This document shows, piece by piece, positions 1 to 64,000 of a stretch of DNA of 64,000 nucleotides. Positions within the stretch are counted from its first letter, which is position 1. The number at the start of each line of letters is the position of its first letter. The position numbers were made by a program, and so were the translations under genes. Source of the stretch: Candidatus Micrarchaeota archaeon (GTDB lineage: Archaea; Micrarchaeota; Micrarchaeia; Norongarragalinales; Norongarragalinaceae); assembly GCA_037444485.1 (NCBI GenBank), contig JBBIMI010000003.1:1461-65460 (forward strand), given 5' to 3'. Under the pieces are notes generated by a model that had not been told where the DNA came from, did not search any database, and saw only the letters and a list, made by a program, of their open reading frames with translations.

Positions 1-1501
1 CAGTAAGCCCGCTGACTATTGGTGTTTTGACTGCGGGAGGCGCTTCCATTAAATGCTTTTCAGTCAACTTGTGGTAAAAATTAGTTGGAATCTCGACCGT
101 CCTGCCTTGCTCGCCAGCTACTTTCTCTACGAGTTCAGGAGTAACCCCGTGGCTTTCATACAATAAGGCCATCGCCTCGTCGCTTAAAACGCCTTTCGCC
201 AGTACTTCGCTTGCCTTGCGCCTCGCGTTCTCAAGCGACGTGAAATACTTTTTTTCCTCGACGTCAATGATTTCGTGGATTTCGTTCAGGTTCTCGCTGT
301 ACTCCGGCCAAATTTTCTTGAAGTCGCGCGCATGCATTTCAAAGAGTTTCAGCAAGTCTATAGAGAGCTCGAATTCGTCCACGAAAGAGAAAATTCGGCG
401 TGCTAGAACGCGCAAGTTATACCCGCCGCCGGTGTTCGACGGCAGCGCGCCGTCCGTAAGTGCGAACAACAGCGAACGCGAGTGGTCCGCAATCGCGTAA
501 ACAGCTTGCATGGGGGCAATAGTTTTGTTTAATTGTTGAATGCTTAAACCGAGTGCTTTCGCGATCTTTTTTTTCTCTTCATTAAACGAACGCACGTTTT
601 CAACGTCCAGCGAAGAACTCAAGCGAATGTAATCGTCGAAAACTTTTTTTTCTACGCGCAAACCAGTTTCTTGCTTGAGGAAGTTCACTTCGTCGGGGAA
701 ACTGGCTTCGTAAATCGTCGCGTCACCCCGCGCGTACCACAACAAGCGTTCGAATCCCCAGCCGACGTCAACCACTTTCAACGGTAATTCAAGCATCCGG
801 TCGCCGTCCAAGTAATACTGCATGAAAACGTTGTTGACGAGTTCGCTTCCTTTCGAGAAACTCTCTATGCAGGGGCCGAAAGCACTATAGTCAGGCATCG
901 ACCAAACGTCTTCAGCGTAAGTCACATCGGTTTTCTTCAACCTCAACATCTTCGTCAACAACTCGTAATTGTAGGCGATCGTCTCGTCACGCCAATAGCC
1001 TTCCTTCGGGTAATCAAACGCTTTTTGTCCATACATGACGAAGCCAGTCAAGTGTCTTCCAGTGACGCCGACGTTCGCGATGTCAACGAAACGCAGGCAA
1101 GGCTGCGGCACCACGCACGGGTTCGCGGGATACTCGAAAACCGTCTTGCCGTTCTCGATGCGTTGAAAATCAACTACGTCAGCGATTACGAAAAACAAGT
1201 CTTCCCGCCAGCGGGAGAGGATTGGATACCGTTGGAGGACTTCATGGTCGTGCTTCGCCCAAAAATCGTTTAACTCGAGCAAAAAATCCACGTACTTTAC
1301 GTCAGAAGGAGTTTGTTTAAAGAAAGAGTAAGGCTCGTGGCTACTGTCGCCGCAGTTCGCGCGTTCACGCGCGGCCCAATACGCTTTGCCGCACTCGCGG
1401 CATTCAAAACGCTGGAAGCCCTCACGTTCAAACAACTCGCAGTCGTAATACTTTCCGTGTTCTCGCGAGAAACGCTTGCGTAACTCTTCCTTTGAAACCA
1501 A
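1..1501 (-). CDS. alaS: alanyl-tRNA synthetase, N-terminal ~500 aa (3' end lies beyond window start); TTG start
   Basis: Hand translation of the minus strand gives an uninterrupted frame from 1501 to 1. It begins MVSKEELRKRFSREHGKYYDCELFEREGFQRFECRECGKAYW (archaeal AlaRS N-terminal Zn/FW motif). It contains VDIANVGVTGRHLTGF (DIxNVGxTxRHxTFF-like), WGFERLLW and GGGYNLRVLARR motifs. It is absent from the ORF track because it is truncated and starts with TTG. Confidence 0.6.
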   Translation of the reverse strand, partial: MVSKEELRKRFSREHGKYYDCELFEREGFQRFECRECGKAYWAARERANCGDSSHEPYSFFKQTPSDVKYVDFLLELNDFWAKHDHEVLQRYPILSRWREDLFFVIADVVDFQRIENGKTVFEYPANPCVVPQPCLRFVDIANVGVTGRHLTGFVMYGQKAFDYPKEGYWRDETIAYNYELLTKMLRLKKTDVTYAEDVWSMPDYSAFGPCIESFSKGSELVNNVFMQYYLDGDRMLELPLKVVDVGWGFERLLWYARGDATIYEASFPDEVNFLKQETGLRVEKKVFDDYIRLSSSLDVENVRSFNEEKKKIAKALGLSIQQLNKTIAPMQAVYAIADHSRSLLFALTDGALPSNTGGGYNLRVLARRIFSFVDEFELSIDLLKLFEMHARDFKKIWPEYSENLNEIHEIIDVEEKKYFTSLENARRKASEVLAKGVLSDEAMALLYESHGVTPELVEKVAGEQGRTVEIPTNFYHKLTEKHLMEAPPAVKTPIVSGLT

Positions 1502-1553
1502 ATTTCAAAACCCCGCATTGTTGAAGAAAGAAAAAACACGGTTGTTTAATTGC

Positions 1554-2066
1554 TTAACGCTTTACCGCTTGCGCTGAAATAGAAGGCGCTCCCGGCATCG
1601 CCTGCGTTACGATTTTCGCCTCGCGTTTTTTTCGAAGCGCGAACAAGCCGGGCTTGCTTGAATGCGGGTTGCGTAAAACTACTTCATAATACTGGTGTTC
1701 TCCGTCTTCACCAACCCAATAACTTCCAACCAGCTCGAGATTGCGGTGCTTGCGTAAAGCGCGTTGCTCGGCAAACCACTGCCATGATTTGCCTGGATTC
1801 TCGAACTTGCGCGTCTTGCCTGGCTTTCTCCCCAAGTCAGGCTTTCTGCGCCTACGCTTTCCCCGCGGCACTCGCACGCGCACTAACACGAATTCTTTCT
1901 TTGCTTTGAAACCAAGCTCGCGCGCTCGAGCCAAATTCGTGGGGCGAACGATGCGTTGCACGCTTTCCTGCTCGCGCCATTCCCGCAAACGTTTTTTGTA
2001 CAAGGAAGAGCGCGACGCGTAGCCTTGCTCGAAAGACTGCTTCAAGTACTTGTAGAATCCAGTCAC
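1554..2066 (-). CDS. rpl15e: 50S ribosomal protein L15e
   Basis: 170 aa, MTGFYKYLKQSFEQ... with basic RRRRK and WQWF motifs typical of L15e; GTG start in ORF track. Confidence 0.9.
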   Translation of the reverse strand: MTGFYKYLKQSFEQGYASRSSLYKKRLREWREQESVQRIVRPTNLARARELGFKAKKEFVLVRVRVPRGKRRRRKPDLGRKPGKTRKFENPGKSWQWFAEQRALRKHRNLELVGSYWVGEDGEHQYYEVVLRNPHSSKPGLFALRKKREAKIVTQAMPGAPSISAQAVKR

Positions 2067-2439
2067 TTGAAATCACCCTTATTCTCGGACGCGCTTTAAA
2101 AAAAAACGGGAAAGCGCGGCGCCGAACATCTAAAGCGAAAAAACAGAATTCGCTTGCAAGGTTTTTGTTTGGCAAAGTATTTAATTCTTTTTGAATAAAA
2201 AATTCGGCGTCTAACCTGCAAGTAGTTGATTAAATGAAAAACGGGCTGGCGAACAGAAATTAGATTGCGAAGAAACGAAAAAAGAAAAAAAGAATTCGCT
2301 ATTCAAGCAATCACTCTAAAGAAAATGCTTTAAACGAATTCAAGTTGTTCTAGACAAGCCTGTTCCGAGTACGTTTCAAGTACGTTATCGCGAGTGCACG
2401 GGTCTTAAAAACTCGCACTAGAAAGTGAAAGTTGCTTTA

Positions 2440-2521
2440 AAAAAACAGATAAAAAGAAGATGAATAAAAAAGGAAAAAAGAATAAAAAAGAAAAAATAAA
2501 AAAGAAAAAAAAGAAAAAAAA
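2440..2521 (+). repeat. ~80-nt polypurine (A-rich, AG) tract immediately upstream of SAMP-like gene
   Basis: aaaaagaagatgaataaaaaaggaaaaaagaataaaaaagaaaaaataaaaaag... seen directly; gives rise to spurious poly-Phe ORFs on minus strand. Confidence 0.8.
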
Positions 2522-2731
2522 TTGTTTAAGATGAAGATTAAGCTCACGATAGACGACAAACGAAAAAACTTTTCCGCGAGGCAGGGCGCTAGCGTGCGCG
2601 ACGTGATGCGCGAGACAGGCATCAACAACGAAGTCGTTGTTATTAAACTTAACAACAAGATTACGCATCCGGACGCGCTGCTGCATGAAGGCGACTCGCT
2701 TGAATTCGTACACGTTATTTACGGCGGGTAA
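2522..2731 (+). CDS. ubiquitin-like beta-grasp sulfur carrier / small archaeal modifier (ThiS/MoaD/SAMP family), C-terminal Gly-Gly
   Basis: 69 aa ending ...EFVHVIYGG; pattern IxLxx..G.SVRDV....GI...VVVIKLNNKI......L.EGDSLEF matches ThiS/MoaD fold; 1.8 kb upstream of an NcsA/TtuA-type thiolase on same strand. Confidence 0.75.
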   Translation: MFKMKIKLTIDDKRKNFSARQGASVRDVMRETGINNEVVVIKLNNKITHPDALLHEGDSLEFVHVIYGG

Positions 2732-3154
2732 AAAACCGGAAACAAAAATTCTTTTAACGAAAAACGGTTTTTTTAGCGCTCGCGCTCGCTCGCAGCCCGC
2801 GCGGGACTCGCATCCGCGCGTTGCGCGACCACGAGCGCGTGGTCGCTCATCACCGCGACTTCAAGCAACTCAATCCCGTGCCGTTCAAACTCTTGAGGCT
2901 TGCTTCGCAAGCCTTTAAAAATTCTTCCAGCTTCAACACCTCAAAAACAGTATTTCGCGCACTACTGCAAATGCGCCGTCCGCGCGTTCTGTCCCGGACA
3001 ATGCTCGCTCACGCTAGACATGACTTACGCCTCCGGCGGCGCAACATCCGCGCCGCTAAGAAGGCATTATAATCGCAAAGAATTTAGGGCTAATTCATCC
3101 CACGACTGAACTCGTGGGATTTCTCAGCCAAACGCATTAAAAAAAGGTGATCAA

Positions 3155-3766
3155 ATGAATCAAATTCCAGAAATAAAGAAAATCAAGGTTATTGGAATTA
3201 ATTATGGACGAAACTTTCCAGACCTGGAAAGATTGATGGAGCACGTAGAGCCAGGGATGCGCGTTGGTTTGGCATTAACAAAAGAAATGCTAGAATATGT
3301 GTTGAAATTAGAGGAAGGCGCAAAACCAAGAGCAGAATACCTTGCTTCTGATGAGTATCAATTCATCAAAAAATTGGTTGCAAAAATAACGGAAAAAAAA
3401 GCTGCTATAGTACCATTGTACGAAGAAAAATTCTTGAAAAAATTGCTGAAAGAGAATATTGGCATACTAAAAGAAGTGGAAAAAAAAGAATTTAGAATCA
3501 ATTATGATGTGCTTTTTGGTGGTGGAAGTTCAAAATCACCGTTTGAAATAAGGGAAGAAATAGTAAAAGAACTGGAAGCGCACCAAAAGAACCAAGCTTT
3601 GAGATTTAATAAGAAAATACTAGAAAAAATTATTAATGAAAAAGTTCACGTGGCAATCCTCGGACGCGAAGACCCAAGCGGAAACCCAAGTTCAACAATT
3701 GAAACAATTAAAAATGAGGGCACTAAATTAAAACCTTTAGAGTTTGAATTCCTTGAATTTGATTAA
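3155..3766 (+). CDS. hypothetical protein (compositionally AT-rich ORF, no recognisable family)
   Basis: 203-aa ORF with GGTGA Shine-Dalgarno 7 nt upstream of ATG; much lower GC than neighbours; K/E-rich; no motif I can assign. Confidence 0.5.
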   Translation: MNQIPEIKKIKVIGINYGRNFPDLERLMEHVEPGMRVGLALTKEMLEYVLKLEEGAKPRAEYLASDEYQFIKKLVAKITEKKAAIVPLYEEKFLKKLLKENIGILKEVEKKEFRINYDVLFGGGSSKSPFEIREEIVKELEAHQKNQALRFNKKILEKIINEKVHVAILGREDPSGNPSSTIETIKNEGTKLKPLEFEFLEFD

Positions 3767-3819
3767 CTTGAATTCTGCATGCTATTAGCAGTCTATCCGC
3801 ATACGATTTAGTCAAGCCT

Positions 3820-4428
3820 TCACTTAGGCTGCTTGCGTTTTTCCCTCGCTAAACGCGTTAACGCTGGAACTAGCGAGATTATGACAACTAAGATAATCGC
3901 GACGCTCACGTACTCTACTAAGTTAGGAATCAGGCTGCCTAAAAAAAATCCTGCGAGCGTTACCGACAAAACCCATGAAACCCCGCCTAAAACGTTGAAA
4001 AACAAGAAGCGTAAATAATTCATTTCCCCGGTGCCAGCAAAGGTTGGGGCGATCGTGCGCACGACAGGAATCCAGCGCGCGAAGAAAATAGTTTTGCCGC
4101 CGTGCTTTTCGAAAAACCGTTTAGTCTTCTCCAAGTTTTTCTTGTTCAAGTAATCGTCGAGAAAATGTCTTTCCTTCTCGAACACGCGTTTTCCGAAACG
4201 CTTGCCTAAGAAATAACCGAGAGAATCGCCGGCGATCGCCGCAACCACGCAGACTACAATGGTTTCACTCACGCCGATTACGCCCTTCGAAGCAAGCAAG
4301 CCTGCTGTGAACAAAAGCGTGTCGCCGGGCAGGAAAAACCCGGCGAGCAACCCAGTTTCTGCGAACACGATGAAAAACAAACTCGCGTAGCCGAAAGACA
4401 AAATCAATTGCTCGACGTTGAAAAACAT
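3820..4428 (-). CDS. DedA/SNARE-associated (VTT domain) family membrane protein
   Basis: 202 aa; ...FAETGLLAGFFLPGDTLLFTAGLLA... and GKTIFFARWIPVVRTIAP typical DedA signature; multiple TM segments. Confidence 0.8.
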   Translation of the reverse strand: MFFNVEQLILSFGYASLFFIVFAETGLLAGFFLPGDTLLFTAGLLASKGVIGVSETIVVCVVAAIAGDSLGYFLGKRFGKRVFEKERHFLDDYLNKKNLEKTKRFFEKHGGKTIFFARWIPVVRTIAPTFAGTGEMNYLRFLFFNVLGGVSWVLSVTLAGFFLGSLIPNLVEYVSVAIILVVIISLVPALTRLAREKRKQPK

Positions 4429-4527
4429 TTTTTCATCCCTAAAAAGAAAACGCTATAAACTTGAAGCGAACACTTTATTTAAAAGCAATTAAAAAGAAAT
4501 TCAAACGATTGCTTAAAGGTTTTAAAA

Positions 4528-5553
4528 ATGAAGCTACAGACACCAAAATACACGCCAAAACACACGCCAAAATGCAGTAAGTGCGGCAAACGCGAAGCAA
4601 TAATCGAAATACGTTACGAAATACGTTACGCTAGCGCAAACTTCTGCAAAAACTGTTTTCTAGAGTATTTCGAGAAACGCGTGAAGAAAGCGAATTACGA
4701 CTTTAAACTCGCGCGACGCGGCGACGTAATCGCTGTAGGTGTCTCGGGTGGAAAAGACAGCACTGCAATGCTTCACGCACTCTACAAACTCGCGCGCGAA
4801 ATCGGCGAAATCGTTCTCGTGCCAGTTCTCGTGAATGAAGGCATCCGCGGATACCGCGACGAGAGTGCCGAAAAAGCGCGCGAAGCCTGCGAGCGCTTCG
4901 ACTTAAAACTTCACGAGTATTCCTTCGAGAAAGAATACGGTTTGACTATGGACTCTGCGACTGCTTTCGAGAAGAGAAAGCATCCAGCTTGTTCTTACTG
5001 CGGCGTTTGGCGCAAGGCGTTGTTAAACAAAGCCGCGCTTGAAGTTGGAGCTAACAAGCTCGCAATCGGCCACAATGCCGACGACACGGTGCAAACTTTT
5101 TTAATGAATTTAATGCGTTGCGACATGCCGCGCTTGACGCGCTCTGGCGCATTGAGTGGGGTTGCGGAACGCGAAGGCTTCGTGCGCCGCATAAAGCCGT
5201 TGGTTTACGTTCTAGAACGCGAAACCGCGCTTTACTGCGAATTACTGGAATTGCCTTACTACCGCGGTTCGTGTTCCTACTCTACTGAAGCAATGAGGGG
5301 GGTAGTGAAATACTTTCTGAACGCCGCCGAAGAAAAACACCCGGGCACTAAACTCGCGTTATTGAATTCTTTCCTTGCGCTGAAGAACGAATTAAGCGGA
5401 AAAAGCGGATTGAATCCAGTGTACTCGAATGAATCGTTGAAAAAATGCGGCGAGTGCGGCGCGCCTTCGGCAAGCGCATTATGCCGCGCTTGCGTTTTCT
5501 TGAAAGAATTGAAGGCTGAAGGCTTTCAATTCACAACAGCCCGCCGCGAATGA
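4528..5553 (+). CDS. ncsA: tRNA 2-thiouridine synthetase, PP-loop ATPase of NcsA/Ncs6/TtuA family with N- and C-terminal CxxC zinc fingers
   Basis: SGGKDS PP-loop motif, CSKCGK...CKNC N-terminal and CGECG...CRAC C-terminal Zn fingers, GHNADD motif; N-terminus has short tandem peptide repeats (KYTPKHTPK, IRYEIRY). Confidence 0.8.
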   Translation: MKLQTPKYTPKHTPKCSKCGKREAIIEIRYEIRYASANFCKNCFLEYFEKRVKKANYDFKLARRGDVIAVGVSGGKDSTAMLHALYKLAREIGEIVLVPVLVNEGIRGYRDESAEKAREACERFDLKLHEYSFEKEYGLTMDSATAFEKRKHPACSYCGVWRKALLNKAALEVGANKLAIGHNADDTVQTFLMNLMRCDMPRLTRSGALSGVAEREGFVRRIKPLVYVLERETALYCELLELPYYRGSCSYSTEAMRGVVKYFLNAAEEKHPGTKLALLNSFLALKNELSGKSGLNPVYSNESLKKCGECGAPSASALCRACVFLKELKAEGFQFTTARRE

Positions 5554-6160
5554 ATTCGATTCCTATCCCCACCAGCAAGAGCCCCATTACCTTGCTGGAA
5601 ACGTCTATAATCTGGCTTCCCAACACGCGCTGCAGCAAGTTCGAGTAATGCAATATTATCCACGACAACACCAACGCAGTTAAAAGCGCGCTCAACGGAA
5701 TCCAGTAACCGAATTGGTTTGACAACAAAATCAAGCTACTCAACAAACCAGGTCCGGTAAGCAACGGGGTTGCTACAAGCACAACCACCGCATTCAAATC
5801 CTGTTTCTTCACGCCGTGATTTAATGAAAAACCAAGCACCGTCTCCAAACCCAGCAGCGAGAGCAGAATGCCGCCCGCGATTCTAAAACTGCCTAACGAG
5901 ATTCCCAACGCGTTCAACAACGCGGTGCCGGCAAACAAGAAAATCAATGCGAGAATCCCAGCAATCAACACTGCCTTGTTAGCGGCTTTCATGCGCTGCG
6001 AGTCGTTAAAGCCTTTTGTAAGCGCGATGAAAGCAGGCAAGCTCGCAAACGGGTCCATGATTACGAATAACGTGATGAACGACGTCATGAAACTAGCAAG
6101 CAAGTCCATGAAAAAGACAAACGAAGAAAAAGCATAAAAACATAGTGGAAGAAAAAACAT
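5531..6160 (-). CDS. MarC family (UPF0056) integral membrane protein
   Basis: 209 aa, polytopic; FVIMDPFASLPAFIALT motif characteristic of MarC/YhgN family; 23-bp convergent overlap with ncsA end. Confidence 0.7.
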   Translation of the reverse strand: MFFLPLCFYAFSSFVFFMDLLASFMTSFITLFVIMDPFASLPAFIALTKGFNDSQRMKAANKAVLIAGILALIFLFAGTALLNALGISLGSFRIAGGILLSLLGLETVLGFSLNHGVKKQDLNAVVVLVATPLLTGPGLLSSLILLSNQFGYWIPLSALLTALVLSWIILHYSNLLQRVLGSQIIDVSSKVMGLLLVGIGIEFIRGGLL

Positions 6161-6177
6161 AGTGGAAGAAAGCGGTT

Positions 6178-7332
6178 TTAAACGCGTAACACGAAGTCCA
6201 TGTCCCCAAACGCCTTCAAAAACAAAGGCAGGCCCGCCACGCGTCCAGCAGCCAACGCGAAGTCAAGGCAATCGTTTCCAAGCGAGTTCTTGAAGCCAGC
6301 GATAACGGCATGCAAACGCAGTTCCTTGCTGAACTCACGCCTCCACGCGCGCTCGTAACTTAAAGTTTCTCCATTTTTCAGAAAACTGGCAGCGCAACGC
6401 GCAGCGATTCGCGCGCAGTTACCGCCAAACACTACGCCGCCACCCGTGGTTGCCTTCACTTGTCCGGCAGCGTCGCCAACAAGCATGACGCGTCCTTCCT
6501 GCGTTTTCTTGCGAACAGCGACTGGAATCACCGCAGTGAATTCCCTAATTTTTTTAGCTTTGGAAAGGGTTTCTCGCACGAGGGGTTCTTTAAACAAGGC
6601 TTTTTTTCCAGCGTCGAGTTTCTTGAAGTTTTTCACGCCCAACCCGATTTTAACGCCCAGCCCGACGCGCGCGACACCTTCTTGAGCTGGAACAATCCAA
6701 GCGAAAAACCCTGGAAACGCGCGAGAATTCAAGAAAACTTGCACGAAATCTTTGCGTGGTGGTTCCGCGTTTGAAAACTCCGCTTCGTAACCTAAAACGA
6801 GTTCCTTGATTTTCGGGAAACCAAGCGCGTTCGCAGTGAACGACGCTGCCCCGTCGGCTGCAATGACGATTCGCGCGTCGAAAAACTTTTTTCCACTGAA
6901 AACACGCACGAAATCCTTTCCTTGTTTTGCCTTCCCTTGCTTTACTTTTCCTTGCTTTATGCCTGTCGCCTTGCAGTTAAACAAAAACTTTGCGCCTGCT
7001 TTTCGCGCTTGCTTAAAGCATTCTTCGTCGAAACGCTTGCGGTCAAGCACTAGCGCGACAGGCTCGCTGCGCGATGCTTCTAGCCGCGCGTTAGGCGAGT
7101 GAAACGAAACGCCACGCACTTGATTTAACACTGCAGGCGCGTAATTCGCTTCAAGCGATTCGAGGCCGCGTTTAGAGTAAAGCGCAGTGCATTTTCCTTG
7201 TTTTCCTGGTTCTGCGTGTTCTTCCAAAACAAGTGTTTTAAGGTTCAATTGCGCGCAATCTCTGGCTGCGATGCAGCCGACGGCGCTCGCGCCGATTACC
7301 GCAACGTCGAAAACGTTTTTCAAGTCCAACAA
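6178..7332 (-). CDS. geranylgeranyl reductase family FAD-dependent oxidoreductase (digeranylgeranylglycerophospholipid reductase-like)
   Basis: DVAVIGASAVGCIAA dinucleotide-binding N-terminus, LVGDAAGQV motif; contains internal KQGKVKQGKAKQGK peptide repeat. Confidence 0.8.
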   Translation of the reverse strand: MLDLKNVFDVAVIGASAVGCIAARDCAQLNLKTLVLEEHAEPGKQGKCTALYSKRGLESLEANYAPAVLNQVRGVSFHSPNARLEASRSEPVALVLDRKRFDEECFKQARKAGAKFLFNCKATGIKQGKVKQGKAKQGKDFVRVFSGKKFFDARIVIAADGAASFTANALGFPKIKELVLGYEAEFSNAEPPRKDFVQVFLNSRAFPGFFAWIVPAQEGVARVGLGVKIGLGVKNFKKLDAGKKALFKEPLVRETLSKAKKIREFTAVIPVAVRKKTQEGRVMLVGDAAGQVKATTGGGVVFGGNCARIAARCAASFLKNGETLSYERAWRREFSKELRLHAVIAGFKNSLGNDCLDFALAAGRVAGLPLFLKAFGDMDFVLRV

Positions 7333-7399
7333 ACCTTTCTTTTTTGACTTTTTGAAACGTTTTTTATTGTTGAAGCTTCAATTTATTTGTTGGGTTTTG

Positions 7400-7690
7400 C
7401 ACGTGGTCCAAGTAATTCAAGCAATTGTTGGCTTCGCGTTGTTTTTCGCTACAGGCTTTTTCGTAGCGCGCGCGTTTTTCTTCGACCGCGAGTGGAATGT
7501 TTTCGAGAAAAGTGCGGTCAGCCTAGCTGTTGCGCTCACGGTGCCTGCATTTGTGCTCGTGCTCTCGAATTTGCTTTTACGCATTCCCTTCGACGCTTAT
7601 TTGGTGTACGTGGTTTTCTTGCTGATGATTGCTGGGAGCTTGGCTTACGAGAAAAAGTTTGAGAAAAAACTGTTTGAGAAAAAAACTTAA
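7400..7690 (+). CDS. small hypothetical membrane protein (~96 aa, 3 predicted TM helices); start uncertain (GTG)
   Basis: Open frame after the end of the reductase gene, hydrophobic segments, ends EKKFEKKLFEKKT; no homolog recognised. Confidence 0.3.
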   Translation, partial: HVVQVIQAIVGFALFFATGFFVARAFFFDREWNVFEKSAVSLAVALTVPAFVLVLSNLLLRIPFDAYLVYVVFLLMIAGSLAYEKKFEKKLFEKKT

Positions 7691-8412
7691 CGCAATTCCA
7701 TGCGTAGTTTCAACAATCCCCAAACCATTTCCAACGCTGTTTTGAAAACCCCGAAAACGCCTGCTTCAAGCGGCCCGCCTGGAACGTGCTTCCAACGAAC
7801 AGGAATTTCTTTGATTAAAAAACCGTGTTTTTTGGCTCTGTAAAGCAATTCAACGTCGAACTCGAAGCCGGAGTGCGTCAATTCGCGCGCGAGAATCTTT
7901 CCGGGTTTTTTCTTGAAGGCCTTAAAACCGCACTGCGTGTCGCTGAAACGCAAGCCAAACAACAAGCGCACCAACGCGTTGAAAATGCGGCTTGACGCGC
8001 CGCGGTGCGGCGCGACTCCGCGCACTACCGCGCCTTGCGCGGCGCGAGAACCGATTACCACTTCGCTTGTCTTGAGTGCTTCAAGCGCTTTAGGGATTTC
8101 TGTTGGTGGAGTCGCCGCGTCAGCATCGTAAACCACGAGCGCTTTCCCCCTTGCCGCCTCCAAGCCTTTCTTCACGCCGCCGCCTTTACCTAATCGCTTT
8201 GGAAAATGCATTAACTTTAGTTTGAGCCAAGAGTTTTCTTCGCCGAACTCGCGCACGATTTTGCTGGTTGCATCGGTCCCGTCGTCGACGACCACGAGTT
8301 CGAAAACGATTTTCTTGACGCGGAGGAAACGCGTGAGCGCTTCTAGCGTGGGGCGAATGCGTTTCGCTTCGTTGTGCGTTGGGATTATTATTGAAAGCAA
8401 GCTCAGTTCCAC
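7687..8412 (-). CDS. GT2 family glycosyltransferase, dolichyl-phosphate mannose/glucose synthase-like
   Basis: LSIIIPTHNEA...VVVDDGTDAT...VYDADAATPP...SDTQCGFKAF motifs of DPM1/AglJ-type GT-A fold. Confidence 0.8.
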   Translation of the reverse strand: MELSLLSIIIPTHNEAKRIRPTLEALTRFLRVKKIVFELVVVDDGTDATSKIVREFGEENSWLKLKLMHFPKRLGKGGGVKKGLEAARGKALVVYDADAATPPTEIPKALEALKTSEVVIGSRAAQGAVVRGVAPHRGASSRIFNALVRLLFGLRFSDTQCGFKAFKKKPGKILARELTHSGFEFDVELLYRAKKHGFLIKEIPVRWKHVPGGPLEAGVFGVFKTALEMVWGLLKLRMELR

Positions 8413-8506
8413 CGTCAGCTTTCATTCTCTTCTTTTATTGAATCTTTTATTGAAAGATTTAAATGCGCGCTTGATTAAAAACAATTGTTTCGCTTTTTTT
8501 CTGTGA

Positions 8507-9247
8507 ATGCGAGGGGTGGTTGAAGGGTTGAAGGTAGTAATTTTGTGTGGGGGTAAAGGCACGCGGCTGCGGCCTTACACGCACTCTGTTCCAAAACCAA
8601 TGCTTTTGCTTGGACGCAAACCTATTCTAGAATACACGATTGATAAACTCAAGGCTGAAGGTTTTAAGGAAATAGTGCTCGCAGTAGGACACTTAAAGGA
8701 ACAAATAATGGATTACTTCGGCGACGGCAAAAACTTCGGCGTCAAAATCCGTTACTCTATAGAACACGATGGTTTGGGGGATGCAGGCGCTTTAAAAAAC
8801 GCTTGGAAATTCGTTGAAAAAAAAGAAAACTTTCTGCTTTTGATGGCCGACCAACTTACAAACCTCGACTACAGGAAGATAGTGAGGGAACACGAGAAAA
8901 GCAAGCTTATTGCTACAGTCGCGTTAAAGCGCGTCGGCATTCCACTCCAGTGGGGAATTTTCGAGACTGACTCGCGCGGCAGGATAGTGTCTCTAGCTGA
9001 AAAACCAATCATCGAAAAACTCGTGAACACTGCGATTTACGTCTTCAACAAGAAAGTCTTTGAATTCCTTCCAGACAAAGGAATCCTTTCGACTGACGTG
9101 ATTCCAAAACTTATTGCGGAGAAAGCCATTCAAGGATTCGTTTTCGACGATTACTGGGTTGACGTTGGAAGCATTCGCGAGTACGAGGAAATCAATCAAG
9201 CCGTCAGCCTAGCAGACTTGATTTCACACGTCAAAAACCGTGATTAA
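8507..9247 (+). CDS. sugar-phosphate nucleotidyltransferase (NTP_transferase domain)
   Basis: VVILCGGKGTRLRPYT... (GxGxRL signature), 246 aa; divergent from GT2 gene. Confidence 0.8.
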   Translation: MRGVVEGLKVVILCGGKGTRLRPYTHSVPKPMLLLGRKPILEYTIDKLKAEGFKEIVLAVGHLKEQIMDYFGDGKNFGVKIRYSIEHDGLGDAGALKNAWKFVEKKENFLLLMADQLTNLDYRKIVREHEKSKLIATVALKRVGIPLQWGIFETDSRGRIVSLAEKPIIEKLVNTAIYVFNKKVFEFLPDKGILSTDVIPKLIAEKAIQGFVFDDYWVDVGSIREYEEINQAVSLADLISHVKNRD

Positions 9248-9866
9248 GGCTTACAGCAATCAAGGCTTTTTCAAAAGGCTTTTTCAAAAAACAAAGAAAA
9301 CCCGTGTGTGTCAAACCCTTGGTTTCAGGCCTGCAGCCTTGCTCGCGCACTAGCCATTCGCGCGTCACGCATTCAAGAGAACGCTCGTGCTTGAACCCGA
9401 CCCGCAAGCCTTCGAAAACGAATTTCTTCAACTGTTCAACGTTAGGCGTGAAACCAACGCACCACCCGCCCTCGCGAAGCGCGCCGAACGCGTGCGCGAC
9501 AAGCTTTTCAGAATCAGCGCAGTCGAGAGTCACTAAGTCAACATTTTTTTCTTCTATTCCCTTGAACGCGTCCTTCTCAACGATTTCCACTACGCGCTCC
9601 AAGCCTGCTTTCGCGACGTTTTTCTTACTCAATTCTGCGAACTCTTGCCTGCGCTCGTAAGAATGCACGAAACCTTTTTCGCCCACAATGTTTCCCAAAA
9701 AAATTGCGAGAAAACCAGAGCCCGCACCAACGTCAACAACTTTCCCGCCGAACCCTAAGCCAGTAAAACCAGCGATTAGCGAGGCGTCCTTCAACAAAAC
9801 CACTTGGGGACCGCGCTCGAATTTCTTGAACAAGCTAACATCAATCAACTCTACACCACCAACCAA
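9231..9866 (-). CDS. trmI: tRNA (adenine-N1)-methyltransferase TrmI/Gcd14-like SAM-dependent methyltransferase
   Basis: VVDVGAGSGFLAIFL SAM motif I, 211 aa; 17-bp convergent overlap with upstream gene end. Confidence 0.7.
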   Translation of the reverse strand: MVGGVELIDVSLFKKFERGPQVVLLKDASLIAGFTGLGFGGKVVDVGAGSGFLAIFLGNIVGEKGFVHSYERRQEFAELSKKNVAKAGLERVVEIVEKDAFKGIEEKNVDLVTLDCADSEKLVAHAFGALREGGWCVGFTPNVEQLKKFVFEGLRVGFKHERSLECVTREWLVREQGCRPETKGLTHTGFLCFLKKPFEKALIAVSLNHGF

Positions 9867-10040
9867 AAACTATTCGCCAACAACAAAACAAAATAAACTC
9901 ATACTACCAACAAACAAAACAACAAACAACTACACAAACCAAACAACAAACTTATGCCAACAACAAGAAACCCGATAACAAACTCGACAACAGACCCGAG
10001 AGACTCGACAACAAACCCGAGAGACTCGACAACTGGTAAC
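9867..10040 (+). repeat. CA-rich low-complexity tract ending in tandem copies of acaaacccgagagactcgaca
   Basis: caacaaaacaaaataaac...cagacccgagagactcgacaacaaacccgagagactcgacaact; related motif cccgagagattcgacaa also at 31641. Confidence 0.7.
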
Positions 10041-10146
10041 ACTTATTTTTTAGAAACCGGTTTTATGAGAACGACTTAATAATAATTTTACCTTAATAAT
10101 TTAATAATAATTTTATCTTAATAATAACTTCACGCAATAACTTCAT

Positions 10147-10330
10147 GCCCCTGTAGCTTAGTGGTTAAAGCGCCTGTCTTGTACGAAGCTTTTCTTTCAA
10201 AAAAGAAGTTGAAAAAAGAAGAAAAGAAAAAAAGTTTTGAAAAAAGAAAACAAAAAAGAGAAAAGAAAAAAAAGAAGAAAAAGCGTTTCAGGAAAACAGG
10301 AGAACGAGAGTTCAAATCTCTCCAGGGGCT
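10147..10330 (+). tRNA. tRNA-Thr(UGU) with 111-nt canonical-position intron (10184..10294)
   Basis: Manual fold: acceptor GCCCCTG/CAGGGGC, D-arm GCTT-AGTGGTTA-AAGC, anticodon stem CCTGT/ACAGG, loop CTTGTA|intron|A, T-arm GAGAG-TTCAAAT-CTCTC, discriminator T; intron is purine-rich low complexity. Confidence 0.75.
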
Positions 10331-10505
10331 ATAGCATTCCAGTATGCGCGTGAGAGTGCGCGTGAGAAAAAAATTGATTTTGGTTTTAACGCTATTGCTT
10401 TTTCGTCTGCGTTCAGAATCTCCGGCAGCAGTCGACGACAGCTGCTTCAACGAAACCGACGCCTTCAAACTCCAAAAAAAACAAGCTAGAAACTAAACAA
10501 TAAGC

Positions 10506-13500
10506 TTAAACGCGTTTCGCGTACTTTAACCTAACCAACGCGATGCTTGCAGCAAGCGCGGCGAGCATTGCGAGAAACGCTAACAACTCGCGCGGCCAGC
10601 TTGGCAGCGCGAGCGGACTTACGCCCCCGCCTGCAGTCGTAGTCGGCGCTGGTGGAGCGAAAAAGTTGTCTTGCGGCACGCCGCGAACGTTGCCAGCTGC
10701 GTCGCCGCTGAAAGCGATTCCTTTTTGCGCGAATTCAGGCGACAACGGAATGTCTTGACCGTTGTAAACGTTTATCGCGCCAGTAGTTGGATTGAATGTT
10801 AGAATTCCGTTCTGTCCGCGCGCAGCAAGCAACGGCAAGAATTCGCTTAAGCCGTCTGGCCCCTTTGCTTCAACCCAAGGCCCGCCGTCTGGGCCCTGCT
10901 TGAAACCGAAAACAAAGTTGCCTTTATCTGTTGGCACTACGAGATTGCCGTTCGCATCACGGTACGGCTCGCCAGTAATTCTGTAGTCCGTCGCTTGACC
11001 TGTTTTCTTGTCAATCACGCGTAGAATCGGGTTTCCCTGCGCGTCTTTCGTGAAAGCGTAAATGTGGTCTTTCGTCTCGAAAGACTGTATTCCGCCAGCG
11101 CCTTGAATTTGTTGAAGTGCTTGCTGTAAGCCGGACTCCATCCCGGTTTTTTCAGTAATGCTTAACTTCGGCGTGGTAGAACCATCCGCATTCTTCGCAG
11201 TTCCAACAACCCCGAAATCCTTGATTGCTTGCACGCCAGAAGCAGACAATACGTAAACAAACAAGTACAAGCGTTTGTTAACAGTGTCGAACTCGATTTT
11301 GCCTTGACTGCCTATAATAGTCTTAAGAAACCCTATTTCTTGGCCGCTCACGCTGCTGCCAGTAGGCCCACTCAAAAACACGCGTCCATCGCTAGAAACC
11401 TGTAACGTGGAGCCCAGCAACTGCGTTTGCTGGAGGGTGTTCTTGTCATCAATGCTTGGCGCGTTGACTTCAGTTCCAATCTTTCCGCTTGTCGAGGAAA
11501 CGCGCGTGAAACTAATTTCGTTGCCTGAAATTGAAGTGACGCCTTTGTCTGTGACTACGGTTGAAACCCTTCCCAAGAATGGCGTCAAATCGTCGCTTAC
11601 AATCCGCTTCGTTAAAGCACTCAACTGTTGTTTCAAGCAATCAATCGCGTTACAACTAGTCGCGAAAGAAATCCTGCCGTCGTACAAGATGTTTAACAAC
11701 GTTCCAGCGCAGCCGGCAATGTTTGCTTCAAACAACTTGTTCGGTAGAATAACACGGCCGTTCTCTTGCGTCATCAAGCGCGCGAGCGCGCGCAACTTCC
11801 AATCGTCTGAATCGAATTTTTGCAGGGTGTTTCCGTTCTTGTCGTAAAACGCTATTCCGTCAGTTGCGCTCAAACGCACTGCTTTGTCGTTAGACAAGTA
11901 GTTTTCTGCAAACGGACAACCCTTACCTGCAAGCTGGTCGAATAGTCCGCCTTTCGCTGAAAAAACGCTTTTCTCGATTTGCAGGTAGTAAAGCGCTTCA
12001 GGCTGCACGAAGCCTTTTTGGTCTTTCAAACCAGCTTTGAAATTCAAGATTTCAGTCATTTTAGAAAGCGGGTTTTCCTTTTGTTGGAACGCTTGTTGAG
12101 CTGCAGTCCCGATTCCCAACTGGCTTAAAACGTCTGTAACTGGCTGGAGTTTTTCAGCAACGCCTGAAACTTTTTTCTTGACCGCTTCAGGCAGCTTTTG
12201 GTAAGTCAAAACCTTGTATTCCGGGTCGGCGCAGGAACTAACGTACTGCTGTGCTTTAGAACCGAAATACCATTGGAAAGCGAAAGGCGTTTGAATGTTG
12301 TTAATAAAATTCAGGGTCCCGATTGGGGCCTTAACCCAAGCTGACTGCGCCAACGCTATTTTCTTGAATAACGACAACGAAGGCAACACCATGAGAGCCC
12401 AACCTGCAATCGTGGAAGCGGCGTACCCTGTTTTAAAGTGGGCTAACGTCGCTTTATCGCATTCTTGTCCTTTATACATGTACGGGTCGAACGAAACGAT
12501 GTAATCGTTTACCAGCAGAAACGTCGTTATTCCGAGAATGCTGGGTGCACCTACTGTTTGAGCCACGCCCCTCGCGAAAATAAATTGCGGAATTAGAGTC
12601 AAGACGTAAGAATAAAGTATTGCCTGGTTTTTAGTGTTCACAACCACGTTCGGAAAAGTGTTGTAGAGCTTGAACTGCAGGCTCGTGTACTTATCGTTTT
12701 CCGAAAAGCTGGAAACGTCCTCGAAGTTGGTCGCGTAAGAATCGCCGCGCCAACTAGTCTTGATTTTAATGTTGTCTGCTGTGCTGATGCTGGTAAAAGA
12801 ATTGCTTGAATCGATGCCTTTAGGGTTATTAATCAAGAAAACTTTTCCGGCGGAAAACGCCTTCGACGGCGCTGAAAAACTGGTTCCGAAAGTGTTTGCA
12901 ACAGATTCCAAAAGCCGACCGGTGCCGAACAAATCGCTTGCCTTCCTAAACTTGCCAGCGATTTCCGGGTGATTCACGTAAAGCTTGGCGAACGAATCTT
13001 TCGCTGGAGTAGAACCCTTTAAACTAAAGAAAACGCGGTCATTAATGGAATACAAAATCCTCGCTGGCCCGAGCCAAGTCGCACCCAAAATCAAGCCCAA
13101 ATAAACGCGCCTGCCCGCGTATTTGGCGATGTCGGCGTAAGCGTCAGCGCGCTTTTTCAGCAATTTAGTCTCAGCTTCAAGTTTTTTAACCGGGTCTTCA
13201 ACGCTTTTATAAGCCTGCATGCTGCGCGCGACTTGGCCGACTTCCGTCTGGAATTCTGCAGGAATCGCTCTGCCAACGTTGCCAGTAACTCCAAAAAGCT
13301 CGTCCAACTCTTCTCCAGTCAAGTAAAGGTTTCCTACCGCGAGCTTATCCCTGACTTTCTTTGCAGACTCACTACCAAGCCTGTTCGTGACCTCTCTCGT
13401 AAATTGAATGTCCAACGGATTCACTCCAGTTGGGTTAGTTCTAAGCAAGTTTTCCAGATCCCTGTACGACTGACTCGTTTCACTGAAAAACTGTGCCGCC

Positions 13501-14609
13501 CTAGTTCCTTGAGCTTGGGAAGCCCTCAACTCGCTGAGTTCTGCTTTTGCCGCAGCCAATTCTTCAGAAGCAGCCCTCCCAAAGTGAAGCGAACCTACTG
13601 CGAGAATAGTGCTAACCAAGAGATCGTACTTGTTCCAAGTGCTTGAATACGAAACCCAATCCTCGTAGAAAGAAGGAATCAGCATGTTTGCTCCGTTCGC
13701 ACCCAAATTCATGAAGCCAGTGACTTCGCTTCCAACCAAGTGTTGTTCTGAATCAAGTTGGTCAACTTCTTCACCGGAAGCTGACGAAACGAATTTTCCT
13801 TCCTGGCATTGTTTTGAAGTGCTGCTGCAATAATTCAAGTCTTTGTCTAACAACACAGCGTAAGTTACTCGCCCTTGAATGTTTTCGTTGTCTAAAGCGC
13901 ATTGTTTGGGATTCATTTCTTGCGCTTTCAGCAAGTCGCACAAGCTTGCTTCGTTTCGCCCCGGGGTTCCGCCCGCCACAACGATTTTCAAGTCCCTGCA
14001 TTTTCCAGGCTTTTCTTCAGGCGCTATTCCTGTAACTCTGCCTGGAAGTAAACCCATTTTTTGTAGTTGTTCGACAACAAAGTTTTTCGGTTTGCCGACT
14101 TGTTGAGCGTATTTTTCAGCGACGCTTACTGGAATGCTCGCAGTAGTCTTCACGCGTCCTTTGTCGTCGAAGTACTTGTCCAAGCAAGGCTTTACTTCTT
14201 CAGCCTTCAAGCTTTGACAATACTCTCTCAAACGCAAGTCTTTAGCTGCTTGTTGTTCGCTCACGCCGAGGATTCCGGCGACTTGAATCAAACTAATTTC
14301 TTCACCGCCGATTACAGCGCCCTGCACCGAAGGCGGAAAACGGTGTTTTCCCGCGTCCTGCATGTTCTTCAACGCTTCAGCAAACGGCAAGAAATTTATT
14401 TCGTTAGGCGAAAAACCCAGCGTGTTCGCCCACAACGATTGCACTTCCTGCGGAGTCATTTCAGAAACTCTACAGAAAACGCTGGCTTGAAGCGAAACCG
14501 CTTGCTGCGCTGAAGCTGGTTGAACTGGTTGAGCGAAACCGTAAGGAGCGAAGAGTTCCAGGAAAAGCAAAACCCCTGTTGTAAAGGCGAAAAACTTGAG
14601 TTTCTGCAT
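10506..14609 (-). CDS. giant (1367 aa) secreted/membrane-anchored cell-surface protein, hypothetical
   Basis: N-terminal signal peptide MQKLKFFAFTTGVLLFLELFAPYGFAQP; several internal hydrophobic segments; C-terminal TM anchor LLAFLAMLAALAASIALV followed by basic tail RLKYAKRV; no enzymatic motif recognised. Confidence 0.7.
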   Translation of the reverse strand: MQKLKFFAFTTGVLLFLELFAPYGFAQPVQPASAQQAVSLQASVFCRVSEMTPQEVQSLWANTLGFSPNEINFLPFAEALKNMQDAGKHRFPPSVQGAVIGGEEISLIQVAGILGVSEQQAAKDLRLREYCQSLKAEEVKPCLDKYFDDKGRVKTTASIPVSVAEKYAQQVGKPKNFVVEQLQKMGLLPGRVTGIAPEEKPGKCRDLKIVVAGGTPGRNEASLCDLLKAQEMNPKQCALDNENIQGRVTYAVLLDKDLNYCSSTSKQCQEGKFVSSASGEEVDQLDSEQHLVGSEVTGFMNLGANGANMLIPSFYEDWVSYSSTWNKYDLLVSTILAVGSLHFGRAASEELAAAKAELSELRASQAQGTRAAQFFSETSQSYRDLENLLRTNPTGVNPLDIQFTREVTNRLGSESAKKVRDKLAVGNLYLTGEELDELFGVTGNVGRAIPAEFQTEVGQVARSMQAYKSVEDPVKKLEAETKLLKKRADAYADIAKYAGRRVYLGLILGATWLGPARILYSINDRVFFSLKGSTPAKDSFAKLYVNHPEIAGKFRKASDLFGTGRLLESVANTFGTSFSAPSKAFSAGKVFLINNPKGIDSSNSFTSISTADNIKIKTSWRGDSYATNFEDVSSFSENDKYTSLQFKLYNTFPNVVVNTKNQAILYSYVLTLIPQFIFARGVAQTVGAPSILGITTFLLVNDYIVSFDPYMYKGQECDKATLAHFKTGYAASTIAGWALMVLPSLSLFKKIALAQSAWVKAPIGTLNFINNIQTPFAFQWYFGSKAQQYVSSCADPEYKVLTYQKLPEAVKKKVSGVAEKLQPVTDVLSQLGIGTAAQQAFQQKENPLSKMTEILNFKAGLKDQKGFVQPEALYYLQIEKSVFSAKGGLFDQLAGKGCPFAENYLSNDKAVRLSATDGIAFYDKNGNTLQKFDSDDWKLRALARLMTQENGRVILPNKLFEANIAGCAGTLLNILYDGRISFATSCNAIDCLKQQLSALTKRIVSDDLTPFLGRVSTVVTDKGVTSISGNEISFTRVSSTSGKIGTEVNAPSIDDKNTLQQTQLLGSTLQVSSDGRVFLSGPTGSSVSGQEIGFLKTIIGSQGKIEFDTVNKRLYLFVYVLSASGVQAIKDFGVVGTAKNADGSTTPKLSITEKTGMESGLQQALQQIQGAGGIQSFETKDHIYAFTKDAQGNPILRVIDKKTGQATDYRITGEPYRDANGNLVVPTDKGNFVFGFKQGPDGGPWVEAKGPDGLSEFLPLLAARGQNGILTFNPTTGAINVYNGQDIPLSPEFAQKGIAFSGDAAGNVRGVPQDNFFAPPAPTTTAGGGVSPLALPSWPRELLAFLAMLAALAASIALVRLKYAKRV

Positions 14610-14657
14610 GAAAATAAAGAAGCCGCCAGAGTTTAAATAAACTATTGTTTAAATTTT

Positions 14658-14720
14658 TTAACTTCGGTTAAACTTCGGTTTAACTCTAGTTTAACTTCAG
14701 TCGATTTGGTTTAACTTTAG
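14658..14720 (+). promoter_or_regulatory. array of ~6 TTAACT(TCGG) direct repeats at ~11-bp spacing in promoter region of giant surface protein gene
   Basis: ttaacttcggttaaacttcggtttaactctagtttaacttcagtcgatttggtttaactttag read directly; lies between gene start (14609) and upstream gene end. Confidence 0.5.
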
Positions 14721-15067
14721 CCGAAAATGCTTCCGAAGCCTGCAGCCGCGCTTTCCGACTCGCTCTTGATTTGCGTTATTATCTTCGCTTTTTCGCCGCC
14801 CGTGAGTTCTTTCGCGTTTGGGAGCGCGGTTTCCAGTTTTTCTGCGAGTTTTTTTGCGAGTGCGGCGTCGGCGGACTCGAAGTAAAGCACGTATGCTCCG
14901 CCCTTCAACCCGAGGGCTGCGGATTCTTTGAGCGTGTACCCGTTTTTGGCGAACGAGTCGTCCGCGAAAGGATTTTCTTCAAGAACGCGCTTCAGCGCGG
15001 CGTAGTCTTTAGATTCTATCGAGAAAACGAACTCCATTTTTTGAGCACCATTTGTTTTATAAGACAA
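14717..15067 (-). CDS. hypothetical protein (116 aa; possibly starts at internal MEFVF)
   Basis: ORF only; acidic/Ala-rich, no family recognised. Confidence 0.45.
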   Translation of the reverse strand: MSYKTNGAQKMEFVFSIESKDYAALKRVLEENPFADDSFAKNGYTLKESAALGLKGGAYVLYFESADAALAKKLAEKLETALPNAKELTGGEKAKIITQIKSESESAAAGFGSIFG

Positions 15068-15393
15068 TGAAGTTTATTACAGTTTTTTGAAGGTTTTAGG
15101 GTTTTGATTTTTGTGTTTATTGTTTCGTGGTTTTCTTTCCAACGCGGTAGCGGAACAAGCGTAGTCTTAATTCTTGCGGGTTGAGCGCAAGTTTTTTCAG
15201 GTTATTGTTTTTAGTAATATTGTTTTTAGTAATACTGTTTTTGTTAAGCATTGTTTTTGAAGGTTTGTTGAGTGCTGACGGCATTCCGTTTTCGCTGCGT
15301 TGTTCGAAAAAGTTTAACGTTTTTTTGTTTATTTTTTTACTGGCATTAGACATTTTTTTCGTCACTCTCGCGCGTAAGCGCGTCAAGCGCACG

Positions 15394-16293
15394 TCAAGTT
15401 TTTCTTCCAAACAGCGCGCCCCAATATGCTTTAGAATAAGCAGCGCCGATTACCTTCAACAAGCCGACTGTTTGCGCGTAATTCTCGCGCGTTTGTCTTT
15501 TTTGTTTAATCAAGCCATTCAACTTCAGCCCTGCCTCGCGCAATCCAGTAATGCGTTTTTCAACGCGTTCCTCTAACTTTTTCTTCTTGTAGTCAGGGAG
15601 TTTCATAAAACGCAGTTGCAACAGCGAAAGCGTGTAAGGACTTATTGAATGAATAAAATAAATTTTTTTGACGCGAGCCGGGCCTATTGCTAGAGCAAAG
15701 CGGGTTTCATAGTAAGGTTTTAAAACGCTTGCCAAAACGCGTTGCTTGAACAAGTCTAAACGCGCTCTCCGCAATTCTCTCTTCATTTCTTTTATCGCGT
15801 CAGCCAAAAACTTTTTGCGTTCCTTGAAGTCAAGCGCCCCCAACTTTTGCAGTTCCTCTCTCTTGATTTCCTCGACTTTTTGAAGGTGTTTGCTAGTAGT
15901 CGGAATGCCTGCCAACGCGTTTGCTGCGGCTGCGATGGTTGCGTACTGTCTTCCAAGCGACTTTACCGTATTCTCGAAATCCTTCACTTCCTTACGCGTT
16001 TCTCTCTTAGAAGAATAGAATTCCAACAACTGTGTTACTGAATGAATTTCTCCGCTAACGATTTTAGAAACAAGCGTGCTTGTAGTAAAACCCTTTAGTT
16101 TGTTTTGGGCTTGCTTTAACTTGTTGTTGAATTCCGTAAGGGTTTCACGGACGGCTTCATGCAACGCTTGAACTCCGGCGTTGACGTGCATCGCGCGCTC
16201 AAGCGTTTCCTCTAAAGGCATCCGCACACCCAAAAAATTATTCGCACGGAAATTAAAAAACATTTGCGTTCGCGTAACGCGAGCATCAAGCAA
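15394..16293 (-). CDS. scpA: segregation and condensation protein A (kleisin ScpA)
   Basis: Immediately downstream of and 8-bp overlapping smc; ~299 aa with coiled-coil middle and C-terminal winged-helix-like region typical of ScpA; start uncertain. Confidence 0.7.
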   Translation of the reverse strand: MLDARVTRTQMFFNFRANNFLGVRMPLEETLERAMHVNAGVQALHEAVRETLTEFNNKLKQAQNKLKGFTTSTLVSKIVSGEIHSVTQLLEFYSSKRETRKEVKDFENTVKSLGRQYATIAAAANALAGIPTTSKHLQKVEEIKREELQKLGALDFKERKKFLADAIKEMKRELRRARLDLFKQRVLASVLKPYYETRFALAIGPARVKKIYFIHSISPYTLSLLQLRFMKLPDYKKKKLEERVEKRITGLREAGLKLNGLIKQKRQTRENYAQTVGLLKVIGAAYSKAYWGALFGRKT

Positions 16294-19200
16294 CTTGAAT
16301 TGCTTCAGCAGGCTCGGCTTCGCCGAGCTTGACTTCCACGAGCTTGCTGCCTTCCTTACTCATCGCGACGCCGATTAAGCACTCCGCGTTCTTGTAAACG
16401 TTTTCGTTGTGCGTTACTACTAGGAACTGAGTGCTTCGCGAAAGCTTTTTGAGGAGTTCAGAGAGCTTTCGCGAGTTCTCCGCGTCAAGCGCCGCATCCG
16501 CCTCGTCGAGAACGTAAATAGATGATGGGTTGACTGACTGTAACGCGAAGAGAAACAAGAGCGCAAGCAACGATTTCTCGCCTCCGCTTAAGAGCTCTAA
16601 GTACTTCGCTTCCTTGCCTTCGAGCTGCACGCGCATCGTCAAGCCACCTTCAAACGGGTTTTCCGGATTCTCGAGCGCGAGCTCTCCTTGGCCTGAGAAA
16701 ATCTGGTGGAACAAGCGCTTGAAGTTCTCGTTTACCGCGTCGAACGCCTGCGTGAAAGTCTTGATTTTCTTGCCCTCGATTTCAGTAATAATCGCGATTA
16801 CCGCCTGCTTTTCATTGCCGAGTTGTTCAACCCGCTCTTTCTGTTCGACGAGTTCCTTAGCGTGTTTGTCGAATTGCTCGATTGCACGCATGTTTATTTG
16901 CCCCAGCGCTTGTATTCGCTCTTCAAGATTCTTCAGTTCGACAAGCATTTGCGGCTTATCGCCAGCGTTCTTGCCTTGAATCAATTCAACGCCTTCGAAA
17001 GCAGCGTACTGCGCCTTCAAATCACTTAAACGCGTTTCAATAACTGCTTTGCGTACTTCAACCTCGTTGCTTTCTCGCGTCACCTTGTCTAAAGCGAATT
17101 GAAGCTTGCCTTTATCGTTGCCTAAGCGCATTACTTCCTTCTGCGCGTCCTCGCGGCATTCAATCAAGTCCTTTAACGCTGACGATAATCGCTTTTGTTC
17201 ACGCATTTTTTCCTCCAGCGCTGAACGCGCGGCCTTTATCTCTGAATCCGCGCGCTTCAAGTCCCTAAATGCGGCTTCTACCTCTTCGTTAAACTCGTTC
17301 TCTTGCTTGAGAATAGACTGCAGCTGGCGTTCAAAAACAGTTTTCTGCGCTTCAAGAGACTTTAATTGGTTTTCGAGGTTTGACGCGCTGACTTTGTAAT
17401 CGCTTACTTTCTTCTCGAGCTCGCGCACCGTGAAACCCAAACGTTGTTCTTTCTCTAAATCGATTTTTTGTTTCGCTTCAAGCGCGCGAATATTCAAGTC
17501 AGACAGCTTGCGCACGAGTTCGCTTCGCTTTTCGTTGCCTTGCGAAACCGCGAGGTCGCATTCCTTGATTTGCTTCTGGAGTTCTTTCACTGCTGCCGAC
17601 AAGTTCGCGTGCTGCTTGAACACCTTCTCTTCCTCCGCAGCCAAGTGTTCGAGTTCCAGCTGCGTAGTCCTCGCCTTGATTTCGAACTCGCTTTTTCGCC
17701 TGCGCAGTTCGCTGGCTTCCTGCCGCAATCGCGTCAAGCGCTCGACAATCTCGTCTTTCTCGCGCTTGCTTTGGTCGAGCTTCTCGCGCCACTCGCTCAA
17801 CTCGCGCGCTTCAACAAACGGGTTTACTTTCGCTTGCGTAAAGCCGCCGGTCACGAGGCCGCTTTGCTCTACGAGTTCCCCTTCCTGCGTAACCATGCGC
17901 GCAACACCCATCAGCTTCTCCGCATTCTTCAAGTCGTCGAAGAGAATAGTGTTGTTGCACGCGAACGCGAACGCTTTTTCGAAACGCTCGTCGTACTCTA
18001 GCAGGTCTTTAATGAAAGCCACCGCGCCTTTCTCTTTCAACAACGCTTTGTCTGGCTTTGGCGGCGCCTGAATTTTAGTCAACGGAATGAAGGTAACGCG
18101 TCCGGCACGCGTTTTCTTTAATTCTTCAATCGCTTTTCCAGCAGTGTCGACATCGTCGACAACCACGTAATTCAGCCTGCTTCCGAGCGCGACCGAAACC
18201 GGCAAAGCGTTTTTCGCCGAGTAAGAACACAATTGTTGGAGCGTGCCGTGAATTCCCCGCATTTTCTCTTGAAGCTGCAAGACGACTTCAAGAGCTTTGC
18301 TTGAGCCTTCGCCCGCGCTCCGCAACAACGCTTCTTTTTCAGCTATCTTCTCGCGTGAAGCGATAATCAAGTCTTCGAGAACCGCAATGCGTTGATTCGC
18401 TTTTTTCTCTTCCTCGAACAAAGCGTTGATTTTTTCTTCTAATTCCTTGACTGCGGCTTCCTCGCCCTTCAAACGCGTTTCGAGTGCGTTTTTCTTTTCG
18501 GAGAAATCCGCGATTCCTTCGCCGGTTCGCAGGCGCTGTAATTCATTCTCGCGCAAGCGCTTTAATTCCTCTTGCTTGCTTACTTCCGCCTGCAGCGCTG
18601 CGAGCTGTTCTTTCACTGCAAGCATTTCGTTGTTGGCTTGCTCGAAAACCATTCTCGCTTCGTGAAAGCCTGAGGAAAAGCGTTCTGATTCCTTCATCAA
18701 CGCATTCAGCTTCGCGCTTTCCTCGCCTAAAAGCTTGTTGACTGCGGAAAGCTCTTGCCCGAGTTCCTTCAAACGCGTTGCCGCTCCCTTCACCTCGTCT
18801 GCAGCGCGTTGTTTTTCGAGCGCAAGTTCCCGTTTGCGCCCTTCATTCTTCGAAATCGCGGCCTTGCGTTCCTCAACGAGTTTCAAATTCAGTGTTATCA
18901 TCGCGTTCAACGCGTCTATTTCTTTCTGTAATTCGGTTTCCTTGCCTTGACTGCGTTCAACGATTTCCTTGTTGATTACATCTATTTCTTGTTGTTTCAA
19001 AGCGATTTTTTCTTCGAACGCAGCTATTTCCTTGCGCAGTGCTTCACTCTTACTGTTTCCGTCCAAAAGCGTTTTCACGATGTCATCGAATTCTTTTTCC
19101 AGGTCCTTCAAGTCGACGAACAGCAAAGTCGCCTTCAAGCGCTTGACGCGCGCGTCGAGTTCAAGGAATTTCAACGCGTTCTCGCGGTCTTGCTTTAACT

Positions 19201-19774
19201 CTTGCAAGTAGCCTTCTCGTTCCGCGAGCAGCGAACGCGCTTCCCGCAATTTTTGTTCGACCGAATCCAGTTCAGCGAATGCTTCCTTCTTTTTTTCTTC
19301 GTACTCGGCAACGTTCGCGACGAAGTCGATGTAAGCGCGCCGGTCCTTCGCATTCATTTCCACGATTCGCTGCACATCACCTTGTTTTATCATGTTCTGC
19401 AGCGAAATGCGGTTTTGGGCGAGGAATTCCTCAATAACGTACTTCTTTACTCTCTTGCCGTCGAAAGCATACTTCGTCTTGCCGTCCTTCCGCACGAGCC
19501 GCTTTATTTCGTGTTCTGTCTTCTTTCCTGCTTCGCTTCCCTCCAGCACCACCGCGACTTCAGCGAAATTATGGTTTTTGAAGACTAAGTCACTCGTTTT
19601 CTTCACGCGCATGTTCTTCAGCGACGACTCGCCGAAAGCGAACAATAGAGAATCAATCAAATTGCTTTTCCCGCTGCCATTCGGGCCCACTATAGCGGCG
19701 AATCCGCCGTCGAACTGGACGTTCGCGGTAGGGAAAGACTTAAAGTTTTTCAGCGAAAGCTTTTTGACGCGCAT
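16286..19774 (-). CDS. smc: chromosome segregation protein SMC
   Basis: 1162 aa; N-terminal Walker A FAAIVGPNGSGKSNLIDSLLFAFGE, long coiled coils, hinge, C-terminal LSGGEKSLLALLFLFAL...VLDEADAALD signature/Walker B. Confidence 0.95.
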   Translation of the reverse strand: MRVKKLSLKNFKSFPTANVQFDGGFAAIVGPNGSGKSNLIDSLLFAFGESSLKNMRVKKTSDLVFKNHNFAEVAVVLEGSEAGKKTEHEIKRLVRKDGKTKYAFDGKRVKKYVIEEFLAQNRISLQNMIKQGDVQRIVEMNAKDRRAYIDFVANVAEYEEKKKEAFAELDSVEQKLREARSLLAEREGYLQELKQDRENALKFLELDARVKRLKATLLFVDLKDLEKEFDDIVKTLLDGNSKSEALRKEIAAFEEKIALKQQEIDVINKEIVERSQGKETELQKEIDALNAMITLNLKLVEERKAAISKNEGRKRELALEKQRAADEVKGAATRLKELGQELSAVNKLLGEESAKLNALMKESERFSSGFHEARMVFEQANNEMLAVKEQLAALQAEVSKQEELKRLRENELQRLRTGEGIADFSEKKNALETRLKGEEAAVKELEEKINALFEEEKKANQRIAVLEDLIIASREKIAEKEALLRSAGEGSSKALEVVLQLQEKMRGIHGTLQQLCSYSAKNALPVSVALGSRLNYVVVDDVDTAGKAIEELKKTRAGRVTFIPLTKIQAPPKPDKALLKEKGAVAFIKDLLEYDERFEKAFAFACNNTILFDDLKNAEKLMGVARMVTQEGELVEQSGLVTGGFTQAKVNPFVEARELSEWREKLDQSKREKDEIVERLTRLRQEASELRRRKSEFEIKARTTQLELEHLAAEEEKVFKQHANLSAAVKELQKQIKECDLAVSQGNEKRSELVRKLSDLNIRALEAKQKIDLEKEQRLGFTVRELEKKVSDYKVSASNLENQLKSLEAQKTVFERQLQSILKQENEFNEEVEAAFRDLKRADSEIKAARSALEEKMREQKRLSSALKDLIECREDAQKEVMRLGNDKGKLQFALDKVTRESNEVEVRKAVIETRLSDLKAQYAAFEGVELIQGKNAGDKPQMLVELKNLEERIQALGQINMRAIEQFDKHAKELVEQKERVEQLGNEKQAVIAIITEIEGKKIKTFTQAFDAVNENFKRLFHQIFSGQGELALENPENPFEGGLTMRVQLEGKEAKYLELLSGGEKSLLALLFLFALQSVNPSSIYVLDEADAALDAENSRKLSELLKKLSRSTQFLVVTHNENVYKNAECLIGVAMSKEGSKLVEVKLGEAEPAEAIQVA

Positions 19775-19918
19775 TCTTTTCCAACGCCTTAAAAAAATTT
19801 GAATATCAAGTGGGTTTCCTGCGAATAATTCCGCAAGTAGTTTTTAAGTGGAAAGTATTTTAAGGTTTTGCGGTTGAAAAAAGGCGTTTTAAGAGAATAA
19901 AAAAGTGAAACGCGCGGT

Positions 19919-20284
19919 TTACAACAGTATTCTCGCCATGCAGAGTTTGTCGAAAACCTCGTCAGAACTTATCACTGCGTCGTTGCCGCAGAAAGCCGCA
20001 TGAAAAGCGTAGAAAACATTAATCTTGTAATGCTTGATGAAATGCGCTGCAAGCAAGACCACATTAACATCAACACCTCGAATTTCAGCTGTCTTCGAAA
20101 GGTTTACAACCAATTCTTCAACATCCATTTCAAAACGCTTCGCTAAAAGCATTAACTCCACGACGGTAGCGACCGAAGTCCACAAGCTGCCCTCGTATTT
20201 GCCGTAAATTTTTCCTGCTTTCGACTCTAGCCGATCCGAGTCTTTAAGCAACGCGAGAAAAAAATCGGTGTCTGCGTAAGGCAC
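19919..20284 (-). CDS. vapC: PIN-domain ribonuclease toxin VapC
   Basis: 121 aa, N-terminal ADTDFFLAL (PIN acidic motif), downstream of AbrB-like small ORF. Confidence 0.75.
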   Translation of the reverse strand: MPYADTDFFLALLKDSDRLESKAGKIYGKYEGSLWTSVATVVELMLLAKRFEMDVEELVVNLSKTAEIRGVDVNVVLLAAHFIKHYKINVFYAFHAAFCGNDAVISSDEVFDKLCMARILL

Positions 20285-20342
20285 GCTACCAGCCTCCTAG
20301 TCTCGCGCAACTTCCTTCAATGCTTCATCTCGAATCACTTTC

Positions 20343-20546
20343 TCAAGTTTTTCGAGCGAAAACTTGTACAAGCCACGCCTTTCGGCCCAGAGCCCGCATT
20401 TCTTTCACAGGGTCTTTGGGAACTGGAAACAGTATGATTTCTTTCAGCCCCTTCACGATTATGAACAAGTCGCCGTACTCCTTGACCGCGCTTTGAGAAA
20501 TGCACACTCTCGCCTTCTCATCAACCTTCGCGATACGCGTTTCCAT
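20343..20546 (-). CDS. vapB: AbrB/MazE-type antitoxin VapB (start taken at METRIAK...)
   Basis: 67 aa from internal ATG; RIAKVDEKARVCISQSAVKEYGDLFIIV resembles swapped-hairpin SpoVT/AbrB domain; positioned upstream of vapC. Confidence 0.55.
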   Translation of the reverse strand: METRIAKVDEKARVCISQSAVKEYGDLFIIVKGLKEIILFPVPKDPVKEMRALGRKAWLVQVFARKT

Positions 20547-20637
20547 CCGCCATTCCTCTCTGTGCTCTTTCAACAAACCCACCCAATCCCTTTTAGGTGG
20601 GAAGTTTTAAAATATTGTGGGAAAATATAACTGGGGA

Positions 20638-20757
20638 TTCACGCGAGTTCGAGGAAAACGCTTTCGCCTTGCTTCGACAAAGCGAGAGCAGTCGCACCCG
20701 TCTGCGTCAAAGCCGCATTCAAATCACTTAAAGACAACCTGCTTACTTCAACAACCA
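20638..20757 (-). CDS. micro-ORF, 39 aa (MVVEVSRLSLSDLNAALTQTGATALALSKQGESVFLELA), hypothetical
   Basis: Hand-translated; below ORF-track size cutoff; preceded 15 nt upstream by another micro-ORF with GAGG motifs between. Confidence 0.25.
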
Positions 20758-20772
20758 TTTTCCTCAACCTCA

Positions 20773-20895
20773 ATTAAAGATTAAAGTCGTAGTGCAAGCC
20801 GACGTCGCAATTCAAGCAAAACCCTTCCGCAGTAACGCACCCGCGCGTGAAAACGCGCCCGCAATCCCTGCAAACCATTTCTCCAACTACTATCA
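20773..20895 (-). CDS. micro-ORF, 40 aa zinc-ribbon-like protein (MIVVGEMVCRDCGRVFTRGCVTAEGFCLNCDVGLHYDFNL)
   Basis: Hand-translated; CxxC...C...CxxC cysteine spacing; A/T-rich promoter-like sequence upstream. Confidence 0.3.
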
Positions 20896-20932
20896 TTCTT
20901 TTCGAATTTTTGGATTTTTGAAACCCTTGGGC

Positions 20933-20959
20933 CGGCAGCGCGCGTTAGGCGCGCGCTGC
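20933..20959. other. perfect GC-rich hairpin (GG)CAGCGCGCG-ttagg-CGCGCGCTG(CT)
   Basis: 9-11 bp stem read directly; lies 3' of Lrp gene and 5' of micro-ORF pair; same CAGCGCGCG..CGCGCGC palindrome core recurs in the duplicated 198-bp element. Confidence 0.6.
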
Positions 20960-21096
20960 TGAACTGGATTTCGCAAGACGGTTTATAAGCGGTTTTGCAA
21001 CACCAGCCTGCCGGTGAAATTTTCTTTAGAGGGAGAAAACGCCGTTCACCGGCAGAATACGGGAAGCGCGGTTGGTTTGCGGTTTTTGCGTGAAAG

Positions 21097-21495
21097 TCAG
21101 AGTTCTTCCTTGACTGTGGTGAAGCAGGCGAGAGTGAGCGTTCTCGCGACTCCGGGCAGCGCGCGCAGCTTGTCGATTACGAGTTCCCCGATTTCCTGCA
21201 TCGAAGCGCCGCGCACTTTCAACAGCAAGTCCCACTCACCAGTTATTATGTGCGTTTCGAAAACCCCGGGCAGCAACGAGATTTTGCAGGCGAGCTCGCG
21301 CTGGGAAACAGGGCCTTGGGCGTAAGCGACGAGGATAAAGGCGGTGGACGGTCGCCCAAGCTTTCCGTAGTCAGGCGCTACGGTGAAAAGCTTGATCACA
21401 CCACCTTTCTTCAGCTTGCGAATTCTCTCGTGGACTGTAACGCGGGGAATCCGCGTTTTCTTTGCTATTTCGGTGGTGGTAGCACGAGCAAGCAA
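21097..21495 (-). CDS. Lrp/AsnC family transcriptional regulator
   Basis: 132 aa; N-terminal HTH (TTEIAKKTRIPRVTVHERIRKL), C-terminal RAM domain (FILVAYAQG...THIITGEWDLLLKVR). Confidence 0.85.
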   Translation of the reverse strand: MLARATTTEIAKKTRIPRVTVHERIRKLKKGGVIKLFTVAPDYGKLGRPSTAFILVAYAQGPVSQRELACKISLLPGVFETHIITGEWDLLLKVRGASMQEIGELVIDKLRALPGVARTLTLACFTTVKEEL

Positions 21496-21514
21496 AGAAC
21501 ACGTTTTCAGCCTG

Positions 21515-22039
21515 ATGGAAGACTTTCTGGCGGGAGCGGTAAAGTACGTGAAAAAGGAGTGCCGAGAAGAGCTGAGTGCATTTGGCCGCGAGCTACGCGA
21601 TGTGAAGACGCCTTTCGCTAAGTTTACGACTCACGAGCTGGAAGAAAAGTACGGAAGCTGCTGGGAAGACGCCGCGTCGAGAGAAGTTGAACAGCCGTTT
21701 TGGGCTTTGTGTCACAAGCGCGAGTTTTACGACAAGGAAGACCCGCACGCGCCAGGGCATTACTTGAACTACGACTTGATCTACCCTGAAGGCTTTGGAG
21801 AAGGGCTTTCAGGCGCGGAACGCGAACACGATTACAAAACGATAATCAACAAAATACAAAAAACCGGCTTGAATGAAGCTCACTACGAGCCTTACTTGAA
21901 AACGGCGGAAAAAGGACTTGTCGCTTCCGCCGGAGGCGGCTTCGGAGTCGAACGCTTGGTGCGATTCCTCGCGGGTGCAAAGCACGTCGGCGACGTGCAG
22001 CTGTTCAGGCGGGTTCCGGGAGAAAAAATCGCGGTGTAA
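21515..22039 (+). pseudogene. class IIb aaRS-like fragment (AsnA / AspRS-AsnRS catalytic-core C-terminal ~175 aa only)
   Basis: Ends ...NYDLIYPEGFGEGLSGAEREH...GLVASAGGGFGVERLVRFLAGAKHVGDVQLFRRVP = class II motif 3 region; N-terminal two thirds of an AsnA/AspRS core absent (upstream DNA encodes Lrp on opposite strand). Confidence 0.45.
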
Positions 22040-22045
22040 AAAGCG

Positions 22046-23479
22046 CTAGAGAGACTGCAGGACGCGCTTGAGTTGTTGAACCGTTCCTTCGACGACGCGG
22101 GCGGAGAATTCTTTCTTGAAGCGCATTGCGCTCGCGCGCTCGTGCCCGCCGCCGCTTTCGATTGCGTGCGGCATTTCTTCCTGCAGGCGCAAAATAAAGT
22201 CGTTGGCTTTAAAGCCGAGCGCGTGCGCGCTTTCGCTCACGCGGAAGCTCGCTGAATCTTCGGTATACCCGAAAGTCACGAGAGGCTTTGCATAACGCGC
22301 TTCACCATCGTCGTGAAGCACGTTCACGCACTTGGCTTTCTGCGGAAAAACGCTTTTCTTCACGAAGCCCGAAAGCTTGATGACTTGAATCAGCGCCTTG
22401 CCCGCTTCGACGACGCGGGTCGCCTTGCGAGCGGCGTCGCGCATTTGCTTCAAACGCGCGGTTGCTTTCTTGAATGCGAACTCGCGTTTGTCCGCGTCGA
22501 AAAAGTCTTCATAAACTTTATTCAAATCGATTTTGCCCGAAGAAAAAAATTCGAGCGCGAGCGCCTCGTCAACGCCGCGCCCGCGCGGGGCGAAGCGCGA
22601 GTGGTCTGCGTGCATGGAAGCGAACGCGAGGAGTTCAAGCTGTTTTTCTTCCGAAGCCGGTGCGGCTCGGCGCGCGATTTCGCAGGAAAGCAGTCCAGAA
22701 TTGTAGTCCGAATTCCCAGCGTTAGCGCTTAACGCGAATGGGGAAACAAACAAGTCAACCGAATTTTTTAAATCTTTTGCAGGCGGGTGGTGGTCTACTA
22801 CGATTACGCGCATTGCACTGTGCGCCTGCGAAACGAGGGGAGCGCTTTCCTCGTTGCTCGCGTGGTCCGCAATTATGAGAAGCGGCTTTTTTTCGGGATA
22901 GCCTTGCGCCCATTCGAAGTCGGCAAGCAGGTCGCGTTCTTCATAAAAGTAGGAATCCGCGCTTGAACGAAAAAAATTTTTGTGGAAAGGAATGCCTTTC
23001 AGCGTTGCTAGCGAGAAAACCGCGCGGCGGAACGCCAACGCGGATGCTGTGCCATCCGCATCGTCGTGAAAGCGAATTGTAAGCGGCGTGAGCGTTAACA
23101 CGCTTTCAGCGATTTCGCGCGCTGCTCTCGCGAAGAGCGGTTCAAGTTTTCTGGAAACCGCGTCGTCGACGAAGGGTTTAACTTTGCGGGGCGTAGAGTT
23201 TTTCTCGAGCCACGCGCGCACGCTTTTCTCGACTTCTTTGCCAGCTGGTTGAATTGATTCAGCTTCTATAACGCGTTGCCCGCGTTCTTCAACAACACTT
23301 CCTTCAACTGCGATTGCCTTGCCGACCGCGTAATCCGTCTGCACCGCGAATTGCTTGACTAGAAAGTATTGAAAGTATTCGCCTTGTAGGGAAAGCAGTG
23401 AGTAAGACGGGTTTGAGCCAAGCGTTTTTGCGATTATGACGCCTTCAAGTTTCATGAAGTTCTTCATAAAGTGTTTCAC
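22046..23479 (-). CDS. DHH-superfamily phosphoesterase (RecJ-like/NrnA-like) with N-terminal OB-fold-like region
   Basis: IIADHASN and VVDHHPP (DHH motifs), SGGGHERASAMRF (DHHA1 GGGH motif), 477 aa. Confidence 0.75.
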   Translation of the reverse strand: MKHFMKNFMKLEGVIIAKTLGSNPSYSLLSLQGEYFQYFLVKQFAVQTDYAVGKAIAVEGSVVEERGQRVIEAESIQPAGKEVEKSVRAWLEKNSTPRKVKPFVDDAVSRKLEPLFARAAREIAESVLTLTPLTIRFHDDADGTASALAFRRAVFSLATLKGIPFHKNFFRSSADSYFYEERDLLADFEWAQGYPEKKPLLIIADHASNEESAPLVSQAHSAMRVIVVDHHPPAKDLKNSVDLFVSPFALSANAGNSDYNSGLLSCEIARRAAPASEEKQLELLAFASMHADHSRFAPRGRGVDEALALEFFSSGKIDLNKVYEDFFDADKREFAFKKATARLKQMRDAARKATRVVEAGKALIQVIKLSGFVKKSVFPQKAKCVNVLHDDGEARYAKPLVTFGYTEDSASFRVSESAHALGFKANDFILRLQEEMPHAIESGGGHERASAMRFKKEFSARVVEGTVQQLKRVLQSL

Positions 23480-23515
23480 GAAGTAATAGTTTGCGTAAAC
23501 CAGAATTTTAATTAA

Positions 23516-23569
23516 AGCGTTTCAACCCGTTTCAACCCATTTCAACCTGTTTCAACCCATTTCAACTGC
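23516..23569 (+). promoter_or_regulatory. five tandem 10-bp repeats (G/A)TTTCAACC(C/T) in divergent promoter region
   Basis: gcgtttcaacccgtttcaacccatttcaacctgtttcaacccatttcaactgcg between DHH gene (minus) and trm1 (plus). Confidence 0.6.
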
Positions 23570-23609
23570 GCAGCGTTAACCTTATTTTAATCACTTTCAT
23601 AATTTCTTC

Positions 23610-24773
23610 ATGCCGCTTAAAACAATTCTTGCAAGCGAAGGCAAAGCACGCCTGCTGATTCCAGCGCTAGCGGCAAAAAATCCTTTCCACCAGTCCGCCT
23701 TCTTCAACCCGCGCATGAGTTTTAACCGCTCCCTATCCGCCCTCGCATTCGCAGCTGCTTTTCACTCCGGATACCGCGTCGGGGATGCAGTAGTTTGCGA
23801 CGGGTTATGCGGAGTTGGCGCAAGAGGAATACGTTACGCGCTCGAAGGCGAGGGCGTAAAAAAAATTTTTTTCGTGGATGCGAATCCAACCGCAATCCAA
23901 CTCGCGAAAAAAAACGTTGCATTGAATGGCTTGAAGAAAAAAAGCAAGGTTGTTAAACAAGACCTCAACGCTTTCTTCCTCCAACACCAAAACGAGTTCG
24001 ACTTCATTGAAGTAGACGCGTTCGGCTCGCCCACGCCTTTCCTCGAAAACTCTTTCCGCGGCCTCAAACACTCAGCGATTCTCTCCGTGACAGCAACCGA
24101 CCTCGCTACGAGCGGCGGAAGCAAACCACTGCCGGCAAGAAGACGTTACGACGCGCATCCCTTGCGCTGCGAGTACTCGCATGAAATCGCTGCGCGCATT
24201 CTAGTCGGACGAATAACGCGCACTGCCGCGAGTTTAGACTTCGGAGTAAAACCCCTAGCGACGTTCTACAAAGAACACTTCGTGAAAACGCTTGTTTTCT
24301 GCGAGAAAAGCGCAGAGAAAGCGAATGCGAGCCTTTCATCCCTCGGCTTCGTGAGCCACTGCTTCTCGTGCTTGAACCGCGTCACCGCAAAGAACGCGCA
24401 AGAAAAGTGCGGAGAGTGCGGCGCGTTGTTCCAGCACGCAGGCCCGTTATGGATTTCGCGCGCGAGCGACGCGGTTTTTTTAGACGCGTTGCTTTCGCTA
24501 GCACGCAAAGCAGATTACTTGAAGGAAAAAGAACGAGGCGAACTCGTAAAATTCGTGGAACTACTCGTTGAAGAAAACGACTCGCCGCCAACATTCTTCG
24601 ACTTGCACGCGTTAAGCAAGAAACTGCGCATAGAGTGCCCGAAGAAAAGCGAGGTTGTTCGCGCGCTCGCAGCGCGCGGTTTCCACGTCACTGAAACACA
24701 TTACGCGGGCACGGCAATCAAGACGAACGCGAGCGCGAGAACGCTAAGCGAAGTCCTACTTTCACTGGTTTGA
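23610..24773 (+). CDS. trm1: tRNA (guanine26-N2)-dimethyltransferase Trm1
   Basis: 387 aa; FDFIEVDAFGSPTPFL (DPFGSP-type motif), Cys cluster CFSC...CGECG; overall Trm1 architecture. Confidence 0.85.
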   Translation: MPLKTILASEGKARLLIPALAAKNPFHQSAFFNPRMSFNRSLSALAFAAAFHSGYRVGDAVVCDGLCGVGARGIRYALEGEGVKKIFFVDANPTAIQLAKKNVALNGLKKKSKVVKQDLNAFFLQHQNEFDFIEVDAFGSPTPFLENSFRGLKHSAILSVTATDLATSGGSKPLPARRRYDAHPLRCEYSHEIAARILVGRITRTAASLDFGVKPLATFYKEHFVKTLVFCEKSAEKANASLSSLGFVSHCFSCLNRVTAKNAQEKCGECGALFQHAGPLWISRASDAVFLDALLSLARKADYLKEKERGELVKFVELLVEENDSPPTFFDLHALSKKLRIECPKKSEVVRALAARGFHVTETHYAGTAIKTNASARTLSEVLLSLV

Positions 24774-25091
24774 ATGCGTTGCTTCAATGAAAAAGTTAAG
24801 GAAAAAGTTTGGATTGCTTGCTCGCGCATCCCGCGCGGACGCGTGACGACTTACGCGGAAATAGCGCGCGCAATCGGCGCGCCGCGCGCAGCGCGGGCGG
24901 TCGGCAACGCTTTGAACAAAAGTCCCGGAATGCCTCGCGTGCCCTGCCACCGTGTTGTTCCCTCAAACGGCAAGCTGGGCGGTTTTGCTTTAGGAAGCGC
25001 AAGAAAAAAGAAGTTGCTTGAACGCGAAGGCGTGCGCGTTTCACGCGGCAAAATAATTGATTTCCGGAAAAAGTTTTACCGCTTGCATTAA
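24774..25091 (+). CDS. ogt: methylated-DNA--protein-cysteine methyltransferase (Ogt/MGMT C-terminal domain)
   Basis: PCHRVV active-site motif, TTYAEIARAIG helix; 105 aa. Confidence 0.8.
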   Translation: MRCFNEKVKEKVWIACSRIPRGRVTTYAEIARAIGAPRAARAVGNALNKSPGMPRVPCHRVVPSNGKLGGFALGSARKKKLLEREGVRVSRGKIIDFRKKFYRLH

Positions 25092-25472
25092 ACTAATTCG
25101 AAGTTCAGTTCCTTTCCGCGCGAGTCGAAAACGCGAGTGCTTTTCACTGAAAAAGGCGGGCACGAGATAAAGTGGTAACGCGCAGTGCGCGAAAAGAAAA
25201 GCAAGTCCGCGCGCGAAGGCAGTGCTGGCGGCACGGGATGGCTGTGAAAACTCGCTAGTTCCTTCAAGTTCGCTGGCAAGTGCCACTGCGAAAAACTCGA
25301 GTGAGTGGGTGCGTACTCGCTCAACGGCGGGATGATGACTTCATTCAGCGTAACTCCGCTCTCACTTTCTTCGCCGCGTAAAAGCGCGATAAACTCGTCG
25401 GGAAAAACGTTTTTCGCTCCCTCGAGAACGCTGAAAAAAGCGTTTTTCGTAATCTTTATTACTTTATTCAAT
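25088..25472 (-). CDS. JAB1/MPN/Mov34 (JAMM) metalloprotease, desampylase-like; TTG start inferred
   Basis: E...HSHPVPPALPSRAD = JAMM motif E-x(n)-HxH-x(7)-S-xx-D; N-terminal portion of ORF-track call is translation of an upstream repeat array so start trimmed. Confidence 0.7.
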
Positions 25473-25483
25473 CCAAACCACTT

Positions 25484-25557
25484 GAGTGAAACAATTAAGT
25501 AAAACAATTAAGTGAAATCAAGTAAATAAAAATTGAGTAAAACAATTAAGTGAAATA
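25484..25557 (+). promoter_or_regulatory. tandem direct repeats aacaattaagt(g/a)aaa (3-4 copies) in divergent promoter region
   Basis: gtgaaacaattaagtaaaacaattaagtgaaatcaagtaaataaaaattgagtaaaacaattaagtgaaataacg between JAMM gene and tyrS. Confidence 0.55.
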
Positions 25558-25576
25558 ACGCGGGTTGAAGTATTAA

Positions 25577-26650
25577 GTGGATTTAGAGGAAAAAATAGAG
25601 CTCGCCAAACGCCCGCCGACCGAGGAAATAGTTGTCGAAAACGAGTTGCGCGAGTTATTCGAAACGAATTCAAAGCCGAAACACTACATTGGTTTTGAAG
25701 TAAGCGGCTTGCTGCACGTCGGAACCCTCATTCAAAGCGGTTTCAAGATTCGCGACTTACAGAAGGCAGGCGTTCAATGCACGATTTTTCTCGCTGACTG
25801 GCACAGCGTCATCAACAACAAGCTAGGCGGCGATTGGAACGCCATAAAACAAGCAGCGAAATACTATGCTGAAGCATTCAAGTTTTTTTGTCAAGGCGCG
25901 GAAATCGTTCTCGGAAGCAGCTTGTACGAAAAAACGCTTGACTACTGGGCTGACGTAGTGCGTTTTTCTAAAAACGTTACGCTCGCACGCGACGTGCGTT
26001 GCTTGACGATAATGGGGCGCAGTGAAAGCGACAAGCTCGACTTGGCGCAGTACTTTTACCCTCCAATGCAGGCTGTCGACATTCACGCGCTTGACGTCGA
26101 CATCGCGCACGCGGGAATGGATCAACGCAAGGTGCACATGCTCGCACGCGAAGTCTTTCCGAAACTAGGGTGGAAGCCGTTTGTCGCGCTCCACCACAGC
26201 CTCCTGCCAGGCTTGGCTGAACAGCCTAAAACGCAAGCGCCTGAAAAACGAGGGCAAGTAGTCGCGATGAAAATGAGTAAAAGCAAGCCTTGGACCGCAG
26301 TTTTTGTTCACGACTCGAAGAAAGAAATTGAGGACAAGCTCGCGAAAGCGTACTGCCCCCAGCGCATTACCGAAAACAATCCTGTTCTCGAGTTCGCGCG
26401 GCAACTGGTTTTCCACGAGTTCAAAGAACTACGCGTCGAGCGTCCAACAAAATTCGGCGGCGACGTTGATTACGCTTCCTTCGCGGAATTGCAGAAAGAT
26501 TTTGTTGAAGGTAAACTGCACCCGATGGACTTGAAGAAAGCAGTTGCAGGCTCGCTCGACAAGATAATCGCGCCGGTTCGCGCGCACTTCGAAAAACCGG
26601 AATTCAAGAAGCTGCTTGAAGTATACAAGAACGTTGAAATAACGCGTTAA
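25577..26650 (+). CDS. tyrS: tyrosyl-tRNA synthetase (archaeal type)
   Basis: Close match in pattern to M. jannaschii TyrRS: HYIGFEVSG, QRKVHMLAREV, KMSKSKP, KAYCP, NPVLEFARQLVF, ERPTKFGGDVDY, KLHPMDLKKAVA. Confidence 0.9.
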   Translation: MDLEEKIELAKRPPTEEIVVENELRELFETNSKPKHYIGFEVSGLLHVGTLIQSGFKIRDLQKAGVQCTIFLADWHSVINNKLGGDWNAIKQAAKYYAEAFKFFCQGAEIVLGSSLYEKTLDYWADVVRFSKNVTLARDVRCLTIMGRSESDKLDLAQYFYPPMQAVDIHALDVDIAHAGMDQRKVHMLAREVFPKLGWKPFVALHHSLLPGLAEQPKTQAPEKRGQVVAMKMSKSKPWTAVFVHDSKKEIEDKLAKAYCPQRITENNPVLEFARQLVFHEFKELRVERPTKFGGDVDYASFAELQKDFVEGKLHPMDLKKAVAGSLDKIIAPVRAHFEKPEFKKLLEVYKNVEITR

Positions 26651-26750
26651 AAACGTTGAAGAATGCATTAAAAACTTTGAAATAACGCGTTAAAACACGT
26701 AATAAAAATAAACGCGTAAAGAAAGCTTGCCGTCAAACCCCAAAACATTT

Positions 26751-26790
26751 AATTCCCTCAAAAACGTTTAAATTCCCTCAAAAACGTTTA
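26751..26790 (+). repeat. 2 x 20-bp direct repeat aattccctcaaaaacgttta
   Basis: read directly in 680-bp non-coding interval downstream of tyrS. Confidence 0.7.
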
Positions 26791-27327
26791 ACCACCGAAA
26801 ACTATTTAGTTTAAACTATTTAATTTAGCATGATTCATAGTTTACAGCGCGGTTTGCGGTGATCGCTTGCATTAACTCGTCACGCAACACTCGTCTTGTT
26901 TGCGGTTAAAGTGCTTCTACAGTACTTCGCTGGCTTTCAACTATTTTCAACTGCGTTGGAAAGCAAGTAACTGAAATAATTGAAACTCCCGCAAACATTT
27001 TCAAGAGACTTTACGCAATTGCTTACGCGTGCAGACAATTCTTTGCTAGCGCAAGCGAAGCAAAACAAGTTTATTCAAAACACGCCATCCGACACGGAAT
27101 AGGATGCGGAACAAAAGCGCAGAACGTGGGCGTAAACGAATCGGTGAAATAAAGTTGTTTAAGCAGACACTCGAAGTAGAGACAATGAAAGACTGAATTA
27201 AGGCTCTCGAGGAGGCGAGGACGTAGGAGGAAGCGAGGACCTACGAGAAGGCTAAAACCTACTCGGTTTAGGAGACGGTAGAGAGGGAAACGGCATGGAA
27301 GGCTTTGAAGATGGGGGAGGGAACAAG

Positions 27328-27591
27328 TCACCCGGTTACGCACGTCGAGCCGTCAGCGCTGCACGTGGCGCCTGGAGGGCAAACGTCGTCAGGACAAGAA
27401 GAACAATTAAAGTAACCTGGCTCGAGGCACTTCGTCAAATTACTGATTTGCTGTGATTTGTTCGCGATTTCTTTTTCTTGTGGTGCGAAAATATTGCTTC
27501 GCAACAGCAAAATTATTAGGATTACTAAAAGAATTCCGGTGCTGATCAACACCAAGTACTCGAAAACCGCTTGACCTCTTCGCTCACGCAT
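27328..27591 (-). CDS. archaeal type IV pilin with class III signal peptide
   Basis: MRERRGQ|AVFEYLVLISTGILLVILIILLL: short basic leader, RG-Q cleavage motif, hydrophobic stretch; Cys-rich C-terminal domain. Confidence 0.6.
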   Translation of the reverse strand: MRERRGQAVFEYLVLISTGILLVILIILLLRSNIFAPQEKEIANKSQQISNLTKCLEPGYFNCSSCPDDVCPPGATCSADGSTCVTG

Positions 27592-27601
27592 CTCGCATTC
27601 C

Positions 27602-27742
27602 TCAACGCAGGATTTGTGTTTTAATAATGTAAGTAATCAAAGCAACGAATGCGACCATCGCTGCAATGAGAAGCAAGTACTCGACTGCCGTCTGCCCGCG
27701 TTTTGCTGTCTGCGCGTGTTCCCTTCCAAGTTTACTTTCCAT
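27602..27742 (-). CDS. minimal archaeal type IV pilin with class III signal peptide (start at M23 of ORF-track call; alternative start 27808)
   Basis: ...AKRGQ|TAVEYLLLIAAMVAFVALITYII; choosing 27742 start removes overlap with upstream tadC-like gene. Confidence 0.5.
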   Translation of the reverse strand: MESKLGREHAQTAKRGQTAVEYLLLIAAMVAFVALITYIIKTQILR

Positions 27743-27762
27743 TCTATTTTTTTCGTTTTTTT

Positions 27763-28665
27763 TCAGCATACCAGCATCTTGCCTCCAACAATCAAAAAAC
27801 TGAGCCACTTCCCGATTTCGTAAACGAGAAGCGTTCCTAAAACCATTAACGGGGCGTACAATATATATTTTATTGCTTTACCATCGCGAATGATTCCAAG
27901 CGCGACCGCTGTTACAATGCTTTGAAAGATTAGGAAAAGCACGAGCAAGAGGTTCAAGTCACACAAGTTGCGCGTTGGTGCTTGCGGAAGCGCACCAGCA
28001 ATGCCTTGATTAATGTAATTAACTATGCTTACAGTAAAACCAAAGATGAAGGGCGCGAGCAACAGCGAAGAAGTAATCAGGAAAATTACGTGCATTGTAG
28101 TGCGCGAGTAACGCTCGCGCTTGATGCGTGAAACGTCGCGCGCGTCTTCAGCTATTTCAGTCAACACGTCAGCGACTCCGGCGCCAGCGCGCCGCGCGTC
28201 GACGACGATGAGTGCAGCGCGTTGAAAAAGCACCGAGCCGGTGATTTTAGCTGTTTCAGCGAAAACGTCGTCAAACGCTTTTCCTTCACGTAGTTTCTTG
28301 AACGCGATTTTTAGTTCCTCGCTCAAAGGCCCGTAACCTGCTGCCGAAACTTCGGATACTGCAGCTTCGGTGGTGCCGCCGGCTTTAAGCACGAGCGCCA
28401 TGTGCTTCAACGCGTCAGGCAGGCTTTCCTCAATTTGAGTAATGCGCGTGTTCCTCGCATTCACCGGAATCGCGATTACTAAACTCATTACTGCGACGAA
28501 CGCCGCGATTGCTGTGACTAGGTTAAGTCGTAATAGCAACAAAACTGCGGTTAATACTAGAGCTATCACGAAAAACAAGGCGATGAACGCCTTGAATGAA
28601 AGACGGATGCCGGTCCCGGCATAGTATAATTCCAGGTTTTCCACGTATTCCCGTAATGAAACCAA
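27763..28665 (-). CDS. type II secretion system F-domain membrane protein (TadC/FlaJ-like pilus platform protein)
   Basis: 300 aa polytopic protein with cytoplasmic helical domain between TM blocks, adjacent to pilins and secretion ATPase. Confidence 0.65.
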   Translation of the reverse strand: MVSLREYVENLELYYAGTGIRLSFKAFIALFFVIALVLTAVLLLLRLNLVTAIAAFVAVMSLVIAIPVNARNTRITQIEESLPDALKHMALVLKAGGTTEAAVSEVSAAGYGPLSEELKIAFKKLREGKAFDDVFAETAKITGSVLFQRAALIVVDARRAGAGVADVLTEIAEDARDVSRIKRERYSRTTMHVIFLITSSLLLAPFIFGFTVSIVNYINQGIAGALPQAPTRNLCDLNLLLVLFLIFQSIVTAVALGIIRDGKAIKYILYAPLMVLGTLLVYEIGKWLSFLIVGGKMLVC

Positions 28666-28716
28666 AAAAATTATTCACCGTCTTGCCATATTCACTGCCT
28701 TACCATATTCACTGCC

Positions 28717-29826
28717 TTACCAAGCTGCTGGCTCCATCTGCTTCGTAATGTATAGTATTATCACCATTCCGAATGCGATTCCGCCGAACGCCAAATAAAT
28801 AAAGTACGCCGGCAAGCCGGCTGCGAATAACGGAATCTGGAGAATTGCTGAAATGATTGTTGCCGCTACTGGCGCGACCACCGCAACCATTATGAAGAGA
28901 ATGTTCACGAAATTCAGTTTTTCCGTAAAATCGCGGATTTTCATGCGTGTTTCGAAACTAACGTCTTGCGCGATGTCGTTAATAATGTCACTCAAACTCC
29001 CGCCAGTCTTAATGGAACGCACGATTTGCGTTACAGCTCGCTTCAAGCTCTTCGAACGCGTCCTGCGCGCCAAACGCGTTAACGCTTCCTCGGTGCTTAA
29101 ACCCCGTTCTAAATCGCTTAAAAGTTTCTCGAACTCGTAACTCAACACTCCGTAACCAGCGCCAGCAACTGAAACAATTGCCTTGTGGAACGTTACTCCA
29201 GCGCGCACTTGAGTAGAAATCTGTCGCAACGCGAACGGCAGCGCGCGGTCAATCTTTAACGCCCTCGAGTTCGCTTTCGCAACAAGCAAGAAAAACGACG
29301 AAAACGCGACGAAAAACAAGACGATGAATGCCGCGAGCGGCGCAAGCGCTGCAAAAAGCGAGTCGTTCAACGCGAGCGCTAGAGCGCCGAACGCGATGAA
29401 AACCATTATTCCCGCGAGGAACGCAGTCGCACTTGACGCGATGAGGAAAGCTTCAACACTCATGTTTACGCCCGCGCTTTCAAGCAAGTCCCTCAACTCG
29501 CGTGACGCCGGCATCTTCGACAAGAAAACAGCTAACGCATCAATGGGGGCGTGCAGCAACGCGTAAAAACCGCGCATGAACGCAGGCAGTCCAGTAAGCT
29601 GCTTGCTGGATTCGAATGCTTTTTCGCTTTCCGCAGCGCCAGCTTCACGTTTTCGAAAAACTAGTGTTTCAGTCTTTAACTGTGGTGCGACTGCAGGCGT
29701 CCTGCTTTTAAGTCTCGACACTATTTCAGAAACCTTTATTTGAGGCGCTTCTTCTTCAAAGCTTTTCTTTTTTTCAATGAATTCCTTGATTTTCTTTAAG
29801 CGGTCCAGTTTCTCTTTCTCAGGCAA
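28717..29826 (-). CDS. type II secretion system F-domain membrane protein (TadB/TadC/FlaJ-like), second copy
   Basis: 369 aa; ...SLKRAVTQIVRSIKTGGSLSDIINDIA... typical T2SSF cytoplasmic domain; TM blocks. Confidence 0.65.
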   Translation of the reverse strand: MPEKEKLDRLKKIKEFIEKKKSFEEEAPQIKVSEIVSRLKSRTPAVAPQLKTETLVFRKREAGAAESEKAFESSKQLTGLPAFMRGFYALLHAPIDALAVFLSKMPASRELRDLLESAGVNMSVEAFLIASSATAFLAGIMVFIAFGALALALNDSLFAALAPLAAFIVLFFVAFSSFFLLVAKANSRALKIDRALPFALRQISTQVRAGVTFHKAIVSVAGAGYGVLSYEFEKLLSDLERGLSTEEALTRLARRTRSKSLKRAVTQIVRSIKTGGSLSDIINDIAQDVSFETRMKIRDFTEKLNFVNILFIMVAVVAPVAATIISAILQIPLFAAGLPAYFIYLAFGGIAFGMVIILYITKQMEPAAW

Positions 29827-29891
29827 CCATCACACCTTCATCAAGCACTTACCTCAAAAACATTCAACCTTAAACACTTTCAACGCTTGCC

Positions 29892-31460
29892 TTAAATCAA
29901 ATCCATTCGTTTTTTTGTGATGTAGTATTGAGTCGTTTCGCATACTTCTGTTTGAGTGGTGACGCCCCGCGCATTCAAATCACGCAAGATTTTCTCGCGT
30001 TCGAGGCGTTCTTTCTCTAACTCGTTTTCATCCAATCCAGTATACTTTTTGAGGTTCTGCCAAAAAACGCTTTTCACGCCAGTCGCGAAAAACTCGTCTT
30101 TCACTGGGTCCCACGCGTATAGAACCTGCAAGTTCGGCTTTCCGTCCTCTAAGCCAGTGAGTTCAGCTAGTTCAGTAACCCTGCGGATTGTCCCAAAACG
30201 CCTGTCGTGAACGCGGTTTTGCATTAAAATAAAGTTGAGTGGCGCGAGCATCACGTTTGGAACGTTTATTGGCGGGTTACTCAAGCGGATGAGGGTCTCT
30301 TGCGCTGAGTTCGCGTGCACCGTGCCCATAGCGCCGCGGTGGCCAATATTCATCGCGCTGAACAACGTATAACCTTCAGCGCCCCTGATTTCGCCTACTA
30401 TCACGCGGTCTGGCCGCATCCTCAACGCGTTCTTGAGCAACATATTCAAATCGATTTCTCCTGTTCCCTCAGGCGAAGGCGGACGCGCTTCGCAGCGAAT
30501 CCAGTGTTCGAGTGGCAGGTTCAATTCCGCGGTTTCTTCAATTGTGAGAACGCGTTCGCTGTTAGGCACGAAAGAACACAAGACGTTCAAGCTCGACGTT
30601 TTTCCGCTTGCAGTGCCGCCCGCAATCAAGATGTTTGCAGGCAATGCGCCGAGTCCGTCGACAGCCATCCACAAGAAGGAAGCGATTTCGTAATTCAGTG
30701 TCTTAAAGTTAATTAAATCTATCACGCTTAAGGGCGCGCGGCGGAACTTACGCAGCGTGAGCGTCGGGCCGTCTATAGTCGCGGGCGGCAGCGTAGCGTT
30801 AACGCGAGTGCCGTCCTTGAGTCTCGCATCCATTAACGGGCTCTGCACGTCAATCCGCCTACCGATGCCTCTCGCGATTCTGTCAATCAAGTCAACGATG
30901 TCTTTTTCTTCGTAAAAAACGACGTTTGTCTTCATCATGTCGTACTTCCTGTGAAAAACGTAGACAGGCTTGTTTGGGCCTACAACCATTATTTCTTCTA
31001 AACTGTCGTCTTGCACGAGTGGGTCAACGATCCCGTACCCAACCATTTCACGCACTACCGCCTCAGCGTAAAACTGCTTCAAGTGAGTCGGCACATTCAA
31101 CTCCGGCGTCGAGTTAATTATTTCCAGAACGCGTTGCAAGTACTTCCGCCTCGCTTCCTCAGGCGTTAAACCAAGCATTGTTTCCGGCGGAATCACGCCA
31201 ATCGCGATGTCGATGAGCGCGGTGATAAGCTGTTTTTCGCCGCCCCTATAGTGCGGAGTCGGAATCTCGTAAAGCAACAACGGCTCGCCGAGTTTCTTGT
31301 AAATGCGTACTTCGCCGTAAGACTCAACTAGAATCTTTTTGCCTTCTTCACCGCGCGGTGGAGTAGGCGGCAAAGGCGTGATTGGACTCGGCGCAAGCGC
31401 TGTTGACGCCATTCTCTTTTTTTCTTTAGCTTCCTTCAACAACTCTTCCAAGTAAGACAT
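29892..31460 (-). CDS. type II/IV secretion system ATPase (FlaI/TadA/VirB11 family)
   Basis: Walker A AGGTASGKTS, Asp box/Walker B RPDRVIVGEIRGAEG, His box; 522 aa. Confidence 0.85.
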   Translation of the reverse strand: MSYLEELLKEAKEKKRMASTALAPSPITPLPPTPPRGEEGKKILVESYGEVRIYKKLGEPLLLYEIPTPHYRGGEKQLITALIDIAIGVIPPETMLGLTPEEARRKYLQRVLEIINSTPELNVPTHLKQFYAEAVVREMVGYGIVDPLVQDDSLEEIMVVGPNKPVYVFHRKYDMMKTNVVFYEEKDIVDLIDRIARGIGRRIDVQSPLMDARLKDGTRVNATLPPATIDGPTLTLRKFRRAPLSVIDLINFKTLNYEIASFLWMAVDGLGALPANILIAGGTASGKTSSLNVLCSFVPNSERVLTIEETAELNLPLEHWIRCEARPPSPEGTGEIDLNMLLKNALRMRPDRVIVGEIRGAEGYTLFSAMNIGHRGAMGTVHANSAQETLIRLSNPPINVPNVMLAPLNFILMQNRVHDRRFGTIRRVTELAELTGLEDGKPNLQVLYAWDPVKDEFFATGVKSVFWQNLKKYTGLDENELEKERLEREKILRDLNARGVTTQTEVCETTQYYITKKRMDLI

Positions 31461-31540
31461 AAAAAAAGCTACGCTGACGCGATTAATAAAAGTTTATTTA
31501 CGATTCGCAAAACAGATTCAACGCGCTCGACAACGAACCT

Positions 31541-31650
31541 ACGCCAACAACAAAACAAAACAAAAAAAACAAAACAAACAACGAAACAAAACAAAACAAA
31601 ACAAACAACGAAACAAAACAAACAACGAAAAAACAATGAACCCGAGAGAT
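31541..31650 (+). repeat. CA-rich low-complexity tract (caaaacaaaacaaacaacgaaa units) ending with cccgagagattcgacaa
   Basis: read directly upstream of secretion ATPase gene start; shares terminal motif with 9990-10040 tract. Confidence 0.7.
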
Positions 31651-31710
31651 TCGACAATTGAATTAAATAGACTCAATGGACTGAGTGAATTCAAGTGCTA
31701 GTTGATTCAC

Positions 31711-32763
31711 TTAACTTGAAACTGCGAGCGTGACGGGAATCCGAAACGTCTTGCAGGGCGTCACTATAGTCAACTGTCCGACGAGCGATTCGCTTACTGA
31801 CTCCGGCACATTGATTGACAACGCCAAAAAGTTTTTCTCGCCCGGCTTGATTGGCGACTCGTCCTCGAAACGCGCTTGCCCGATTGCAGCAATGTCTCCG
31901 GCGAGCGAAACGTCGGCATTAGAAATCGCGACTTCCCCCGCTTTTCCAGCGTTTTCGAAAGAAATAATTTCCTTGAACGACTCTCCGCGCTTAACGCTTG
32001 CGGAAATGCTTTCAGGCGAAACACGCAAGTCAGGCGGCGTGACTGCGCTTGCAGCTAGTGGAACGCTCTTGCGCGTGAACTTTATGCGCGCGCTCCCAGT
32101 TTTCTGACCGACTTCACCTTGCGGGAATAAGACTGTCGCCTCAACTGTTTCACGCGCGCTTGACTCTATAATCGTTTTCTTTGACGCGAGGGTTTTGAAA
32201 GCGCCTTCGCCGACGAGCTCGACTTCAACTGCGTTGACGCCGTTGTTGACTACGTCGAAAAAAAGTTTTTGCGGGCACGAGGCTGGAATCACTTGCGGCG
32301 CGCTTTTGACGCTCAAGTCGACGTCGAGGTTGCGCTCTAATTCCAGCGTCCTGCTCGCTTCCTCGCCCGACTCTAGGAAAACGGAATCTATTTTTTTCTT
32401 GAAGGCGTCTCCAGCGTCGACTTCAATGCTTAAGCTCGCTTTCGACGGCAAGCTTGAAAAAACCACTATGCCGGCCTCGTTAGAGTAATCAGTGTTGATT
32501 AAAGAACCGTCTGGCGCGAGCACCGAAACTTGCGCGCCTGCAACAGCGTTTCCGGAATCGAGTTCACGCAACGAGAGCGAGAGCGACGCAGGCCTTGGAA
32601 TAAGAAAAAAGAGCGCAAGAATGATTGCGATTACTGCTGTGGCCACGCCTATTTTCAGTAAACCAATTTTTTTTACTGCCGGCTTTACAGCTTCAATTAA
32701 CGCAGTAAAGCGGTCTCTAACATCGTTTAAAACCGACGGTTTTTCGAAGTATTCCTCTTCCAT
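31711..32763 (-). CDS. membrane-anchored hypothetical protein with large extracytoplasmic domain (pilus-locus associated)
   Basis: 350 aa; single N-proximal TM (IGVATAVIAIILALFFLI), Ser/Val-rich beta-rich remainder; heads the pilus gene cluster. Confidence 0.5.
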   Translation of the reverse strand: MEEEYFEKPSVLNDVRDRFTALIEAVKPAVKKIGLLKIGVATAVIAIILALFFLIPRPASLSLSLRELDSGNAVAGAQVSVLAPDGSLINTDYSNEAGIVVFSSLPSKASLSIEVDAGDAFKKKIDSVFLESGEEASRTLELERNLDVDLSVKSAPQVIPASCPQKLFFDVVNNGVNAVEVELVGEGAFKTLASKKTIIESSARETVEATVLFPQGEVGQKTGSARIKFTRKSVPLAASAVTPPDLRVSPESISASVKRGESFKEIISFENAGKAGEVAISNADVSLAGDIAAIGQARFEDESPIKPGEKNFLALSINVPESVSESLVGQLTIVTPCKTFRIPVTLAVSS

Positions 32764-32948
32764 CCCAAAAAACCTTTTGAAAACCTTTTGTTGCCGAAAA
32801 ATAAAGGTTGTTAAAAAAAAATAAGGTTGCGCGCGCTTAAAAAACCGTTCTTTTTCTTCAGCCTTTAATCCCCGTTTATCCCACTCGTCCCCGTTTTTCT
32901 TGTTCTCCTTATTTTTTCTTCAAGAATTTTTTTCAATTTTTTCTCCAA

Positions 32949-34823
32949 TCAAGTTTTTTCTTCAAGAATTTTTTTTAATTCTTCAGCATCCACCCGCAGC
33001 CTGTGCTCGCGCATTACTAGTTCGAACGCGTTCGGCTTGCCGCGAAAGCCGGCTGCCAAAGCCTCCAACGCTCGTCCTGAAACGCGCCGCAAGTTTTTCT
33101 CTGCAATCACTTTCTCCACGCTCTCGCTGGGCGCAAAGCAAAGCGCTTTCAATAGTTCAGGGACAGCCGCGCGCGTGATTTCGCCTGACGCGAAAGCGTC
33201 GAAAACGCTTTTCAAAACATTTTCGTCGAGCGCGCGCGTGCCGCAACCTCCGCGTTTGAGCGCGACGAGCGTTTCCAAGAGCGTGAATGCGATGAACCGC
33301 GCGTTTTTTTCTCCTGCGCGCGTGCCTGCAACGAGTTTTTCGAACAACTGTTTTTGCGGTGACGCCAGCATTCTATTGGCGAGTTCAAAATTTAATCCCA
33401 ACTTTAACAACCGCTTCCGCTCGTCCGCTAAGGAAACTGTTTTTATTTCAGAAAAAAGTTTTTTGTCAACGCGCGTCGGCACAACGTCGGTCTCAGGATA
33501 CATTCGCGCCGCGCCTGGCAGCGGACGCATGAAAACGCTTGCTTCACCTTCCGCGCGCCGAGTTTCCTCGGGAACACGTTCACGCAACAATCTCGCGCGC
33601 GACAACACAGCGTTCAACGCGGTTACAGCAACGCGTTTTTCGCCTGCGACGAGCGCCCACGCGTCGCCGGCAGTGCAGGCGGTGGCTTGCGAGACGAGCG
33701 CGTACTCGCGCGAGAGCGCGTACTTCGCTGGGTCTTCGTCGCTGTGAATCAAGCCGCGCGTTCCACTAGCTGCTCGCGCGTAGTCGGCGAGTTCGCTGCC
33801 AAGCGTTTTTCCAGGAAAAAGCTCTCGTTCAAGCAACCCGTGTAGTCCGTCTAAGCGAACCGCGAGGACGACGCCGCCTCGTGAAATTGTTTGTTTTAAA
33901 AACTTGTTTTCAGTCTTCGCGAAAACTCGAGTGACGTCAACAATTTTTTTTTCAGCGTTTTTTCCAGCGAACGCGGGCTTGCGTGACAACTGCTTGCACA
34001 ACTCTAATAGTGAAAGCTGGCGGCGCACTTCGTTCTCAATTATTTTCGGAATGTTTTTTAGTTCTTGAACACCTTTGATTTCGACGCGCGCGCCTTGAGC
34101 GATGGAAACATTCAAGTCTTGGCGTATAGAGCCAATGCCGCGCTGCATTCCACCCGTGTTGCGTAACACGAGGCCGATTGTTTCAGCTGTTTCGCGCGCG
34201 TGCTCACCATCTTGAAGAGAAGCGTCCGTAGCGATTTCCACGAGCGGGATTCCTTGGCGGTCGAGACGGTACACGACTTCACCTTCACGTTGTTCTACTA
34301 TTCCAGCGCTTTCTTCTTCAAGAGAAATCGTTTGCACGCCAACCTGGCCGCGCGTTGTTTCAATAAAACCGTTCACTCCGACGAGCGCTGTTCGCTGAAA
34401 ACCGCTGACTGCACTCCCGTCAACTATGGTTTTACGCATTACGTGAATCTCGTCTACTGGAGTCGCGTTAAGCGCTTTAGTCACGGTGAGCGCAACTGCA
34501 AGCGCTTGAGCGTTTAAAGAGTGCGGTGGTTCTTCGTCTAACTCGACCAGACAACTCGAGTCTCGGGGCGCTAGGTAGACGAACCTCGTTTTTTTCCCAG
34601 CTTCGAAAGCTGCGGCCGGGTCTACAGCGCCGAGTTCGCCGACGACCGGGCGCAGGAAACGCGTGACGCGAACGCACTCGCGCTCGTTTAACTCGTTCAT
34701 CCACTCTTCATGCTCGCCTGCAGTTTCGCTGGGATTCGCGTAACAGCCGCAGAAGAGTTTTTTCGAGTCGATGCGTTGATGGATTTCTATGCCTGCCTTG
34801 AAGCCGAAGCGAGAGTAGTCCAT
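32949..34823 (-). CDS. gatE: glutamyl-tRNA(Gln) amidotransferase subunit E
   Basis: 624 aa; MDYSRFGFKAGIEIHQRI...CGC N-terminus and overall GatE architecture. Confidence 0.9.
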   Translation of the reverse strand: MDYSRFGFKAGIEIHQRIDSKKLFCGCYANPSETAGEHEEWMNELNERECVRVTRFLRPVVGELGAVDPAAAFEAGKKTRFVYLAPRDSSCLVELDEEPPHSLNAQALAVALTVTKALNATPVDEIHVMRKTIVDGSAVSGFQRTALVGVNGFIETTRGQVGVQTISLEEESAGIVEQREGEVVYRLDRQGIPLVEIATDASLQDGEHARETAETIGLVLRNTGGMQRGIGSIRQDLNVSIAQGARVEIKGVQELKNIPKIIENEVRRQLSLLELCKQLSRKPAFAGKNAEKKIVDVTRVFAKTENKFLKQTISRGGVVLAVRLDGLHGLLERELFPGKTLGSELADYARAASGTRGLIHSDEDPAKYALSREYALVSQATACTAGDAWALVAGEKRVAVTALNAVLSRARLLRERVPEETRRAEGEASVFMRPLPGAARMYPETDVVPTRVDKKLFSEIKTVSLADERKRLLKLGLNFELANRMLASPQKQLFEKLVAGTRAGEKNARFIAFTLLETLVALKRGGCGTRALDENVLKSVFDAFASGEITRAAVPELLKALCFAPSESVEKVIAEKNLRRVSGRALEALAAGFRGKPNAFELVMREHRLRVDAEELKKILEEKT

Positions 34824-34878
34824 GAAAGAAAATACGTTAAACTAGTTAATAACTTGTCGATTTAACTAGTCGATTCGC

Positions 34879-34918
34879 AAGGATTCTCAGGATTCTCGGG
34901 GATTGGCAGGGATTCGCG
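34879..34918 (+). promoter_or_regulatory. four tandem 10-bp repeats GGATT(C/G)(T/G)C between ftsY end and gatE start
   Basis: aaggattctcaggattctcggggattggcagggattcgcgag. Confidence 0.5.
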
Positions 34919-34920
34919 AG

Positions 34921-36237
34921 TCAAGCTGCTAGAACGTTGTCCACAAGCCATTCCGCGTTAAAGTCACGTAAGTCGGAATACTCTTGGCCAACACCAACGA
35001 AGAGCACTGGAAGTTTTGATTCGAAGGCGATGCTGAAAACCCCGCCGCCTTTCGCGTCGCAATCGAGTTTCGTGAGCACTATCGCGTCCACACCGACTTT
35101 CTCTTTGAAAGTCTTGACTTGTTCGACGAGCGCGTGTCCTGCGAGCGCTTCACCCACGAAAACCCGCAAGTCAGGCTTAATAACCCGATTCATTTTCTCC
35201 ATTTCCTTCACGAGGTTAAAATTCGTTTCCTGCCGTCCGGCAGTGTCAACGAGAACGACGTTCACGCCGTTCGCGCGCGCATGCGCTACTGCATCGAAAG
35301 CGACGGCAGTCGGGTCAGCGCCGTAAGCGTGCTTGACGACTTTCACGCCCAGCTTTTCACCGTGGTGTACTGCTTGCTCGATTGCCGCAGCGCGAAAACT
35401 ATCGCTCGCTGAAATCACGCTTGAAAAACCTTTTTCGCGCAAAAAAGCAACGATTTTCGCGATCGTTGTCGTCTTGCCTGAACCATTCGGTCCTAGAAAT
35501 AAAATTACGTAGGGCTCTCGCGAAACGCGTTTTCGCTTTATTTCTTCAACTAAATCTATTTTTTTTCGCGGAAACAAGTCCAGCAATGCGTTGCGCACTT
35601 CAGTTCGCACTTCGCTTGCAAGCGCGTTTTTCGCGATTCTTTTGCCAACGAGCCGTTTTTGTAAATCGCCGAGCAAGAATTGCGTTGCTTCGAATGAGAC
35701 GTCGCTTTCAAGCAGCGCTACTTCTAGGTCTTTGAGGAATGGTTGCACGTCGTTTTTTGAAATGTTGACTTCACTTGAAACCAGTGATTTGACGCGTGAA
35801 AGCAAGCTGAGTTTGGGTTTGAGTTCTTTTTTTTCTTCCCTAACTTCAAAATAATGTTTTTCTTTCTCTTTTTCGCGTTCCCCTCCACCCTCAAATTTTT
35901 TTCCTGCTTCCGCTTCAACGCGTTCAGCCTCCACGCGTTCGCCTGCCACGCATTCGCCTGCCACGCGTTCAGCTTCAGCGGCAACGGCTCGCGTTTCCAC
36001 CGTCTTGTCGCGCGCTGGTTCGCGCGCTACTACTTCGTGCGCGGCTTCGCGTGCTGCTTCGCGGCGCGCTTCTTCAAGAATTTCTTCTTCAACGCTTTTT
36101 CGCGTTTCCGCACCGTGTTTTGCTTCAAGTGGAGCGGCGGGAGTGGCTGGCGCTGCCTGCGTCGCTTCTTGTTTCTTGGCGACTATTCCGTCAATAAAAT
36201 TTTTCAACTTGTTTTTCAAAAGACCAAACATTTCCAC
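34921..36237 (-). CDS. ftsY: signal recognition particle receptor FtsY
   Basis: Acidic repeat-containing N-terminal A domain (ERVEAERVEAEA, EKEKEKH), NG domain with LGPNGSGKTTTIAK, VLVDTAGRQ, TKLD motifs; ends after G domain (no M domain). Confidence 0.9.
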   Translation of the reverse strand: MEMFGLLKNKLKNFIDGIVAKKQEATQAAPATPAAPLEAKHGAETRKSVEEEILEEARREAAREAAHEVVAREPARDKTVETRAVAAEAERVAGECVAGERVEAERVEAEAGKKFEGGGEREKEKEKHYFEVREEKKELKPKLSLLSRVKSLVSSEVNISKNDVQPFLKDLEVALLESDVSFEATQFLLGDLQKRLVGKRIAKNALASEVRTEVRNALLDLFPRKKIDLVEEIKRKRVSREPYVILFLGPNGSGKTTTIAKIVAFLREKGFSSVISASDSFRAAAIEQAVHHGEKLGVKVVKHAYGADPTAVAFDAVAHARANGVNVVLVDTAGRQETNFNLVKEMEKMNRVIKPDLRVFVGEALAGHALVEQVKTFKEKVGVDAIVLTKLDCDAKGGGVFSIAFESKLPVLFVGVGQEYSDLRDFNAEWLVDNVLAA

Positions 36238-36289
36238 TGCCTTTCGATGCTTAATAAAAAAAATTAATTACTAAAAATGAATTTGCTTG

Positions 36290-36470
36290 AATAAAAGAGC
36301 TTTGCCGAGAAAAAAGAATTGGGGAAAGAAATTAGGGAAAGAAATTCGAGGAAAAATAGATGCTAAAGGAAGAAATTAAGGAAAAGATTAGAAAGAAAAT
36401 TAAGGAAAAGAAAATTTGGGAATTAAGAAAAAAAATTCTATGAAAGAATTAAGAAAAAAATTCTAGGAAT
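36290..36470 (+). repeat. polypurine low-complexity tract (gaaa/ggaaa units)
   Basis: gaattggggaaagaaattagggaaagaaattcgaggaaaaatagatgctaaaggaagaaattaaggaaaag... between ftsY and pfdA. Confidence 0.7.
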
Positions 36471-36905
36471 TCAAGTGCCTTCTGTTGCTTCCGCACTCAA
36501 TTCGCTTGCTTTTTCGTTCAACTCGTCCAACCGCGTTGCGACGGACTCGAGGGAAACGCTGAGTTCACCGAATAACTGTTCGAGCTTCTTCCTGCGTTCT
36601 GTTAAAAGCGCTTTCGCCTCGCTCGCGCTTTTCTCTGCGCTTACCCTCGCGCCCACGTCCGCGAGCACGCTGTCGGTTTTTGCGAGTGTCGCGCGGGCGA
36701 AAACGCCGGCGCCCAGCGGGAAAAGTGTTTCACTGCCTTTCGATTGCTGGAGCGCCTCAAGCGCCTTTACAGCTTCCGCGTTTTCGTCTAAAAGCGTTTG
36801 CACGGAGTATAATTGTTTTTGGAGTTCGCTTGCTTGCGCGCGCAAGTAATTTATTTCGTAAACTGTTTTCTGCAGCATTTTGTGTCTTTCCTGGTCGGAA
36901 ACCAT
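36471..36905 (-). CDS. pfdA: prefoldin alpha subunit
   Basis: 144 aa coiled coil - beta hairpins (LFPLGAGVFARATLAKTDSVLADVGARVSAEKS) - coiled coil. Confidence 0.7.
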   Translation of the reverse strand: MVSDQERHKMLQKTVYEINYLRAQASELQKQLYSVQTLLDENAEAVKALEALQQSKGSETLFPLGAGVFARATLAKTDSVLADVGARVSAEKSASEAKALLTERRKKLEQLFGELSVSLESVATRLDELNEKASELSAEATEGT

Positions 36906-37184
36906 TTTATTTTCGCCTCTCTTTTATTTTCGCCTCTCTTTTCGCCTTCTCTTTTGCAGCAATTCCCGCAAATTATCGTGTTCTATTTTTGTTTATCACC
37001 GTTATTCATTGTTTTTCGTTACTGGCCGCGTTATTGCGTGTTCTGTCATTTTTATATTGTTTTTATTTAACGTGTTTTGTTTCGTGTTTTATTGTTTTCG
37101 TTACCAGCATTGTTTTTTTGCTTCGCTAGTTTTTTTTCACCGCGTTCCACTTTTTCATTGTTTGCCATCGTTTACTGGCGTTTT

Positions 37185-37853
37185 TTACTCGCCGCTTAGC
37201 GCTTCATAAATTCTTTGCACTTCAAAGCCCGTCGTCAACTCGCCTGCGAGTGCGCCCCGCGAGTTTGCTACTACTCCAAGCGCGTTGAATTCTACCCCCA
37301 TGTTGCAAGAACCGTTCAACGCGGGTGCTCTGAAAACTTTTTTTAAAAATTTTAGTTCGACTTCGCTTGCTTGGTTGAACACTAAAACGCCTTTGTTCGT
37401 CGCCACGCTTGAAGAACCCACTGTGTTCACGCCAGCGAGCGCTTGCTGAAAAACTTCAGCGCCAAGACAATCGCTGATTTCTGCAACCTCTTTTTTCGAC
37501 AACAACGGGCTCGCTAGCACGCCTTTATCGTTCGCGAGAATCAAGTTGCCTGGCGCGAAGGGGCTTGATAGGACGCACGCGTTCAAGCCTTCCTTGCACA
37601 GCAAGCGTTTTTCTTCTTCTTCCGCGAACGAAGGCAACACAACGCCGTTATTGTTTAACGCCAGCATTACTCCAAGCAAAGGCGATTGGTTTACAAACAA
37701 TTCGACGACGCGCGTTCCCAAAACGCTTTCCAACTGCGCGGCGTTTTTTTGCGGCAATCGCTTGGGCGCGAGTGAAAGCGAGTCGTTCGTCTTCAAGAAC
37801 AAGCCAATGAATGGATTGCGTTGAATGCTTGACTTCACTATTTTGAAACTCAA
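37185..37853 (-). CDS. eif6: translation initiation factor 6 (aIF6)
   Basis: 222 aa with repeated G(V/L)xxN...GV(L/V) pentein-like subdomains (NNNGVVLP, NDKGVLASP, TNKGVLVFN, ANSRGALAG). Confidence 0.8.
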   Translation of the reverse strand: MSFKIVKSSIQRNPFIGLFLKTNDSLSLAPKRLPQKNAAQLESVLGTRVVELFVNQSPLLGVMLALNNNGVVLPSFAEEEEKRLLCKEGLNACVLSSPFAPGNLILANDKGVLASPLLSKKEVAEISDCLGAEVFQQALAGVNTVGSSSVATNKGVLVFNQASEVELKFLKKVFRAPALNGSCNMGVEFNALGVVANSRGALAGELTTGFEVQRIYEALSGE

Positions 37854-37918
37854 GAAAACAACCCTTTTTTTAACGACTTTTTTAAGGGAATTCTTGTTAC
37901 GGTTTTTTAAAGCTGTTT

Positions 37919-38437
37919 CTAAGCGTGGAGTTCAGCGAAAACTATTCCTTCCTTGTCTTTGCTCGCGTTCACGCTGATTTTCTTCGGCGGCTTGCGTGAG
38001 CCGCGCGCGTGAAGCGCGTTCGCGAGCTTGACGTCGATGCGTATCTTGTCCGCGTCTGTCTTAAAGTGCTTCGCTAGAAAAACGCGCAGCATCCTGCTAG
38101 CCGCGTTTCCGCGCAGCGAACGCGGTTTCGCGTAAGCGTCCGCTAACGGGATGGTGTAAACGCGTTGGAGGACTACTTCGCGCTTGGGCTTCGCTTCCTT
38201 TTCTTTTTTTTCCTTCGGCTTCGCGCCTGCAGGTGCGGGGGTTGGAACGCTTGGCTTCGGCGCGGGTTTCGCTTCGAGAGCAAGAGTTTTTTTAAGAACA
38301 GGTGTTTTCCCTTCCAGTTTTTCGATTTCTTGTTTTTTCTTTGCTTCCTCGACGCCGCCCGCAGGCTTTTCTTCTACGAGTTTTTCCTCGCGTTTTTTCT
38401 CTTCAGGCGATTTAAATATTTTTTCTTCGTCAGGCAC
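37919..38437 (-). CDS. rpl31e: 50S ribosomal protein L31e with ~90-aa Lys/Pro/Ala-rich N-terminal extension
   Basis: C-terminal REVVLQRVYTIPLADAYAKPRSLRGNAASRMLRVFLAKHFK...IRIDVKLANALHARG matches L31e; N-terminal KPAPKPSVPTPAPAGAKPKEKKEKEAKPK tail. Confidence 0.75.
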   Translation of the reverse strand: MPDEEKIFKSPEEKKREEKLVEEKPAGGVEEAKKKQEIEKLEGKTPVLKKTLALEAKPAPKPSVPTPAPAGAKPKEKKEKEAKPKREVVLQRVYTIPLADAYAKPRSLRGNAASRMLRVFLAKHFKTDADKIRIDVKLANALHARGSRKPPKKISVNASKDKEGIVFAELHA

Positions 38438-38493
38438 TTAAGACACCTTTCCTTTGCTTTCCCTTCTCCGCTTCCTTTTCCTTATAATTTGTT

Positions 38494-38658
38494 TTACTTT
38501 ATTTTGATTTTGAGTCTTCTAAAACGCCAGCTGCGCGCTTTAGGATTGCGTGTGACGCGCCTGCGCGTGCGCGCAATCACGAAAATTGGTATCCGCCTGT
38601 TTTGGCGCAGTTTTTTCGCCAAGATTTTTTTCTTCGTGAAACTCTTGTTTCGAGCCAT
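38494..38658 (-). CDS. rpl39e: 50S ribosomal protein L39e (54 aa; missed by ORF track size cutoff)
   Basis: Hand translation MARNKSFTKKKILAKKLRQNRRIPIFVIARTRRRVTRNPKARSWRFRRLKIKIK matches L39e pattern MARNKPLAKKLRLAKA..NRRVP.WV...T. Confidence 0.65.
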   Translation of the reverse strand: MARNKSFTKKKILAKKLRQNRRIPIFVIARTRRRVTRNPKARSWRFRRLKIKIK

Positions 38659-38699
38659 TCAGTAAAACGCCTTCCCCAAAAAATTTGTTTTTTTTGTTT

Positions 38700-39017
38700 C
38701 TATTTCTTTAAGCGGGTTATCGTCGTTTCCCTTCTTTGTTTTGAAAGTATTTTTGAAATCAGTTGCGTGAGTTGTTGTTCAGTCAACCTTCCAGTAATTT
38801 GTCCGTTTTGGTATAAGTACAACAACAATTGCGTTAATTGTGCGTAGAGTTCAAGGTTTGCAGAGCGAATGTTAGCCAAGCGTTCGTACGCTTCTGGTTC
38901 AAGCAGTTGTTTCAGCAACTGCCTGCGCTGCAGTTCAAGTATTCTTTGTTGTTGTAGTTCCGCGAGTTGCTTGCGTAACGCGGTTTGCCCGTTGTCTTCC
39001 TCGTTTTCTTCCTCCAT
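38700..39017 (-). CDS. PDCD5/TFAR19-like dsDNA-binding protein (MTH1615 family)
   Basis: 105 aa; LRKQLAELQQQRILELQRRQLL...EAYERLANI... Gln/Leu-rich helical protein in conserved rpl39e-rpl31e neighbourhood. Confidence 0.7.
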   Translation of the reverse strand: MEEENEEDNGQTALRKQLAELQQQRILELQRRQLLKQLLEPEAYERLANIRSANLELYAQLTQLLLYLYQNGQITGRLTEQQLTQLISKILSKQRRETTITRLKK

Positions 39018-39041
39018 TTTACTGTTCCTTCAAAGCTTTAT

Positions 39042-39473
39042 TCACGCGGCTGCCTTGTCGAGCAAAGATTTTCCCGCGTTCGTTATGATTCTTCCGCCAG
39101 TCTTTTCTTTTTTCACTAGGCCTGCTGCCTCGAGTTGTTGTAGCGCGACTCGAATTATTTTCCCGCCGCCGGCAACGTGGTGGGCGCGGGAAACAGTGTG
39201 CTCGCTCCTTCCACCGTACTTGTGGCGCAAGCGGCGCACTCCCTTTTTTCCATGCACGTAAAGAGAACGCAGTATTGAAGCGCAGCGTAAGAACCAGAAG
39301 TCTTCTTGTTCCGGCAAGCGTTCTCTTGAAACGCCGGTTTTGGCTGACAAAACCCAGTCAGGCGTCTTGATTGCCGGGTTTTTCTTTAATTCTTCAGCCA
39401 ACTTCTTGATTACGTGATTTGCTGAAACTTCCAAAGCTGAAGGCAAGACAAAACCACCCCCATGCAAAAACAA
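39042..39473 (-). CDS. rps19e: 30S ribosomal protein S19e
   Basis: PDWVLSAKTGVSRERLP...WFLRCASILRSLY...YGGRSEHT...GGGKIIRVALQQLEAAGLV matches S19e consensus. Confidence 0.85.
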   Translation of the reverse strand: MFLHGGGFVLPSALEVSANHVIKKLAEELKKNPAIKTPDWVLSAKTGVSRERLPEQEDFWFLRCASILRSLYVHGKKGVRRLRHKYGGRSEHTVSRAHHVAGGGKIIRVALQQLEAAGLVKKEKTGGRIITNAGKSLLDKAAA

Positions 39474-39538
39474 AACGAAAACAAAACAAAAAAGCAGAAC
39501 ACTCTTTTCTCAACAAATTATTTTTTGGTTAAAGAGAT

Positions 39539-39841
39539 TTAAAAAACCTGTGTCGCCTGCTTTTTATACTGGAAACGCCTGACGTAGCCGCACTCGACGC
39601 AAGAGTAAGTTACTACCTTCTTGCTGCTTGACTGCCGCACGCGCAGCGTGCGGCCAGGAATCCACACCGTTCCGCACTTTCTACAGAATTCCCGCGAACC
39701 TAAATGCAGCCTGTGGCGTTCGGCAACGCGGCGCGCGAGCGCCACGTAGTGCTTGGAAAGCGCGGGTTCGAAAGCGAAAACCTCGCGCGCTAGGCGCAAG
39801 AGTTTTTCGCAACGCTGCAAGGCAATCTCGTTCAAATCCAT
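39539..39841 (-). CDS. rnp4: ribonuclease P protein component Rpp21/Rpr2 (zinc ribbon)
   Basis: 100 aa; helical N-terminus then CRKCGTVWIPG...VVTYSCVECG zinc ribbon. Confidence 0.7.
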   Translation of the reverse strand: MDLNEIALQRCEKLLRLAREVFAFEPALSKHYVALARRVAERHRLHLGSREFCRKCGTVWIPGRTLRVRQSSSKKVVTYSCVECGYVRRFQYKKQATQVF

Positions 39842-39916
39842 TTTAGTTCGAAAGTATTTAAACTGCCGACGATTTAAAACCAGGGTTTTTCAAACCCTTT
39901 AAGTGGTTTTTAGAGG

Positions 39917-40354
39917 GTGGCTGGTTTCGTGAAGCCCGACTTGTTCAAGATAAGCGTGCGCGCTTTGATTCAAGACAGCGACAAAGTGCTTTTGGCGAAA
40001 AAGGCTTTTGGCGAAAGAGGATTACGAGGAGTTTGGGAAACGCCGGGCGGAAAGCTAAAGGAGGGGGAAAGCGTCTTCGACTGCTTGAAGCGCGAGGTTG
40101 AGGAAGAAACCGGTTACGAAGCTCACCCAGAAGAAATTCTTGATTTCGTAGTGGGGCGCAAGCCCGAGCACAACGTCAGCCGCTTGCACTTGATCTTCAA
40201 GTGCAGGCTTGACTACGGAAAAAAGGCGAAAATCAAGGAAGGCGTGAAAATCAAGTGTTTTACTCTCAAAGAACTCAAGAAAATGGTTGAAGAACGCCAG
40301 ACCGACTGGCACGACGAGAAAGTCTTCACACAAATCACGCAAATACCGAAGTGA
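39917..40354 (+). CDS. NUDIX hydrolase
   Basis: Nudix box GGKLKEGESVFDCLKREVEEETG. Confidence 0.8.
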   Translation: MAGFVKPDLFKISVRALIQDSDKVLLAKKAFGERGLRGVWETPGGKLKEGESVFDCLKREVEEETGYEAHPEEILDFVVGRKPEHNVSRLHLIFKCRLDYGKKAKIKEGVKIKCFTLKELKKMVEERQTDWHDEKVFTQITQIPK

Positions 40355-40431
40355 AACCTTGAAGTATCTTGAAGTAAAAACACCTCTAAGCAAAAATTAT
40401 TCTAAAAAATTAAAAGAAACAGGAAAGCGAG

Positions 40432-40545
40432 TGGGCCTGCGGGGATTTGAACCCCGGCCTTCCAGTTCGCCCAGCAGCGCGAGCCGCAAGGCGGCTCGTG
40501 CTTCGTATAAGACTGGCACTCTAGACCAGGCTGAGTTACAGGCCC
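40432..40545 (-). tRNA. tRNA-Ile(UAU) with 38-nt canonical-position intron (40468..40505)
   Basis: Manual fold on minus strand: acceptor GGGCCTG/CAGGCCC, D-arm ACTC-AGCCTGGTCTA-GAGT, anticodon stem CCAGT/ACTGG, loop CTTATA|intron|A (anticodon TAT), T-arm CGGGG-TTCAAAT-CCCCG, discriminator A; intron begins CGAAGC like the tRNA-Thr intron and contains hairpin GAGCCGCcttGCGGCTC. Confidence 0.7.
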
Positions 40546-40627
40546 GCTTGCGCCAGCTTTGTTTAAAGCGAGCTTTACTATAGCCTTACTGAAACTAAAG
40601 TAAAACTAAAATGTTATATTATTATGC

Positions 40628-41149
40628 GTGAATGAATTAAAACCGTTTATGCAAACTGGTTTTCAACGACTGCGTTACGCCGACTTTCTAACCCTAACGA
40701 ACGCGTTAACTGGATTGACTGCAGGAACGCTTGCCTTGCTTGACGCGTTTATTCCAGCAGTTTTATTCTTCACTGTTTCGCTTGCGCTTGATTTTGTTGA
40801 CGGCATCGCCGCCCGCATGAACGCCGCGACCGCGTTCGGGAGAGAACTAGATTCGTTGAGCGACATCATCGCGTTCGGCGTCGCACCAGTGTTCTTCGCT
40901 CTTTCATTAACGCATTTCAACGCAATTGTTTTCTTCACCGCATTATTCTATGTTTACTGTGGAGTGCTGCGCTTGGCGCGTTTCAACATTCAAAAGAAAA
41001 AACGCGTGTTTTTCGGGTTACCGATCCCAGTTGCAGGCGCGCTCGCCGTCGCAACCGCTTTCTTAACGCCTGCATTCACGCCAACAGCGTTCGTTGTTTT
41101 AGGAATCGCGATGACGTTGTCTTTCAAAATCAAGAAGCCTTTCGCGTAA
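40628..41149 (+). CDS. CDP-alcohol phosphatidyltransferase family protein (archaetidylserine/archaetidylinositol-phosphate synthase-like)
   Basis: DFVDGIAARMNAATAFGRELDSLSD = D-G-x2-A-R-x8-G-x3-D-x3-D motif; polytopic 173 aa. Confidence 0.8.
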   Translation: MNELKPFMQTGFQRLRYADFLTLTNALTGLTAGTLALLDAFIPAVLFFTVSLALDFVDGIAARMNAATAFGRELDSLSDIIAFGVAPVFFALSLTHFNAIVFFTALFYVYCGVLRLARFNIQKKKRVFFGLPIPVAGALAVATAFLTPAFTPTAFVVLGIAMTLSFKIKKPFA

Positions 41150-41689
41150 TCAACCGAGTTTTATTAATTCTATATTCTCGTATTTCGGCCCATTCGGCGT
41201 GAGCGTGCTTTTCTTGAAAGCGAGTTCTCGCACCAGCGTCCTGCCGAAGACGGTTTGCGAATGCTTTTCCTTCAGCGCTCGCAGCGCGTCAAGATTCTTT
41301 GGTTTTTTGACTCGCGCGAGCGAAACGTGTCCTTTGAAGCCGCGCTCGTCACGTGCGCCAAGCGCGTTCGCGAGTTTCTCTTGCAGTTCAAACAATTCTG
41401 GCGAAAGAGATTCAGCGTAAAAAACGCGGATGAACCGCTCGTTCGGAAGAAAACCGAGTCCCTTGACTTCTAGAGAAAAAGGTTTTGCATTCAAACAAAC
41501 TTTTTTTATTGCTGAGATTTTCTCGCGCGCTTGGTCTTCAGTCAAATCGCCGAAAAACAAGAGGGTAACGTGCAGTATTTGCGGGTCTACGAAAACAGCT
41601 TGCACTCCAGCGTTCTTCGCTTCCTCGATCACTCGCGCGAGCGCGTCACGCGTTTCTTCACTTAATTCGATCGCCAAAAAACAACGCAT
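41150..41689 (-). CDS. thpR: RNA 2',3'-cyclic phosphodiesterase (ThpR/LigT 2H phosphoesterase)
   Basis: Two H-x-T/S-x motifs: LHVTLLF and GHVSLAR; 179 aa. Confidence 0.8.
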   Translation of the reverse strand: MRCFLAIELSEETRDALARVIEEAKNAGVQAVFVDPQILHVTLLFFGDLTEDQAREKISAIKKVCLNAKPFSLEVKGLGFLPNERFIRVFYAESLSPELFELQEKLANALGARDERGFKGHVSLARVKKPKNLDALRALKEKHSQTVFGRTLVRELAFKKSTLTPNGPKYENIELIKLG

Positions 41690-42463
41690 TCAACGCAGCC
41701 TCTTTCTGTTGAAAAGCACGTAGAACAACAAAAAAACAGCTAGGAAGACTAGAATGGTTTTAATGGTTTCGTTATTGACGATTTTCTTGCCGCGGTCGAG
41801 CAATTCGCTTAAAGTGTTTTCTTTAATGTTTTCTTTAAGCAGTTCTGATGGCTGGAGGCTAGAAGTCGGTCGAGTCGGCGTGAGAGCGTCCTGTAAACCG
41901 ATTTCTTGCTTGACGAACGCGATTACTCGCTGCAAGTCGCTTGCAGATAATGAAAAGCATTGGTTCGGCGCGTTGCAGCACTGCGTGATTGAAAAATTGT
42001 TTGGGTTTTTCTTTACCGCGTCGCCGACTTTGTCTTCGAAAGGCTTGTGGCAGCCTTCATAATCCTCGTTAACGATCTCGTGCATCACGTCAACAGCGTC
42101 GCTTAAGTAGTGGCTCGCCACCGCTAAACTAAAGATTTTCGCGCAACCTTCCTCGCGACTCGCATTCACAACCAGCCTGCGGGCTTTCTCGACAGCAGGA
42201 CAGTCGAGTTTTTGCGGACAATAACTTGAATCGTTTACCGGGCAAACAGAATTATAACAATGGTGGTTTGCGAAGTCTCTAGAAACGTTGTCTGGAAAAA
42301 CGCTGCCTTCATCCGCAGCGCCAGCGCACACAGGCGACTCCAACAACAAGGGCGCGAGCGCTTGACGCGCGATGTAGCGGTGCGCATCCCAATCCCAAGC
42401 GTTTGCAAAACCCGTGCTCACGAAAAACAAAACGAAAACAATCGCCGCAAGCAAAAACTTCAT
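41690..42463 (-). CDS. secreted, C-terminally membrane-anchored zinc-dependent hydrolase of the phospholipase C / S1-P1 nuclease superfamily
   Basis: Signal peptide MKFLLAAIVFVLFFVSTGFANA|WDWDAHRYI (W..H start of mature domain), central HYLSDAVDVMH (cf. PLC HYLGDxxQPMH / P1 HFIGDxxQPLH), Cys-rich, C-terminal TM ILVFLAVFLLFYVLF + NRKRLR. Confidence 0.6.
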   Translation of the reverse strand: MKFLLAAIVFVLFFVSTGFANAWDWDAHRYIARQALAPLLLESPVCAGAADEGSVFPDNVSRDFANHHCYNSVCPVNDSSYCPQKLDCPAVEKARRLVVNASREEGCAKIFSLAVASHYLSDAVDVMHEIVNEDYEGCHKPFEDKVGDAVKKNPNNFSITQCCNAPNQCFSLSASDLQRVIAFVKQEIGLQDALTPTRPTSSLQPSELLKENIKENTLSELLDRGKKIVNNETIKTILVFLAVFLLFYVLFNRKRLR

Positions 42464-42489
42464 GAGTAAAGCTTTAAAGCAAAGGTTTT

Positions 42490-42790
42490 TTAATTAGTTA
42501 CAGAAATGCTTGAAATAACTTTAATGCGGAAAAAAAGAATTGAAAAAAGAATTGAAAAAATGAAAAAAAGCTGAAAAAAGTTGAAGAACTGAAAAATAGA
42601 ACTAAAGAAATTGGGAAAAGAGTTGAAAAAAAACTGAAAAAACAAAGGAAAACTGAAGAAAAAGGAAAACTGAAGAAAAAGAGGATCGAAGAAAAACTGA
42701 AAAATAAAGAAAAACAGGGTTAAAAAAAGGAATTAAAAAAAGGAATTAAAAAACTGGGGGGAAATTGGAGGAAAAGAGAGTTGGAAAAAA
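42490..42790 (+). repeat. ~300-bp polypurine degenerate tandem repeat tract (gaaaaaa / ctgaagaaaaag units)
   Basis: read directly in divergent intergenic region. Confidence 0.75.
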
Positions 42791-43659
42791 GTTGGTTTTT
42801 TGAAATGAAGCGCGTTAATCGAATCCAAAACACGTTGATTGTTTTCACGTTGTTTCTCTCGTTCTTTGCGCCCAGCGTTTCCGCCAGCAATCTTACAGTA
42901 ATCGAACCAGTCTCGCAAACCGCAGGCGCAGGCGACGTAGTAGACTTAGGCGTTGTTGGGCCCGGACAAAAACTCGAGGTTGCAGCGACTCGCGCGAGCG
43001 GCGAGAAAGCGAAAAACATCGCTTTCGAGAAGGAAGCTGGTTGGGACAGGCTTTTCGTGATTCCGAGCGAACTCCCGCCAGGCTGGAGTTTCGAGGACAG
43101 CAAGTGGTACGAAGAACGAATGCACGTTTTCGTGACTGTCTCGCGCGACGCTGAAGACGGAATTTATTTCTTTAAAACGCGGGCTTTCGACGAATACGAA
43201 GGCGTTCCAGCGCTTGAAACCACTTTCAAAGTCACGGTGTCCCGCGACTTGCTTGAAGCAGGGTTGCTCGAAAAAACAATTTCAGTTGGCGTCGAACAGC
43301 CGGCTTTGTTTTACTTGCGCTTGAAAAACAAAAGCAGCGCGAGCGACGTTTTCGAAATCAAAGTTAGCGGGCCTCCTTCCACCGGCGTTGGAGTCACGCG
43401 AAAAGCGTACTTGCGTCACAACAGCGAAGACTTTATTCCAATCGAGTTGTTTGAAGGCGAGCGAGGCGAGTACGCGGTGCGTTTCGACGTCAAGTCGCTT
43501 TCGAGCGACGCGATTAACGCGCGCGAGTCTGCAACGCTACTCGTGTTCACTTCGCTACTGCACGACATGCAAGCGGTTTCGCATGGAGTGCTCTTGTTTC
43601 CGACTGCTGAACAACCAGTTTACGCGCTCTTGGGCTTGATTGCGGAAATCTTTTCTTGA
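42781..43659 (+). CDS. secreted hypothetical protein (likely true start ~42805 at MKRVNRIQ...)
   Basis: Signal peptide NTLIVFTLFLSFFAPSVSA|SN; beta-rich; C-terminal hydrophobic segment; no family recognised. Confidence 0.5.
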   Translation: MEKSWFFEMKRVNRIQNTLIVFTLFLSFFAPSVSASNLTVIEPVSQTAGAGDVVDLGVVGPGQKLEVAATRASGEKAKNIAFEKEAGWDRLFVIPSELPPGWSFEDSKWYEERMHVFVTVSRDAEDGIYFFKTRAFDEYEGVPALETTFKVTVSRDLLEAGLLEKTISVGVEQPALFYLRLKNKSSASDVFEIKVSGPPSTGVGVTRKAYLRHNSEDFIPIELFEGERGEYAVRFDVKSLSSDAINARESATLLVFTSLLHDMQAVSHGVLLFPTAEQPVYALLGLIAEIFS

Positions 43660-43760
43660 CTCAACAAGACTTTTTTTCTTTTTAAATTCTTTATTTCTAA
43701 ATTCTTTACTAGCAAAAAAATTTTTTACTAGCCAAAAAAGTTATTCGGCGGATTTGGTTC

Positions 43761-45263
43761 ATGCGCAAAAAATTTACTAAAACCGAACTAGAAAAATTAA
43801 AGCGCGTTTTCGCGGGCGAACGCGGGTTGAAGAAAGTTCCGCGTAACTCTGATTTCTTGAGAGTAGTCAGCGTAACTCCCCGCGAACGCAAGGAACTGCG
43901 CACGCGGCCAGTGCGTTCGCTGAGCGGGGTCAGCGTGATTGCAATCATGACGAAGCCAATGCCGTGCCCGGGCGCTTGCGTTTACTGCGTGGACAGCCCG
44001 CTCGCGCCCAAGAGTTACACTGGCTTTGAACCAGCTGCGCTGCGCGCGCGCCAAAACAATTTCGACGCGTTTCAACAAGTCGAATCGCGCTTGCGGCAAT
44101 TGCGGGAAATCGGGCACGAGCCAAGCAAGTGCGAACTCGTCGTAATGGGCGGGACTTTCAACTCGCTGCCGCTCGCTTACCAAAAGAGTTTCTTGAAGAA
44201 GGCGTTCGACGCTTTCAACGAGGTTGAAAGCCCTTCGCTCGAGCAAGCGCTTAAGGAAAACGAGCGGGCGCGATACCGCGTTGTCGGCGTGACTTTCGAA
44301 ACGCGGCCAGACTGGTGTTCAAGAGAGCACGTCAAGCAAATGCTTTCTTACGGCGCTACGCGCATCGAACTAGGCGTGCAGTGTCTCGACGACTCTGTTT
44401 ACGAAAAAATGCTACGCGGCCACAGCGTAGAGGACGTCGCCAATGCGACGCGCGAGTGCAAAAACGCTTTCCTTAAAGTAGGTTTTCATTGCATGCCAGG
44501 TTTGGTTGAAAGCGAAGCGCGGGACGAACGCATTTTCGCGAAAATCTTCAGCGACGAACGCTTTCGGCCAGATATGCTTAAACTTTATCCAGTCCTAGTA
44601 ATGCCTGGAACAGAATTGTACGAGCAGTGGCAACGAGGCGAATTCAAGCCGTACGACGAAAAGCAAGCGGCACGCGTTATAGCACGCATGAAACGCTTGG
44701 TGCCGCGTTACTGTAGGATAATGAGGGTTGAGCGCGACATCCCCACTAACTTGATTGCTGCAGGAGTCAAGAAAAGCAACCTCAGAGAACTCGCAAACGC
44801 GGAAATGCGTGAACGCGGTTGGAAGTGTTCTTGCATTAGATGCCGCGAGGTTGGCTTAAAACAATTGAAAGAAGGAATCAAAATCGATTTCAGCAAGCTC
44901 GAACTCAACAGCTTAAATTATCAAGCGAGCGGTGGGACTGAAGTGTTCCTCAGTTTTGACGACGCGGAGACGGACGCGTTGGCCGCATTCCTGCGTCTTC
45001 GCGTTAACGCTGACGGAGTTGTTGGAGTGCGAGAACTACGCGTGTTCGGCGAGCAAGTCGCAGTCGGCGAAGAGCCGAAAGCAAACAGCATGGCAGTGCA
45101 ACACAAGAGCTTGGGCCGCAAGCTGCTTTCACGAGCAGAGGAAATCGCGAAAAACGAGTTCGACGCGCGAAAACTCTTTGTTTTAAGCGGCGTTGGAGCA
45201 AAACATTACTACAGGAAGCTCGGCTACCGCGACGACGGTTTCTACGTCTCCAAAAAACTGTGA
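43761..45263 (+). CDS. elp3: Elongator protein 3 homolog (radical SAM + GNAT tRNA U34 carboxymethyl-modification enzyme)
   Basis: 500 aa; N-terminal Cys cluster MPCPGACVYC (radical SAM), TIM-barrel core, C-terminal GNAT acetyl-CoA domain (...VLSGVGAKHYYRKLGYRDDGFYVSKKL). Confidence 0.9.
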   Translation: MRKKFTKTELEKLKRVFAGERGLKKVPRNSDFLRVVSVTPRERKELRTRPVRSLSGVSVIAIMTKPMPCPGACVYCVDSPLAPKSYTGFEPAALRARQNNFDAFQQVESRLRQLREIGHEPSKCELVVMGGTFNSLPLAYQKSFLKKAFDAFNEVESPSLEQALKENERARYRVVGVTFETRPDWCSREHVKQMLSYGATRIELGVQCLDDSVYEKMLRGHSVEDVANATRECKNAFLKVGFHCMPGLVESEARDERIFAKIFSDERFRPDMLKLYPVLVMPGTELYEQWQRGEFKPYDEKQAARVIARMKRLVPRYCRIMRVERDIPTNLIAAGVKKSNLRELANAEMRERGWKCSCIRCREVGLKQLKEGIKIDFSKLELNSLNYQASGGTEVFLSFDDAETDALAAFLRLRVNADGVVGVRELRVFGEQVAVGEEPKANSMAVQHKSLGRKLLSRAEEIAKNEFDARKLFVLSGVGAKHYYRKLGYRDDGFYVSKKL

Positions 45264-45289
45264 AACCTGTTGACGCATTAAAACCCATT

Positions 45290-45440
45290 AAAAAACACAA
45301 CGAAAAACACAGCACAAAACACGACGCAAAAACGACGAAAAACACAACACAAAACACGACACAAAAACACTTTAAAAAAACAATACGAAAAACACAACAC
45401 AAAACACGACGCAAAACACGACGCAAAAAAGAGTGAAAAA
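45290..45440 (+). repeat. CA-rich degenerate tandem repeats (acacaacacaaaacacgacgcaaaa units)
   Basis: read directly between elp3 and gatD. Confidence 0.75.
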
Positions 45441-45483
45441 GAATAAAAAATATTAGAGTAAATATTAGAGTGGAAAAAAAGTT

Positions 45484-46833
45484 ATGACGTACTCGAAGAA
45501 AACGCGCGAGTTGCTTGAAGAAAAAAACATTGTCGAAGGAGAACGGCTGCGCGTCGTAAAAGGAAGAAACGTTTTCGAAGGCGTTCTGTTACCGCATCCT
45601 GAAGCTAGTGATGCGAGTCCGGACGCGCTTATAATCAAGTTGGATTCCGGGTACAACGCGGGAATAAAACTCGAGGCCGGGGTTACAGTCGAAAAGCTCG
45701 CCTCAAGAAAACTCGCTGCCCCAGCAAAAGAAAAACCAGTAGTTGTTTCAACTGCGGAAAAACCGCGAAACGCGCGGCTGCCCAGCGTTTCACTAATTAC
45801 AACTGGCGGGACTGTTTCGAGCAAAGTTGATTACGAGACAGGCGGCGTGAGCATGCTCATGACGCCTGAAGAGATTCTTGCGAACGTTCCGGAACTCGCA
45901 CAAGTGGCGAACGTAACGCGCGTCCACTCGCCGTTCCGCATAATGAGTGAGGACGCGACGCACAAGGAATGGCAAAAGATTGTTGTTCTCGCAGCAAAAG
46001 AAGTCAATTCAAGCGACTCGCAAGGCGTAGTAATCATGCATGGCACTGACACTCTTCACTACACGAGCGCTGCTTTGTCTTTCATGCTCCGCGATTTAAG
46101 CAAGCCTGTCGCGCTCGTCGGCGCGCAGCGTTCACCGGACAGAGGAAGCTTCGATGGCGCGATGAACCTCGCTTGCGCTGCCATCTACGCTGCTTCGCAG
46201 ATTGCTGAAGTCGCAGTTGTTATGCACGAAAGCGAGAGCGACGATTACTGTGCAGCAATTCCTGGCACGAAAGCGCGAAAAATGCATTCTTCGCGTAGGG
46301 ATGCTTTCAAGGCGATTAACGCCGAGCCGCTCGCGCGCATTTCGCCTGATGGCGTGCTTTACGAATTAACTAGAGACTACAGGAAACGCGGTGAAGGAAA
46401 AACGGTTGCGGAAACTGGTTTCGAACCTAGAGTCGCCATCGTCAAGAGTTTCCCGAGTTCGACTCCGGAAATCATTGATTTTTACGTCAGCAAGAAATTC
46501 AAGGGACTGGTGGTTGAAGGGACTGGATTAGGCCACGTTCCCACCAGCACGCTTGACGAGAAAGACAGTTGGCTGCCAGCAATCAAACGCGCTATCGACG
46601 AAGGCGTCATTATTGCTATGACCACGCAATGCATTTACGGGCGCGTGCACCCGCTGGTTTACGCAAACGCGCGTTTGCTTCAAGAAGCAGGCGTCGTTTA
46701 CTGCAGCGACATGACGAGCGAAACTACTTTCGTGAAACTCGGTTGGCTGCTAGCAAAATTCAAGAAAACAGAGGAAGTAAAAAAAGAGTTGTTGAAGAAC
46801 TACGCGCGTGAGATAAGCGAAAGAATAACTTGA
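45484..46833 (+). CDS. gatD: glutamyl-tRNA(Gln) amidotransferase subunit D (asparaginase-like)
   Basis: 449 aa; N-terminal GatD-specific domain, asparaginase motifs ITTGGTVSS and IMHGTDTL. Confidence 0.9.
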   Translation: MTYSKKTRELLEEKNIVEGERLRVVKGRNVFEGVLLPHPEASDASPDALIIKLDSGYNAGIKLEAGVTVEKLASRKLAAPAKEKPVVVSTAEKPRNARLPSVSLITTGGTVSSKVDYETGGVSMLMTPEEILANVPELAQVANVTRVHSPFRIMSEDATHKEWQKIVVLAAKEVNSSDSQGVVIMHGTDTLHYTSAALSFMLRDLSKPVALVGAQRSPDRGSFDGAMNLACAAIYAASQIAEVAVVMHESESDDYCAAIPGTKARKMHSSRRDAFKAINAEPLARISPDGVLYELTRDYRKRGEGKTVAETGFEPRVAIVKSFPSSTPEIIDFYVSKKFKGLVVEGTGLGHVPTSTLDEKDSWLPAIKRAIDEGVIIAMTTQCIYGRVHPLVYANARLLQEAGVVYCSDMTSETTFVKLGWLLAKFKKTEEVKKELLKNYAREISERIT

Positions 46834-46912
46834 AGCGAATTCTAGCTTCAAACTAATTTCAACAAACTAGTTTTAATTCAACAAACTAGTTTTAAACTAA
46901 TTTAATCAACCT

Positions 46913-48022
46913 TTAAACTAATTTAATCAACCGCGTTCTCCCGCGGTCGCCCTTGCTGCTGTCTTTCTCTTCAGTAACAACTAACCGCTTTAACTCCAAG
47001 AGTTTCAAGCACTCGCGGAGAGTCCGTTCGCTCGCAACCCCTTCAAGCAACGAGTACAACTCGCCGCTCTCCAACGGCTTTCCAGCCTCGCGCAACACGC
47101 TTAATACGCTTTCCTCTAAACGCGTCAAGCCCACCAACCGCTTTTCTTTCGACGCATTCAACACTTCCTGCTCGAGAACAGCTTTCCTCGCGTCTGCAAG
47201 CTCAACGACGCACGCGCCCCGCTGTTCAGCATTGCGGCCAGCGTCGTAAAGCGCTTGCAACGCTACTCTCGCGTCCCCGCCTGCCTTCGCGCCGCACGCT
47301 GCACATAAAGCAAGCGCTTCCTTAGACAAAGCGTTTTCGAAAAACGCGGTTGCAGCGCGTTCTAGTAGAATTTGTTTGAGTTGAAGAGGTGAGTACTGCT
47401 TGAACTCGAGCGTCGCCGGTTGAAGCGAGCTTCTCGCGCGCGCGTCGAGTTTTGAAAGCAATTGCGCGTCGTTTGAAACCAGTATTTGCGTGAAGCTCGC
47501 GCCTGAAAGTTCTTTCGCGCGAGCTAAGTCGTACAACACGCGGTCGTTTCCAACGTGCAGCAAGCGGTCGACCTCATCTAGAACCACGACAGCGTTTCTC
47601 CTTGAAATCCGTACAGCTGCAGTAAAACGCTCGAACACTTCGTCTGCAGCTAGCCCGCGGCGCGGAAGCGGTTCTTCAGCAAGAAAAGCGAGTTGCGAGA
47701 AAACCGCGTGGCGGGTCGAATGCTGCCAACAGTTAACGTAGAAACACCACGCTTTGTCGCTGTAGTCACTTAAATCGCGTAGCGCGCGGCGAGTGCTCGC
47801 AGTTTTTCCGCTTCCGGGCGGTCCAAACACGAAGAGGTTGCGTCCTTTCGCGCCAACGCTTTCAGTAATCGGGCGCAGCGCGAGCGCGATTTGAGTTAAC
47901 TCGTTTTCGCGGCCTGGAAGCGTTTCAGGAATAAATTCGGGTTTGAGTGCGTCCTCGTTCGCGAAAACGCCTACGCGTTTTTCAGGCAGCGTAGAAAAAA
48001 CGTTTGGCGTGACGTTCGACAT
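46913..48022 (-). CDS. orc1: Orc1/Cdc6 replication initiator
   Basis: 369 aa; Walker A FGPPGSGKTAS, Walker B VVVLDEVD, sensor motifs, C-terminal winged helix. Confidence 0.85.
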   Translation of the reverse strand: MSNVTPNVFSTLPEKRVGVFANEDALKPEFIPETLPGRENELTQIALALRPITESVGAKGRNLFVFGPPGSGKTASTRRALRDLSDYSDKAWCFYVNCWQHSTRHAVFSQLAFLAEEPLPRRGLAADEVFERFTAAVRISRRNAVVVLDEVDRLLHVGNDRVLYDLARAKELSGASFTQILVSNDAQLLSKLDARARSSLQPATLEFKQYSPLQLKQILLERAATAFFENALSKEALALCAACGAKAGGDARVALQALYDAGRNAEQRGACVVELADARKAVLEQEVLNASKEKRLVGLTRLEESVLSVLREAGKPLESGELYSLLEGVASERTLRECLKLLELKRLVVTEEKDSSKGDRGRTRLIKLV

Positions 48023-48119
48023 GAAAATAGTTTAAAGTATTAAGAATTAAAATAAATTGCTTGAAGGTTAAGGTTAAAGGTTGAAACCCAAAAAATATTT
48101 TTAATTATTTATAAATTAT

Positions 48120-48317
48120 TTAAATAACTTATGCTTAAAGGCGCTGGATTCCGGCATGTTGCCGGGCTTGGCGGCTGGCGCCGCCATCAGCGCGCGTAAC
48201 GCGCGCGAAACGCTGCACCTACAAAAAACCGGCAAACAAGTAAAGCGAAACAATTTGATTCATCCGTAGTTGCGTTGCCTGAACTCGCGGAATTCTCAAC
48301 CAAACACGTTAAAATTA
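48120..48317. repeat. copy A of ~198-bp GC-palindrome-rich intergenic element (94% identical to 53892..54092)
   Basis: Direct comparison of the two loci: identical 117-nt core ggcggctggcgccgccatcagcgcgcgtaacgcgcgcgaaacgctgcacctacaaaaaaccggcaaacaagtaaagcgaaacaatttgattcatccgtagtt; contains hairpins GGCGGC-tggc-GCCGCC and CAGCGCGCG-taa-CGCGCGCG. Confidence 0.85.
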
Positions 48318-49013
48318 TTTAAGTTTACTTTCTTGTTCTGGCCGCGCGTACTCTTCCTCGAAAACCACTTTCTTTAACTCTGGCACGAACTCTAAAGCGA
48401 ACGCGATTGCGCGAAGCTTGCGCGCGACGAAATCAGCGTTTTTCACTGTTTTCGCATCCACGGTCACGCGCGCCACTCCCTCCTTGAAAGAAACATTTTC
48501 AGCCTTCACGCCGAACGCGCCGAGCGCGTCTTCAAACAACGCTGCGAGCTTCTCTTCCGGCTTCTTGAATACTTCCATTACAGTGAAATCGTAATGCAAG
48601 TCTATTCCCGCGAGCTCGTGGTTGAAGTCAACGCGCACGCGACCGCCGCTAACGCTTTGAACGCGCGCCAGCACGCCGTCGATGTCGAGCGTCATTCCAG
48701 CAACCGGAGTCACTCCCTGTTCTATAAACTTTTGCAACGGAATCAAACGCACGAGATTAGGATTACGTTCGCCGAACCCTGCATCGCGCGGCACGTCCAC
48801 GCTCTTCCTCACGCCTTTTTCCGCGCCCACCACCGCAGCGTCGAGTCCCTTCACTAACTGGTTTTTGCCTGCGACTACGAGAACTGGTTTGCCGCCGCGA
48901 GTAGAGTCGAATTCTCTTCCATCACTCGTCTTTCCAGAGTAATCGAGTTTTACGAAGTCTCCCGTGTTTACTATTGTTGGTGTTGTTGAAGCGATTTTCA
49001 TCACCTTTTTCAC
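48315..49013 (-). CDS. FKBP-type peptidyl-prolyl cis-trans isomerase (long archaeal FKBP with IF/chaperone insert)
   Basis: GDFVKLDYSGKTSDGREFDST...PVLVVAGKNQLVKGLDAAVVGAEKGVRKSVDVP FKBP signature; 232 aa. Confidence 0.85.
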   Translation of the reverse strand: MKKVMKIASTTPTIVNTGDFVKLDYSGKTSDGREFDSTRGGKPVLVVAGKNQLVKGLDAAVVGAEKGVRKSVDVPRDAGFGERNPNLVRLIPLQKFIEQGVTPVAGMTLDIDGVLARVQSVSGGRVRVDFNHELAGIDLHYDFTVMEVFKKPEEKLAALFEDALGAFGVKAENVSFKEGVARVTVDAKTVKNADFVARKLRAIAFALEFVPELKKVVFEEEYARPEQESKLK

Positions 49014-49723
49014 GCGCTTGAGTTTAAAGAATTTGAAGCGTTTGCAGAAGCGTTTTGCGTCGAATTCGCGGTAATCACTTCCATAGCAGGTTGCGTTACT
49101 GTGGGCGGCGAGGGAGTCGGAAAGTATACTTGTTCCACGCGGAGTTCTGAAACTTCTTGCAGCTTGTCGCCCAAGAAAACCATTTTGCCAACCAATAACA
49201 ACTTCAGCGTTTCATTAACTTGCGCGCTCGCGTCAATCGCGCCATTCAAGCCGCGTGAAAAAACGCTTGCTTCCACGTTCTTCGACGCGCCGAGCGAAGT
49301 CGAGCTCTTGAAGCTTAAAGTCTTGTCAGTCAAGCGAAGGGTTGCGCTGCGTAGAACGCGGTAGTCGCTGCATTTCGGCGCGAGTTCCTCGTTCAACCTC
49401 GTTATCGCCGAATCAGCTTGCGACTCGTTGAAAGCCAACAATGTAATCAAATCTGAAAGTTGTTTCGAATCAGTTATTCCAGGTATTTTGGAGTAGAAAT
49501 CTTGCGGCAGCGGGACCGACGCGTTACAGTAAGCAAGACCTTGGTTCGAGAAAGAAACTACTACGCCGTTCGCAATCGCGCTGCCTTCAAACAGTTCAGC
49601 TTGCGGTGTTGGCGAAACGCTTGCTTGCTGGGAAACAAACATTAAGGGCCAAAAGAATTCAATAACGAAAAACACTATCAATGCGATGGTGCCCCAGTAA
49701 ACCAAGTTTTTGTTTAAAGCCAT
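49010..49723 (-). CDS. hypothetical N-terminally membrane-anchored extracytoplasmic protein
   Basis: 237 aa; TM LVYWGTIALIVFFVIEFFWPLMFV then Ser/Thr/Asn-rich domain; no family recognised. Confidence 0.5.
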   Translation of the reverse strand: MALNKNLVYWGTIALIVFFVIEFFWPLMFVSQQASVSPTPQAELFEGSAIANGVVVSFSNQGLAYCNASVPLPQDFYSKIPGITDSKQLSDLITLLAFNESQADSAITRLNEELAPKCSDYRVLRSATLRLTDKTLSFKSSTSLGASKNVEASVFSRGLNGAIDASAQVNETLKLLLVGKMVFLGDKLQEVSELRVEQVYFPTPSPPTVTQPAMEVITANSTQNASANASNSLNSSA

Positions 49724-49906
49724 TTTTTCTTCACACTAACTTTTTCTTCACACTAACTCAATCCAACTTTTCTTCACACTAACACGGCAGACATGACTCA
49801 GCGCATAACTCAGTGCAACTCTTGTTTTACTTGTTTTAGTAACTCTTGTTTTACTTAACTTGGTCTTGACTCGTTTCGCTTGACTTGGTTTTATTAACCC
49901 TCGATT

Positions 49907-50401
49907 TTATTGGTTTAAGAGAGAGTCGAACGCTCCTGCCTCGAGTTCCTTCAACGCTTGTTTCGCTGGCTTGCCTTCAACTTGCGCGCCCATGCTAACG
50001 CAAGTTCCGAGAACCTCTTTCACCGCTTTCTTGAGGTTCCGCGCGAGGAATGCGTCACCCTTCATTCTCGCGATTTTAACGCATTGTTGCATCGAGAGGC
50101 TTCCGATAGGTTTTTTACCCTTCACTCCAGGCTCTTCTTTTACTGGAGCTGTTAATCCGAGTTCTTTTTTTATGAGCGCGCTTACTGGCGGCGTGCCTAC
50201 TTCAATTTCGAAACTCTTTTTTTCTCTGTCAACGATTACTTTCACTGGAACCTGTATTCCTGTAAACTCTTTAGTTTTTTCATTGATTTCCGCGATTACT
50301 TGCCCAACGTTCACGCCAGTCGGCCCCAAGCCCGGCCCCAGCGGCGAGCCCGCAGTCGCTTTTCCGCCTTCAACGAGCGCTTGAATAATCGTTTTAACCA
50401 A
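49907..50401 (-). CDS. rpl11: 50S ribosomal protein L11
   Basis: 164 aa; ...ALVEGGKATAGSPLGPGLGPTGVNVGQV... L11 N-terminal domain consensus. Confidence 0.9.
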   Translation of the reverse strand: MVKTIIQALVEGGKATAGSPLGPGLGPTGVNVGQVIAEINEKTKEFTGIQVPVKVIVDREKKSFEIEVGTPPVSALIKKELGLTAPVKEEPGVKGKKPIGSLSMQQCVKIARMKGDAFLARNLKKAVKEVLGTCVSMGAQVEGKPAKQALKELEAGAFDSLLNQ

Positions 50402-50463
50402 TTTTTCACCTCGAAAAACCCTGAAGAGTGTTTTGGGTGCGAAAGACAGCGGACAGCAATCGC

Positions 50464-50898
50464 TTACTGCGGCAAGACTTTAATAGTACTGAGTTTTATG
50501 GTTACAGGAATAGGCACCGCGACTTCAACGAGTTCAACTGTAACGTCTTCCTTTTCCTTGTTGATGCGCACCACCTTCGCTTTTTCGCCTTTGAAAGGAC
50601 CGCTTGTAATCTCAATCAAGTCTCCTTTATTTAGTTGGAGTTCCTGCGGCTTGCTTTCAAGCAGTTCCTTGATTTCGCTCGGCGCGATCGCGTGCGGGAG
50701 AATGCCCTTGACGTGCGGAACGCTGGTGACTAGCTTCTTGGCTTCCGCCTCGTTCGGCGATTCGACGATGAGATAGCCTTTCAGGCGCGGCGAGACGATG
50801 AGCGCGTTTACCGGCGAGTGCGACTTGCGCACTTTTTCCTGCAGCAAGTCTGCAACCATTCCTTCTTGCCCTGCGGTGACTCTGTAGGCGAACAACAT
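50464..50898 (-). CDS. spt5: transcription elongation factor Spt5 (NusG homolog; NGN + KOW)
   Basis: 144 aa; MLFAYRVTAGQEGMVADLL NGN start; KOW motif GDLIEITSGPFKGEKAKVVRI; canonical secE-spt5-rpl11 order. Confidence 0.85.
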   Translation of the reverse strand: MLFAYRVTAGQEGMVADLLQEKVRKSHSPVNALIVSPRLKGYLIVESPNEAEAKKLVTSVPHVKGILPHAIAPSEIKELLESKPQELQLNKGDLIEITSGPFKGEKAKVVRINKEKEDVTVELVEVAVPIPVTIKLSTIKVLPQ

Positions 50899-50936
50899 TT
50901 TCTGAAATCAACCTCGCGAAAAACGGTGTCAACGGT

Positions 50937-51140
50937 TTAACGGTTTTTGATGAGGAAAGCAATCATCGAGATTATGAAGCCGACGATTCCGATTACAGCC
51001 ATTCCGATTGCAGTGGTTAAAGCCATTTGCTTGTATTCGGGCCTCCGCGGCTTGTGCGTGATTGCAATCACGCGAAGGCTCTGCTCGTAGAACGAGCGCA
51101 GCCCGCTTTCGACGTTCTGAAAAAACGAGTTGAAATTCAT
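50937..51140 (-). CDS. secE: protein translocase subunit SecE/Sec61-gamma
   Basis: 67 aa, single C-terminal TM (MALTTAIGMAVIGIVGFIISMIAFLI), upstream of spt5. Confidence 0.75.
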   Translation of the reverse strand: MNFNSFFQNVESGLRSFYEQSLRVIAITHKPRRPEYKQMALTTAIGMAVIGIVGFIISMIAFLIKNR

Positions 51141-51179
51141 TTTTCCGCTTGAAACCCCGCTTCATCTCACTCGATGAAT

Positions 51180-52286
51180 TCACTCGATGAATTCGATATT
51201 CAATTCTTCAGCAGCGGCTTGTTCTCCGGCTGGGCGTTCCTTCAATCCCGAAAGTACTGCGAGAACGCGCACCGCATGGTTTTCAAGCTCGTCGTCAATA
51301 GCCGCCCCCCAAATCACGTGCGAGTCTTTCGAAATCTTCGAGCTTATCGCTTGCACCGCAGCTTCAGCCTCGCCGAGAGTCATGTCGCTGCCGCCAGTAA
51401 TGTTTATTAACGCCTTTCCCGCTTGCTTCAAGTCCAAGTCAAGCAACGGCGACGCTAACGCTTTCTCAGCCGCTTGAACAACGCGGTTGCGTTGGTCCGC
51501 GCTTCCCACTTCACCCAACCCGATCATCGCGCTCCCGCTTTTTTCAAGAATCGTGCGCACGTCCGCGAAGTCGAGGTTTACGAGTCCAGGCTTGGTGATG
51601 AGTTCAGTAATGCCTTTCACCGCGTTCGTCAACACGCTGTCAGACACTTTAAACGCAGCATTAAGCGGCAAGTCTGAAACAAACAACAAGAGCTTGTCGT
51701 TTGGAATCGCGATTGTAGTGTCGGCCTCTTTCTTGAGTTTCTCGAGTCCTTCAAGCGCGTTACGCATTCTCTTCGTGCCTTCTGAAGTGAACGGCAGGGT
51801 AACCACGCCGATTACGAGCGCGCCTGCTTCTTTCGCGACGCGCGCGATTACGTGCGCGCTGCCGGTGCCTGTCCCGCCCCCCATTCCACACGTTACGAAA
51901 ACCAAGTCCTTGCCTTGAAGCAAGTCGCGAATCTCTTGCTCTGCCTCGAGTGCAGCAGCCTCGCCGACTTCAGGATTGCTTCCGGCCCCAAGCCCGCGGG
52001 TTTTCTTCTTGCCGAGCAGCAGGCGCTTGTCCGCACTCGTGTTAAGCAAGTGTTGAGCGTCAGTGTTCATGGCGTAAAGCTTTGCGCCAGCGATGCCGAC
52101 TTCAGTCATTCGGTTTATCGTGTTGCTTCCGCTTCCGCCAGTGCCGACTACAACGACTTTCGGCACGCTTTGCTTCAAGAACTCGAGCAGTTCCTCGTCC
52201 TCCTTACTCGCAGGCTTTCCGCCTTCAATTATTGCCGAGTGCTTGTTTTGAAACATGTTGCCGGAGTCTTCCATTCGAATACGCAC
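51180..52286 (-). CDS. ftsZ: cell division GTPase FtsZ
   Basis: [15 protein letters not shown] tubulin signature (GGGTG[ST]G-like), [14 protein letters not shown]; 368 aa. Confidence 0.9.
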
Positions 52287-52350
52287 CTTCTTTTTTTGGT
52301 TTCTTCCCGCTCAAGAGTAAGGGATTTAATACCAAACGCTATTTTATTGA

Positions 52351-53370
52351 ATGAAGGTAGTTAAAAACCCTTGCGTTGCCAGAACGCGTTTCAAAGGCGA
52401 ATCAAAAATGCTGCACGAAGTGAAAAAAGTTTTCGAAAACATTCGCTCTCTCAAGATTCAGGGCGCTGAAAACGTGGCGAGCGCAAGCGTGGACGCGCTT
52501 GCGGCAAGCGCTGCAGCCTCGAAAGCGCGCGACAAGAAGACGTTCGTGAAAGAAGTGCGGCAAACTATTTCCTTCCTGAAAAGCGCGCGGCCAACCGAGC
52601 CAGCGTTACGCAACGCCCTGCGTTTCGTGTTGCTGCAAGTACTGAAAAGCGAAGCGCGAGACGTTGGCGAGCTCAAGTTGTTAGTGCAGCAGGAAGCACG
52701 CGATTACCACAAGCGCTCGCTCGAAACCAAACTCAAGATTGCCGAGTACGGCGCGCGCTTGATTCCAAAAAACGCGAACGTCTTGATTCACTGTCATTCT
52801 TCTACTGTAATGCGCGTTTTAAAGAAAGCGTTCGACGACCACAAGAACCCGACAGTCTACTGCCTCGAAAGCCGCCCGCTTTACCAAGGACGGGAGAGCG
52901 CTGCCGAGTTGAGCGCTTACGGCTTGAATACTGTACTCGCAGTCGACAACGCGAACTCCTGGATCCTCCGCTCCATGCGCGACACTGACTTGGTGCTTGT
53001 TGGCGCTGACGCTATTACCAGTGAAGGCGACTTAATCAACAAAATCGGCACCGCGCCACTAGCGATTGCTGCTAGAGAACACGACAAGAAGCTTTACGCG
53101 TGCAGTGGAACGCACAAGTTCGACCCCCTCACGTTGTGGGGCGAAGGAGAAAAAATCGAGGAACGTGCTGCAAAAGAAGTTTTAAGCAACACTGAAGCAA
53201 GAAAGTGGAAGATAAACAGACGCAAACTCAAAATCATTAATCCCGCGTTCGACTTGGTTGAAGCAAAGTACGTTACAGCGTTCGTCACAGAACTCGGCGT
53301 CATTCCACCACAGAGTTTTCTTTCCGTCGTGTGGAAGGAATTCGAACTCGACAAGAAAGGCACGTATTGA
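52351..53370 (+). CDS. IF-2B family protein (aIF-2B subunit / ribose-1,5-bisphosphate isomerase-like); true start possibly 52408
   Basis: 339 aa; ...VLIHCHSSTV..., ...VLVGADAITSEGDLINKIGT... motifs of eIF-2B alpha/beta/delta family. Confidence 0.8.
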   Translation: MKVVKNPCVARTRFKGESKMLHEVKKVFENIRSLKIQGAENVASASVDALAASAAASKARDKKTFVKEVRQTISFLKSARPTEPALRNALRFVLLQVLKSEARDVGELKLLVQQEARDYHKRSLETKLKIAEYGARLIPKNANVLIHCHSSTVMRVLKKAFDDHKNPTVYCLESRPLYQGRESAAELSAYGLNTVLAVDNANSWILRSMRDTDLVLVGADAITSEGDLINKIGTAPLAIAAREHDKKLYACSGTHKFDPLTLWGEGEKIEERAAKEVLSNTEARKWKINRRKLKIINPAFDLVEAKYVTAFVTELGVIPPQSFLSVVWKEFELDKKGTY

Positions 53371-53542
53371 ATCGCATTGAAATCGCATCAAATTACACTA
53401 AACACGAATTGCTTGAAAAAATTAGTAAAAGAAAGAAAACAACGAGAGTCAGAAAACCTGCAGAAAAATGAGAGAAAAGCGAGAACCTGTGAAAAAAGGC
53501 GAACAAAAACAAAAGCCGAACAAAAACATTTGTTTAACGGGT

Positions 53543-53860
53543 TTAATCACTCCATTTCTTGTCCGGGTGTTTTTTCTTAAGCGACTCTAACAGTGTTTTC
53601 AAGTTTTTTTTAGGCATGCGTTGACAAACGTGAATAAAGCCAGCATAGTCTCCGAACTCCTCGCTCGACAGAAGCTCGTATTTTCCCGCTTTCTTTGATT
53701 TAACGTATTTCTGTAGGCTCCAATCGTTCGGCAGCAACTTTCCGACATGCAGTCCAATAACAGAACGAGATTCATCTTCGTTGACTTTAATCACGTAGTT
53801 CTTGCCATCATGCCGCAGAATCTCGTAAAACCCCATAAAAACCAATCCTCCAGCATTCAA
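53543..53860 (-). CDS. hypothetical protein (105 aa, lower GC than surroundings)
   Basis: ORF only; flanked upstream by copy B of the duplicated element. Confidence 0.4.
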   Translation of the reverse strand: MNAGGLVFMGFYEILRHDGKNYVIKVNEDESRSVIGLHVGKLLPNDWSLQKYVKSKKAGKYELLSSEEFGDYAGFIHVCQRMPKKNLKTLLESLKKKHPDKKWSD

Positions 53861-53891
53861 CCACTCAAAAAATGATTATTTTTTACGCCCA

Positions 53892-54092
53892 TTAAATAAC
53901 TTACGCTTAAAGGCGGAAATTCCGGCACGCTGCCAGGCTTGGCGGCTGGCGCCGCCATCAGCGCGCGTAACGCGCGCGAAACGCTGCACCTACAAAAAAC
54001 CGGCAAACAAGTAAAGCGAAACAATTTGATTCATCCGTAGTTTATGCGTTGCCTGAACTCGCGAATTTCTCAGCCAAACACGTTAAAATAGT
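53892..54092. repeat. copy B of ~198-bp GC-palindrome-rich intergenic element
   Basis: See copy A; differences confined to 5' 40 nt (one 1-nt indel) and 3' 45 nt. Confidence 0.85.
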
Positions 54093-54117
54093 TAAAATAA
54101 ATTATTTCACAATTATT

Positions 54118-55029
54118 TCACGAGAAAACCAAGCTCGCGAAGGCGAGCAACCCCAAGCCAAGCGCATATAGAGAGTAATTCCGCACGCGTTTGAAGACCC
54201 GCGCGTCCTTCCCTAAAATCATTATTTTAGTAACCACCAACCAAAAAACGTCCGCCAGAATAACGAGAACGACGTAAGGAATGAAGAAAACCACTAACAA
54301 TGGCAGGAAACTCACCGCAACCGCAAAGTAAATCAACGTGCTCGCGAGAATTACAGTCTTACGCCTTCCTAAAAGCATGGGGAGCGTCAGCATTCCAGCC
54401 TTGCGGTCGCCCTTCACGTCCCGCAACGTTATCAATAATTCGCGTCCCAAGCCTGAAGCGAAAGCCATCAACGCGAACGCGAGCACGAAAAAATTCAAGT
54501 TAGAGAGCGAGTCTACAAGCGCAGCGTTGCCGTAAACGAATGCGATGCTCATGCTGCTTGCAATGAATGCGTTGCCTAAGAGCGGAATGCGTTTGAGGTG
54601 CGAGTCGTAGAAAATCGAGAGTACTGCGAATGCGAGACCGATTGCAAACGCAGTGTTGTTTACGAGAGTCAAGCTAGCCAAGCCAAGAACGTAGAAAAAC
54701 ATTGCAGAATAAAGCGCGTGCACGCGCTTTATTTTTCCGGAAACCAGTGGGCGGTCGAAACGCTTGTTGGCCTTATCGCTTTGAAAACCAAGGTAATCGT
54801 TAAGCGCAAAAGACGCGAGTACTATGAAGAAAGGCGCGATTGCTGGAATCAAGAATGCAGGCATAAAGCTTTTTGCAGCTATCGCTTCAGCCATTACGAC
54901 CGCAAAAGCTGTTAAAAAAGCGTGTTCGGCGCGAGTCAAACGCCACCAGTTTTTCAAAACGCTCACAAAAACCATGCTCGCAAGTTTTCTCACAAGTTTT
55001 TCCCGTAAACAAGTATCGTCTTGTCCCAC
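54118..55029 (-). CDS. UbiA-family prenyltransferase (digeranylgeranylglyceryl phosphate synthase-like)
   Basis: LNDYLGFQSD (NDxxDxxxD) motif, polytopic 303 aa. Confidence 0.8.
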   Translation of the reverse strand: MGQDDTCLREKLVRKLASMVFVSVLKNWWRLTRAEHAFLTAFAVVMAEAIAAKSFMPAFLIPAIAPFFIVLASFALNDYLGFQSDKANKRFDRPLVSGKIKRVHALYSAMFFYVLGLASLTLVNNTAFAIGLAFAVLSIFYDSHLKRIPLLGNAFIASSMSIAFVYGNAALVDSLSNLNFFVLAFALMAFASGLGRELLITLRDVKGDRKAGMLTLPMLLGRRKTVILASTLIYFAVAVSFLPLLVVFFIPYVVLVILADVFWLVVTKIMILGKDARVFKRVRNYSLYALGLGLLAFASLVFS

Positions 55030-55463
55030 AATCTCTTGTTGAAAACGCCTTCTTCGACGAATCCCTCGCGTTCGTAAAGCCTTCTCGCACGCGAGTTGTC
55101 CTCGCTGACCAAGAGCGTGACTCGCTTTAACCCTTTTTCTTTCACGCGCGCTATAGCGCGATGCAGCAAACGCGTTCCAATTCCTTTGCCTCGAAACTCT
55201 TCGAGAACCGCTAGCCCGAGAATGCGGGGCGAGTTGTTGCTAAAGTCTACGTCAACGAAGCCAATAGTGTGGCCGTCTAAAAGAGCGACGTAGTACTCGA
55301 TGTTCTTGTTTTTAAAGCGTTCGAGGACGGAATTCATGTTGAACTTCAAGTAAGGGAAAAACTTGCGCGTCAACACCGTGATCGAATACGCGTGCTTCAA
55401 GCTCGGGCGCGTGATGATTACTTCCTCCAAAATGTTTTGCTCCAAAACAAACCGACCCCACAC
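54990..55463 (-). CDS. GNAT family N-acetyltransferase (RimI-like)
   Basis: LAVLEEFRGKGIGTRLLHRAI (Q/RxxGxG/A acetyl-CoA motif), ...LYEREGF; 40-bp overlap with ubiA-family gene start. Confidence 0.75.
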   Translation of the reverse strand: MWGRFVLEQNILEEVIITRPSLKHAYSITVLTRKFFPYLKFNMNSVLERFKNKNIEYYVALLDGHTIGFVDVDFSNNSPRILGLAVLEEFRGKGIGTRLLHRAIARVKEKGLKRVTLLVSEDNSRARRLYEREGFVEEGVFNKRLWDKTILVYGKNL

Positions 55464-55503
55464 AATTTATTATAATCCGCTGTTATAAAAATTACTTGCA
55501 AAC

Positions 55504-55613
55504 AGCCCCGTCGTATAGTGGTCAAACAGCTTTCCAGCAAAAAAAAGAGAAAGCTGGACTTCGTATGCGGGCCTCTGGAGCCTGAGACGGCGGTTCGAAT
55601 CCGCCCGGGGCTA
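55504..55613 (+). tRNA. tRNA-Gln(CUG) with non-canonical 37-nt intron in D-loop (approx 55526..55562)
   Basis: Manual fold: acceptor AGCCCCG/CGGGGCT (A1-U72 as in archaeal tRNA-Gln), discriminator A, D-stem GTAT/GTAT with terminal G-U pairs (as in archaeal tRNA-Gln GUGU/GCAU), D-loop AGTGGTCAA then inserted ACAGCTTTCCAGCaaaaaaaagagaaaGCTGGACTTC hairpin, anticodon arm CGGGC-CTCTGGA-GCCTG, T-arm GGCGG-TTCGAAT-CCGCC. Confidence 0.65.
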
Positions 55614-55661
55614 CTCTCTTTTAAAAAAAACGCTTGCGTAACAATTCTCAGGTGCGGCGCA

Positions 55662-56432
55662 ATGGGCGTTATCCACGTCAAGAAAAAGAGTTTCCGCTTA
55701 AACAAGTACTGGGTTTTGCTTGTAATCGTAGTCATAGTGCAGGCAATCGCGGTAACAGACTTCGTACTACTCGAAAAAAGACCGTTTCCAGACGCTTTGT
55801 TTGAAAGCATGTGCACCGCGTTGTACGTCGACTGCGCGAGCGGCGCGCTGGTCACGAAAGTAGTGCACGTGTTGCTCGGGTTGACGACGATGGCCGTGCT
55901 TGCCGTAGTGATTACTGAAGGAGTTGATTACTTGATTAAAAACACTTTAGAGGGGAGGGGAATGAAAAAACAAATCAATGCGATGCGCAACCACATCATC
56001 GTATGCGGTTACGGAGAACTAGGCAAGACAGTTTGTCAGACTCTCGCCAACGAAAAAGAAGACTTCGTCGTTATAGACATTGACGCGAAGACAGCAAAAA
56101 AAGTTGCTGACGCTGGCTTTCCAGTAGTTGAAGGCGACGCTTTGGAAGCAAAAACGCTTCAGAAAGCCGGAATCGCGCGCGCCAGGCGCGTTGTAAGCGC
56201 CTTGAACTCTGATTCCTCCAACGTCTTCCTCACGCTCACTGTGAAAGAATTAAACCCGAGGGCAGCAGTCGCAACTCGCGCTTACAGCGAGGACGCCGTT
56301 GGCAAGCTCCACCGCGCAGGCGCCGACGTGATAGTAATGCCAGAGATAATCGGCGGTTTAGAGCTCGCGAAAGAAATACTGGATTTAGAGGACAGCTACG
56401 CAAGCAAACTCGTTTCAAGCAAAAAGAAATAA
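55662..56432 (+). CDS. TrkA-N (RCK, NAD-binding) domain membrane protein, putative K+ transport/channel component
   Basis: Two N-terminal TM helices then Rossmann IIVCGYGELGKTV...VVIDID; ORF-track start trimmed to ATG 55662 to avoid tRNA-Gln overlap. Confidence 0.65.
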   Translation: MGVIHVKKKSFRLNKYWVLLVIVVIVQAIAVTDFVLLEKRPFPDALFESMCTALYVDCASGALVTKVVHVLLGLTTMAVLAVVITEGVDYLIKNTLEGRGMKKQINAMRNHIIVCGYGELGKTVCQTLANEKEDFVVIDIDAKTAKKVADAGFPVVEGDALEAKTLQKAGIARARRVVSALNSDSSNVFLTLTVKELNPRAAVATRAYSEDAVGKLHRAGADVIVMPEIIGGLELAKEILDLEDSYASKLVSSKKK

Positions 56433-56526
56433 CAGAAAGCCCATTGCAAGCGCGAAAATCAGTATCTCCAAAACAAGGCTTTTCAACGCCGGGTCTGACT
56501 CCTCGCTCACAAAAAAAGCACCTTCT

Positions 56527-57180
56527 TCAAGCTGCCTTGCTTTCGGCTTCCTTTTTCTTTTCAAGACGTTGTTTCGTGAGCTTCAAGGCGAAAAACCTTT
56601 CGCTTTCCATGCGGTTCAAGTGGTCGCTTATTTCCTTGATTGCGTCCCGCAATTCCGGTTGGACGTTGAACTCTAACGCGTTCACGCGCCTGTTCGTCTT
56701 CTCGATTTCCTTCAACAACCTCTTGAGCGCGCTTTCAGTTTCAGCTAGCTTCACCGCCAAGTTAAGCGAGGTTTCAAACGCTTCAACGCACTCGTCAAAC
56801 TTCGCGCTTCCATCCCGCACGTCGTAACCCCTATCGAGAAGAGAGCGTGAAACTAGAGTGCTGCGAATAGTTGGAATACGCACTCCCATGACGTTCTTCA
56901 CGCTTACCTCTATTCCAGGCGCTTCTCGAGAGTAAAGCGAAGCTGTTTCTAGAAAAAGCTTGCCGTGAAAAGCTGTTGCAAGCGCGAGGGCTTTAAAAGA
57001 GTGCGCGACTTGCGCGTCCAACTGCGAACGCAAGTCTTTCGCTTGCTTTACTACTGCAAAGAATTCTAGAATTAAAGCGTCGCGTTTTTTCTTGAGGATT
57101 TCGTAGCCTTTTTCTGCGAGCTGCAGCTTTTGCTTTGTGTCCAAAAGCTCCATTCTCGTCGGCTTGAGTCCTTCCTTCAA
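56527..57180 (-). CDS. atpD: V-type ATP synthase subunit D
   Basis: 217 aa coiled-coil; MKEGLKPTRMELLDTKQKLQLAEKGYEILKKKRDAL matches V/A-ATPase D N-terminus; last gene of operon. Confidence 0.85.
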   Translation of the reverse strand: MKEGLKPTRMELLDTKQKLQLAEKGYEILKKKRDALILEFFAVVKQAKDLRSQLDAQVAHSFKALALATAFHGKLFLETASLYSREAPGIEVSVKNVMGVRIPTIRSTLVSRSLLDRGYDVRDGSAKFDECVEAFETSLNLAVKLAETESALKRLLKEIEKTNRRVNALEFNVQPELRDAIKEISDHLNRMESERFFALKLTKQRLEKKKEAESKAA

Positions 57181-57194
57181 CGTTGTTCAACCCT

Positions 57195-58577
57195 CTATTG
57201 TTTCCTGTACTTGCGCCCGTATTTTTCCAAGTGTTCAGGCTTCACGCGCTTCAACTCGCTCTCCGGAATAGATGCAAGCAACTCCCAACCGAGTTCGAGA
57301 CTCTCTTCAACATCGCGGTTTTCGTATTTTCCTTGACTCACGTACCGTTGTTCAAACGCGTTTGCGAATGCGAGAAACTTTTTATCCCGCTCGCTCAACG
57401 CTTCTTCGCCGACGACTGCAACCAAGTTACGCAAGTCGCGTCCTTCCGCGTAACAAGCGTACAACTGTGACGAAACCCCGGAGTGGTCTTCACGCGTGTG
57501 CTGCGGGCCGATTCCCAGCTGCATTAAACGCGATAGTGACGGCAGCACGTCAATGCAGGGATAAATGTTTTTTCTGTTCAAATCACGGCTCAACACTATT
57601 TGGCCTTCAGTAATATAGCCAGTCAAGTCTGGAATGGGGTGAGTGATGTCCTCTTCAGGCATCGTCAAAATAGGCAGTTGCGTGATGCTTCCTTTTTTGC
57701 CTTTAATCACGCCCGCGCGTTCATAAATGCTAGCCAAGTCCGTATACAAATAGCCGGGGTAACCGCGGCGGCCCGGCACTTCCTGCCTTGCGGCGGCAAT
57801 TTCGCGCAACGCGTCCGCGTAGTTCGTCATGTCGGTCAAGATGACGAGAACTTGCATGTCCCGCTCGAAAGCCAAGTATTCGGCAGTCGTCAACGCCAAG
57901 CGGGGCGTGATCAAGCGTTCGACGCTCGGGTCGTTCGCGAGATTCAAGAACAGCACGCTGCGTTCGAGAGCGCCTGTTTTTTCGAAGTCACGCATGAAGA
58001 AACTCGCTTCAGCGTAAGTAATGCCCATCGCAGCGAATACGACGACAAAATCCGTCTTTTCACCCTTAATCGTCGCTTGCCTGGCGATCTGCACTGCAAT
58101 GTCGTTGTGCGGCAAGCCTGCAGTCGAAAAGATTGGTAGCTTCTGCCCGCGAACTAGCGTGTTCATGACGTCTAACGTGGACAAGCCAGTTTGAATAAAA
58201 TCATGCGGCTCAGCGCGTGCGCTGGGATTGATTGCAACCCCGTTGACGTCCAGCTTTTCCTTTGAAATAATGGGCGGACCGCCGTCCACCGGCTCGCCGC
58301 TTCCATCGAAAACGCGTCCAAGCATCTCGTCACTTACCGGAATTCTCAGGGTTTCTTTCTGGAAGCGCACGCGAGTGAGTTTCGTGTCCAAGCCAGTGGT
58401 TTCTCCGAACACTTGCACTGCAGCCAAACCGCGCGAGGATTCGAGCACTTGACCGCGTTTCTTCTCGCCGTTCGGAAGAATGATTTCCACGGTTTCATTG
58501 TAAGCGGCGTCTTCAACGCCTTCAACGAAGACTATTGGACCGAAAATTTGTTTAACGCTCTGAAATTCCTTAATCAC
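57195..58577 (-). CDS. atpB: V-type ATP synthase subunit B
   Basis: 460 aa; regulatory-subunit signature ...[22 protein letters not shown]... and [31 protein letters not shown]. Confidence 0.95.
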
Positions 58578-58614
58578 GTGAAACCACCTTTTTGTTTAAG
58601 CATGTTTTTTTGTT

Positions 58615-60348
58615 TCAAGAGTGTTTAGCCGATAGTGAAGAGTCGATTGACTTCATCAAGTCGCTTACTTTCTTTTCGAATCCTTCGTCGCGAGTGCGCT
58701 TCAACTGCGCGATTTCCTGCCGTTCCTTGATTCCCAAAATCTTTTCGAAAGGTATTTCCATCGCCAACGCCGCAACCGCCTTTTCGTAGTAATGCATGAT
58801 TACCTTCAACAGCCAGTATTGTTTCTGCGGCGGCGAGTAAGCGTCGATTTCCTCGAAAGAGTGTTGCTGCAGGAAGTCTTCACGAATCATCTTCGTCGCT
58901 TCAAGAACAAGCCTCTCGCGTTCCGGCAGCGCGTCCGGACCGACGAGCTGCACTATAGCCTGCAATTCAGCTTCTTTTTGCAGCAACTCCATTGCTTTCG
59001 CGCGCAGAGGCATGAAGTCGGGCGCCACGTGCTTCGCGTAGTAATCCGAGAGTTCGTCGAGGTAAAGCGAGTACGACTTCAACCAATTGATTGCGGGATA
59101 GTGCCGGCGTCTTGCGAGGCTGGAATCAAGCGCCCAGAAGGCTTTCGTGATGCGAAGAGTTCCTTGTGAGACGGGTTCGCTGATGTCGCCGCCAGGCGGA
59201 GAAACAGCGCCGATTATCGAAACGCTTCCCACTCGCGCTGGAGAACCGAGGCAGTCGACGCGTCCGCTGCGTTCGTAGAACTCGGCGAGCTTACGCGACA
59301 AGTAAGCTGGGTAGCCTTCTTCTCCAGGCATTTCTTCCATGCGCCCGCTGATTTCACGCATTGCTTCTGCCCAGCGCGAAGTCGAGTCGGCCATGAGCGC
59401 GACGTCGAAACCCATGTCGCGATAATACTCGGCAATCGTAACGCCGGTGTAAATGCTTGCTTCGCGAGCTGCGACAGGCATGTTAGACGTGTTCGCTATG
59501 AGCACAGTTCGGTTCATCAACGGTTTTTTGGTTTTCGGGTCTAAGAGTTCGGGAAATTGAGTCAACACTTCAGTCATTTCATTCCCGCGTTCGCCGCAGC
59601 CGATGTAAACAATTATGTCCGCATCCGCGTACTTCGCCAAATCCTGCTGCGTCACGGTTTTTCCAGTTCCGAAGCCGCCTGGAATTGCTGCAGTTCCTCC
59701 TTTCGCGATTGGAAAAAACGTGTCGAGAATTCTTTTTCCGGAAACCAGTGGGACTTCGAAACGCTTTTTTTCTTTGTATGGCCGCGAGACGCGGACAGGC
59801 CATTTTTGCATTAAGGAAATTTTCTTGCCGCCGACTTTCGCTATCTCCTCTTCGACCGTGAAGGAACCTTCGCTTATGCTTTCGAGAGTTCCTTCAATTT
59901 TGGGCGGGACGAGAATCCTATGCTCCAAGTCGCCTTCCTTGACTGTTCCTAGAACGTCGCCTGGCGAGAGTTTAGCACCTTTCTTTGCAGTCGGCTTGAA
60001 AGCCCATTTTTTCTTTCTGTCGAGCGATGGGACGTAGACTCCTCGGGTGATGAAGTCGCCAGTGTCTTTACGAATCGCTTCGAGCGGGCGCTGGATTCCG
60101 TCGAAGACAGTAGTCAACAACCCAGGCCCTAGTTCGACTTGCAAGGGCGCGCCTGTCGCTTCAATGGGGTCGCCGGGTTTCAAACCGCTCGTGTCTTCGT
60201 AAACTTGAATGCTGGCTTCGTCGCCGTGCAAAGCAATGATTTCGCCCAAAAGCTTTTCCTTCCCGACTTTTACGACTTCATTGATAGTAGTTCCCTTCAT
60301 TCCTTTTCCTACGATGAGCGGTCCAGAGATTCTAGCTAATTCACCCAT
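58615..60348 (-). CDS. atpA: V-type ATP synthase catalytic subunit A
   Basis: 577 aa; Walker [11 protein letters not shown], ...[28 protein letters not shown]... Confidence 0.95.
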
Positions 60349-60375
60349 TCTAAAACAACCTCCTTTTTCAAAAAA

Positions 60376-60693
60376 TTATTTTGCTGTCAAGTCAACTCCA
60401 ATGGCTTTCTTTATCATCAAAGCAAGCGGATTAACTCCAGTCGGCCTTACAGTCTTTCCCGGAATCGTCAGCACCACGGGTTTGGCGAGCGTTTCAATCG
60501 CCTTCAGCGTTTTTTGTGAAAACAACTTTTGCGTGTCTTCAGACAAGATAATCAAACCCACTTTCTCGTCCGCAGTCAATTCGAGAAATTTTTCGTCTGC
60601 ATTCTGAGCGTTCGCTACAACCGCGCGTCGGACGCCTGCTAGTTTGAAGCCGACGACAGTCTCTTCATCCCCCAAAACAGCGATTTCTTCCAT
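60376..60693 (-). CDS. atpF: V-type ATP synthase subunit F
   Basis: 105 aa; MEEIAVLGDEETVVGFKLAGV... typical subunit F. Confidence 0.8.
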   Translation of the reverse strand: MEEIAVLGDEETVVGFKLAGVRRAVVANAQNADEKFLELTADEKVGLIILSEDTQKLFSQKTLKAIETLAKPVVLTIPGKTVRPTGVNPLALMIKKAIGVDLTAK

Positions 60694-60699
60694 AACTCA

Positions 60700-61725
60700 T
60701 CACAAGTTTACCGCGAATACAGCGTCCTTCAACTCGTCTTTGACGCCGAAGTTGGTGGCGTAAACGATTTTCTGGATGTTGCTCAACTCGATTAACTTGA
60801 GGTAGTAATAACCGAGGACCGCTCCGAAGCTCAAGACGCTCAAGCGGAAGTCACGCAAAGCGTTTTCCACGAACTTTCTTTCGAGAGCGACTTCAACGCG
60901 CGCGATTGACTCGCGCTCGTTCGCCGGAATGGTGACGTGAAACTCTTTCTCGGCGATTGAAACGCCGTCGGAATAGCTTTTGCTGGCGAGCACGTGGCGC
61001 ACCTTGCGCGACAAGGGCTGCGTCAAGCGGGGGGTTATTTCCTTCTCGCTTAAACCGGTCTTCTTCAAACGTAGAGAAAGCACCGCGTTGGTGTAATCGA
61101 GTCGGTCTTGCAATAGTTTTTTGACTAGAGCGTCTTTTTCGGCTTGCAGGGTTTTCGTCAAGAAAGCAGAGTAGTAATCGTTTAAAGCGCCTGCGAGGAT
61201 GCGGAAGTCTTTCGTCTTTTCGAACTGCTTTACCAGCGATTCTGGAAAGACCGAGCCGTACTCGCTCTTCCGCAGCGCGGCAAGCGCTTCAGTGTAATCG
61301 TGTGCTTTAAGCATTTTTTCTATCAGCGGGGCGTTTTGTTCGCTTGCGTTCACCAAATCGCCTTTCACAACCTCCAAACCAAGGACTTTCTTGGCGATTA
61401 TGGTCTTCAAATCGCGGATTTCGAGTTCCATCGACAGGATTCTGAATTTCTCGCGCGCTTTCTTCGGCAGGAAGAAATAAATTTTCTTGAGTGTTGCAGA
61501 CAAGTTTTCTTGAAGCGCTCGCGAAACGAGTTCGGTTCCAGAATACTCTGAAGACAACTTCACCAAGAACGGCTTGTAAACCGCGTCTTCTTCCAGGAGT
61601 TCCACTACTTCGTTTACGGAACCGACTTCAAGCATTTCCTTGACTACGGTTTCCTTCAACAAACGCGATTTCATTGCTTTGACGCGCGCGTTGACGTACG
61701 AGTAACTCAAGTCCATAAACTTCAC
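60700..61725 (-). CDS. atpC: V-type ATP synthase subunit C
   Basis: 341 aa helical protein in canonical position between E and F. Confidence 0.8.
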   Translation of the reverse strand: MKFMDLSYSYVNARVKAMKSRLLKETVVKEMLEVGSVNEVVELLEEDAVYKPFLVKLSSEYSGTELVSRALQENLSATLKKIYFFLPKKAREKFRILSMELEIRDLKTIIAKKVLGLEVVKGDLVNASEQNAPLIEKMLKAHDYTEALAALRKSEYGSVFPESLVKQFEKTKDFRILAGALNDYYSAFLTKTLQAEKDALVKKLLQDRLDYTNAVLSLRLKKTGLSEKEITPRLTQPLSRKVRHVLASKSYSDGVSIAEKEFHVTIPANERESIARVEVALERKFVENALRDFRLSVLSFGAVLGYYYLKLIELSNIQKIVYATNFGVKDELKDAVFAVNL

Positions 61726-62369
61726 TTACGCTTCTTTTTCTTCGGCTTTACAGCCTTCGCCTTTGCAGCCTGCTTCGGGCGCGGTTTGGGTTCAAGCGCT
61801 TTGGGTTTTGCTTTCCTCGCAAAGAATTGTTCGAAAGCCATTTGCTTCAATTCATTCGCGTGTTCTTCGAGTAAAGCCTCAAAAGAATTGTCTACGCGGA
61901 GCCTTCCGTCACGCGAAGTGACCACAACGCCTCCAATCACGTCAAGCGTTGGGTTGACGTTCCCGTATTTTTTCGCAAGCGCGGCGTCGCGTTTGTTTAC
62001 GTGAAACACGCAGTTTTCGCCTGCAACGCGTTTGCCTTCTTCAACGAGTTGGTCGAAGATTTTCGGGTACTCGCGCGTTTGCGTGAGTTTTTCAAGCTCG
62101 CGTTTGACTTCCTTGAGCGCTTCGTCTAGAACCGCGTTTCTGGCGTCCGCAATGATTTTTTTTGCTGTCAAGCGCGCTGCGTAAACGCCGACTTCCTTCT
62201 GCGCGACTTCAGCCTTCGTCTTTTCAGCTTCCTTCGCGAGGAGTGCTTTCGCTTGCTCCCGCGCTTCGCCGAGGATTTTTTCGGCTTCGGCTTGCGCTTC
62301 GCGCAGCAGTCTAGCGGCTTCGCTTGAAGCTTGCTTGCTTATTTCCTGACGTAATTCATTCAAACCCAT
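61722..62369 (-). CDS. atpE: V-type ATP synthase subunit E with Lys-rich C-terminal tail
   Basis: 215 aa; N-terminal long helix LRQEISKQASSEAARLLREAQAEAEKIL; C-terminal KAKPKALEPKPRPKQAAKAKAVKPKKKKRK. Confidence 0.8.
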   Translation of the reverse strand: MGLNELRQEISKQASSEAARLLREAQAEAEKILGEAREQAKALLAKEAEKTKAEVAQKEVGVYAARLTAKKIIADARNAVLDEALKEVKRELEKLTQTREYPKIFDQLVEEGKRVAGENCVFHVNKRDAALAKKYGNVNPTLDVIGGVVVTSRDGRLRVDNSFEALLEEHANELKQMAFEQFFARKAKPKALEPKPRPKQAAKAKAVKPKKKKRK

Positions 62370-62435
62370 GGTTTTTCACTTAGGGGGCTTTCACAAGTAA
62401 AGCCCTTTTTTTCGCTAACCGTCTTCAACGGTTTT

Positions 62436-62663
62436 TTATTTTATTGACGAAATGATTAGGTAAGCGACAACGAAGCCCAGGATGACCATGGTTTCGGGAA
62501 GCGCTAGGAAAAGCAAGACTTTGCCTTCCGCCCCCTCTTTCTCGGCCATCAAGCCCATTCCAGCCGAACCAATGGCGCTTTGCACCCAAGCGGTTCCAAG
62601 CGCGCCCAGCCCGACTGCAAGAGCCGCGCCCACGCCAACCAATCCACTTCCAAAGTCAACCAA
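62436..62663 (-). CDS. atpK: V-type ATP synthase proteolipid subunit K
   Basis: 75 aa two-TM hairpin, Gly/Ala-rich, conserved Glu in TM2 (LALPETMVILGF). Confidence 0.85.
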   Translation of the reverse strand: MVDFGSGLVGVGAALAVGLGALGTAWVQSAIGSAGMGLMAEKEGAEGKVLLFLALPETMVILGFVVAYLIISSIK

Positions 62664-62691
62664 TTTTTCAACACCTCTCTCTTGTTTTAAC

Positions 62692-64000
62692 TTAAATGTT
62701 TTTCTCCCGCAAGGGAAGAAACGGAATGCCTCCGCCGTGATAAAACTTGCTGAAAAACTCCACGTAATGCAAACGAAGCGACTGAATCGACGCTTCGAAA
62801 ATCCCTAACAACAGTGCAGTGAAGTGCCCGAAAACAAACAACAAGCCGAACAACGTGAAGGAAACAATCGTGACAGGGTTTGATAACGACACCGTCAACG
62901 GCAGTTGATTGATTATCAAAGCAAGAATAACGCCTGAAACGCCGAGAGCCATAATCCTTAGATACGAGAAAAGATTGCTGAACAGCGTGAAGACTTCAAA
63001 GAAAGCCATTGCGCCTTCGCAAACCATTATTCCCACTAACGCGATTACCGTAAGCGGAAGGGAAACGCTTGGCGTGAGAATCGCAGCCATGGGTTTGAAC
63101 AACTCGAAAAACGCGATGTTCGCTGAAGCGGTGAAGAAGGAGAGGATGCTGAATTCGAGCAAAAGCCAAAAGGCTTTCGCAGCCGCGTGCTTCCAGTGCC
63201 TCGCGCGCGCGTTCTCAAAAACACCGATTGCAAAGCCAGCTGCCAAGTGAATAAAGCCGACGAGAACAGTCAACGCAATCAAGAACTGTAAGCCTTGTTC
63301 TTCAACGCGGTGAATCAACGGATGCAGTTCGTACCCGAGAATGTTCTCGAAGCCGAAGAACTCGCCGTAAATAAAGCCGAAGAAAATCGTGAACAACGCA
63401 GAGAACATCATGATGCCGCTCGCATTGCGGAAAAATCCTTTCGAAAACTTCGAGCGAATCACGAGCGCGAGGGCAAGCGCGGCCAAGCCGTAGCCGACGT
63501 CGCCTAAAATCATGCCGAAAAACAACGGGAAAGTCAAGGAAATCAAGAGCGTGGGGTCGACGTCATGCACGCCCGGCAGCGAGAAGAACTTCACAAAAAA
63601 CTCGAAGGGCTTGAAAGTCTTGGGATTCTTCAAAAGCACGGGACTCGGCTCGTGCTCGCCGAGTTTCACGTCTTCCAACACAAAGCGTTTACCCAAGGTT
63701 TTCTCTAGGGAAGCGCGGAGTTTTTCGCGCAAAGGCGTTGGAATCCAGCCTTCAAGCATTAACGTCCGCTCGCTCTCTCCAAAACGAGCAGGCAAACTCG
63801 CCTCCTCCGCTTTTAATTCAAGCGCTTCGCGTAGCGAAACGATTTTGGTGAAAAAGAGCTTCTTGAACGCGTTCAACTCGCGCAACACTAACGCGCGTTG
63901 CTCCGCGTTTTCAGCGAGTTCTCCCTCGATTTTCGCGATCTCGTCTCTGAAAAACTCGCTTTCAACAACCGGAATCGCGAGTTCGTTAGCAACGAACGGC
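62692..64000 (-). CDS. atpI: V-type ATP synthase subunit I (a-subunit), C-terminal membrane domain and part of cytoplasmic domain; 5' end beyond window
   Basis: Polytopic domain; reading frame hand-checked open from 63888 to 64000 (…PFVANELAIPVVESEFFRDEIAKIEGELAENAEQRALV…), so ORF-track GTG start is internal. Confidence 0.85.
   Translation of the reverse strand, partial: PFVANELAIPVVESEFFRDEIAKIEGELAENAEQRALVLRELNAFKKLFFTKIVSLREALELKAEEASLPARFGESERTLMLEGWIPTPLREKLRASLEKTLGKRFVLEDVKLGEHEPSPVLLKNPKTFKPFEFFVKFFSLPGVHDVDPTLLISLTFPLFFGMILGDVGYGLAALALALVIRSKFSKGFFRNASGIMMFSALFTIFFGFIYGEFFGFENILGYELHPLIHRVEEQGLQFLIALTVLVGFIHLAAGFAIGVFENARARHWKHAAAKAFWLLLEFSILSFFTASANIAFFELFKPMAAILTPSVSLPLTVIALVGIMVCEGAMAFFEVFTLFSNLFSYLRIMALGVSGVILALIINQLPLTVSLSNPVTIVSFTLFGLLFVFGHFTALLLGIFEASIQSLRLHYVEFFSKFYHGGGIPFLPLREKNI

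Follow-up and report, generated by a model that had tools for sequence, protein, structure and literature searches.

Gene content of the locus

The window, that is the whole 64-kb stretch of Micrarchaeota DNA that was analysed, contains a gene for a small ubiquitin-like protein (Ubl) upstream of a gene for a PP-loop tRNA thiolase (Table 1). The original prediction had placed the two 1.8 kb apart on the same strand. All of its ORFs were recovered where it had put them, and the gap was computed at 1796 bp, occupied by an orphan ORF and a DedA/VTT gene. To the left of the pair lies ribosomal protein L15e, which keeps the same position in all Micrarchaeota loci. The MarC gene to the right is also kept in L002, L073, L085, L091 and L092.

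Table 1. Features in and around the carrier-thiolase locus, with the unlinked Elp3 and JAMM genes of the window.
Feature	Position	Strand	Evidence
Ribosomal protein L15e, divergent left anchor of the conserved neighbourhood	1554..2066	-	Pfam Ribosomal_L15e, E 3.4e-37
66-aa ThiS/SAMP2-type ubiquitin-like sulfur carrier	2531..2731	+	Pfam ThiS, PDB matches, AF2 fold
Putative terminator: 8-bp inverted repeat AAAAACCG ... CGGTTTTT and 7-T run (2768-2774)	2731..2774	+	Read from sequence
1000-bp segment without counterpart in close relative L002	2764..3763		blastn, L002 vs window
203-aa orphan ORF	3155..3766	+	34% GC vs 49% for the window; no family match
DedA/VTT-domain membrane protein	3820..4428	-	Pfam VTT_dom, E 1.4e-22; NCBIfam DedA family, 164.5 bits
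NcsA-type [4Fe-4S]/PP-loop tRNA 2-thiouridine synthetase	4528..5553	+	PF01171, TIGR00269, 6SCY, motifs
MarC/NAAT-family membrane protein, convergent right neighbour of NcsA	5531..6160	-	Pfam MarC, E 5.6e-38
JAMM/MPN+ metalloprotease, candidate Ubl-deconjugating enzyme	25088..25507	-	Prok-JAB, AfJAMM, motif E...HSHPVPPALPSRAD
Elp3 radical-SAM/GNAT enzyme, C5 side chain of wobble uridine	43761..45263	+	TIGR01211, PDB 6IA8

The small protein had been predicted to have a ThiS/MoaD fold, a Gly-Gly end and a length of 69 aa. The fold and the terminus were borne out. A 69-aa ORF also exists, starting from a TTG at 2522 (2522..2731), but this is an alternative start, and the gene callers used in two public assemblies begin at the ATG at 2531 to give 66 aa. 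The protein belongs to Pfam ThiS (PF02597; 37.8 bits, cut-off 22.5, E 2.9e-9) and ends in ...VIYGG immediately before the stop codon; no other credible GG-ended beta-grasp ORF was found in the window. Its AF2 model (pLDDT 84.8) is a beta-grasp of the order strand-strand-helix-strand-strand, matched by Foldseek to Mth1743 (TM 0.84), TtuB (TM 0.70-0.76), ThiS, ubiquitin and MoaD, with MoaD-type structures giving a poorer match. The best PDB match of the sequence was PfSAMP2 (5LDA_B, E 5.6e-8, about 35 bits), followed by PF1061 and Mth1743 and, more weakly, TtuB (E 0.0096) and ThiS (E 0.11). Alignments of homologues (n=42 and n=38 sequences) show no variation at the terminal GG, which forms the exact C-terminus of all Micrarchaeota orthologues; many bacterial TtuB-like genes, unlike the window carrier, encode extra residues past it. 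When the protein was compared with beta-grasp families, as had been proposed, the ThiS threshold was passed but that of Pfam SAMP2 was missed (14.5 bits vs 27). The latter model (PF21965), with arCOG00535, represents the SAMP2 group of archaeal ThiS-type modifiers, and a match to it is precomputed for many homologues of the carrier. The best NCBIfam matches carry the name ThiS and are both under cut-off. The 66-aa gene deserves the name SAMP2/TtuB-type sulfur carrier.

The downstream gene, now labelled 'TIGR00269 family protein', likewise deserves the name NcsA-type tRNA 2-thiolase. It matches the PP-loop family (PF01171, E 1.5e-16) and passes TIGR00269 (79.1 vs 62.75 bits), which with arCOG00042 defines the NcsA/Ncs6/Ctu1 family of tRNA U34 2-thiolases. 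The NCBIfam equivalog models for NcsA (196.8 bits, cut-off 500) and TtuA(Pyrococcus) (172.8 bits, cut-off 450) were both not reached. Both zinc fingers of the original prediction are present, comprising C16, C19, C40 and C43 at the N-terminus and C307, C310, C319 and C322 at the C-terminus, and Pfam gave weak matches to TtuA_LIM_N and zn-ribbon_14. In a 27-sequence alignment, all of these cysteines except C43 are invariant, as are the SGGKDS motif (S73-S78) and the three [4Fe-4S] cluster cysteines C155, C158 and C249. The last three align with Cys142, Cys145 and Cys233, the cluster ligands of Methanococcus maripaludis NcsA (MmNcsA; PMC10067955). This enzyme (6SCY) is also the best match among solved relatives (E 2.3e-49), ahead of PhTtuA (1.2e-41) and TthTtuA (4.7e-29). 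The phmmer scores follow the same order (169.8, 144.0 and 102.8, respectively) and therefore group the thiolase with NcsA-type loci and not with TtuA-type loci of bacteria. For the Micrarchaeota orthologues, too, MmNcsA is consistently a better match than both TtuA proteins, and TtuA-type bacterial loci reverse the pattern (about 90 bits for MmNcsA vs 230-340 bits for TtuA). By sequence similarity, the thiolase is closer to NcsA (U34) than to TtuA (U54), and we infer from these scores that its target is U34 rather than U54.

Two further genes had been pointed out in the window. The identity of Elp3 was upheld by TIGR01211 (613 bits, cut-off 350) and by a full-length match to PDB 6IA8 (E 2.9e-137). 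The JAMM gene had been described as having a desampylase-type motif. It passes its family threshold (Prok-JAB, 34.9 bits, cut-off 25) and its metal-binding motif (E...HSHx7SxxD) is intact, but its closest relative is AfJAMM (1R5X, E 4.7e-18; aligned over PDEF...HSHPVPPALPSRAD) and not the proven desampylases. PfJAMM1 was not recovered with the JAMM query at E 0.01. Elp3 and JAMM lie 38 kb and 20 kb from NcsA, respectively, and both are unlinked to it. They show that parts of the pathway exist, but give no evidence of linkage.

As originally predicted, the window encodes no E1-like activator (UbaA/MoeB/ThiF; PF00899, arCOG01676). No ThiF/MoeB-like ORF was found when all ORFs of at least 60 aa, except the V-ATPase genes, were scanned with Pfam, and phmmer searches of all stop-to-stop ORFs with E. 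coli MoeB and a DPANN ThiF (L089) gave no match. These searches covered the 64-kb window, part of a 66.9-kb contig. No E1 occurs within 6-10 kb of NcsA at any Micrarchaeota locus. By analogy with the homologous systems, the E1 is probably encoded elsewhere in the genome; an unlikely alternative is a lineage without a canonical E1, its carrier being activated in another way.

Conservation of the carrier-thiolase linkage

A same-strand carrier was found upstream of NcsA in 12 Micrarchaeota genomes, namely the window and L002, L004, L037, L073, L084, L085, L086, L088, L090, L091 and L092. The two genes abut or overlap in L004, L037 and L090 and are 93 bp apart in L086. A broader sample of 80 loci, drawn from archaea and some bacteria, includes 29 with a carrier upstream on the same strand, and on a Woesearchaeota-like DPANN contig SAMP2, NcsA and ThiF form one tight operon. 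The NcsA proteins are only 43-58% identical across genomes that keep the adjoining carrier. Because the linkage recurs in independent genomes, it is more than chance, and its conservation in Micrarchaeota and beyond supports a functional link between carrier and NcsA. The original proposal that the carrier is functionally tied to an NcsA-type tRNA 2-thiolase is supported, the family assignments by the ThiS and TIGR00269 thresholds and the tie by conserved synteny.

The window locus is what remains of a pairing of genes that has long been recognised in both archaea and bacteria. The SAMP2-UbaA-NcsA pathway was published between 2011 and 2014, and work on Haloferax, Thermus and Thermococcus has characterised it. 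Linkage between ThiS-type Ubls and the arCOG00042 PP-loop ATPase was published in 2010 (PMC2948915). Since both the gene association and the pathway were already known, the pair is real but ordinary.

A proposed sulfur relay and its alternatives

Taken together, these data make it highly probable that the locus represents, in Micrarchaeota, the archaeal tRNA-thiolation system of SAMP2, UbaA and NcsA, the counterparts of which are Urm1/Uba4/Ncs6 in eukaryotes and TtuB/TtuC/TtuA in bacteria. By analogy with these homologues, an E1-like adenylyltransferase from elsewhere in the genome would adenylate Gly66 of the carrier, leading to a thiocarboxylate. NcsA would grip the tRNA by its two zinc-finger domains, and its PP-loop would adenylate C2 of the wobble uridine (presumptively U34 of tRNA-Lys/Glu/Gln). 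The free iron of the three-cysteine [4Fe-4S] cluster would then take sulfur from the carrier thiocarboxylate, or from sulfide, to give s2U34, while Elp3 would supply the C5 side chain on the same base. As in Haloferax, proteins may in addition become modified with the carrier through its Gly-Gly end, and the JAMM protease may take it off again. The sequence data themselves show family membership, the predicted fold, intact catalytic motifs and conserved gene linkage, whereas the homologues are the source for thiocarboxylation, U34 specificity, protein conjugation and an E1. A genome-reduced DPANN archaeon would thus keep a ubiquitin-like sulfur relay for wobble-uridine thiolation, plus Elp3 and a JAMM protease, which fits the view that the ancestral job of ubiquitin-like proteins was tRNA modification.

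The closest known set is that of Haloferax volcanii (SAMP2, UbaA and NcsA, with HvJAMM1), which likewise combines a ThiS-type Gly-Gly Ubl with a two-zinc-finger NcsA-type PP-loop thiolase and has Elp3 and JAMM encoded in its genome; s2U34 on tRNA-Lys(UUU) is the product to be expected. HvNcsA requires SAMP2 and UbaA, and is itself sampylated (PMC4048286). Unlike the Haloferax set, however, the window carrier falls under the Pfam SAMP2 cut-off, the thiolase under the NCBIfam NcsA cut-off, and the JAMM is AfJAMM-like. Moreover, carrier and NcsA are unlinked in haloarchaea (PMC2948915), whereas the Micrarchaeota pair appears to have been adjacent ancestrally. MmNcsA has the PP-loop, the two zinc sites and all three cluster cysteines in common with the window enzyme, but in M. 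maripaludis sulfide is used and no Ubl takes part (PMC11323500), whereas the Micrarchaeota lineage keeps a linked carrier. In vitro, MmNcsA and TtuA need only sulfide (PMC10067955, PMC11323500), so in a sulfidic setting the carrier may not be required.

Among solved structures, the carrier is closest to a protein of Thermococcales, PfSAMP2 (PF1061), of which we take TK1093 to be the orthologue. TK1093 is UblA of T. kodakarensis, a ThiS-family Ubl that experiments have shown to be the tRNA-thiolation carrier (PMC11323500). In Thermococcales one carrier serves both TtuA and NcsA, and there are further MoaD-type Ubls, whereas the window, which samples 64 kb of a small genome, shows one thiolase and one Ubl. 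The Thermus thermophilus TtuB/TtuC/TtuA system resembles the locus in having the carrier upstream of the thiolase, in its [4Fe-4S] chemistry (TtuB-COSH is desulfurized by the TtuA cluster; PMC7138817) and in the predicted fold of the carrier. Its TtuA targets U54 (s2T54), whereas the enzyme of the window groups with NcsA. The eukaryotic system of Urm1, Uba4 and Ncs6-Ncs2 (Ctu1-Ctu2) with Elongator is likewise a sulfur relay, built on a Ubl of dual function, that includes Elp3 and an Ncs6-type enzyme and yields xm5s2U34. The window carrier, in contrast, is ThiS-type and not Urm1-type, and an Ncs2/Ctu2 partner is not expected in Micrarchaeota since archaeal NcsA acts alone.

The small protein could instead be mainly or only a protein modifier (sampylation), with NcsA its conjugation target or regulator and sulfur coming directly from sulfide. 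Such a role would fit the JAMM gene in the window, the use of sulfide by MmNcsA and TtuA in vitro, the rescue of T. kodakarensis Ubl mutants by elemental sulfur, and the covalent attachment of poly-SAMP2 to HvNcsA at Lys204 (PMC4048286). However, linked ThiS-type carriers (TtuB, SAMP2, UblA and Urm1) donate the thiolation sulfur in every characterised system, and tight operons of the carrier-thiolase(-E1) kind are what a sulfur relay would lead one to expect. A main or exclusive modifier role is unlikely, and the roles of modifier and sulfur donor are in any case compatible.

That the PP-loop enzyme is a TtuA making 2-thioribothymidine at position 54, and not s2U34, is less probable again. All of its motifs are common to TtuA and NcsA, PhTtuA scores only moderately below NcsA (146 vs 171 bits) and the two NCBIfam models are similarly close (172.8 vs 196.8 bits), but MmNcsA is the better match both for the window protein and for its orthologues in Micrarchaeota, the preference of true TtuA loci is strongly the other way round, and the window encodes Elp3, a modifier of U34. 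Moreover, s2T54 is known from thermophiles, which counts against this reading. A role of the small protein as ThiS or MoaD in thiamine or molybdopterin synthesis, with its proximity to NcsA coincidental, is barely credible. It is in line with membership of Pfam ThiS and with the ThiS names of the sub-threshold NCBIfam matches, but not with the poorer match of MoaD-type structures or with a carrier that stays beside such divergent NcsA proteins; the Pfam scan of the window, moreover, gave no ThiG, ThiF, MoaE or Moco gene. Archaeal ThiS-family genes also lack association with thiamine genes (PMC2948915).

DedA and gene turnover between the pair

The original prediction regarded the orphan and DedA alike as unrelated genes inserted between carrier and thiolase. 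This holds for the orphan, which forms a strain-level indel (2764-3763) with the GC-rich spacer, but not for DedA, which is a conserved resident. A blastn comparison revealed that L002 has 92 bp in place of the 1000-bp segment, which consists of a non-coding GC-rich (57%) stretch (2775-3125) and the AT-rich orphan ORF. The spacer is structured (RNA fold z-score -4.2), and an Rfam search of it matched no family. The orphan clusters as a singleton, gave no match in Pfam, NCBIfam or PHROG searches, and is not part of the thiolation system. L073 also has an orphan in this slot, unrelated to that of the window. DedA, on the other hand, separates the carrier from NcsA in eight genomes, all from a single Micrarchaeota subgroup (the window, L002, L073, L084, L085, L088, L091 and L092), on either strand, and was not seen in the NcsA loci of other phyla.

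The ancestral order was plausibly L15e(-) followed by carrier(+) and NcsA(+), the latter two adjacent or overlapping. DedA would have been gained between them in one subgroup, and the slot between carrier and DedA appears to gain lineage-specific genes repeatedly. In the window, the inverted repeat and T run directly 3' of the carrier stop codon probably form a transcription end, which would leave the carrier monocistronic in this genome. With DedA on the opposite strand and the 1-kb orphan segment present, carrier and NcsA are now probably transcribed separately; the 1.8-kb gap, the opposite-strand gene and the probable terminator together suggest that co-transcription has been lost here.

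Since DedA stays between the pair in eight genomes despite strand flips and turnover of the neighbouring slot, we considered whether it was recruited in this subgroup as a third functional partner of the carrier-thiolase pair. This is doubtful, somewhat more so than a main or exclusive modifier role for the carrier. If recruited, DedA may act in the uptake or delivery of sulfur or selenium species, or may tether tRNA thiolation to the membrane. What is less ordinary about this locus is that DedA is conserved as a neighbour and that the slot next to the carrier turns over fast.

Identity of the carrier and the thiolase

The window comes from a 66.9-kb contig belonging to a Candidatus Micrarchaeota (DPANN) archaeon. 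All ORFs named in the original prediction are present where it placed them; their coordinates are listed below with those of the other features. The carrier had been proposed as a Gly-Gly-ended protein of the ThiS/MoaD fold, and HMM search bears this out: it scored 37.8 bits against Pfam ThiS (curated threshold 22.5, E 2.9e-9) and fell below threshold for the narrower SAMP2 model (14.5 vs 27 bits). The proposed length of 69 aa is possible from the upstream TTG, but two public assemblies start at the ATG, giving 66 aa. The C-terminus reads VIYGG, with the stop codon immediately after. Among solved structures, the top sequence match was Pyrococcus furiosus SAMP2 (5LDA_B, identical in sequence to PF1061, E 5.6e-8), followed by Mth1743 (E 1.5e-6), TtuB (E 0.0096) and Thermus ThiS (E 0.11). 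An AlphaFold2 model built from 38 homologues (pLDDT 84.8) predicts a strand-strand-helix-strand-strand order, and Foldseek matched this predicted fold to Mth1743 (TM 0.84) and TtuB (0.70-0.76), and also to ThiS, ubiquitin and MoaD. No other credible GG-ended beta-grasp ORF was found in the window.

A word-indexed search with the 66-aa carrier returned only 2 matches; relatives were therefore gathered by exhaustive HMMER and profile search. Exhaustive HMMER over 1.8 billion representatives recovered 53, nearly all of 62-70 aa with a (Y/S)GG end, and no alignment column of the carrier is invariant apart from those of the two terminal glycines. The 13 nucleotide differences from an 89%-identical orthologue alter 6 codons synonymously and 7 others mostly conservatively, and the final 16 residues are the same. 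A role as ThiS or MoaD in cofactor synthesis was considered and rejected. Downstream of the gene lies an 8-bp inverted repeat followed by seven T. Upstream, between a TTTAAA box and the start codon, is an A-rich tract of ~80 nt (GAAAAA-type repeats), in place of which the close relative L002 (GCA_037446875.1) has a different, less repetitive sequence.

The thiolase matched the PP-loop family (E 1.5e-16) and passed the TIGR00269 threshold; its closest homologues bear the annotation 'TIGR00269 family protein [Candidatus Micrarchaeota archaeon]'. Its best solved homologue is the M. maripaludis NcsA (MmNcsA), a '[4Fe-4S]-dependent U34-tRNA thiolase' (6SCY, E 2.3e-49), ahead of the TtuAs of P. horikoshii (1.2e-41) and T. 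thermophilus (4.7e-29). As predicted, it lies 1.8 kb downstream of the carrier on the same strand and retains both zinc fingers: C16, C19 and C40 at the N-terminus and C307, C310, C319 and C322 at the C-terminus are invariant in an alignment of 27 sequences, as are SGGKDS (73-78), C155, C158 and C249. The last three cysteines align to Cys142, Cys145 and Cys233 of MmNcsA, the three ligands of its catalytic cluster (PMC10067955).

The possibility that the enzyme is instead a TtuA was weighed by scoring every thiolase of ~85 loci against these three typed references. The loci form two cleanly separated groups: those of TtuA type, mostly bacterial, reach 230-340 with the two TtuAs and ~90 with MmNcsA, and the pattern is the opposite in those of NcsA type. 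The window thiolase scores 169.8, 144.0 and 102.8 against MmNcsA, P. horikoshii TtuA and T. thermophilus TtuA, respectively. These scores place it with the NcsA-type loci and a TtuA identity was rejected; judged from sequence, the window enzyme and its Micrarchaeota orthologues are NcsA-type. It falls below the NCBIfam equivalog thresholds for both NcsA and Pyrococcus TtuA, models which appear to have been built for narrower clades. In L002, NcsA is called as two ORFs (197 + 143 aa), reflecting either a frameshift or pseudogene or an assembly error.

Coordinates and gene orders of the features discussed (window unless a locus is named)
Feature	Coordinates	Strand	Remark
L15e gene	1554-2066	-	
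A-rich tract	2440-2520		
Carrier from TTG	2522-2731	+	69 aa
Carrier from ATG	2531-2731	+	66 aa
Carrier-DedA slot	2732-3819		
Segment absent from L002	2764-3763		1000 bp
GC-rich spacer	2775-3125		
37-nt hairpin	3106-3142		
Hairpin copy	54053-54088		
Orphan ORF	3155-3766	+	203 aa, between carrier and thiolase
DedA/VTT membrane protein gene	3820-4428	-	between carrier and thiolase
NcsA-type thiolase gene	4528-5553	+	1796 bp downstream of carrier
MarC gene	5531-6160	-	
Rfam tRNA	10147-10330	+	
1367-aa ORF	10506-14609	-	
JAMM protein gene	25088-25507	-	
Rfam tRNA	40432-40545	-	
Elp3 gene	43761-45263	+	
Rfam tRNA	55557-55613	+	inside ORF 55518-56432
L002 locus			carrier, DedA(-), NcsA; 89%-identical relative
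L002 repeat of L15e	494-541		48 bp; window 1849-1896
L002 NcsA	1315-2327		
L073 slot	4235-5328		carrier, 337-aa orphan, DedA(+), NcsA
L084 slot	8331-9365		carrier, DUF3850, hypothetical, DedA(+), NcsA
L085 locus			carrier, DedA(+), NcsA; gaps 31 and 6 bp
L088 slot	6440-7136		carrier, NUDIX, DedA(+), NcsA
L091 slot	8238-9340		carrier, small or NUDIX genes, DedA(-), NcsA
L092 slot	9071-9333		carrier, small or NUDIX genes, DedA(-), NcsA
L089 operon	8001-10046		SAMP2, NcsA, ThiF
L088 PEP-utilising enzyme gene with intein	11202-14439		
L090 PEP-utilising enzyme gene with intein	13077-16649		

Linkage of carrier and thiolase across genomes

The link between carrier and thiolase is real, and the case for it is built on other genomes rather than on the window genome. 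The neighbourhood L15e(-), carrier(+), NcsA(+), MarC(-) is repeated in Micrarchaeota whose NcsA is only 43-58% identical to that of the window. The two genes abut or overlap in three Micrarchaeota loci (L004, L037 and L090), and in a fourth (L086) 93 bp separate the carrier from the NcsA gene downstream. In a broad, unselected sample of archaea and some bacteria, a same-strand upstream carrier was found at 29 of 80 NcsA/TtuA loci, ~25 of these directly abutting the thiolase. Since the pairing is repeated across independent genomes, a chance association was rejected. Moreover, a Woesearchaeota-like DPANN contig (L089) encodes SAMP2 (67 aa), NcsA (306 aa) and ThiF (307 aa) in a tight operon of overlapping or abutting genes, with a ThiI-like THUMP gene nearby. 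At least one DPANN lineage therefore includes the E1-like activating enzyme in the unit.

In 2010 Makarova and Koonin described how ThiS-family Ubl genes of archaea repeatedly associate with the arCOG00042 PP-loop ATPase, and they proposed tRNA modification as the ancestral Ubl role (PMC2948915). TIGR00269/arCOG00042 is so widely distributed that it has been used as a marker in archaeal phylogeny, and the annotation of another DPANN lineage includes a 66-aa 'small archaeal modifier protein 2'. The locus is therefore not novel in kind; it is a further case of a described pairing, and its presence in Micrarchaeota is unsurprising. What remains curious is DedA as a conserved neighbour, the rapid turnover in the slot beside the carrier and a presumed E1 outside the sequence examined.

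Carriers adjoining TtuA-type thiolases, mostly in bacterial loci, extend beyond the Gly-Gly by one or two residues (GGAA, GGAT, GGSS, GGTL, GGCC; L048, L050, L052, L059, L062, L068, L070, L072, L074-L076, L081), which points to C-terminal processing before activation. In the archaeal carriers GG is the C-terminal end. In two Micrarchaeota genomes (L088, L090), the gene for a PEP-utilising enzyme (PPDK/PEP synthase) downstream of the locus contains an intein (Intein_splicing, LAGLIDADG).

DedA and the variable slot

Both genes between carrier and thiolase had been regarded as unrelated insertions. This holds for the orphan, which is a genuine indel: alignment places 1000 bp of the window against 92 bp in the 89-91%-identical L002. 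DedA, however, is a resident rather than a stray. Eight genomes, all from one Micrarchaeota subgroup, have it between the carrier and NcsA genes, and it was not found at the NcsA loci of any other taxa sampled. Four of the eight have it on the + strand and four on the - strand, so it must have flipped at least once while staying in place.

The 1000-bp segment looks like recently acquired foreign DNA. Its GC-rich half (57% GC) gives a more stable fold than shuffled sequences do (z -4.2); this spacer contains no ORF on either strand, no Rfam family (one sub-threshold match, E 0.04) and no repeat within the window except a 37-nt hairpin. The hairpin lies just upstream of the orphan ORF and has an 86% copy 51 kb away. 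The orphan itself (34% GC) has no detectable relatives, and it is unrelated to the slot orphan of L073; neither has a PHROG match. Across genomes the slot between carrier and DedA holds nothing, NUDIX, DUF3850 (a PHROG RNA-binding protein) with a hypothetical gene, unrelated orphans or DUF4258, and it may be an insertion hot spot. In L002, a 48-bp stretch between carrier and DedA matches part of the L15e gene at 94% identity.

Activation, proposed mechanism and other window genes

The predicted absence of an E1-like activator from the window was upheld by Pfam scans of ORFs and by phmmer with E. coli MoeB and the L089 ThiF against all stop-to-stop ORFs; phmmer with these queries found nothing in ~90 loci either, and no E1 lies within 6-10 kb of NcsA in the Micrarchaeota loci. 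According to the 2010 survey, most archaea have arCOG01676 E1 enzymes, the only exceptions being those methanogens that have no Ubls either (PMC2948915). Given this survey, the strictly conserved terminal Gly-Gly and the L089 operon, an unlinked E1 is expected elsewhere in the genome. Elp3 and the JAMM protein, 38 and 20 kb distant from the thiolase locus, indicate pathway completeness rather than linkage. Both identities stand, but the JAMM protein, noted for a desampylase-type motif, is nearest to AfJAMM rather than to demonstrated desampylases.

The observed family assignments, motifs and linkage, together with the predicted fold, can be read by homology with SAMP2/UbaA/NcsA, TtuB/TtuC/TtuA, UblA and Urm1/Uba4/Ncs6 (PMC4048286, PMC7138817, PMC11323500, PMC10067955), from which we infer the chemistry, the tRNA position and conjugation. 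Gly66 of the carrier would be adenylated and thiocarboxylated by an E1, and the PP-loop of NcsA would adenylate C2 of U34. The free iron of the three-cysteine [4Fe-4S] cluster would then abstract and transfer the sulfur, and Elp3 would build the C5 side chain. In addition, the carrier may be conjugated to proteins and removed again by the JAMM protease.

Three tRNAs were called by Rfam and none by ARAGORN. In one, the anticodon is UAU and the intron ~39 nt long; in another, the anticodon is UGU and the AT-rich intron 113 nt long. The third match is weak (31 bits), lacks a D-arm and lies inside an ORF. A genuine tRNA-Ile(UAU) would be of note. The promoter and terminator scan used bacterial models and is not meaningful for an archaeon. 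The 1367-aa ORF, with a hydrophobic N-terminus, a C-terminal anchor and no Pfam match, probably encodes a lineage-specific surface protein.

Follow-up and report, generated by a model that had tools for sequence, protein, structure and literature searches.

Private tandem arrays in the spacers of a Micrarchaeota genome as probable products of lineage-restricted local tandem duplication

The locus considered here raises the question of why the spacers of a Candidatus Micrarchaeota archaeon should carry short tandem arrays whose units differ from gap to gap, and whether such arrays are built for a function or are left behind by a mutational process. In this study, the window, which is the whole stretch of 64,000 nucleotides analysed, was mapped as 65 CDS, 2-3 tRNAs and ~8.2-8.5 kb of intergenic DNA, in a curated map with starts from our own codon model, which could misplace an array that touches the edge of a gene. 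The null model consisted of 100 dinucleotide-preserving shuffles within 50-nt blocks, with TRF arrays counted at a score of at least 40 and a period of at least 7. We observed 39 intergenic arrays where the shuffles gave 7.5 (maximum 13), as well as 21 arrays in CDS where 5.0 were expected (maximum 11), an excess of ~4-fold, and local direct repeats covered 24.6% of the intergenic bases as against 6.2% in the shuffles. What was observed holds up and lies far beyond chance, and the enrichment of spacers beyond what base composition gives is borne out. Exact two-copy duplications with a period of at least 9 numbered ~27-31 per 64 kb, compared with ~0.3 expected from 4^-p. Per base, arrays are ~10-fold denser in spacers than in CDS and reach ~4-5 per kb of spacer; most consist of 2-3 copies of a unit of 9-35 nt with a broad length spectrum, and in many of them the exact-duplication scan of the window found copies that are 100% identical. 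All nine arrays listed in the original prediction were recovered by TRF or the exact-duplication scan. Its claim that almost every gap carries an array holds as an excess over chance (26 of the 45 gaps of at least 40 nt, with 6.5 expected and a shuffle maximum of 11) but is too strong as worded, the share being 58-62% of gaps; the genome-wide habit that it described extends across the whole 64-kb window, and for the wider genome it is an extrapolation from these 64 kb plus 2-14 kb per relative.

The array that drew attention to the locus lies at 23518-23566 (strand not applicable), in the gap between a DHH/RecJ-like gene (22046-23467, minus strand) and Trm1 (23610-24773, plus strand), which diverge from it. 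TRF reports 4.9 copies of CGTTTCAACC, although a 20-mer in 2.3 copies, 96% identical, fits the array better, as a higher-order period over the 10-mer. It is located between the core promoters of the two genes, and its downstream limit is marked by the putative core promoter of Trm1, a BRE/TATA-like element, CGTTAACCTTATTTTAATC, at 23574-23592 on the plus strand, ~20-35 nt before the ATG and outside the array. This element is kept in the window and in the relatives L002 and L003, whereas the sequence upstream of it is not. In an ortholog alignment, L002 (86% identity) shows a single copy, GCATTTCAAGCC, at the focal site, compared with five in the window, and elsewhere the focal unit gave 5 extra matches against 4.8 expected, which is no over-representation. 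At the start of the DHH/RecJ-like gene, TRF and the L002 alignment also revealed a degenerate 12-mer in three copies, GTTTCATGAAGT, at 23449-23484, which amounts to an in-frame insertion of 24-25 nt relative to L002 and lengthens the gene by 4-8 codons or supplies a short leader. Not far away, 21097-21399 encodes a member of the AsnC family.

Similar arrays were noticed upstream of many other genes. These include an exact 12-mer doublet in a divergent gap at 8431-8454 (exact-duplication scan); five to six degenerate copies of a TTAACT core, with a period of 10-12, at 14658-14720, upstream of a 1367-aa protein that is a giant putative surface protein; and a 13-mer in 5.5 copies, AGTAAAACAATTA, at 25485-25555, in the 69-nt divergent gap between a JAB gene and TyrRS/TrpRS. 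The FtsY-to-GatE gap holds two copies of TAACTAGTCGATT adjacent to four copies of a GGATT core (34879-34918), together spanning 34850-34918. At 49724-49783, an exact 17-mer doublet (49724-49758) with a third, degenerate copy abuts the ATG at 49723 of a minus-strand gene, while between two T2SS-F-like genes a 17-mer is present three times at 28672-28722 (TRF and exact scan), its start-proximal copy retaining a GGTGA Shine-Dalgarno-like motif. An exact 11-mer doublet at 32769-32790 is situated between the TATA box and the ATG of the gene at 31711-32763, and compared with the compact gap of the relative L113 there is an extra TATA-like copy further upstream of it. Likewise, a 19-mer in 2.2 copies lies at 43675-43739 upstream of Elp3, where the compact relative L114 has one copy, ATTTCCTACGGCCAAAAG; an exact 17-mer in 2.2 copies at 36905-36955 abuts the prefoldin ATG; and 9908-10125, upstream of tRNA-Ser, contains by TRF a 12-mer in 3.7 copies, a 21-mer in 2.5 copies and a 25-mer doublet, the last duplicating a TATA-like tract. 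Several arrays duplicate a TATA-like tract or a Shine-Dalgarno-like segment that abuts the start codon, so that some of them may well change expression; for any single array neutrality is a presumption.

Arrays were also evident in other settings. The exact 19-mer doublet at 46858-46895 and the exact 21-mer doublet at 46891-46932 make up nearly all of the 79-nt convergent gap between GatD and Cdc6/Orc1, and an A/C-rich array of 12-mers or 35-mers (11.4 or 3.8 copies) with an exact 12-mer doublet fills the Elp3-to-GatD gap at 45291-45471. TRF found a degenerate T-rich array at the GatE 3' end (32911-32974), three adjacent arrays with periods of 13, 12 and 25 between FtsY and prefoldin (36313-36469), compound A/G-rich arrays with periods of 12-34 in a 341-nt divergent gap (42529-42753), and a 17-mer in 2.1 copies in a convergent gap (53494-53528). 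An A/C-rich 27-mer occurs three times at 31546-31625 (TRF and exact scan), an exact 17-mer in 2.1 copies at 6136-6171 in a 68-nt gap, and three arrays with periods of 22, 20 and 14 at 26630-26827, downstream of TyrRS/TrpRS in a 951-nt gene-poor stretch. Within tRNA-Ser(UGA) (10147-10330), recognized by ARAGORN with introns allowed, by an Rfam tRNA match and from the sequence, an A/G-rich array at 10199-10283 on the plus strand sits in a 111-nt intron, and a 12-mer in 1.9 copies (10345-10367) stands directly 3' of the tRNA in a convergent gap. In coding DNA, a 12-nt in-frame doublet inside GatE (33946-33969, minus strand) gives a 4-aa insertion, FAGK, and the FtsY N-terminal domain (35918-36072, minus strand) includes an in-frame 15-mer in 3.5 copies and a 12-mer in 3.3 copies.

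When 60 units were compared all-against-all, the sole match across loci was a separate 190-nt dispersed element. The units are private to their loci, and apart from that element no common unit exists, so the arrays do not form one dispersed repeat family, which agrees with what had been proposed. They are not a CRISPR array either, as the copies run head to tail without spacers, the unit changes at each locus and no cas genes were seen. The suggested helical periodicity of ~10-11 bp did not hold up: 9 of the 31 intergenic periods fall at 10-11, 20-22 or 31-33, which equals the flat expectation of 0.30, and the units are direct repeats rather than palindromes. At the junctions of 15 perfect duplications, the extra matched length averaged 0.93 nt, compared with 0.92 nt for simulated blunt junctions; a requirement for junction microhomology was rejected on this basis, with 1-2 nt still compatible at this sample size. 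When 38.4-54.2 kb was searched permissively against Rfam for two non-coding blocks that are conserved or duplicated, only the tRNA came up, and the folds of the blocks are only mildly stable (z of -1.7 to -3.5).

The supposed restriction of the arrays to promoters and upstream regions is contradicted by their placement. Each of the four gap classes (5'|5', 5'|3', 3'|5' and 3'|3') has 3.7-5.5 arrays per kb, with no difference in density among divergent, tandem and convergent gaps, and four of the seven convergent 3'|3' gaps carry arrays; the tRNA intron and the in-frame arrays in CDS point the same way. Housekeeping genes such as Trm1, GatD/E, Elp3, FtsY, prefoldin and the tRNAs are touched as well, with no surface-gene enrichment. 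What differs between compartments is the reading frame. Periods divisible by 3 account for 16 of 18 arrays in CDS compared with 10 of 31 intergenic ones (Fisher p = 2.4e-4), and the same filter appears in the independent genome L112, with 15 of 17 against 4 of 18 (p = 1.3e-4).

We compared the window with six relatives (L002, L003, L112, L113, L114 and L115), each represented by 2-14 kb; the seven lineages are mutually 76-88% identical in protein, so the clade tree is without resolution. Arrays per 10 kb amounted to 20.9 in L112, 18.6 in L003, 13.0 in L115, 5.6 in the window, 1.8 in L113, and none in L114 and L002. This load tracks the non-coding fraction, from 26% down to 5%, and GC, from 0.41 up to 0.56. 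The compact relatives L113, L114 and L002 combine 0-1.8 arrays per 10 kb with ~5% non-coding DNA at 80-86% protein identity, the wider range for compact relatives being 76-86%. The trait is lineage-restricted, some sisters being array-rich and others compact. At five sites, four of them non-coding and one coding, a compact relative has one unit where the window has 2-5, so the proposed check of copy number in orthologous gaps did reveal variation, and where compact relatives carry the single copy the core promoter is conserved. The GatE insertion is absent from both relatives compared, and the relatives' proteins carry large in-frame arrays of their own. By parsimony, at these single-unit sites only, the polarity would be one of gain in the array-rich lineages.

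In the compact sister lineages, spacers are several-fold shorter than the array-bearing ones. The gap of the gene at 31711-32763 measures 51 nt in L113, 185 nt in the window and 524 nt in a third ortholog, and the Elp3-to-GatD gap 63 nt in L114, 220 nt in the window and ~500 nt in L115. Between FtsY and GatE, the window has 97 nt, L113 a 174-aa ORF and L112 470 nt of other arrays; between GatD and Cdc6/Orc1, the compact L114 has two genes and L115 443 nt of other arrays. The arrays of the array-rich relatives have no sequence kinship to those of the window. Only 31% of the intergenic DNA could be aligned to relatives, compared with 93% of the coding DNA, and of the 19 intergenic arrays in syntenic regions, only 4 fall where the sequence can be aligned to a relative at all. 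For the gap at 49.7 kb, alignment with L114 gave no usable signal. A tblastn search of the expanded gaps for the extra genes of the compact relatives (Cupin_2 and ORFs of 94, 219, 180 and 174 aa) detected no remnants, and a Pfam search of these genes detected no DNA-metabolism domains. The idea that arrays colonise decaying genes is thus neither strengthened nor refuted by the tblastn result. On whether array-rich lineages evolve faster, three-taxon branch lengths were mixed, L002 being short and L114 the longest in GatD.

On a wider scale, the window holds 4.2 exact duplications and 5.6 TRF arrays (score of at least 50) per 10 kb, compared with maxima of 2.1 and 2.4 among panel loci of at least 10 kb, most of which, at least 12 other Micrarchaeota loci among them, have none. 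This panel comprised ~100 other archaeal loci and was drawn from metagenome relatives matched by Elp3 at no more than 49% identity, which serve for comparison only and are not orthologs. Exact duplications are ~10-fold denser in the window than in other archaea. A scan of reference genomes with the single protein Trm1 yielded no relative. The species is absent from the GTDB representatives, whose best match is 47% identical, and our literature search on Micrarchaeota or DPANN archaea with intergenic tandem repeats retrieved nothing relevant.

The copy numbers are also supported by other assemblies. Over 13.6 kb, the window agrees with an independent Logan assembly (L001) save for one mismatch, with no indel, and at least seven arrays there have the same copy number; the same habit was seen in relatives from four other metagenomes or assemblers. 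A same-sample assembly (the Logan contig L116, reached through the GatD cluster representative P0205) is without 85 nt at the 45291-45471 array, in repeat register, and this difference could be either a polymorphism or an assembler collapse.

The reading that we prefer, to which we give a probability of about 0.8, is that local tandem duplication, as a process that is pervasive, ongoing and specific to the lineage, gave rise to the arrays, which were not built or kept for a function. Four alternatives were weighed against it. That the arrays arise from sequencing or assembly, through chimeric reads or mis-joined k-mers, is scarcely credible. In its favour stand the short-read origin of the MAG, the length difference of one array between assemblies and an N-run within an array region of L112. 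Yet most arrays are below 100 nt and would fit inside a read, an independent assembler arrived at exactly the same sequence over 13.6 kb, the habit recurs in relatives from four further metagenomes, and the frame filter seen in coding arrays is a signature of biology. The original prediction also offered binding arrays for transcription factors, for example of the Lrp/AsnC type, whose members bind repeated boxes, that would control the neighbouring gene. Many arrays do lie 0-90 nt from start codons, the focal one between two divergent core promoters and near the AsnC-family gene. Against this, ~40 distinct units per 64 kb would exceed the regulators of a DPANN genome of ~1 Mb, the focal unit occurs elsewhere at chance level, convergent gaps without a promoter are equally dense, the tRNA intron and CDS are hit too, there is neither helical phasing nor palindromy, and the arrays are missing from orthologous promoters of relatives in which both the genes and the BRE/TATA element are retained. 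Since the units are private, unconserved and not dispersed, we take this explanation as largely refuted and very improbable.

Slightly better placed, though still improbable, is the view that the arrays are contingency (phase-variation) loci, where changes in copy number switch or tune the neighbouring genes to the benefit of a host-attached DPANN cell. The in-register difference between same-sample assemblies would suit this, as would the arrays that alter TATA-ATG spacing or duplicate TATA-like or Shine-Dalgarno-like segments, and the one that precedes the giant putative surface protein. However, the arrays have mostly 2-3 copies of 10-35-nt units rather than the classical many copies of 1-9 nt, they affect housekeeping genes alike with no surface-gene enrichment, they are as dense in convergent gaps and one is in an intron, and at least seven arrays within 13.6 kb of the second assembly show no copy-number difference. 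A possible but less favoured account is that duplication proceeds at an ordinary rate, while deletion bias or selection for compactness, or both, have been lost under drift, with the result that debris persists. The correlation of array load with non-coding fraction and with lower GC and GC3, as AT-biased mutation predicts, is consistent with it, and a study of the bacterium Portiera could not separate mutation from selection either. On the other hand, persistence would enrich old, decayed copies, whereas it is exact, young duplications that are 10-fold denser, and neither the excess over shuffles in CDS nor the large in-frame arrays in the relatives' proteins fits it well. This account overlaps with local tandem duplication as the preferred reading and differs only in what changed.

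Under pervasive local tandem duplication, a stretch of ~9-35 bp would be copied head to tail, with no need for flanking microhomology, and once two copies are present, slippage or unequal exchange would add or remove copies in register. This second step is proposed because the focal 10-mer array has a 20-mer higher-order period and because the same-sample assemblies differ by 85 nt in register; later point mutations would then blur the copies. Duplication would strike everywhere, and selection would decide what survives: spacers, whether upstream, downstream or convergent, and the tRNA intron may tolerate anything, in genes only in-frame events at tolerant positions would persist, and core promoter elements would be spared, or duplicated rather than disrupted. 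On balance, growth would be biased towards insertion, so that non-coding DNA, AT-rich and A-skewed, would expand in this lineage and part of its sister lineages, with the others staying compact. Comparison of the sequences shows the arrays, as far as compact orthologs can be read, to be derived insertions that are private, unconserved, independent of compartment and filtered by frame, with apparently blunt junctions. Of what was originally proposed, the origin by local tandem duplication, offered there as replication-slippage products, stands, while the transcription-factor option does not. That many arrays are 100% identical and that one differs in register between assemblies suggests that the process is ongoing.

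As to the cause, we infer a raised duplication rate, or lost deletion bias or weaker selection for compactness, or both, in a symbiont with a small population. The first duplication step would be nascent-strand re-priming, flap ligation at replication, or the fill-in and rejoining of a staggered break. A more specific idea, which we put forward tentatively, is that some lineages of the clade are in a tandem-duplication mutator state, where a change in replication or repair yields blunt duplications of 9-35 bp at a high rate. Candidates for it would be Okazaki processing (Fen1, RNase HII, GAN/RecJ), a primase-polymerase or end-joining activity, and clamp or polymerase accessory factors.

Several known systems offer a comparison. 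The bacterial VNTR and MIRU minisatellites used in MLVA are intergenic, head-to-tail units of ~10-100 bp that vary in copy number, but MIRUs are one dispersed family and VNTRs amount to tens of loci per several Mb, whereas the units of the window are all private and occur at ~4-5 arrays per kb of spacer. In the contingency loci of the host-adapted bacteria Haemophilus, Neisseria, Campylobacter and Mycoplasma, repeats near promoters or 5' ends change copy number by slippage; their units are of 1-9 nt, in long tracts at surface or restriction genes, while those of the window are longer, in 2-5 copies and without functional or positional enrichment. CRISPR arrays share with the window only direct repeats in archaeal non-coding DNA, the units here being too short and variable besides being locus-specific.

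The closest precedent is the whitefly endosymbiont Candidatus Portiera aleyrodidarum BT, whose intergenic repeats leave it 69% coding compared with 96% in the compact sister TV (Sloan & Moran 2013, PMC3673631). No deletion bias is apparent in it, its repeats vary in structure or copy number within the sample, and they were read as mutational and not functional; their unit lengths spike sharply at 7 bp, in coincidence with the loss of dnaQ, mutL, ruvC and others (PMC3673631). The likeness lies in lineage-bound, repeat-filled spacers beside a compact sister in a reduced, host-dependent genome (~74-87% against ~95% coding in the clade of the window), with repeats concentrated in spacers; the lack of an apparent deletion bias belongs to Portiera. 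The window differs in being archaeal, with blunt duplications that look de novo, of mostly 2-3 copies over a broad range of 9-35 bp, where Portiera is a bacterium with microsatellite-like 7-bp units, and it may be taken as a case of a known type of syndrome in an archaeon. Tandem duplications are an accepted type of spontaneous mutation in the archaeon Sulfolobus acidocaldarius, as mutational spectra at pyrE show (PMC7785828 and work cited there). De novo tandem duplications are there a regular output of archaeal replication and repair, although these are laboratory spectra from a compact crenarchaeal genome, with no genome-wide accumulation described there. In yeast (PMC5714193) and plant mitogenomes, the spacers of close relatives are reported to differ several-fold through AT-rich short tandem or local repeats, which is explained by drift and the indel spectrum. 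Organelles differ in their replication and repair machinery, and the comparison is a conceptual one.

Prokaryotic genomes are thought to be compact since deletions outnumber insertions, and DPANN archaea are a textbook case of streamlining. Yet sisters at ~80% protein identity span from 5% to 26% non-coding DNA here, and recent local duplications can be seen to make up what was added, which offers a tractable archaeal case for asking whether the balance of insertion and deletion is set by mutation supply or by selection. For annotation, caution is advised, as spurious ORFs are called in A-rich arrays, in-frame duplications move start codons and N-termini, tRNA introns are inflated, and private repeats will mislead the discovery of promoter motifs. 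If the mutator state is true, it would override deletion bias, carry non-coding DNA from 5% to 13-26% in genus-level time and add protein insertions as well. Nature would then have run, in an archaeon, an experiment on genome expansion by insertion, whose mutational signature, free of junction microhomology, would be unlike that of classical slipped-strand mispairing. Should a defect in replication or repair underlie the arrays, their blunt junctions would point to an undescribed route of tandem duplication in archaea. The arrays also provide a stock from which new promoters, leaders and low-complexity segments of proteins can arise.

Short tandem arrays were found in the window far above chance, and the core observation of the original prediction, that loci carry private arrays, is confirmed as real and statistically overwhelming. 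When each gene or gap was shuffled separately, with dinucleotides preserved in 50-nt blocks, 39 intergenic arrays (TRF score at least 40, period at least 7) stood against 7.5 in the shuffles (maximum 13), and 21 coding arrays against 5.0. Exact two-copy duplications with a period of at least 9 numbered about 27-31, where about 0.3 was expected, and local direct repeats made up 24.6% of intergenic bases against 6.2% in the shuffles. All the predicted arrays, the focal one included, were recovered, part exact and part degenerate. Their claimed presence in "almost every" gap is an overstatement: about 60% of the gaps of at least 40 nt (26 of 45) contain an array, against 6.5 in shuffles (maximum 11). 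The units differ between loci, with the single exception of GCGCGCGAAAC, which is common to loci because it belongs to a dispersed two-copy element of about 190 nt.

The window, taken from an NCBI MAG contig of 66.9 kb, harbors an archaeal gene set (Trm1, a DNA-binding Ogt-like protein, TyrRS/TrpRS, SMC, GatD/GatE, FtsY, Elp3, Cdc6/Orc1, prefoldin, ribosomal proteins and intron-containing tRNAs), mapped with a codon log-odds model trained on long ORFs and corrected with gene calls on Logan contigs; homologs of Trm1, GatE and GatD bear the source names Candidatus Micrarchaeota or Norongarragalinales. Coding sequence has a GC content of 50%, intergenic sequence one of 38%. An independent Logan assembly (L001, run SRR11582170) matched the window over 13.6 kb with one mismatch and no indel. 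The minus-strand ORF of 1367 aa at 10506-14609, earlier named a giant surface protein, has good coding statistics and no Pfam domain of any kind. The match of a plus-strand ORF of 174-218 aa (21515-22039 or 21383-22039) to the class II aminoacyl-tRNA synthetase core (Asp/Lys/Asn type) is confined to the C-terminal half of the profile (positions 133-306 of 308); the N-terminal half was not seen in the neighbourhood, and the ORF may be a split gene or truncated pseudogene. Near it lie an AsnC-family gene on the opposite strand and, ahead, a gene-poor stretch of 514 nt. Gene-poor stretches on this scale (0.4-0.95 kb) are unusual in DPANN; they occur at 26651-27601, 20583-21096, 2067-2530 and 2732-3154, hold only weak-scoring short ORFs and several arrays, and could be decayed genes or unrecognised RNA genes. 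A weak Rfam tRNA match at 55557-55613 (plus strand, 57 nt, 31 bits, E = 0.017), nested in the well-scoring coding sequence 55518-56432, is probably a false positive.

For comparison, six loci of relatives, collinear with the window at 76-86% protein identity, were obtained from five other metagenomes or MAGs through exact-sequence look-ups of near homologs. The focal array (23518-23566), located between the divergent DHH/RecJ-like gene and Trm1, comprises 4.9 copies of CGTTTCAACC, or better, 2.3 copies of a 20-mer at 96% identity; the window has five units where the compact relative L002 has one (AAAGCATTTCAAGCCCAGCGTTAACC), and a BRE/TATA-like CGTTAACCTTATTTTAA about 20-35 nt ahead of the Trm1 ATG is kept in all three lineages compared. 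At the DHH start, a degenerate, in-frame 12-mer triplication (24-25 nt) is present in the window and missing from L002. The DHH/DHHA1 protein concerned (22046-23467, minus strand), whose N-terminus or leader is altered by this triplication, belongs to the family of archaeal RecJ/GAN-Cdc45 nucleases active in Okazaki-fragment processing; its place beside the focal array is probably a coincidence, yet a relevant one if a replication-linked mutator is sought.

Copy number varied between orthologous spacers, with 2-5 units in the window where compact relatives have one. Upstream of Elp3, a 19-mer present 2.2 times in the window is single in the compact L114, and the gap downstream of GatE measures 185 nt against 51 nt in the compact L113; the two align apart from an additional TATA-like copy in the window and, separating its TATA box from the ATG, a doublet of an 11-mer. 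Within GatE itself, a 12-nt doublet in the window adds 4 aa missing in both relatives, and in-frame 12-mer arrays in the array-rich L112 add about 40 aa; the three proteins measure 612, 624 and 674 aa. The Elp3-to-GatD gap, 220 nt long in the window, measures 63 nt in L114 and about 500 nt in the array-rich L115; the array-rich versions of it have no array sequence in common. Of the intergenic bases in syntenic regions, only 31% align to at least one relative, compared with 93% of the coding bases; of 19 intergenic arrays, no more than 4 fall within such sequence, one being the focal site with its single copy in the relative. Taken together, these comparisons indicate that the arrays are derived, private and short-lived. 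Five extra genes of the compact relatives (a Cupin_2 protein and four domain-less ORFs; L114 3505-4228 and 5473-6680, L113 2874-3398) correspond to spacer only in the window and the array-rich relatives, with no detectable remnants in those spacers.

Though the arrays had been placed in promoter regions, no upstream preference was observed: per kb, arrays scoring at least 40 numbered 5.5 in 5'|3', 3.7 in 5'|5', 4.0 in 3'|5' and 3.7 in convergent (3'|3') gaps, and a tRNA intron carries one too. Two perfect duplications make up almost all of the 79-nt convergent gap between GatD and Cdc6. In tRNA-Ser(UGA) (10147-10330), the unusually long intron of 111 nt is mostly an A/G-rich tandem array, the TATA-like tract ahead is duplicated, and a 12-mer doublet follows the 3' end. 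The intron of tRNA-Ala(UGC) (40431-40545) has 38 nt in the window and 62 nt in L112; default ARAGORN misses both tRNAs, which are detected only by Rfam or with introns allowed. Periods divisible by three account for 16 of 18 arrays in genes against 10 of 31 in spacers (Fisher p = 2.4e-4), and in the independent L112 for 15 of 17 against 4 of 18 (p = 1.3e-4), which is the signature of a process hitting everything, followed by purifying selection on the reading frame. Ribosomal protein L31e (37919-38437, minus strand, 172 aa) has its Pfam domain confined to residues 91-160; in its L112 ortholog (5878-6429), the N-terminal extension consists of K/E-rich, in-frame 12-mer arrays, so tandem duplications appear to build protein extensions. 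Public gene calls of 32-76 aa without Pfam domains inside A-rich arrays of L112 (3608-4050, 12022-12322, 13602-13852) and L115 (1187-1657, 2966-3169) are very likely spurious. A run of N lies within an array region of L112 at about 12160-12180.

Array load is graded within the clade. Per 10 kb, arrays number 20.9 in L112 (GC 0.41, non-coding 26%), 18.6 in the array-rich L003 (GC 0.42), 13.0 in L115 (GC 0.47), 5.6 in the window (GC 0.49, non-coding about 13%), 1.8 in L113 (GC 0.52, non-coding 5%) and 0 in both L114 (GC 0.52, non-coding 5%) and L002 (GC 0.56); gains and losses of the trait are not countable along this series, since the lineages are about equally distant from one another. The GC trend is explained by the composition of the arrays, which have 28% GC and an A skew on the plus strand (852 A to 440 T within intergenic arrays); GC3 is 0.61-0.72 in array-poor lineages against 0.52-0.59 in the others. 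The comparison panel, assembled with Trm1 and Elp3 as queries, comprised about 105 archaeal loci (1.7 Mb), among them a dozen from other Micrarchaeota. Its loci of at least 10 kb reached at most 2.1 exact duplications and 2.4 arrays of TRF score at least 50 per 10 kb, most having zero, against 4.2 and 5.6 in the window. Outside arrays, the intergenic plus strand has 2033 A and 1884 T; of 17 arrays with a strong skew, 13 are rich in A on the plus strand, though 49 of 65 genes lie on the minus strand, and cumulative GC skew drops almost monotonically along the window. The A-skew of the arrays may stem from duplication or slippage that favours one replication strand.

The arrays are insertions formed by copying of adjacent sequence. 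Many copies are young and perfect, higher-order structure is seen in multi-copy arrays, and the largest array differs by 85 nt, in register, between two assemblies of one sample. At the junctions of 15 perfect two-copy duplications, flanking identity averaged 0.93 nt against 0.92 nt in simulated blunt duplications, and this absence of microhomology, in a small sample of 15, speaks against initiation by classical slipped-strand mispairing of short repeats already in place. The first duplication would arise during replication or repair synthesis, perhaps when a nascent end is re-primed a few turns back, when an unprocessed flap is ligated, or when staggered nicks are filled in and rejoined, with copy number later rising and falling by slippage. 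Among the spontaneous mutations of Sulfolobus acidocaldarius, tandem duplications form a recognised class (PMC7785828). The lineages may differ because duplications arise more often, because deletion bias and selection for compactness have been lost, or for both reasons.

The suggestion that the arrays bind transcription factors is rejected, as the units are private, the focal unit occurs elsewhere at chance frequency, orthologous promoters lack arrays, convergent gaps are equally dense, and the predicted helical phasing is absent (9 of 31 intergenic periods fall on helical multiples, exactly chance at an expected fraction of 0.30). Contingency loci are unlikely, given long units, low copy numbers and no functional enrichment. 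An artefact is ruled out by independent assemblies, independent metagenomes and the frame filter in coding sequence. Relaxed selection alone, a variant of the main explanation, is still live, but two findings speak against it: perfect (young) duplications are in tenfold excess, and arrays are in excess within coding sequence too. This lineage-specific feature is most likely mutational litter and not regulation.

Two further non-coding elements were observed. The GC-rich element of about 190 nt (48110-48314 and 53880-54090, about 93-95% identical) lies each time within a gap of about 290 nt with an AT-rich, TATA-like tract ahead; Logan contig L116, from the window's sample, terminates inside it, as at a multi-copy repeat. 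Even a permissive threshold gave no Rfam match for it, its fold is only mildly stable (z about -2), and it may represent either a family of small RNA genes or a MITE-like element. The block 38494-38659 (gap 38438-38699), beside ribosomal-protein and Rpr2 genes, is 83.7% identical to L112 5513-5678, above the conservation of the flanking genes. Within it, TRF scored a GC-rich near-palindrome as a repeat (38547-38574). The block folds with a z-score of about -3.4 on both strands, has no Rfam match, and is a candidate for a structured RNA.

Of the described cases, the whitefly endosymbiont Portiera BT comes closest: it is 69% coding, short tandem repeats have proliferated in its spacers, it shows no deletion bias, is structurally heterogeneous, and has lost dnaQ, mutL, ruvC and other genes, whereas its sister Portiera TV is 96% coding with few repeats (PMC3673631). 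In its repeats, the window presents the same syndrome. Unlike Portiera, it is archaeal, its units range broadly over 9-35 bp instead of a 7-bp spike, and most of its arrays are de novo duplications of two or three copies that meet at blunt junctions. The growth of mitochondrial spacers through repeats is a further, conceptual analogue. No report of such arrays in Micrarchaeota or DPANN was found in the literature searched. This known kind of repeat proliferation apparently has here its first archaeal case. The arrays are an annotation hazard, for instance through spurious short ORFs called within them, and they offer a handle on the balance of insertion and deletion in streamlined archaea.

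Follow-up and report, generated by a model that had tools for sequence, protein, structure and literature searches.

The isoleucine tRNA gene of the window, the whole 64-kb stretch of DNA that was analysed, is very probably a functional gene for the minor, AUA-reading isoleucine tRNA of a member of the Micrarchaeota, standing in for the tRNA-Ile2(CAU)/TiaS system. In most archaea AUA is decoded by tRNA-Ile2(CAU), in which TiaS modifies C34 to agmatidine. In the proposed pathway, the 114-nt precursor would be transcribed from the minus strand, a splicing endonuclease would cut both 3-nt bulges of the intron motif, on the 3' side of A37 and the 5' side of A38, and the exons would be ligated before addition of CCA. 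The resulting 76-nt tRNA with a UAU anticodon would be charged with isoleucine and is predicted to decode AUA, and it would replace the agmatidine-modified tRNA-Ile2(CAU) in this lineage. The positions of the gene, its parts and other features of the window are collected in Table 1.

Table 1. Positions of the isoleucine tRNA gene, its parts and other features discussed in the text, numbered along the window.
Feature	Position	Strand	Description	Basis
Pre-tRNA-Ile(UAU) gene	40432..40545	-	114 nt, CCA not encoded	Rfam RF00005, hand cloverleaf
5' exon	40506..40545	-	tRNA positions 1-37	BHB enumeration, Rfam insertion site
Anticodon U34-A35-U36	40507..40509	-	ATA on the plus strand	Sequence; ARAGORN on spliced form
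Intron	40468..40505	-	CGAAGCACGAGCCGCCUUGCGGCUCGCGCUGCUGGGCG, 38 nt, canonical 37/38 site	BHB enumeration, sequence
3' exon	40432..40467	-	tRNA positions 38-73	Hand cloverleaf, BHB enumeration
Bulge-helix-bulge (BHB) motif	40467..40511	-		BHB enumeration
Upstream AT-rich elements	40562..40582	-	Possible archaeal TATA box	Sequence reading
Downstream T-rich tract	40404..40427	-	UUUCCUGUUUCUUUUAAUUUUUU	Sequence reading
tRNA-Thr(UGU)	10147-10330	+	111-nt, very A-rich intron at 37/38, strict hBHBh'	
tRNA-Gln(CUG)	55504-55613	+	37-nt D-loop intron between about positions 21 and 22, non-canonical site	
LigT/ThpR RNA 2',3'-cyclic phosphodiesterase	41150-41689	-		TIGR02258, 113 bits
Elp3 (tRNA U34 modification)	43761-45263	+		TIGR01211, 613 bits, cut-off 350
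NcsA/TtuA-like PP-loop tRNA thiolase	4528-5553	+		Profile scores below cut-offs
1367-aa ORF	10506-14609	-	No Pfam or NCBIfam match	
tRNA-synt_2 ORF	21383-22039	+	C-terminal part only of class II synthetase core	Profile positions 114-306

Gene structure, splicing and anticodon

The gene is matched over the full length of the Rfam tRNA model RF00005 on the minus strand (40545..40432, 56.5 bits, E=1.6e-9), and with a cloverleaf scoring above the gathering threshold of 29 it belongs to the tRNA family. All four arms are intact, comprising an acceptor stem that reads GGGCCUG/CAGGCCC with discriminator A73 and is followed by U8-A9, a D stem ACUC/GAGU closing an 11-nt loop that contains GG, an anticodon stem CCAGU/ACUGG, a variable region of 5 nt and the T arm CGGGG-UUCAAAU-CCCCG. 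The 5' exon is 40 nt long for positions 1-37 because of the 11-nt D-loop. The conserved nucleotides U8, G18G19, U33 and GUUCAAAUC are all present, and the fold of the 114-nt gene is better than that of every dinucleotide shuffle (z = -3.99). Upstream of the mature 5' end, TATAGTAAA at -37..-29 and TTTAAA at -22..-17 are AT-rich elements that possibly constitute an archaeal TATA box, and the T-rich tract downstream of the gene is likely an oligo-T transcription terminator.

Archaeal tRNA introns are excised by cuts in two 3-nt bulges on either side of a 4-bp helix, the hBHBh' motif of the Marck and Grosjean type. Enumeration of all bulge(3)-helix(4)-bulge(3) arrangements across the 114-nt gene returned a single one that yields a tRNA-sized product keeping all four arms, and no alternative position gives a tRNA. 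Cuts after A37 and before A38 take out 38 nt and leave a 76-nt tRNA, and the Rfam alignment places an insertion of 39 nt straight after CUUAUA. The central helix pairs C32-U33-U34-A35 (40511-40508) with UGGG of the intron (40473-40470) in all four positions, as C32-G, U33.G, U34.G and A35-U, two of the pairs being G.U. It is flanked by the 5' bulge U36-A37-C (40507-40505) and the 3' bulge C-G-A38 (40469-40467). The 5-bp anticodon stem serves as the outer helix h, and the inner helix h' reads as G-C, an A.G mismatch and then A-U, G-C and C-G. The gene thus has the hBHBh' structure of a canonical archaeal tRNA intron, and within the intron there is a GC-rich hairpin of 8 bp. No splicing endonuclease gene is encoded in the 64-kb window.

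The spliced anticodon loop is C-U-U-A-U-A-A and the anticodon of the mature tRNA is UAU, with the U34-A35-U36 of an AUA decoder. For the spliced 76-nt sequence ARAGORN draws a standard cloverleaf and calls tRNA-Ile(tat). As an indirect indication of charging by IleRS, the tRNA has A35, U36, A37 and A73, and its G3-C70 pair rules out alanine identity. Each structural claim of the sequence-only reading is borne out by these results: an intron-bearing tRNA gene occupies exactly the interval proposed, on the minus strand in the Rfam match; the intron follows position 37 in both the BHB enumeration and the Rfam alignment; the unique BHB splice and the ARAGORN call on the spliced sequence both give UAU; and the isoleucine isotype is returned for the spliced sequence and for intronless orthologues alike.

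The cloverleaf-plus-BHB fold has an energy of -51.3 kcal/mol, compared with -52.8 kcal/mol when the cloverleaf arms are fixed and -59.1 kcal/mol for the unconstrained optimum. As the BHB fold is not the energy optimum, the motif is plausible and not thermodynamically dominant. A native fold that does not dominate is common among tRNA precursors. The unconstrained minimum, a non-cloverleaf fold in which CUGG of the intron competes for the anticodon stem, was set aside as uninformative on the native fold.

The automated tRNA calls conflict with this assignment. Default ARAGORN detects none of the three tRNAs of the window because it does not handle introns; among the orthologues it detects the intronless ones and misses those at loci L002, L006 and L108. 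In intron mode it reports c[40431,40545] as tRNA-Ala (tgc) i(38,38), and the mature tRNA would carry a UGC anticodon and read alanine codons if the intron indeed lay 3 nt upstream of its canonical site. This reading is hardly credible, since it places the cuts within the central helix and not in the 3-nt bulges, whereas the Rfam insertion falls after A37 and the loop of intronless orthologues is CUUAUAA. Furthermore, for L002 and L006, relatives with exons identical to those of the window, intron mode returns Ile(tat) and Thr(tgt), respectively, so that its call depends only on the intron sequence. It also miscalls the Thr(UGU) gene as Ser(tga), though a long variable arm is absent. Neither the G3.U70 pair of alanine tRNAs nor, in this mode, a consistent orthologue anticodon is found, the acceptor stem having G3-C70, and the Ala(tgc) call was rejected as an artefact of intron placement. 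The expectation that ARAGORN would return the proposed anticodon accordingly held for the spliced sequence and failed in intron mode for this technical reason.

The other two tRNA genes of the window are also intron-bearing. The spliced 73-nt product of the tRNA-Thr(UGU) gene forms a perfect cloverleaf, and its intron begins with CGAAGC, resembling the start of the isoleucine intron. For tRNA-Gln(CUG), the Rfam match is confined to the last two thirds of the gene at its 3' end (55557-55613; 31 bits), and the remainder was resolved by hand as a 4-bp helix GGUC/GACU with bulges AA|A and UC|G and an inner 8-bp helix CAGCUUUC/GAAAGCUG. To judge from these pairings, its splice motif is a relaxed BHB without an outer helix. 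A TrkA_N ORF (55518-56432) overlaps this gene, and its real start is therefore probably downstream. The value of these genes for annotation is that default ARAGORN misses all three, intron mode mislabels Ile as Ala and Thr as Ser, and Rfam truncates Gln.

Decoding of AUA with and without TiaS

Across 43 genes of the window that were identified with confidence, 137 of the 723 codons for isoleucine are AUA (19%; 9.3 per 1000 codons), and 41 of the 43 genes contain it. With AUA used to this extent in the window, the organism needs an AUA decoder. No match to the TiaS families of Pfam and NCBIfam was found in the larger ORFs of the window, and a tblastn search of the 64 kb with the A. fulgidus TiaS, a query identical over all 420 residues to PDB 4rvz_Z and 3amt_A, gave a best E of 2.4. 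TiaS was likewise not found in the 120 loci of tRNA relatives. A permissive Rfam search of the 64-kb window returned the three tRNAs only, with a CAU anticodon in none. Compared with the archaeal tRNA-Ile2(CAU)/TiaS system, the window gene would serve the same function of decoding AUA as isoleucine, and differs in having a genomic U34 in place of a C34 that depends on an essential modifying enzyme.

The closest published precedents are found in the same phylum. In ARMAN-2 (Candidatus Micrarchaeum acidiphilum), ARMAN-4 and ARMAN-5, tRNA-Ile(UAU) is reported to be present, with neither a tRNA-Ile(CAU) nor a TiaS homologue (Fujishima et al. 2011, PMC3239211), and the inference of TiaS-independent AUA decoding in the sequence-only reading agrees with these data. 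The ARMAN-2 pre-tRNA-Ile(UAU) has a 25-nt intron at 37/38 within a strict hBHBh' motif, and the epsilon2 splicing endonuclease of the same organism cleaves it at the correct sites in vitro (PMC3239211). It shares with the window gene the phylum, the UAU anticodon and the canonical 37/38 intron, whereas the introns differ in length (25 nt vs 38 nt) and cleavage in vitro is a result for the ARMAN-2 gene only. By analogy with this literature, we infer that an epsilon2-type endonuclease would cleave the precursor and that TiaS and tRNA-Ile(CAU) would be absent from the organism of the window. A search of the literature on TiaS, TilS or UAU anticodons in DPANN or CPR organisms returned nothing past the 2011 ARMAN paper.

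An alternative is that the tRNA-Ile(UAU) is functional and redundant, with TiaS and tRNA-Ile2(CAU) encoded elsewhere in the genome. The window covers about 64 kb, and bacteria with both systems are known, some Lactobacillus species keeping tilS together with a tRNA-Ile(TAT) gene (Taniguchi et al. 2013, PMC3575796). Such redundancy is nonetheless quite improbable here, given that neither TiaS nor a CAU tRNA is found in the 64-kb window, that ARMAN-2, -4 and -5 are reported without both (PMC3239211) and that DPANN genomes are small and reduced. Replacement of the tRNA-Ile2(CAU)/TiaS system remains the preferred reading, and it has parallels outside the phylum. Among 167 complete archaeal genomes, tRNA-Ile(UAU) was found only in Nanoarchaeum equitans and Korarchaeum cryptofilum, and the gene of K. 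cryptofilum is also intron-bearing (PMC6000648). These archaea, which are without TiaS, resemble the organism of the window in their genomic UAU anticodon and differ in phylum. In Mycoplasma mobile, the U34 of tRNA-Ile2(UAU) is unmodified, and the tRNA works because IleRS, through a Trp to Arg change, and the ribosome have adapted to it (Taniguchi et al. 2013, PMC3575796). The likeness in this case would extend to a reduced genome, loss of the C34-modifying enzyme and reading of AUA by UAU, whereas the M. mobile tRNA is bacterial and its gene intronless.

Relatives, conservation and distribution

Relatives of the gene were collected from a GTDB scan of one genome per species with a pattern for the 5' half as far as the anticodon loop, GGGCNNGTANCTCAG-N6-10-GAG-N7-CTTATA. 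At least 120 species representatives match, those among the matches listed comprising 49 DPANN archaea and 71 bacteria, and these lineage counts represent a sample, not a complete tally; the genes of ARMAN-2, N. equitans and K. cryptofilum are absent among the matches listed. The archaeal groups among the matches listed are Micrarchaeota, Woesearchaeota, Iainarchaeota, Aenigmarchaeota, Pacearchaeota, Nanoarchaeia and Anstonellaceae. Of the 49 archaeal copies among the matches listed, 36 have extra sequence inserted directly 3' of position 37. Parsing of 34 intron-bearing archaeal relatives among the matches listed demonstrated, in 23, a central helix paired in four of four positions and formed by UAAG, UAGG, UGAG or UGGG. 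The remaining 13 of the 49 archaeal copies among the matches listed, several from Micrarchaeota, are intronless, and all six of the intronless archaeal copies run through ARAGORN, again with Micrarchaeota included, are called tRNA-Ile(tat).

Evidence for function comes from two relatives, the Micrarchaeota species representatives at L002 and L006, whose exons are 100% identical to those of the window gene. Their introns (40 nt and 49 nt, respectively) are unlike that of the window in sequence but retain, near their 3' end, the UGGG paired with C32-A35, and their flanking genes are syntenic with the window at 38-67% protein identity. The shared order is eIF6, L31e, a dsDNA-binding protein, S19e, Rpr2, NUDIX, the tRNA, a CDP-alcohol transferase, LigT, a hypothetical protein, Elp3 and Cdc6. 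That the exons are identical while introns and neighbouring genes have diverged indicates purifying selection on the exons and therefore a functional gene. A decaying or non-expressed pseudogene, which the weak central splice helix with its two G.U pairs might suggest, is highly improbable in view of the exon identity across three species-level relatives with diverged introns and flanking genes, the intact arms with their conserved nucleotides and the regular use of AUA codons. In the D stem, A10-U25 in the clade of the window takes the place of the G10-C25 seen in 46 other archaeal copies among the matches listed, and is a compensatory change.

An apparent additional T-arm intron, following GTTCAAA or GTTCGAA, accompanies the one at 37/38 in several DPANN loci (L026, L048, L052, L054, L068, L069, L074, L077, L092, L093, L109, L111 and L115), and these genes are not closed by the simple parser. 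All 71 bacterial tRNA-Ile(UAU) pattern matches among the matches listed (loci L003-L121) are intronless. They belong mostly to CPR/Patescibacteria, including Saccharibacteria, Peregrinibacteria/Peribacteria, Uhrbacteria, Doudnabacteria, Magasanikbacteria and others, with further matches, also among those listed, in Ignavibacteria, Myxococcota and bins labelled Gammaproteobacteria. Within the literature library searched, no paper linking CPR with UAU or tilS was found.

The intron-bearing tRNA-Ile(UAU) is already known, ordinary for Micrarchaeota and common across DPANN. The sequence-only reading had described a genomic tRNA-Ile(UAU) as rare and reported for Nanoarchaeota and Korarchaeota; those reports exist (PMC6000648), but the gene is the published norm for Micrarchaeota and occurs in at least 49 DPANN genomes. 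The impression of rarity arises because the 167-genome survey contained only the N. equitans and K. cryptofilum examples. Having been described in Micrarchaeota in 2011 and being present in at least 49 DPANN genomes, the gene therefore marks a DPANN-type translation system and is nothing unusual.

Possible modification of U34 and the genomic setting

In eukaryotic tRNA-Ile(UAU) the anticodon is pseudouridine-A-pseudouridine and is formed on the intron-containing precursor. The window gene resembles this system in its UAU anticodon, its 37/38 intron and the pairing of anticodon bases with the intron in the precursor, whereas the archaeal intron is dispensable, 13 of 49 copies among the matches listed being without it. 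An intron is thus not always present in archaeal tRNA-Ile(UAU) genes as it is in the eukaryotic type, although one lies at 37/38 in about three quarters of the DPANN genes among the matches listed, and an obligatory, eukaryote-like intron-dependent modification is unlikely to be general. Haloarchaeal tRNA-Ile U34 mutants, which carry 5-cyanomethyl-U, decode AUA > AUG > AUU, are poor IleRS substrates and slow the growth of the cells (PMC3895270). As these mutants read AUG and charge poorly, a plain UAU decoder would need a co-adapted IleRS, ribosome or modification.

The window encodes Elp3 and a NcsA/TtuA-like thiolase, and an xm5U-type modification of U34 is therefore possible, with nothing tying either enzyme specifically to tRNA-Ile(UAU). 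The Elp3 gene lies 3.2 kb from the isoleucine tRNA gene, with the same spacing in L006, and the two adjoin only in the window and L006 among the matches listed. This adjacency is therefore ordinary synteny of close relatives, and a general linkage of Elp3 to tRNA-Ile(UAU) was rejected, the neighbourhood being confined to the closest relatives. It is improbable that the 37/38 intron, which pairs with C32-A35, is required for the UAU anticodon to be modified in an intron-dependent manner, or that U34 is modified by the nearby Elp3. The LigT/ThpR gene lies 600 bp from the tRNA gene and is syntenic in L002 and L006, and its product could conceivably help to process splicing intermediates.

The remaining content of the window is that of an archaeal genome with a G+C of about 49%. 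The GatD protein shares 81-85% identity with proteins that NCBI lists under Candidatus Micrarchaeota and about 55% with many others from Micrarchaeota and further DPANN groups. An origin in Korarchaeota, which the G+C content had suggested, is rejected by these protein similarities. Archaeal housekeeping genes include those for ribosomal proteins L15e, S19e, L31e and L11, eIF6, an aIF2B-like protein and Spt5, and the window also encodes FtsY, GatD, GatE, Trm1, SMC, FtsZ, Cdc6 and A-type ATPase subunits. A Logan assembly of run SRR11582170 contains a 9.5-kb piece of the window sequence. In addition to the 1367-aa ORF, those at 15394-16293 (299 aa, just upstream of SMC), 41690-42463 and 42781-43659 are equally without a Pfam or NCBIfam match. 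The ORFs at 21014-21325 and 21250-21621, upstream of the tRNA-synt_2 ORF, sit in other frames, and a frameshifted or mis-assembled AspRS, AsnRS or LysRS gene may lie here.

How a UAU anticodon avoids reading AUG is a question for the lineage as a whole and not for this locus in particular. If an intron- or Elp3-dependent modification did operate, these archaea would achieve a eukaryote-like discrimination between AUA and AUG without TiaS. With little discovery value of its own, the gene confirms the DPANN origin of the window and fits a reduced, TiaS-independent reading of AUA like that described for the ARMAN genomes in 2011.
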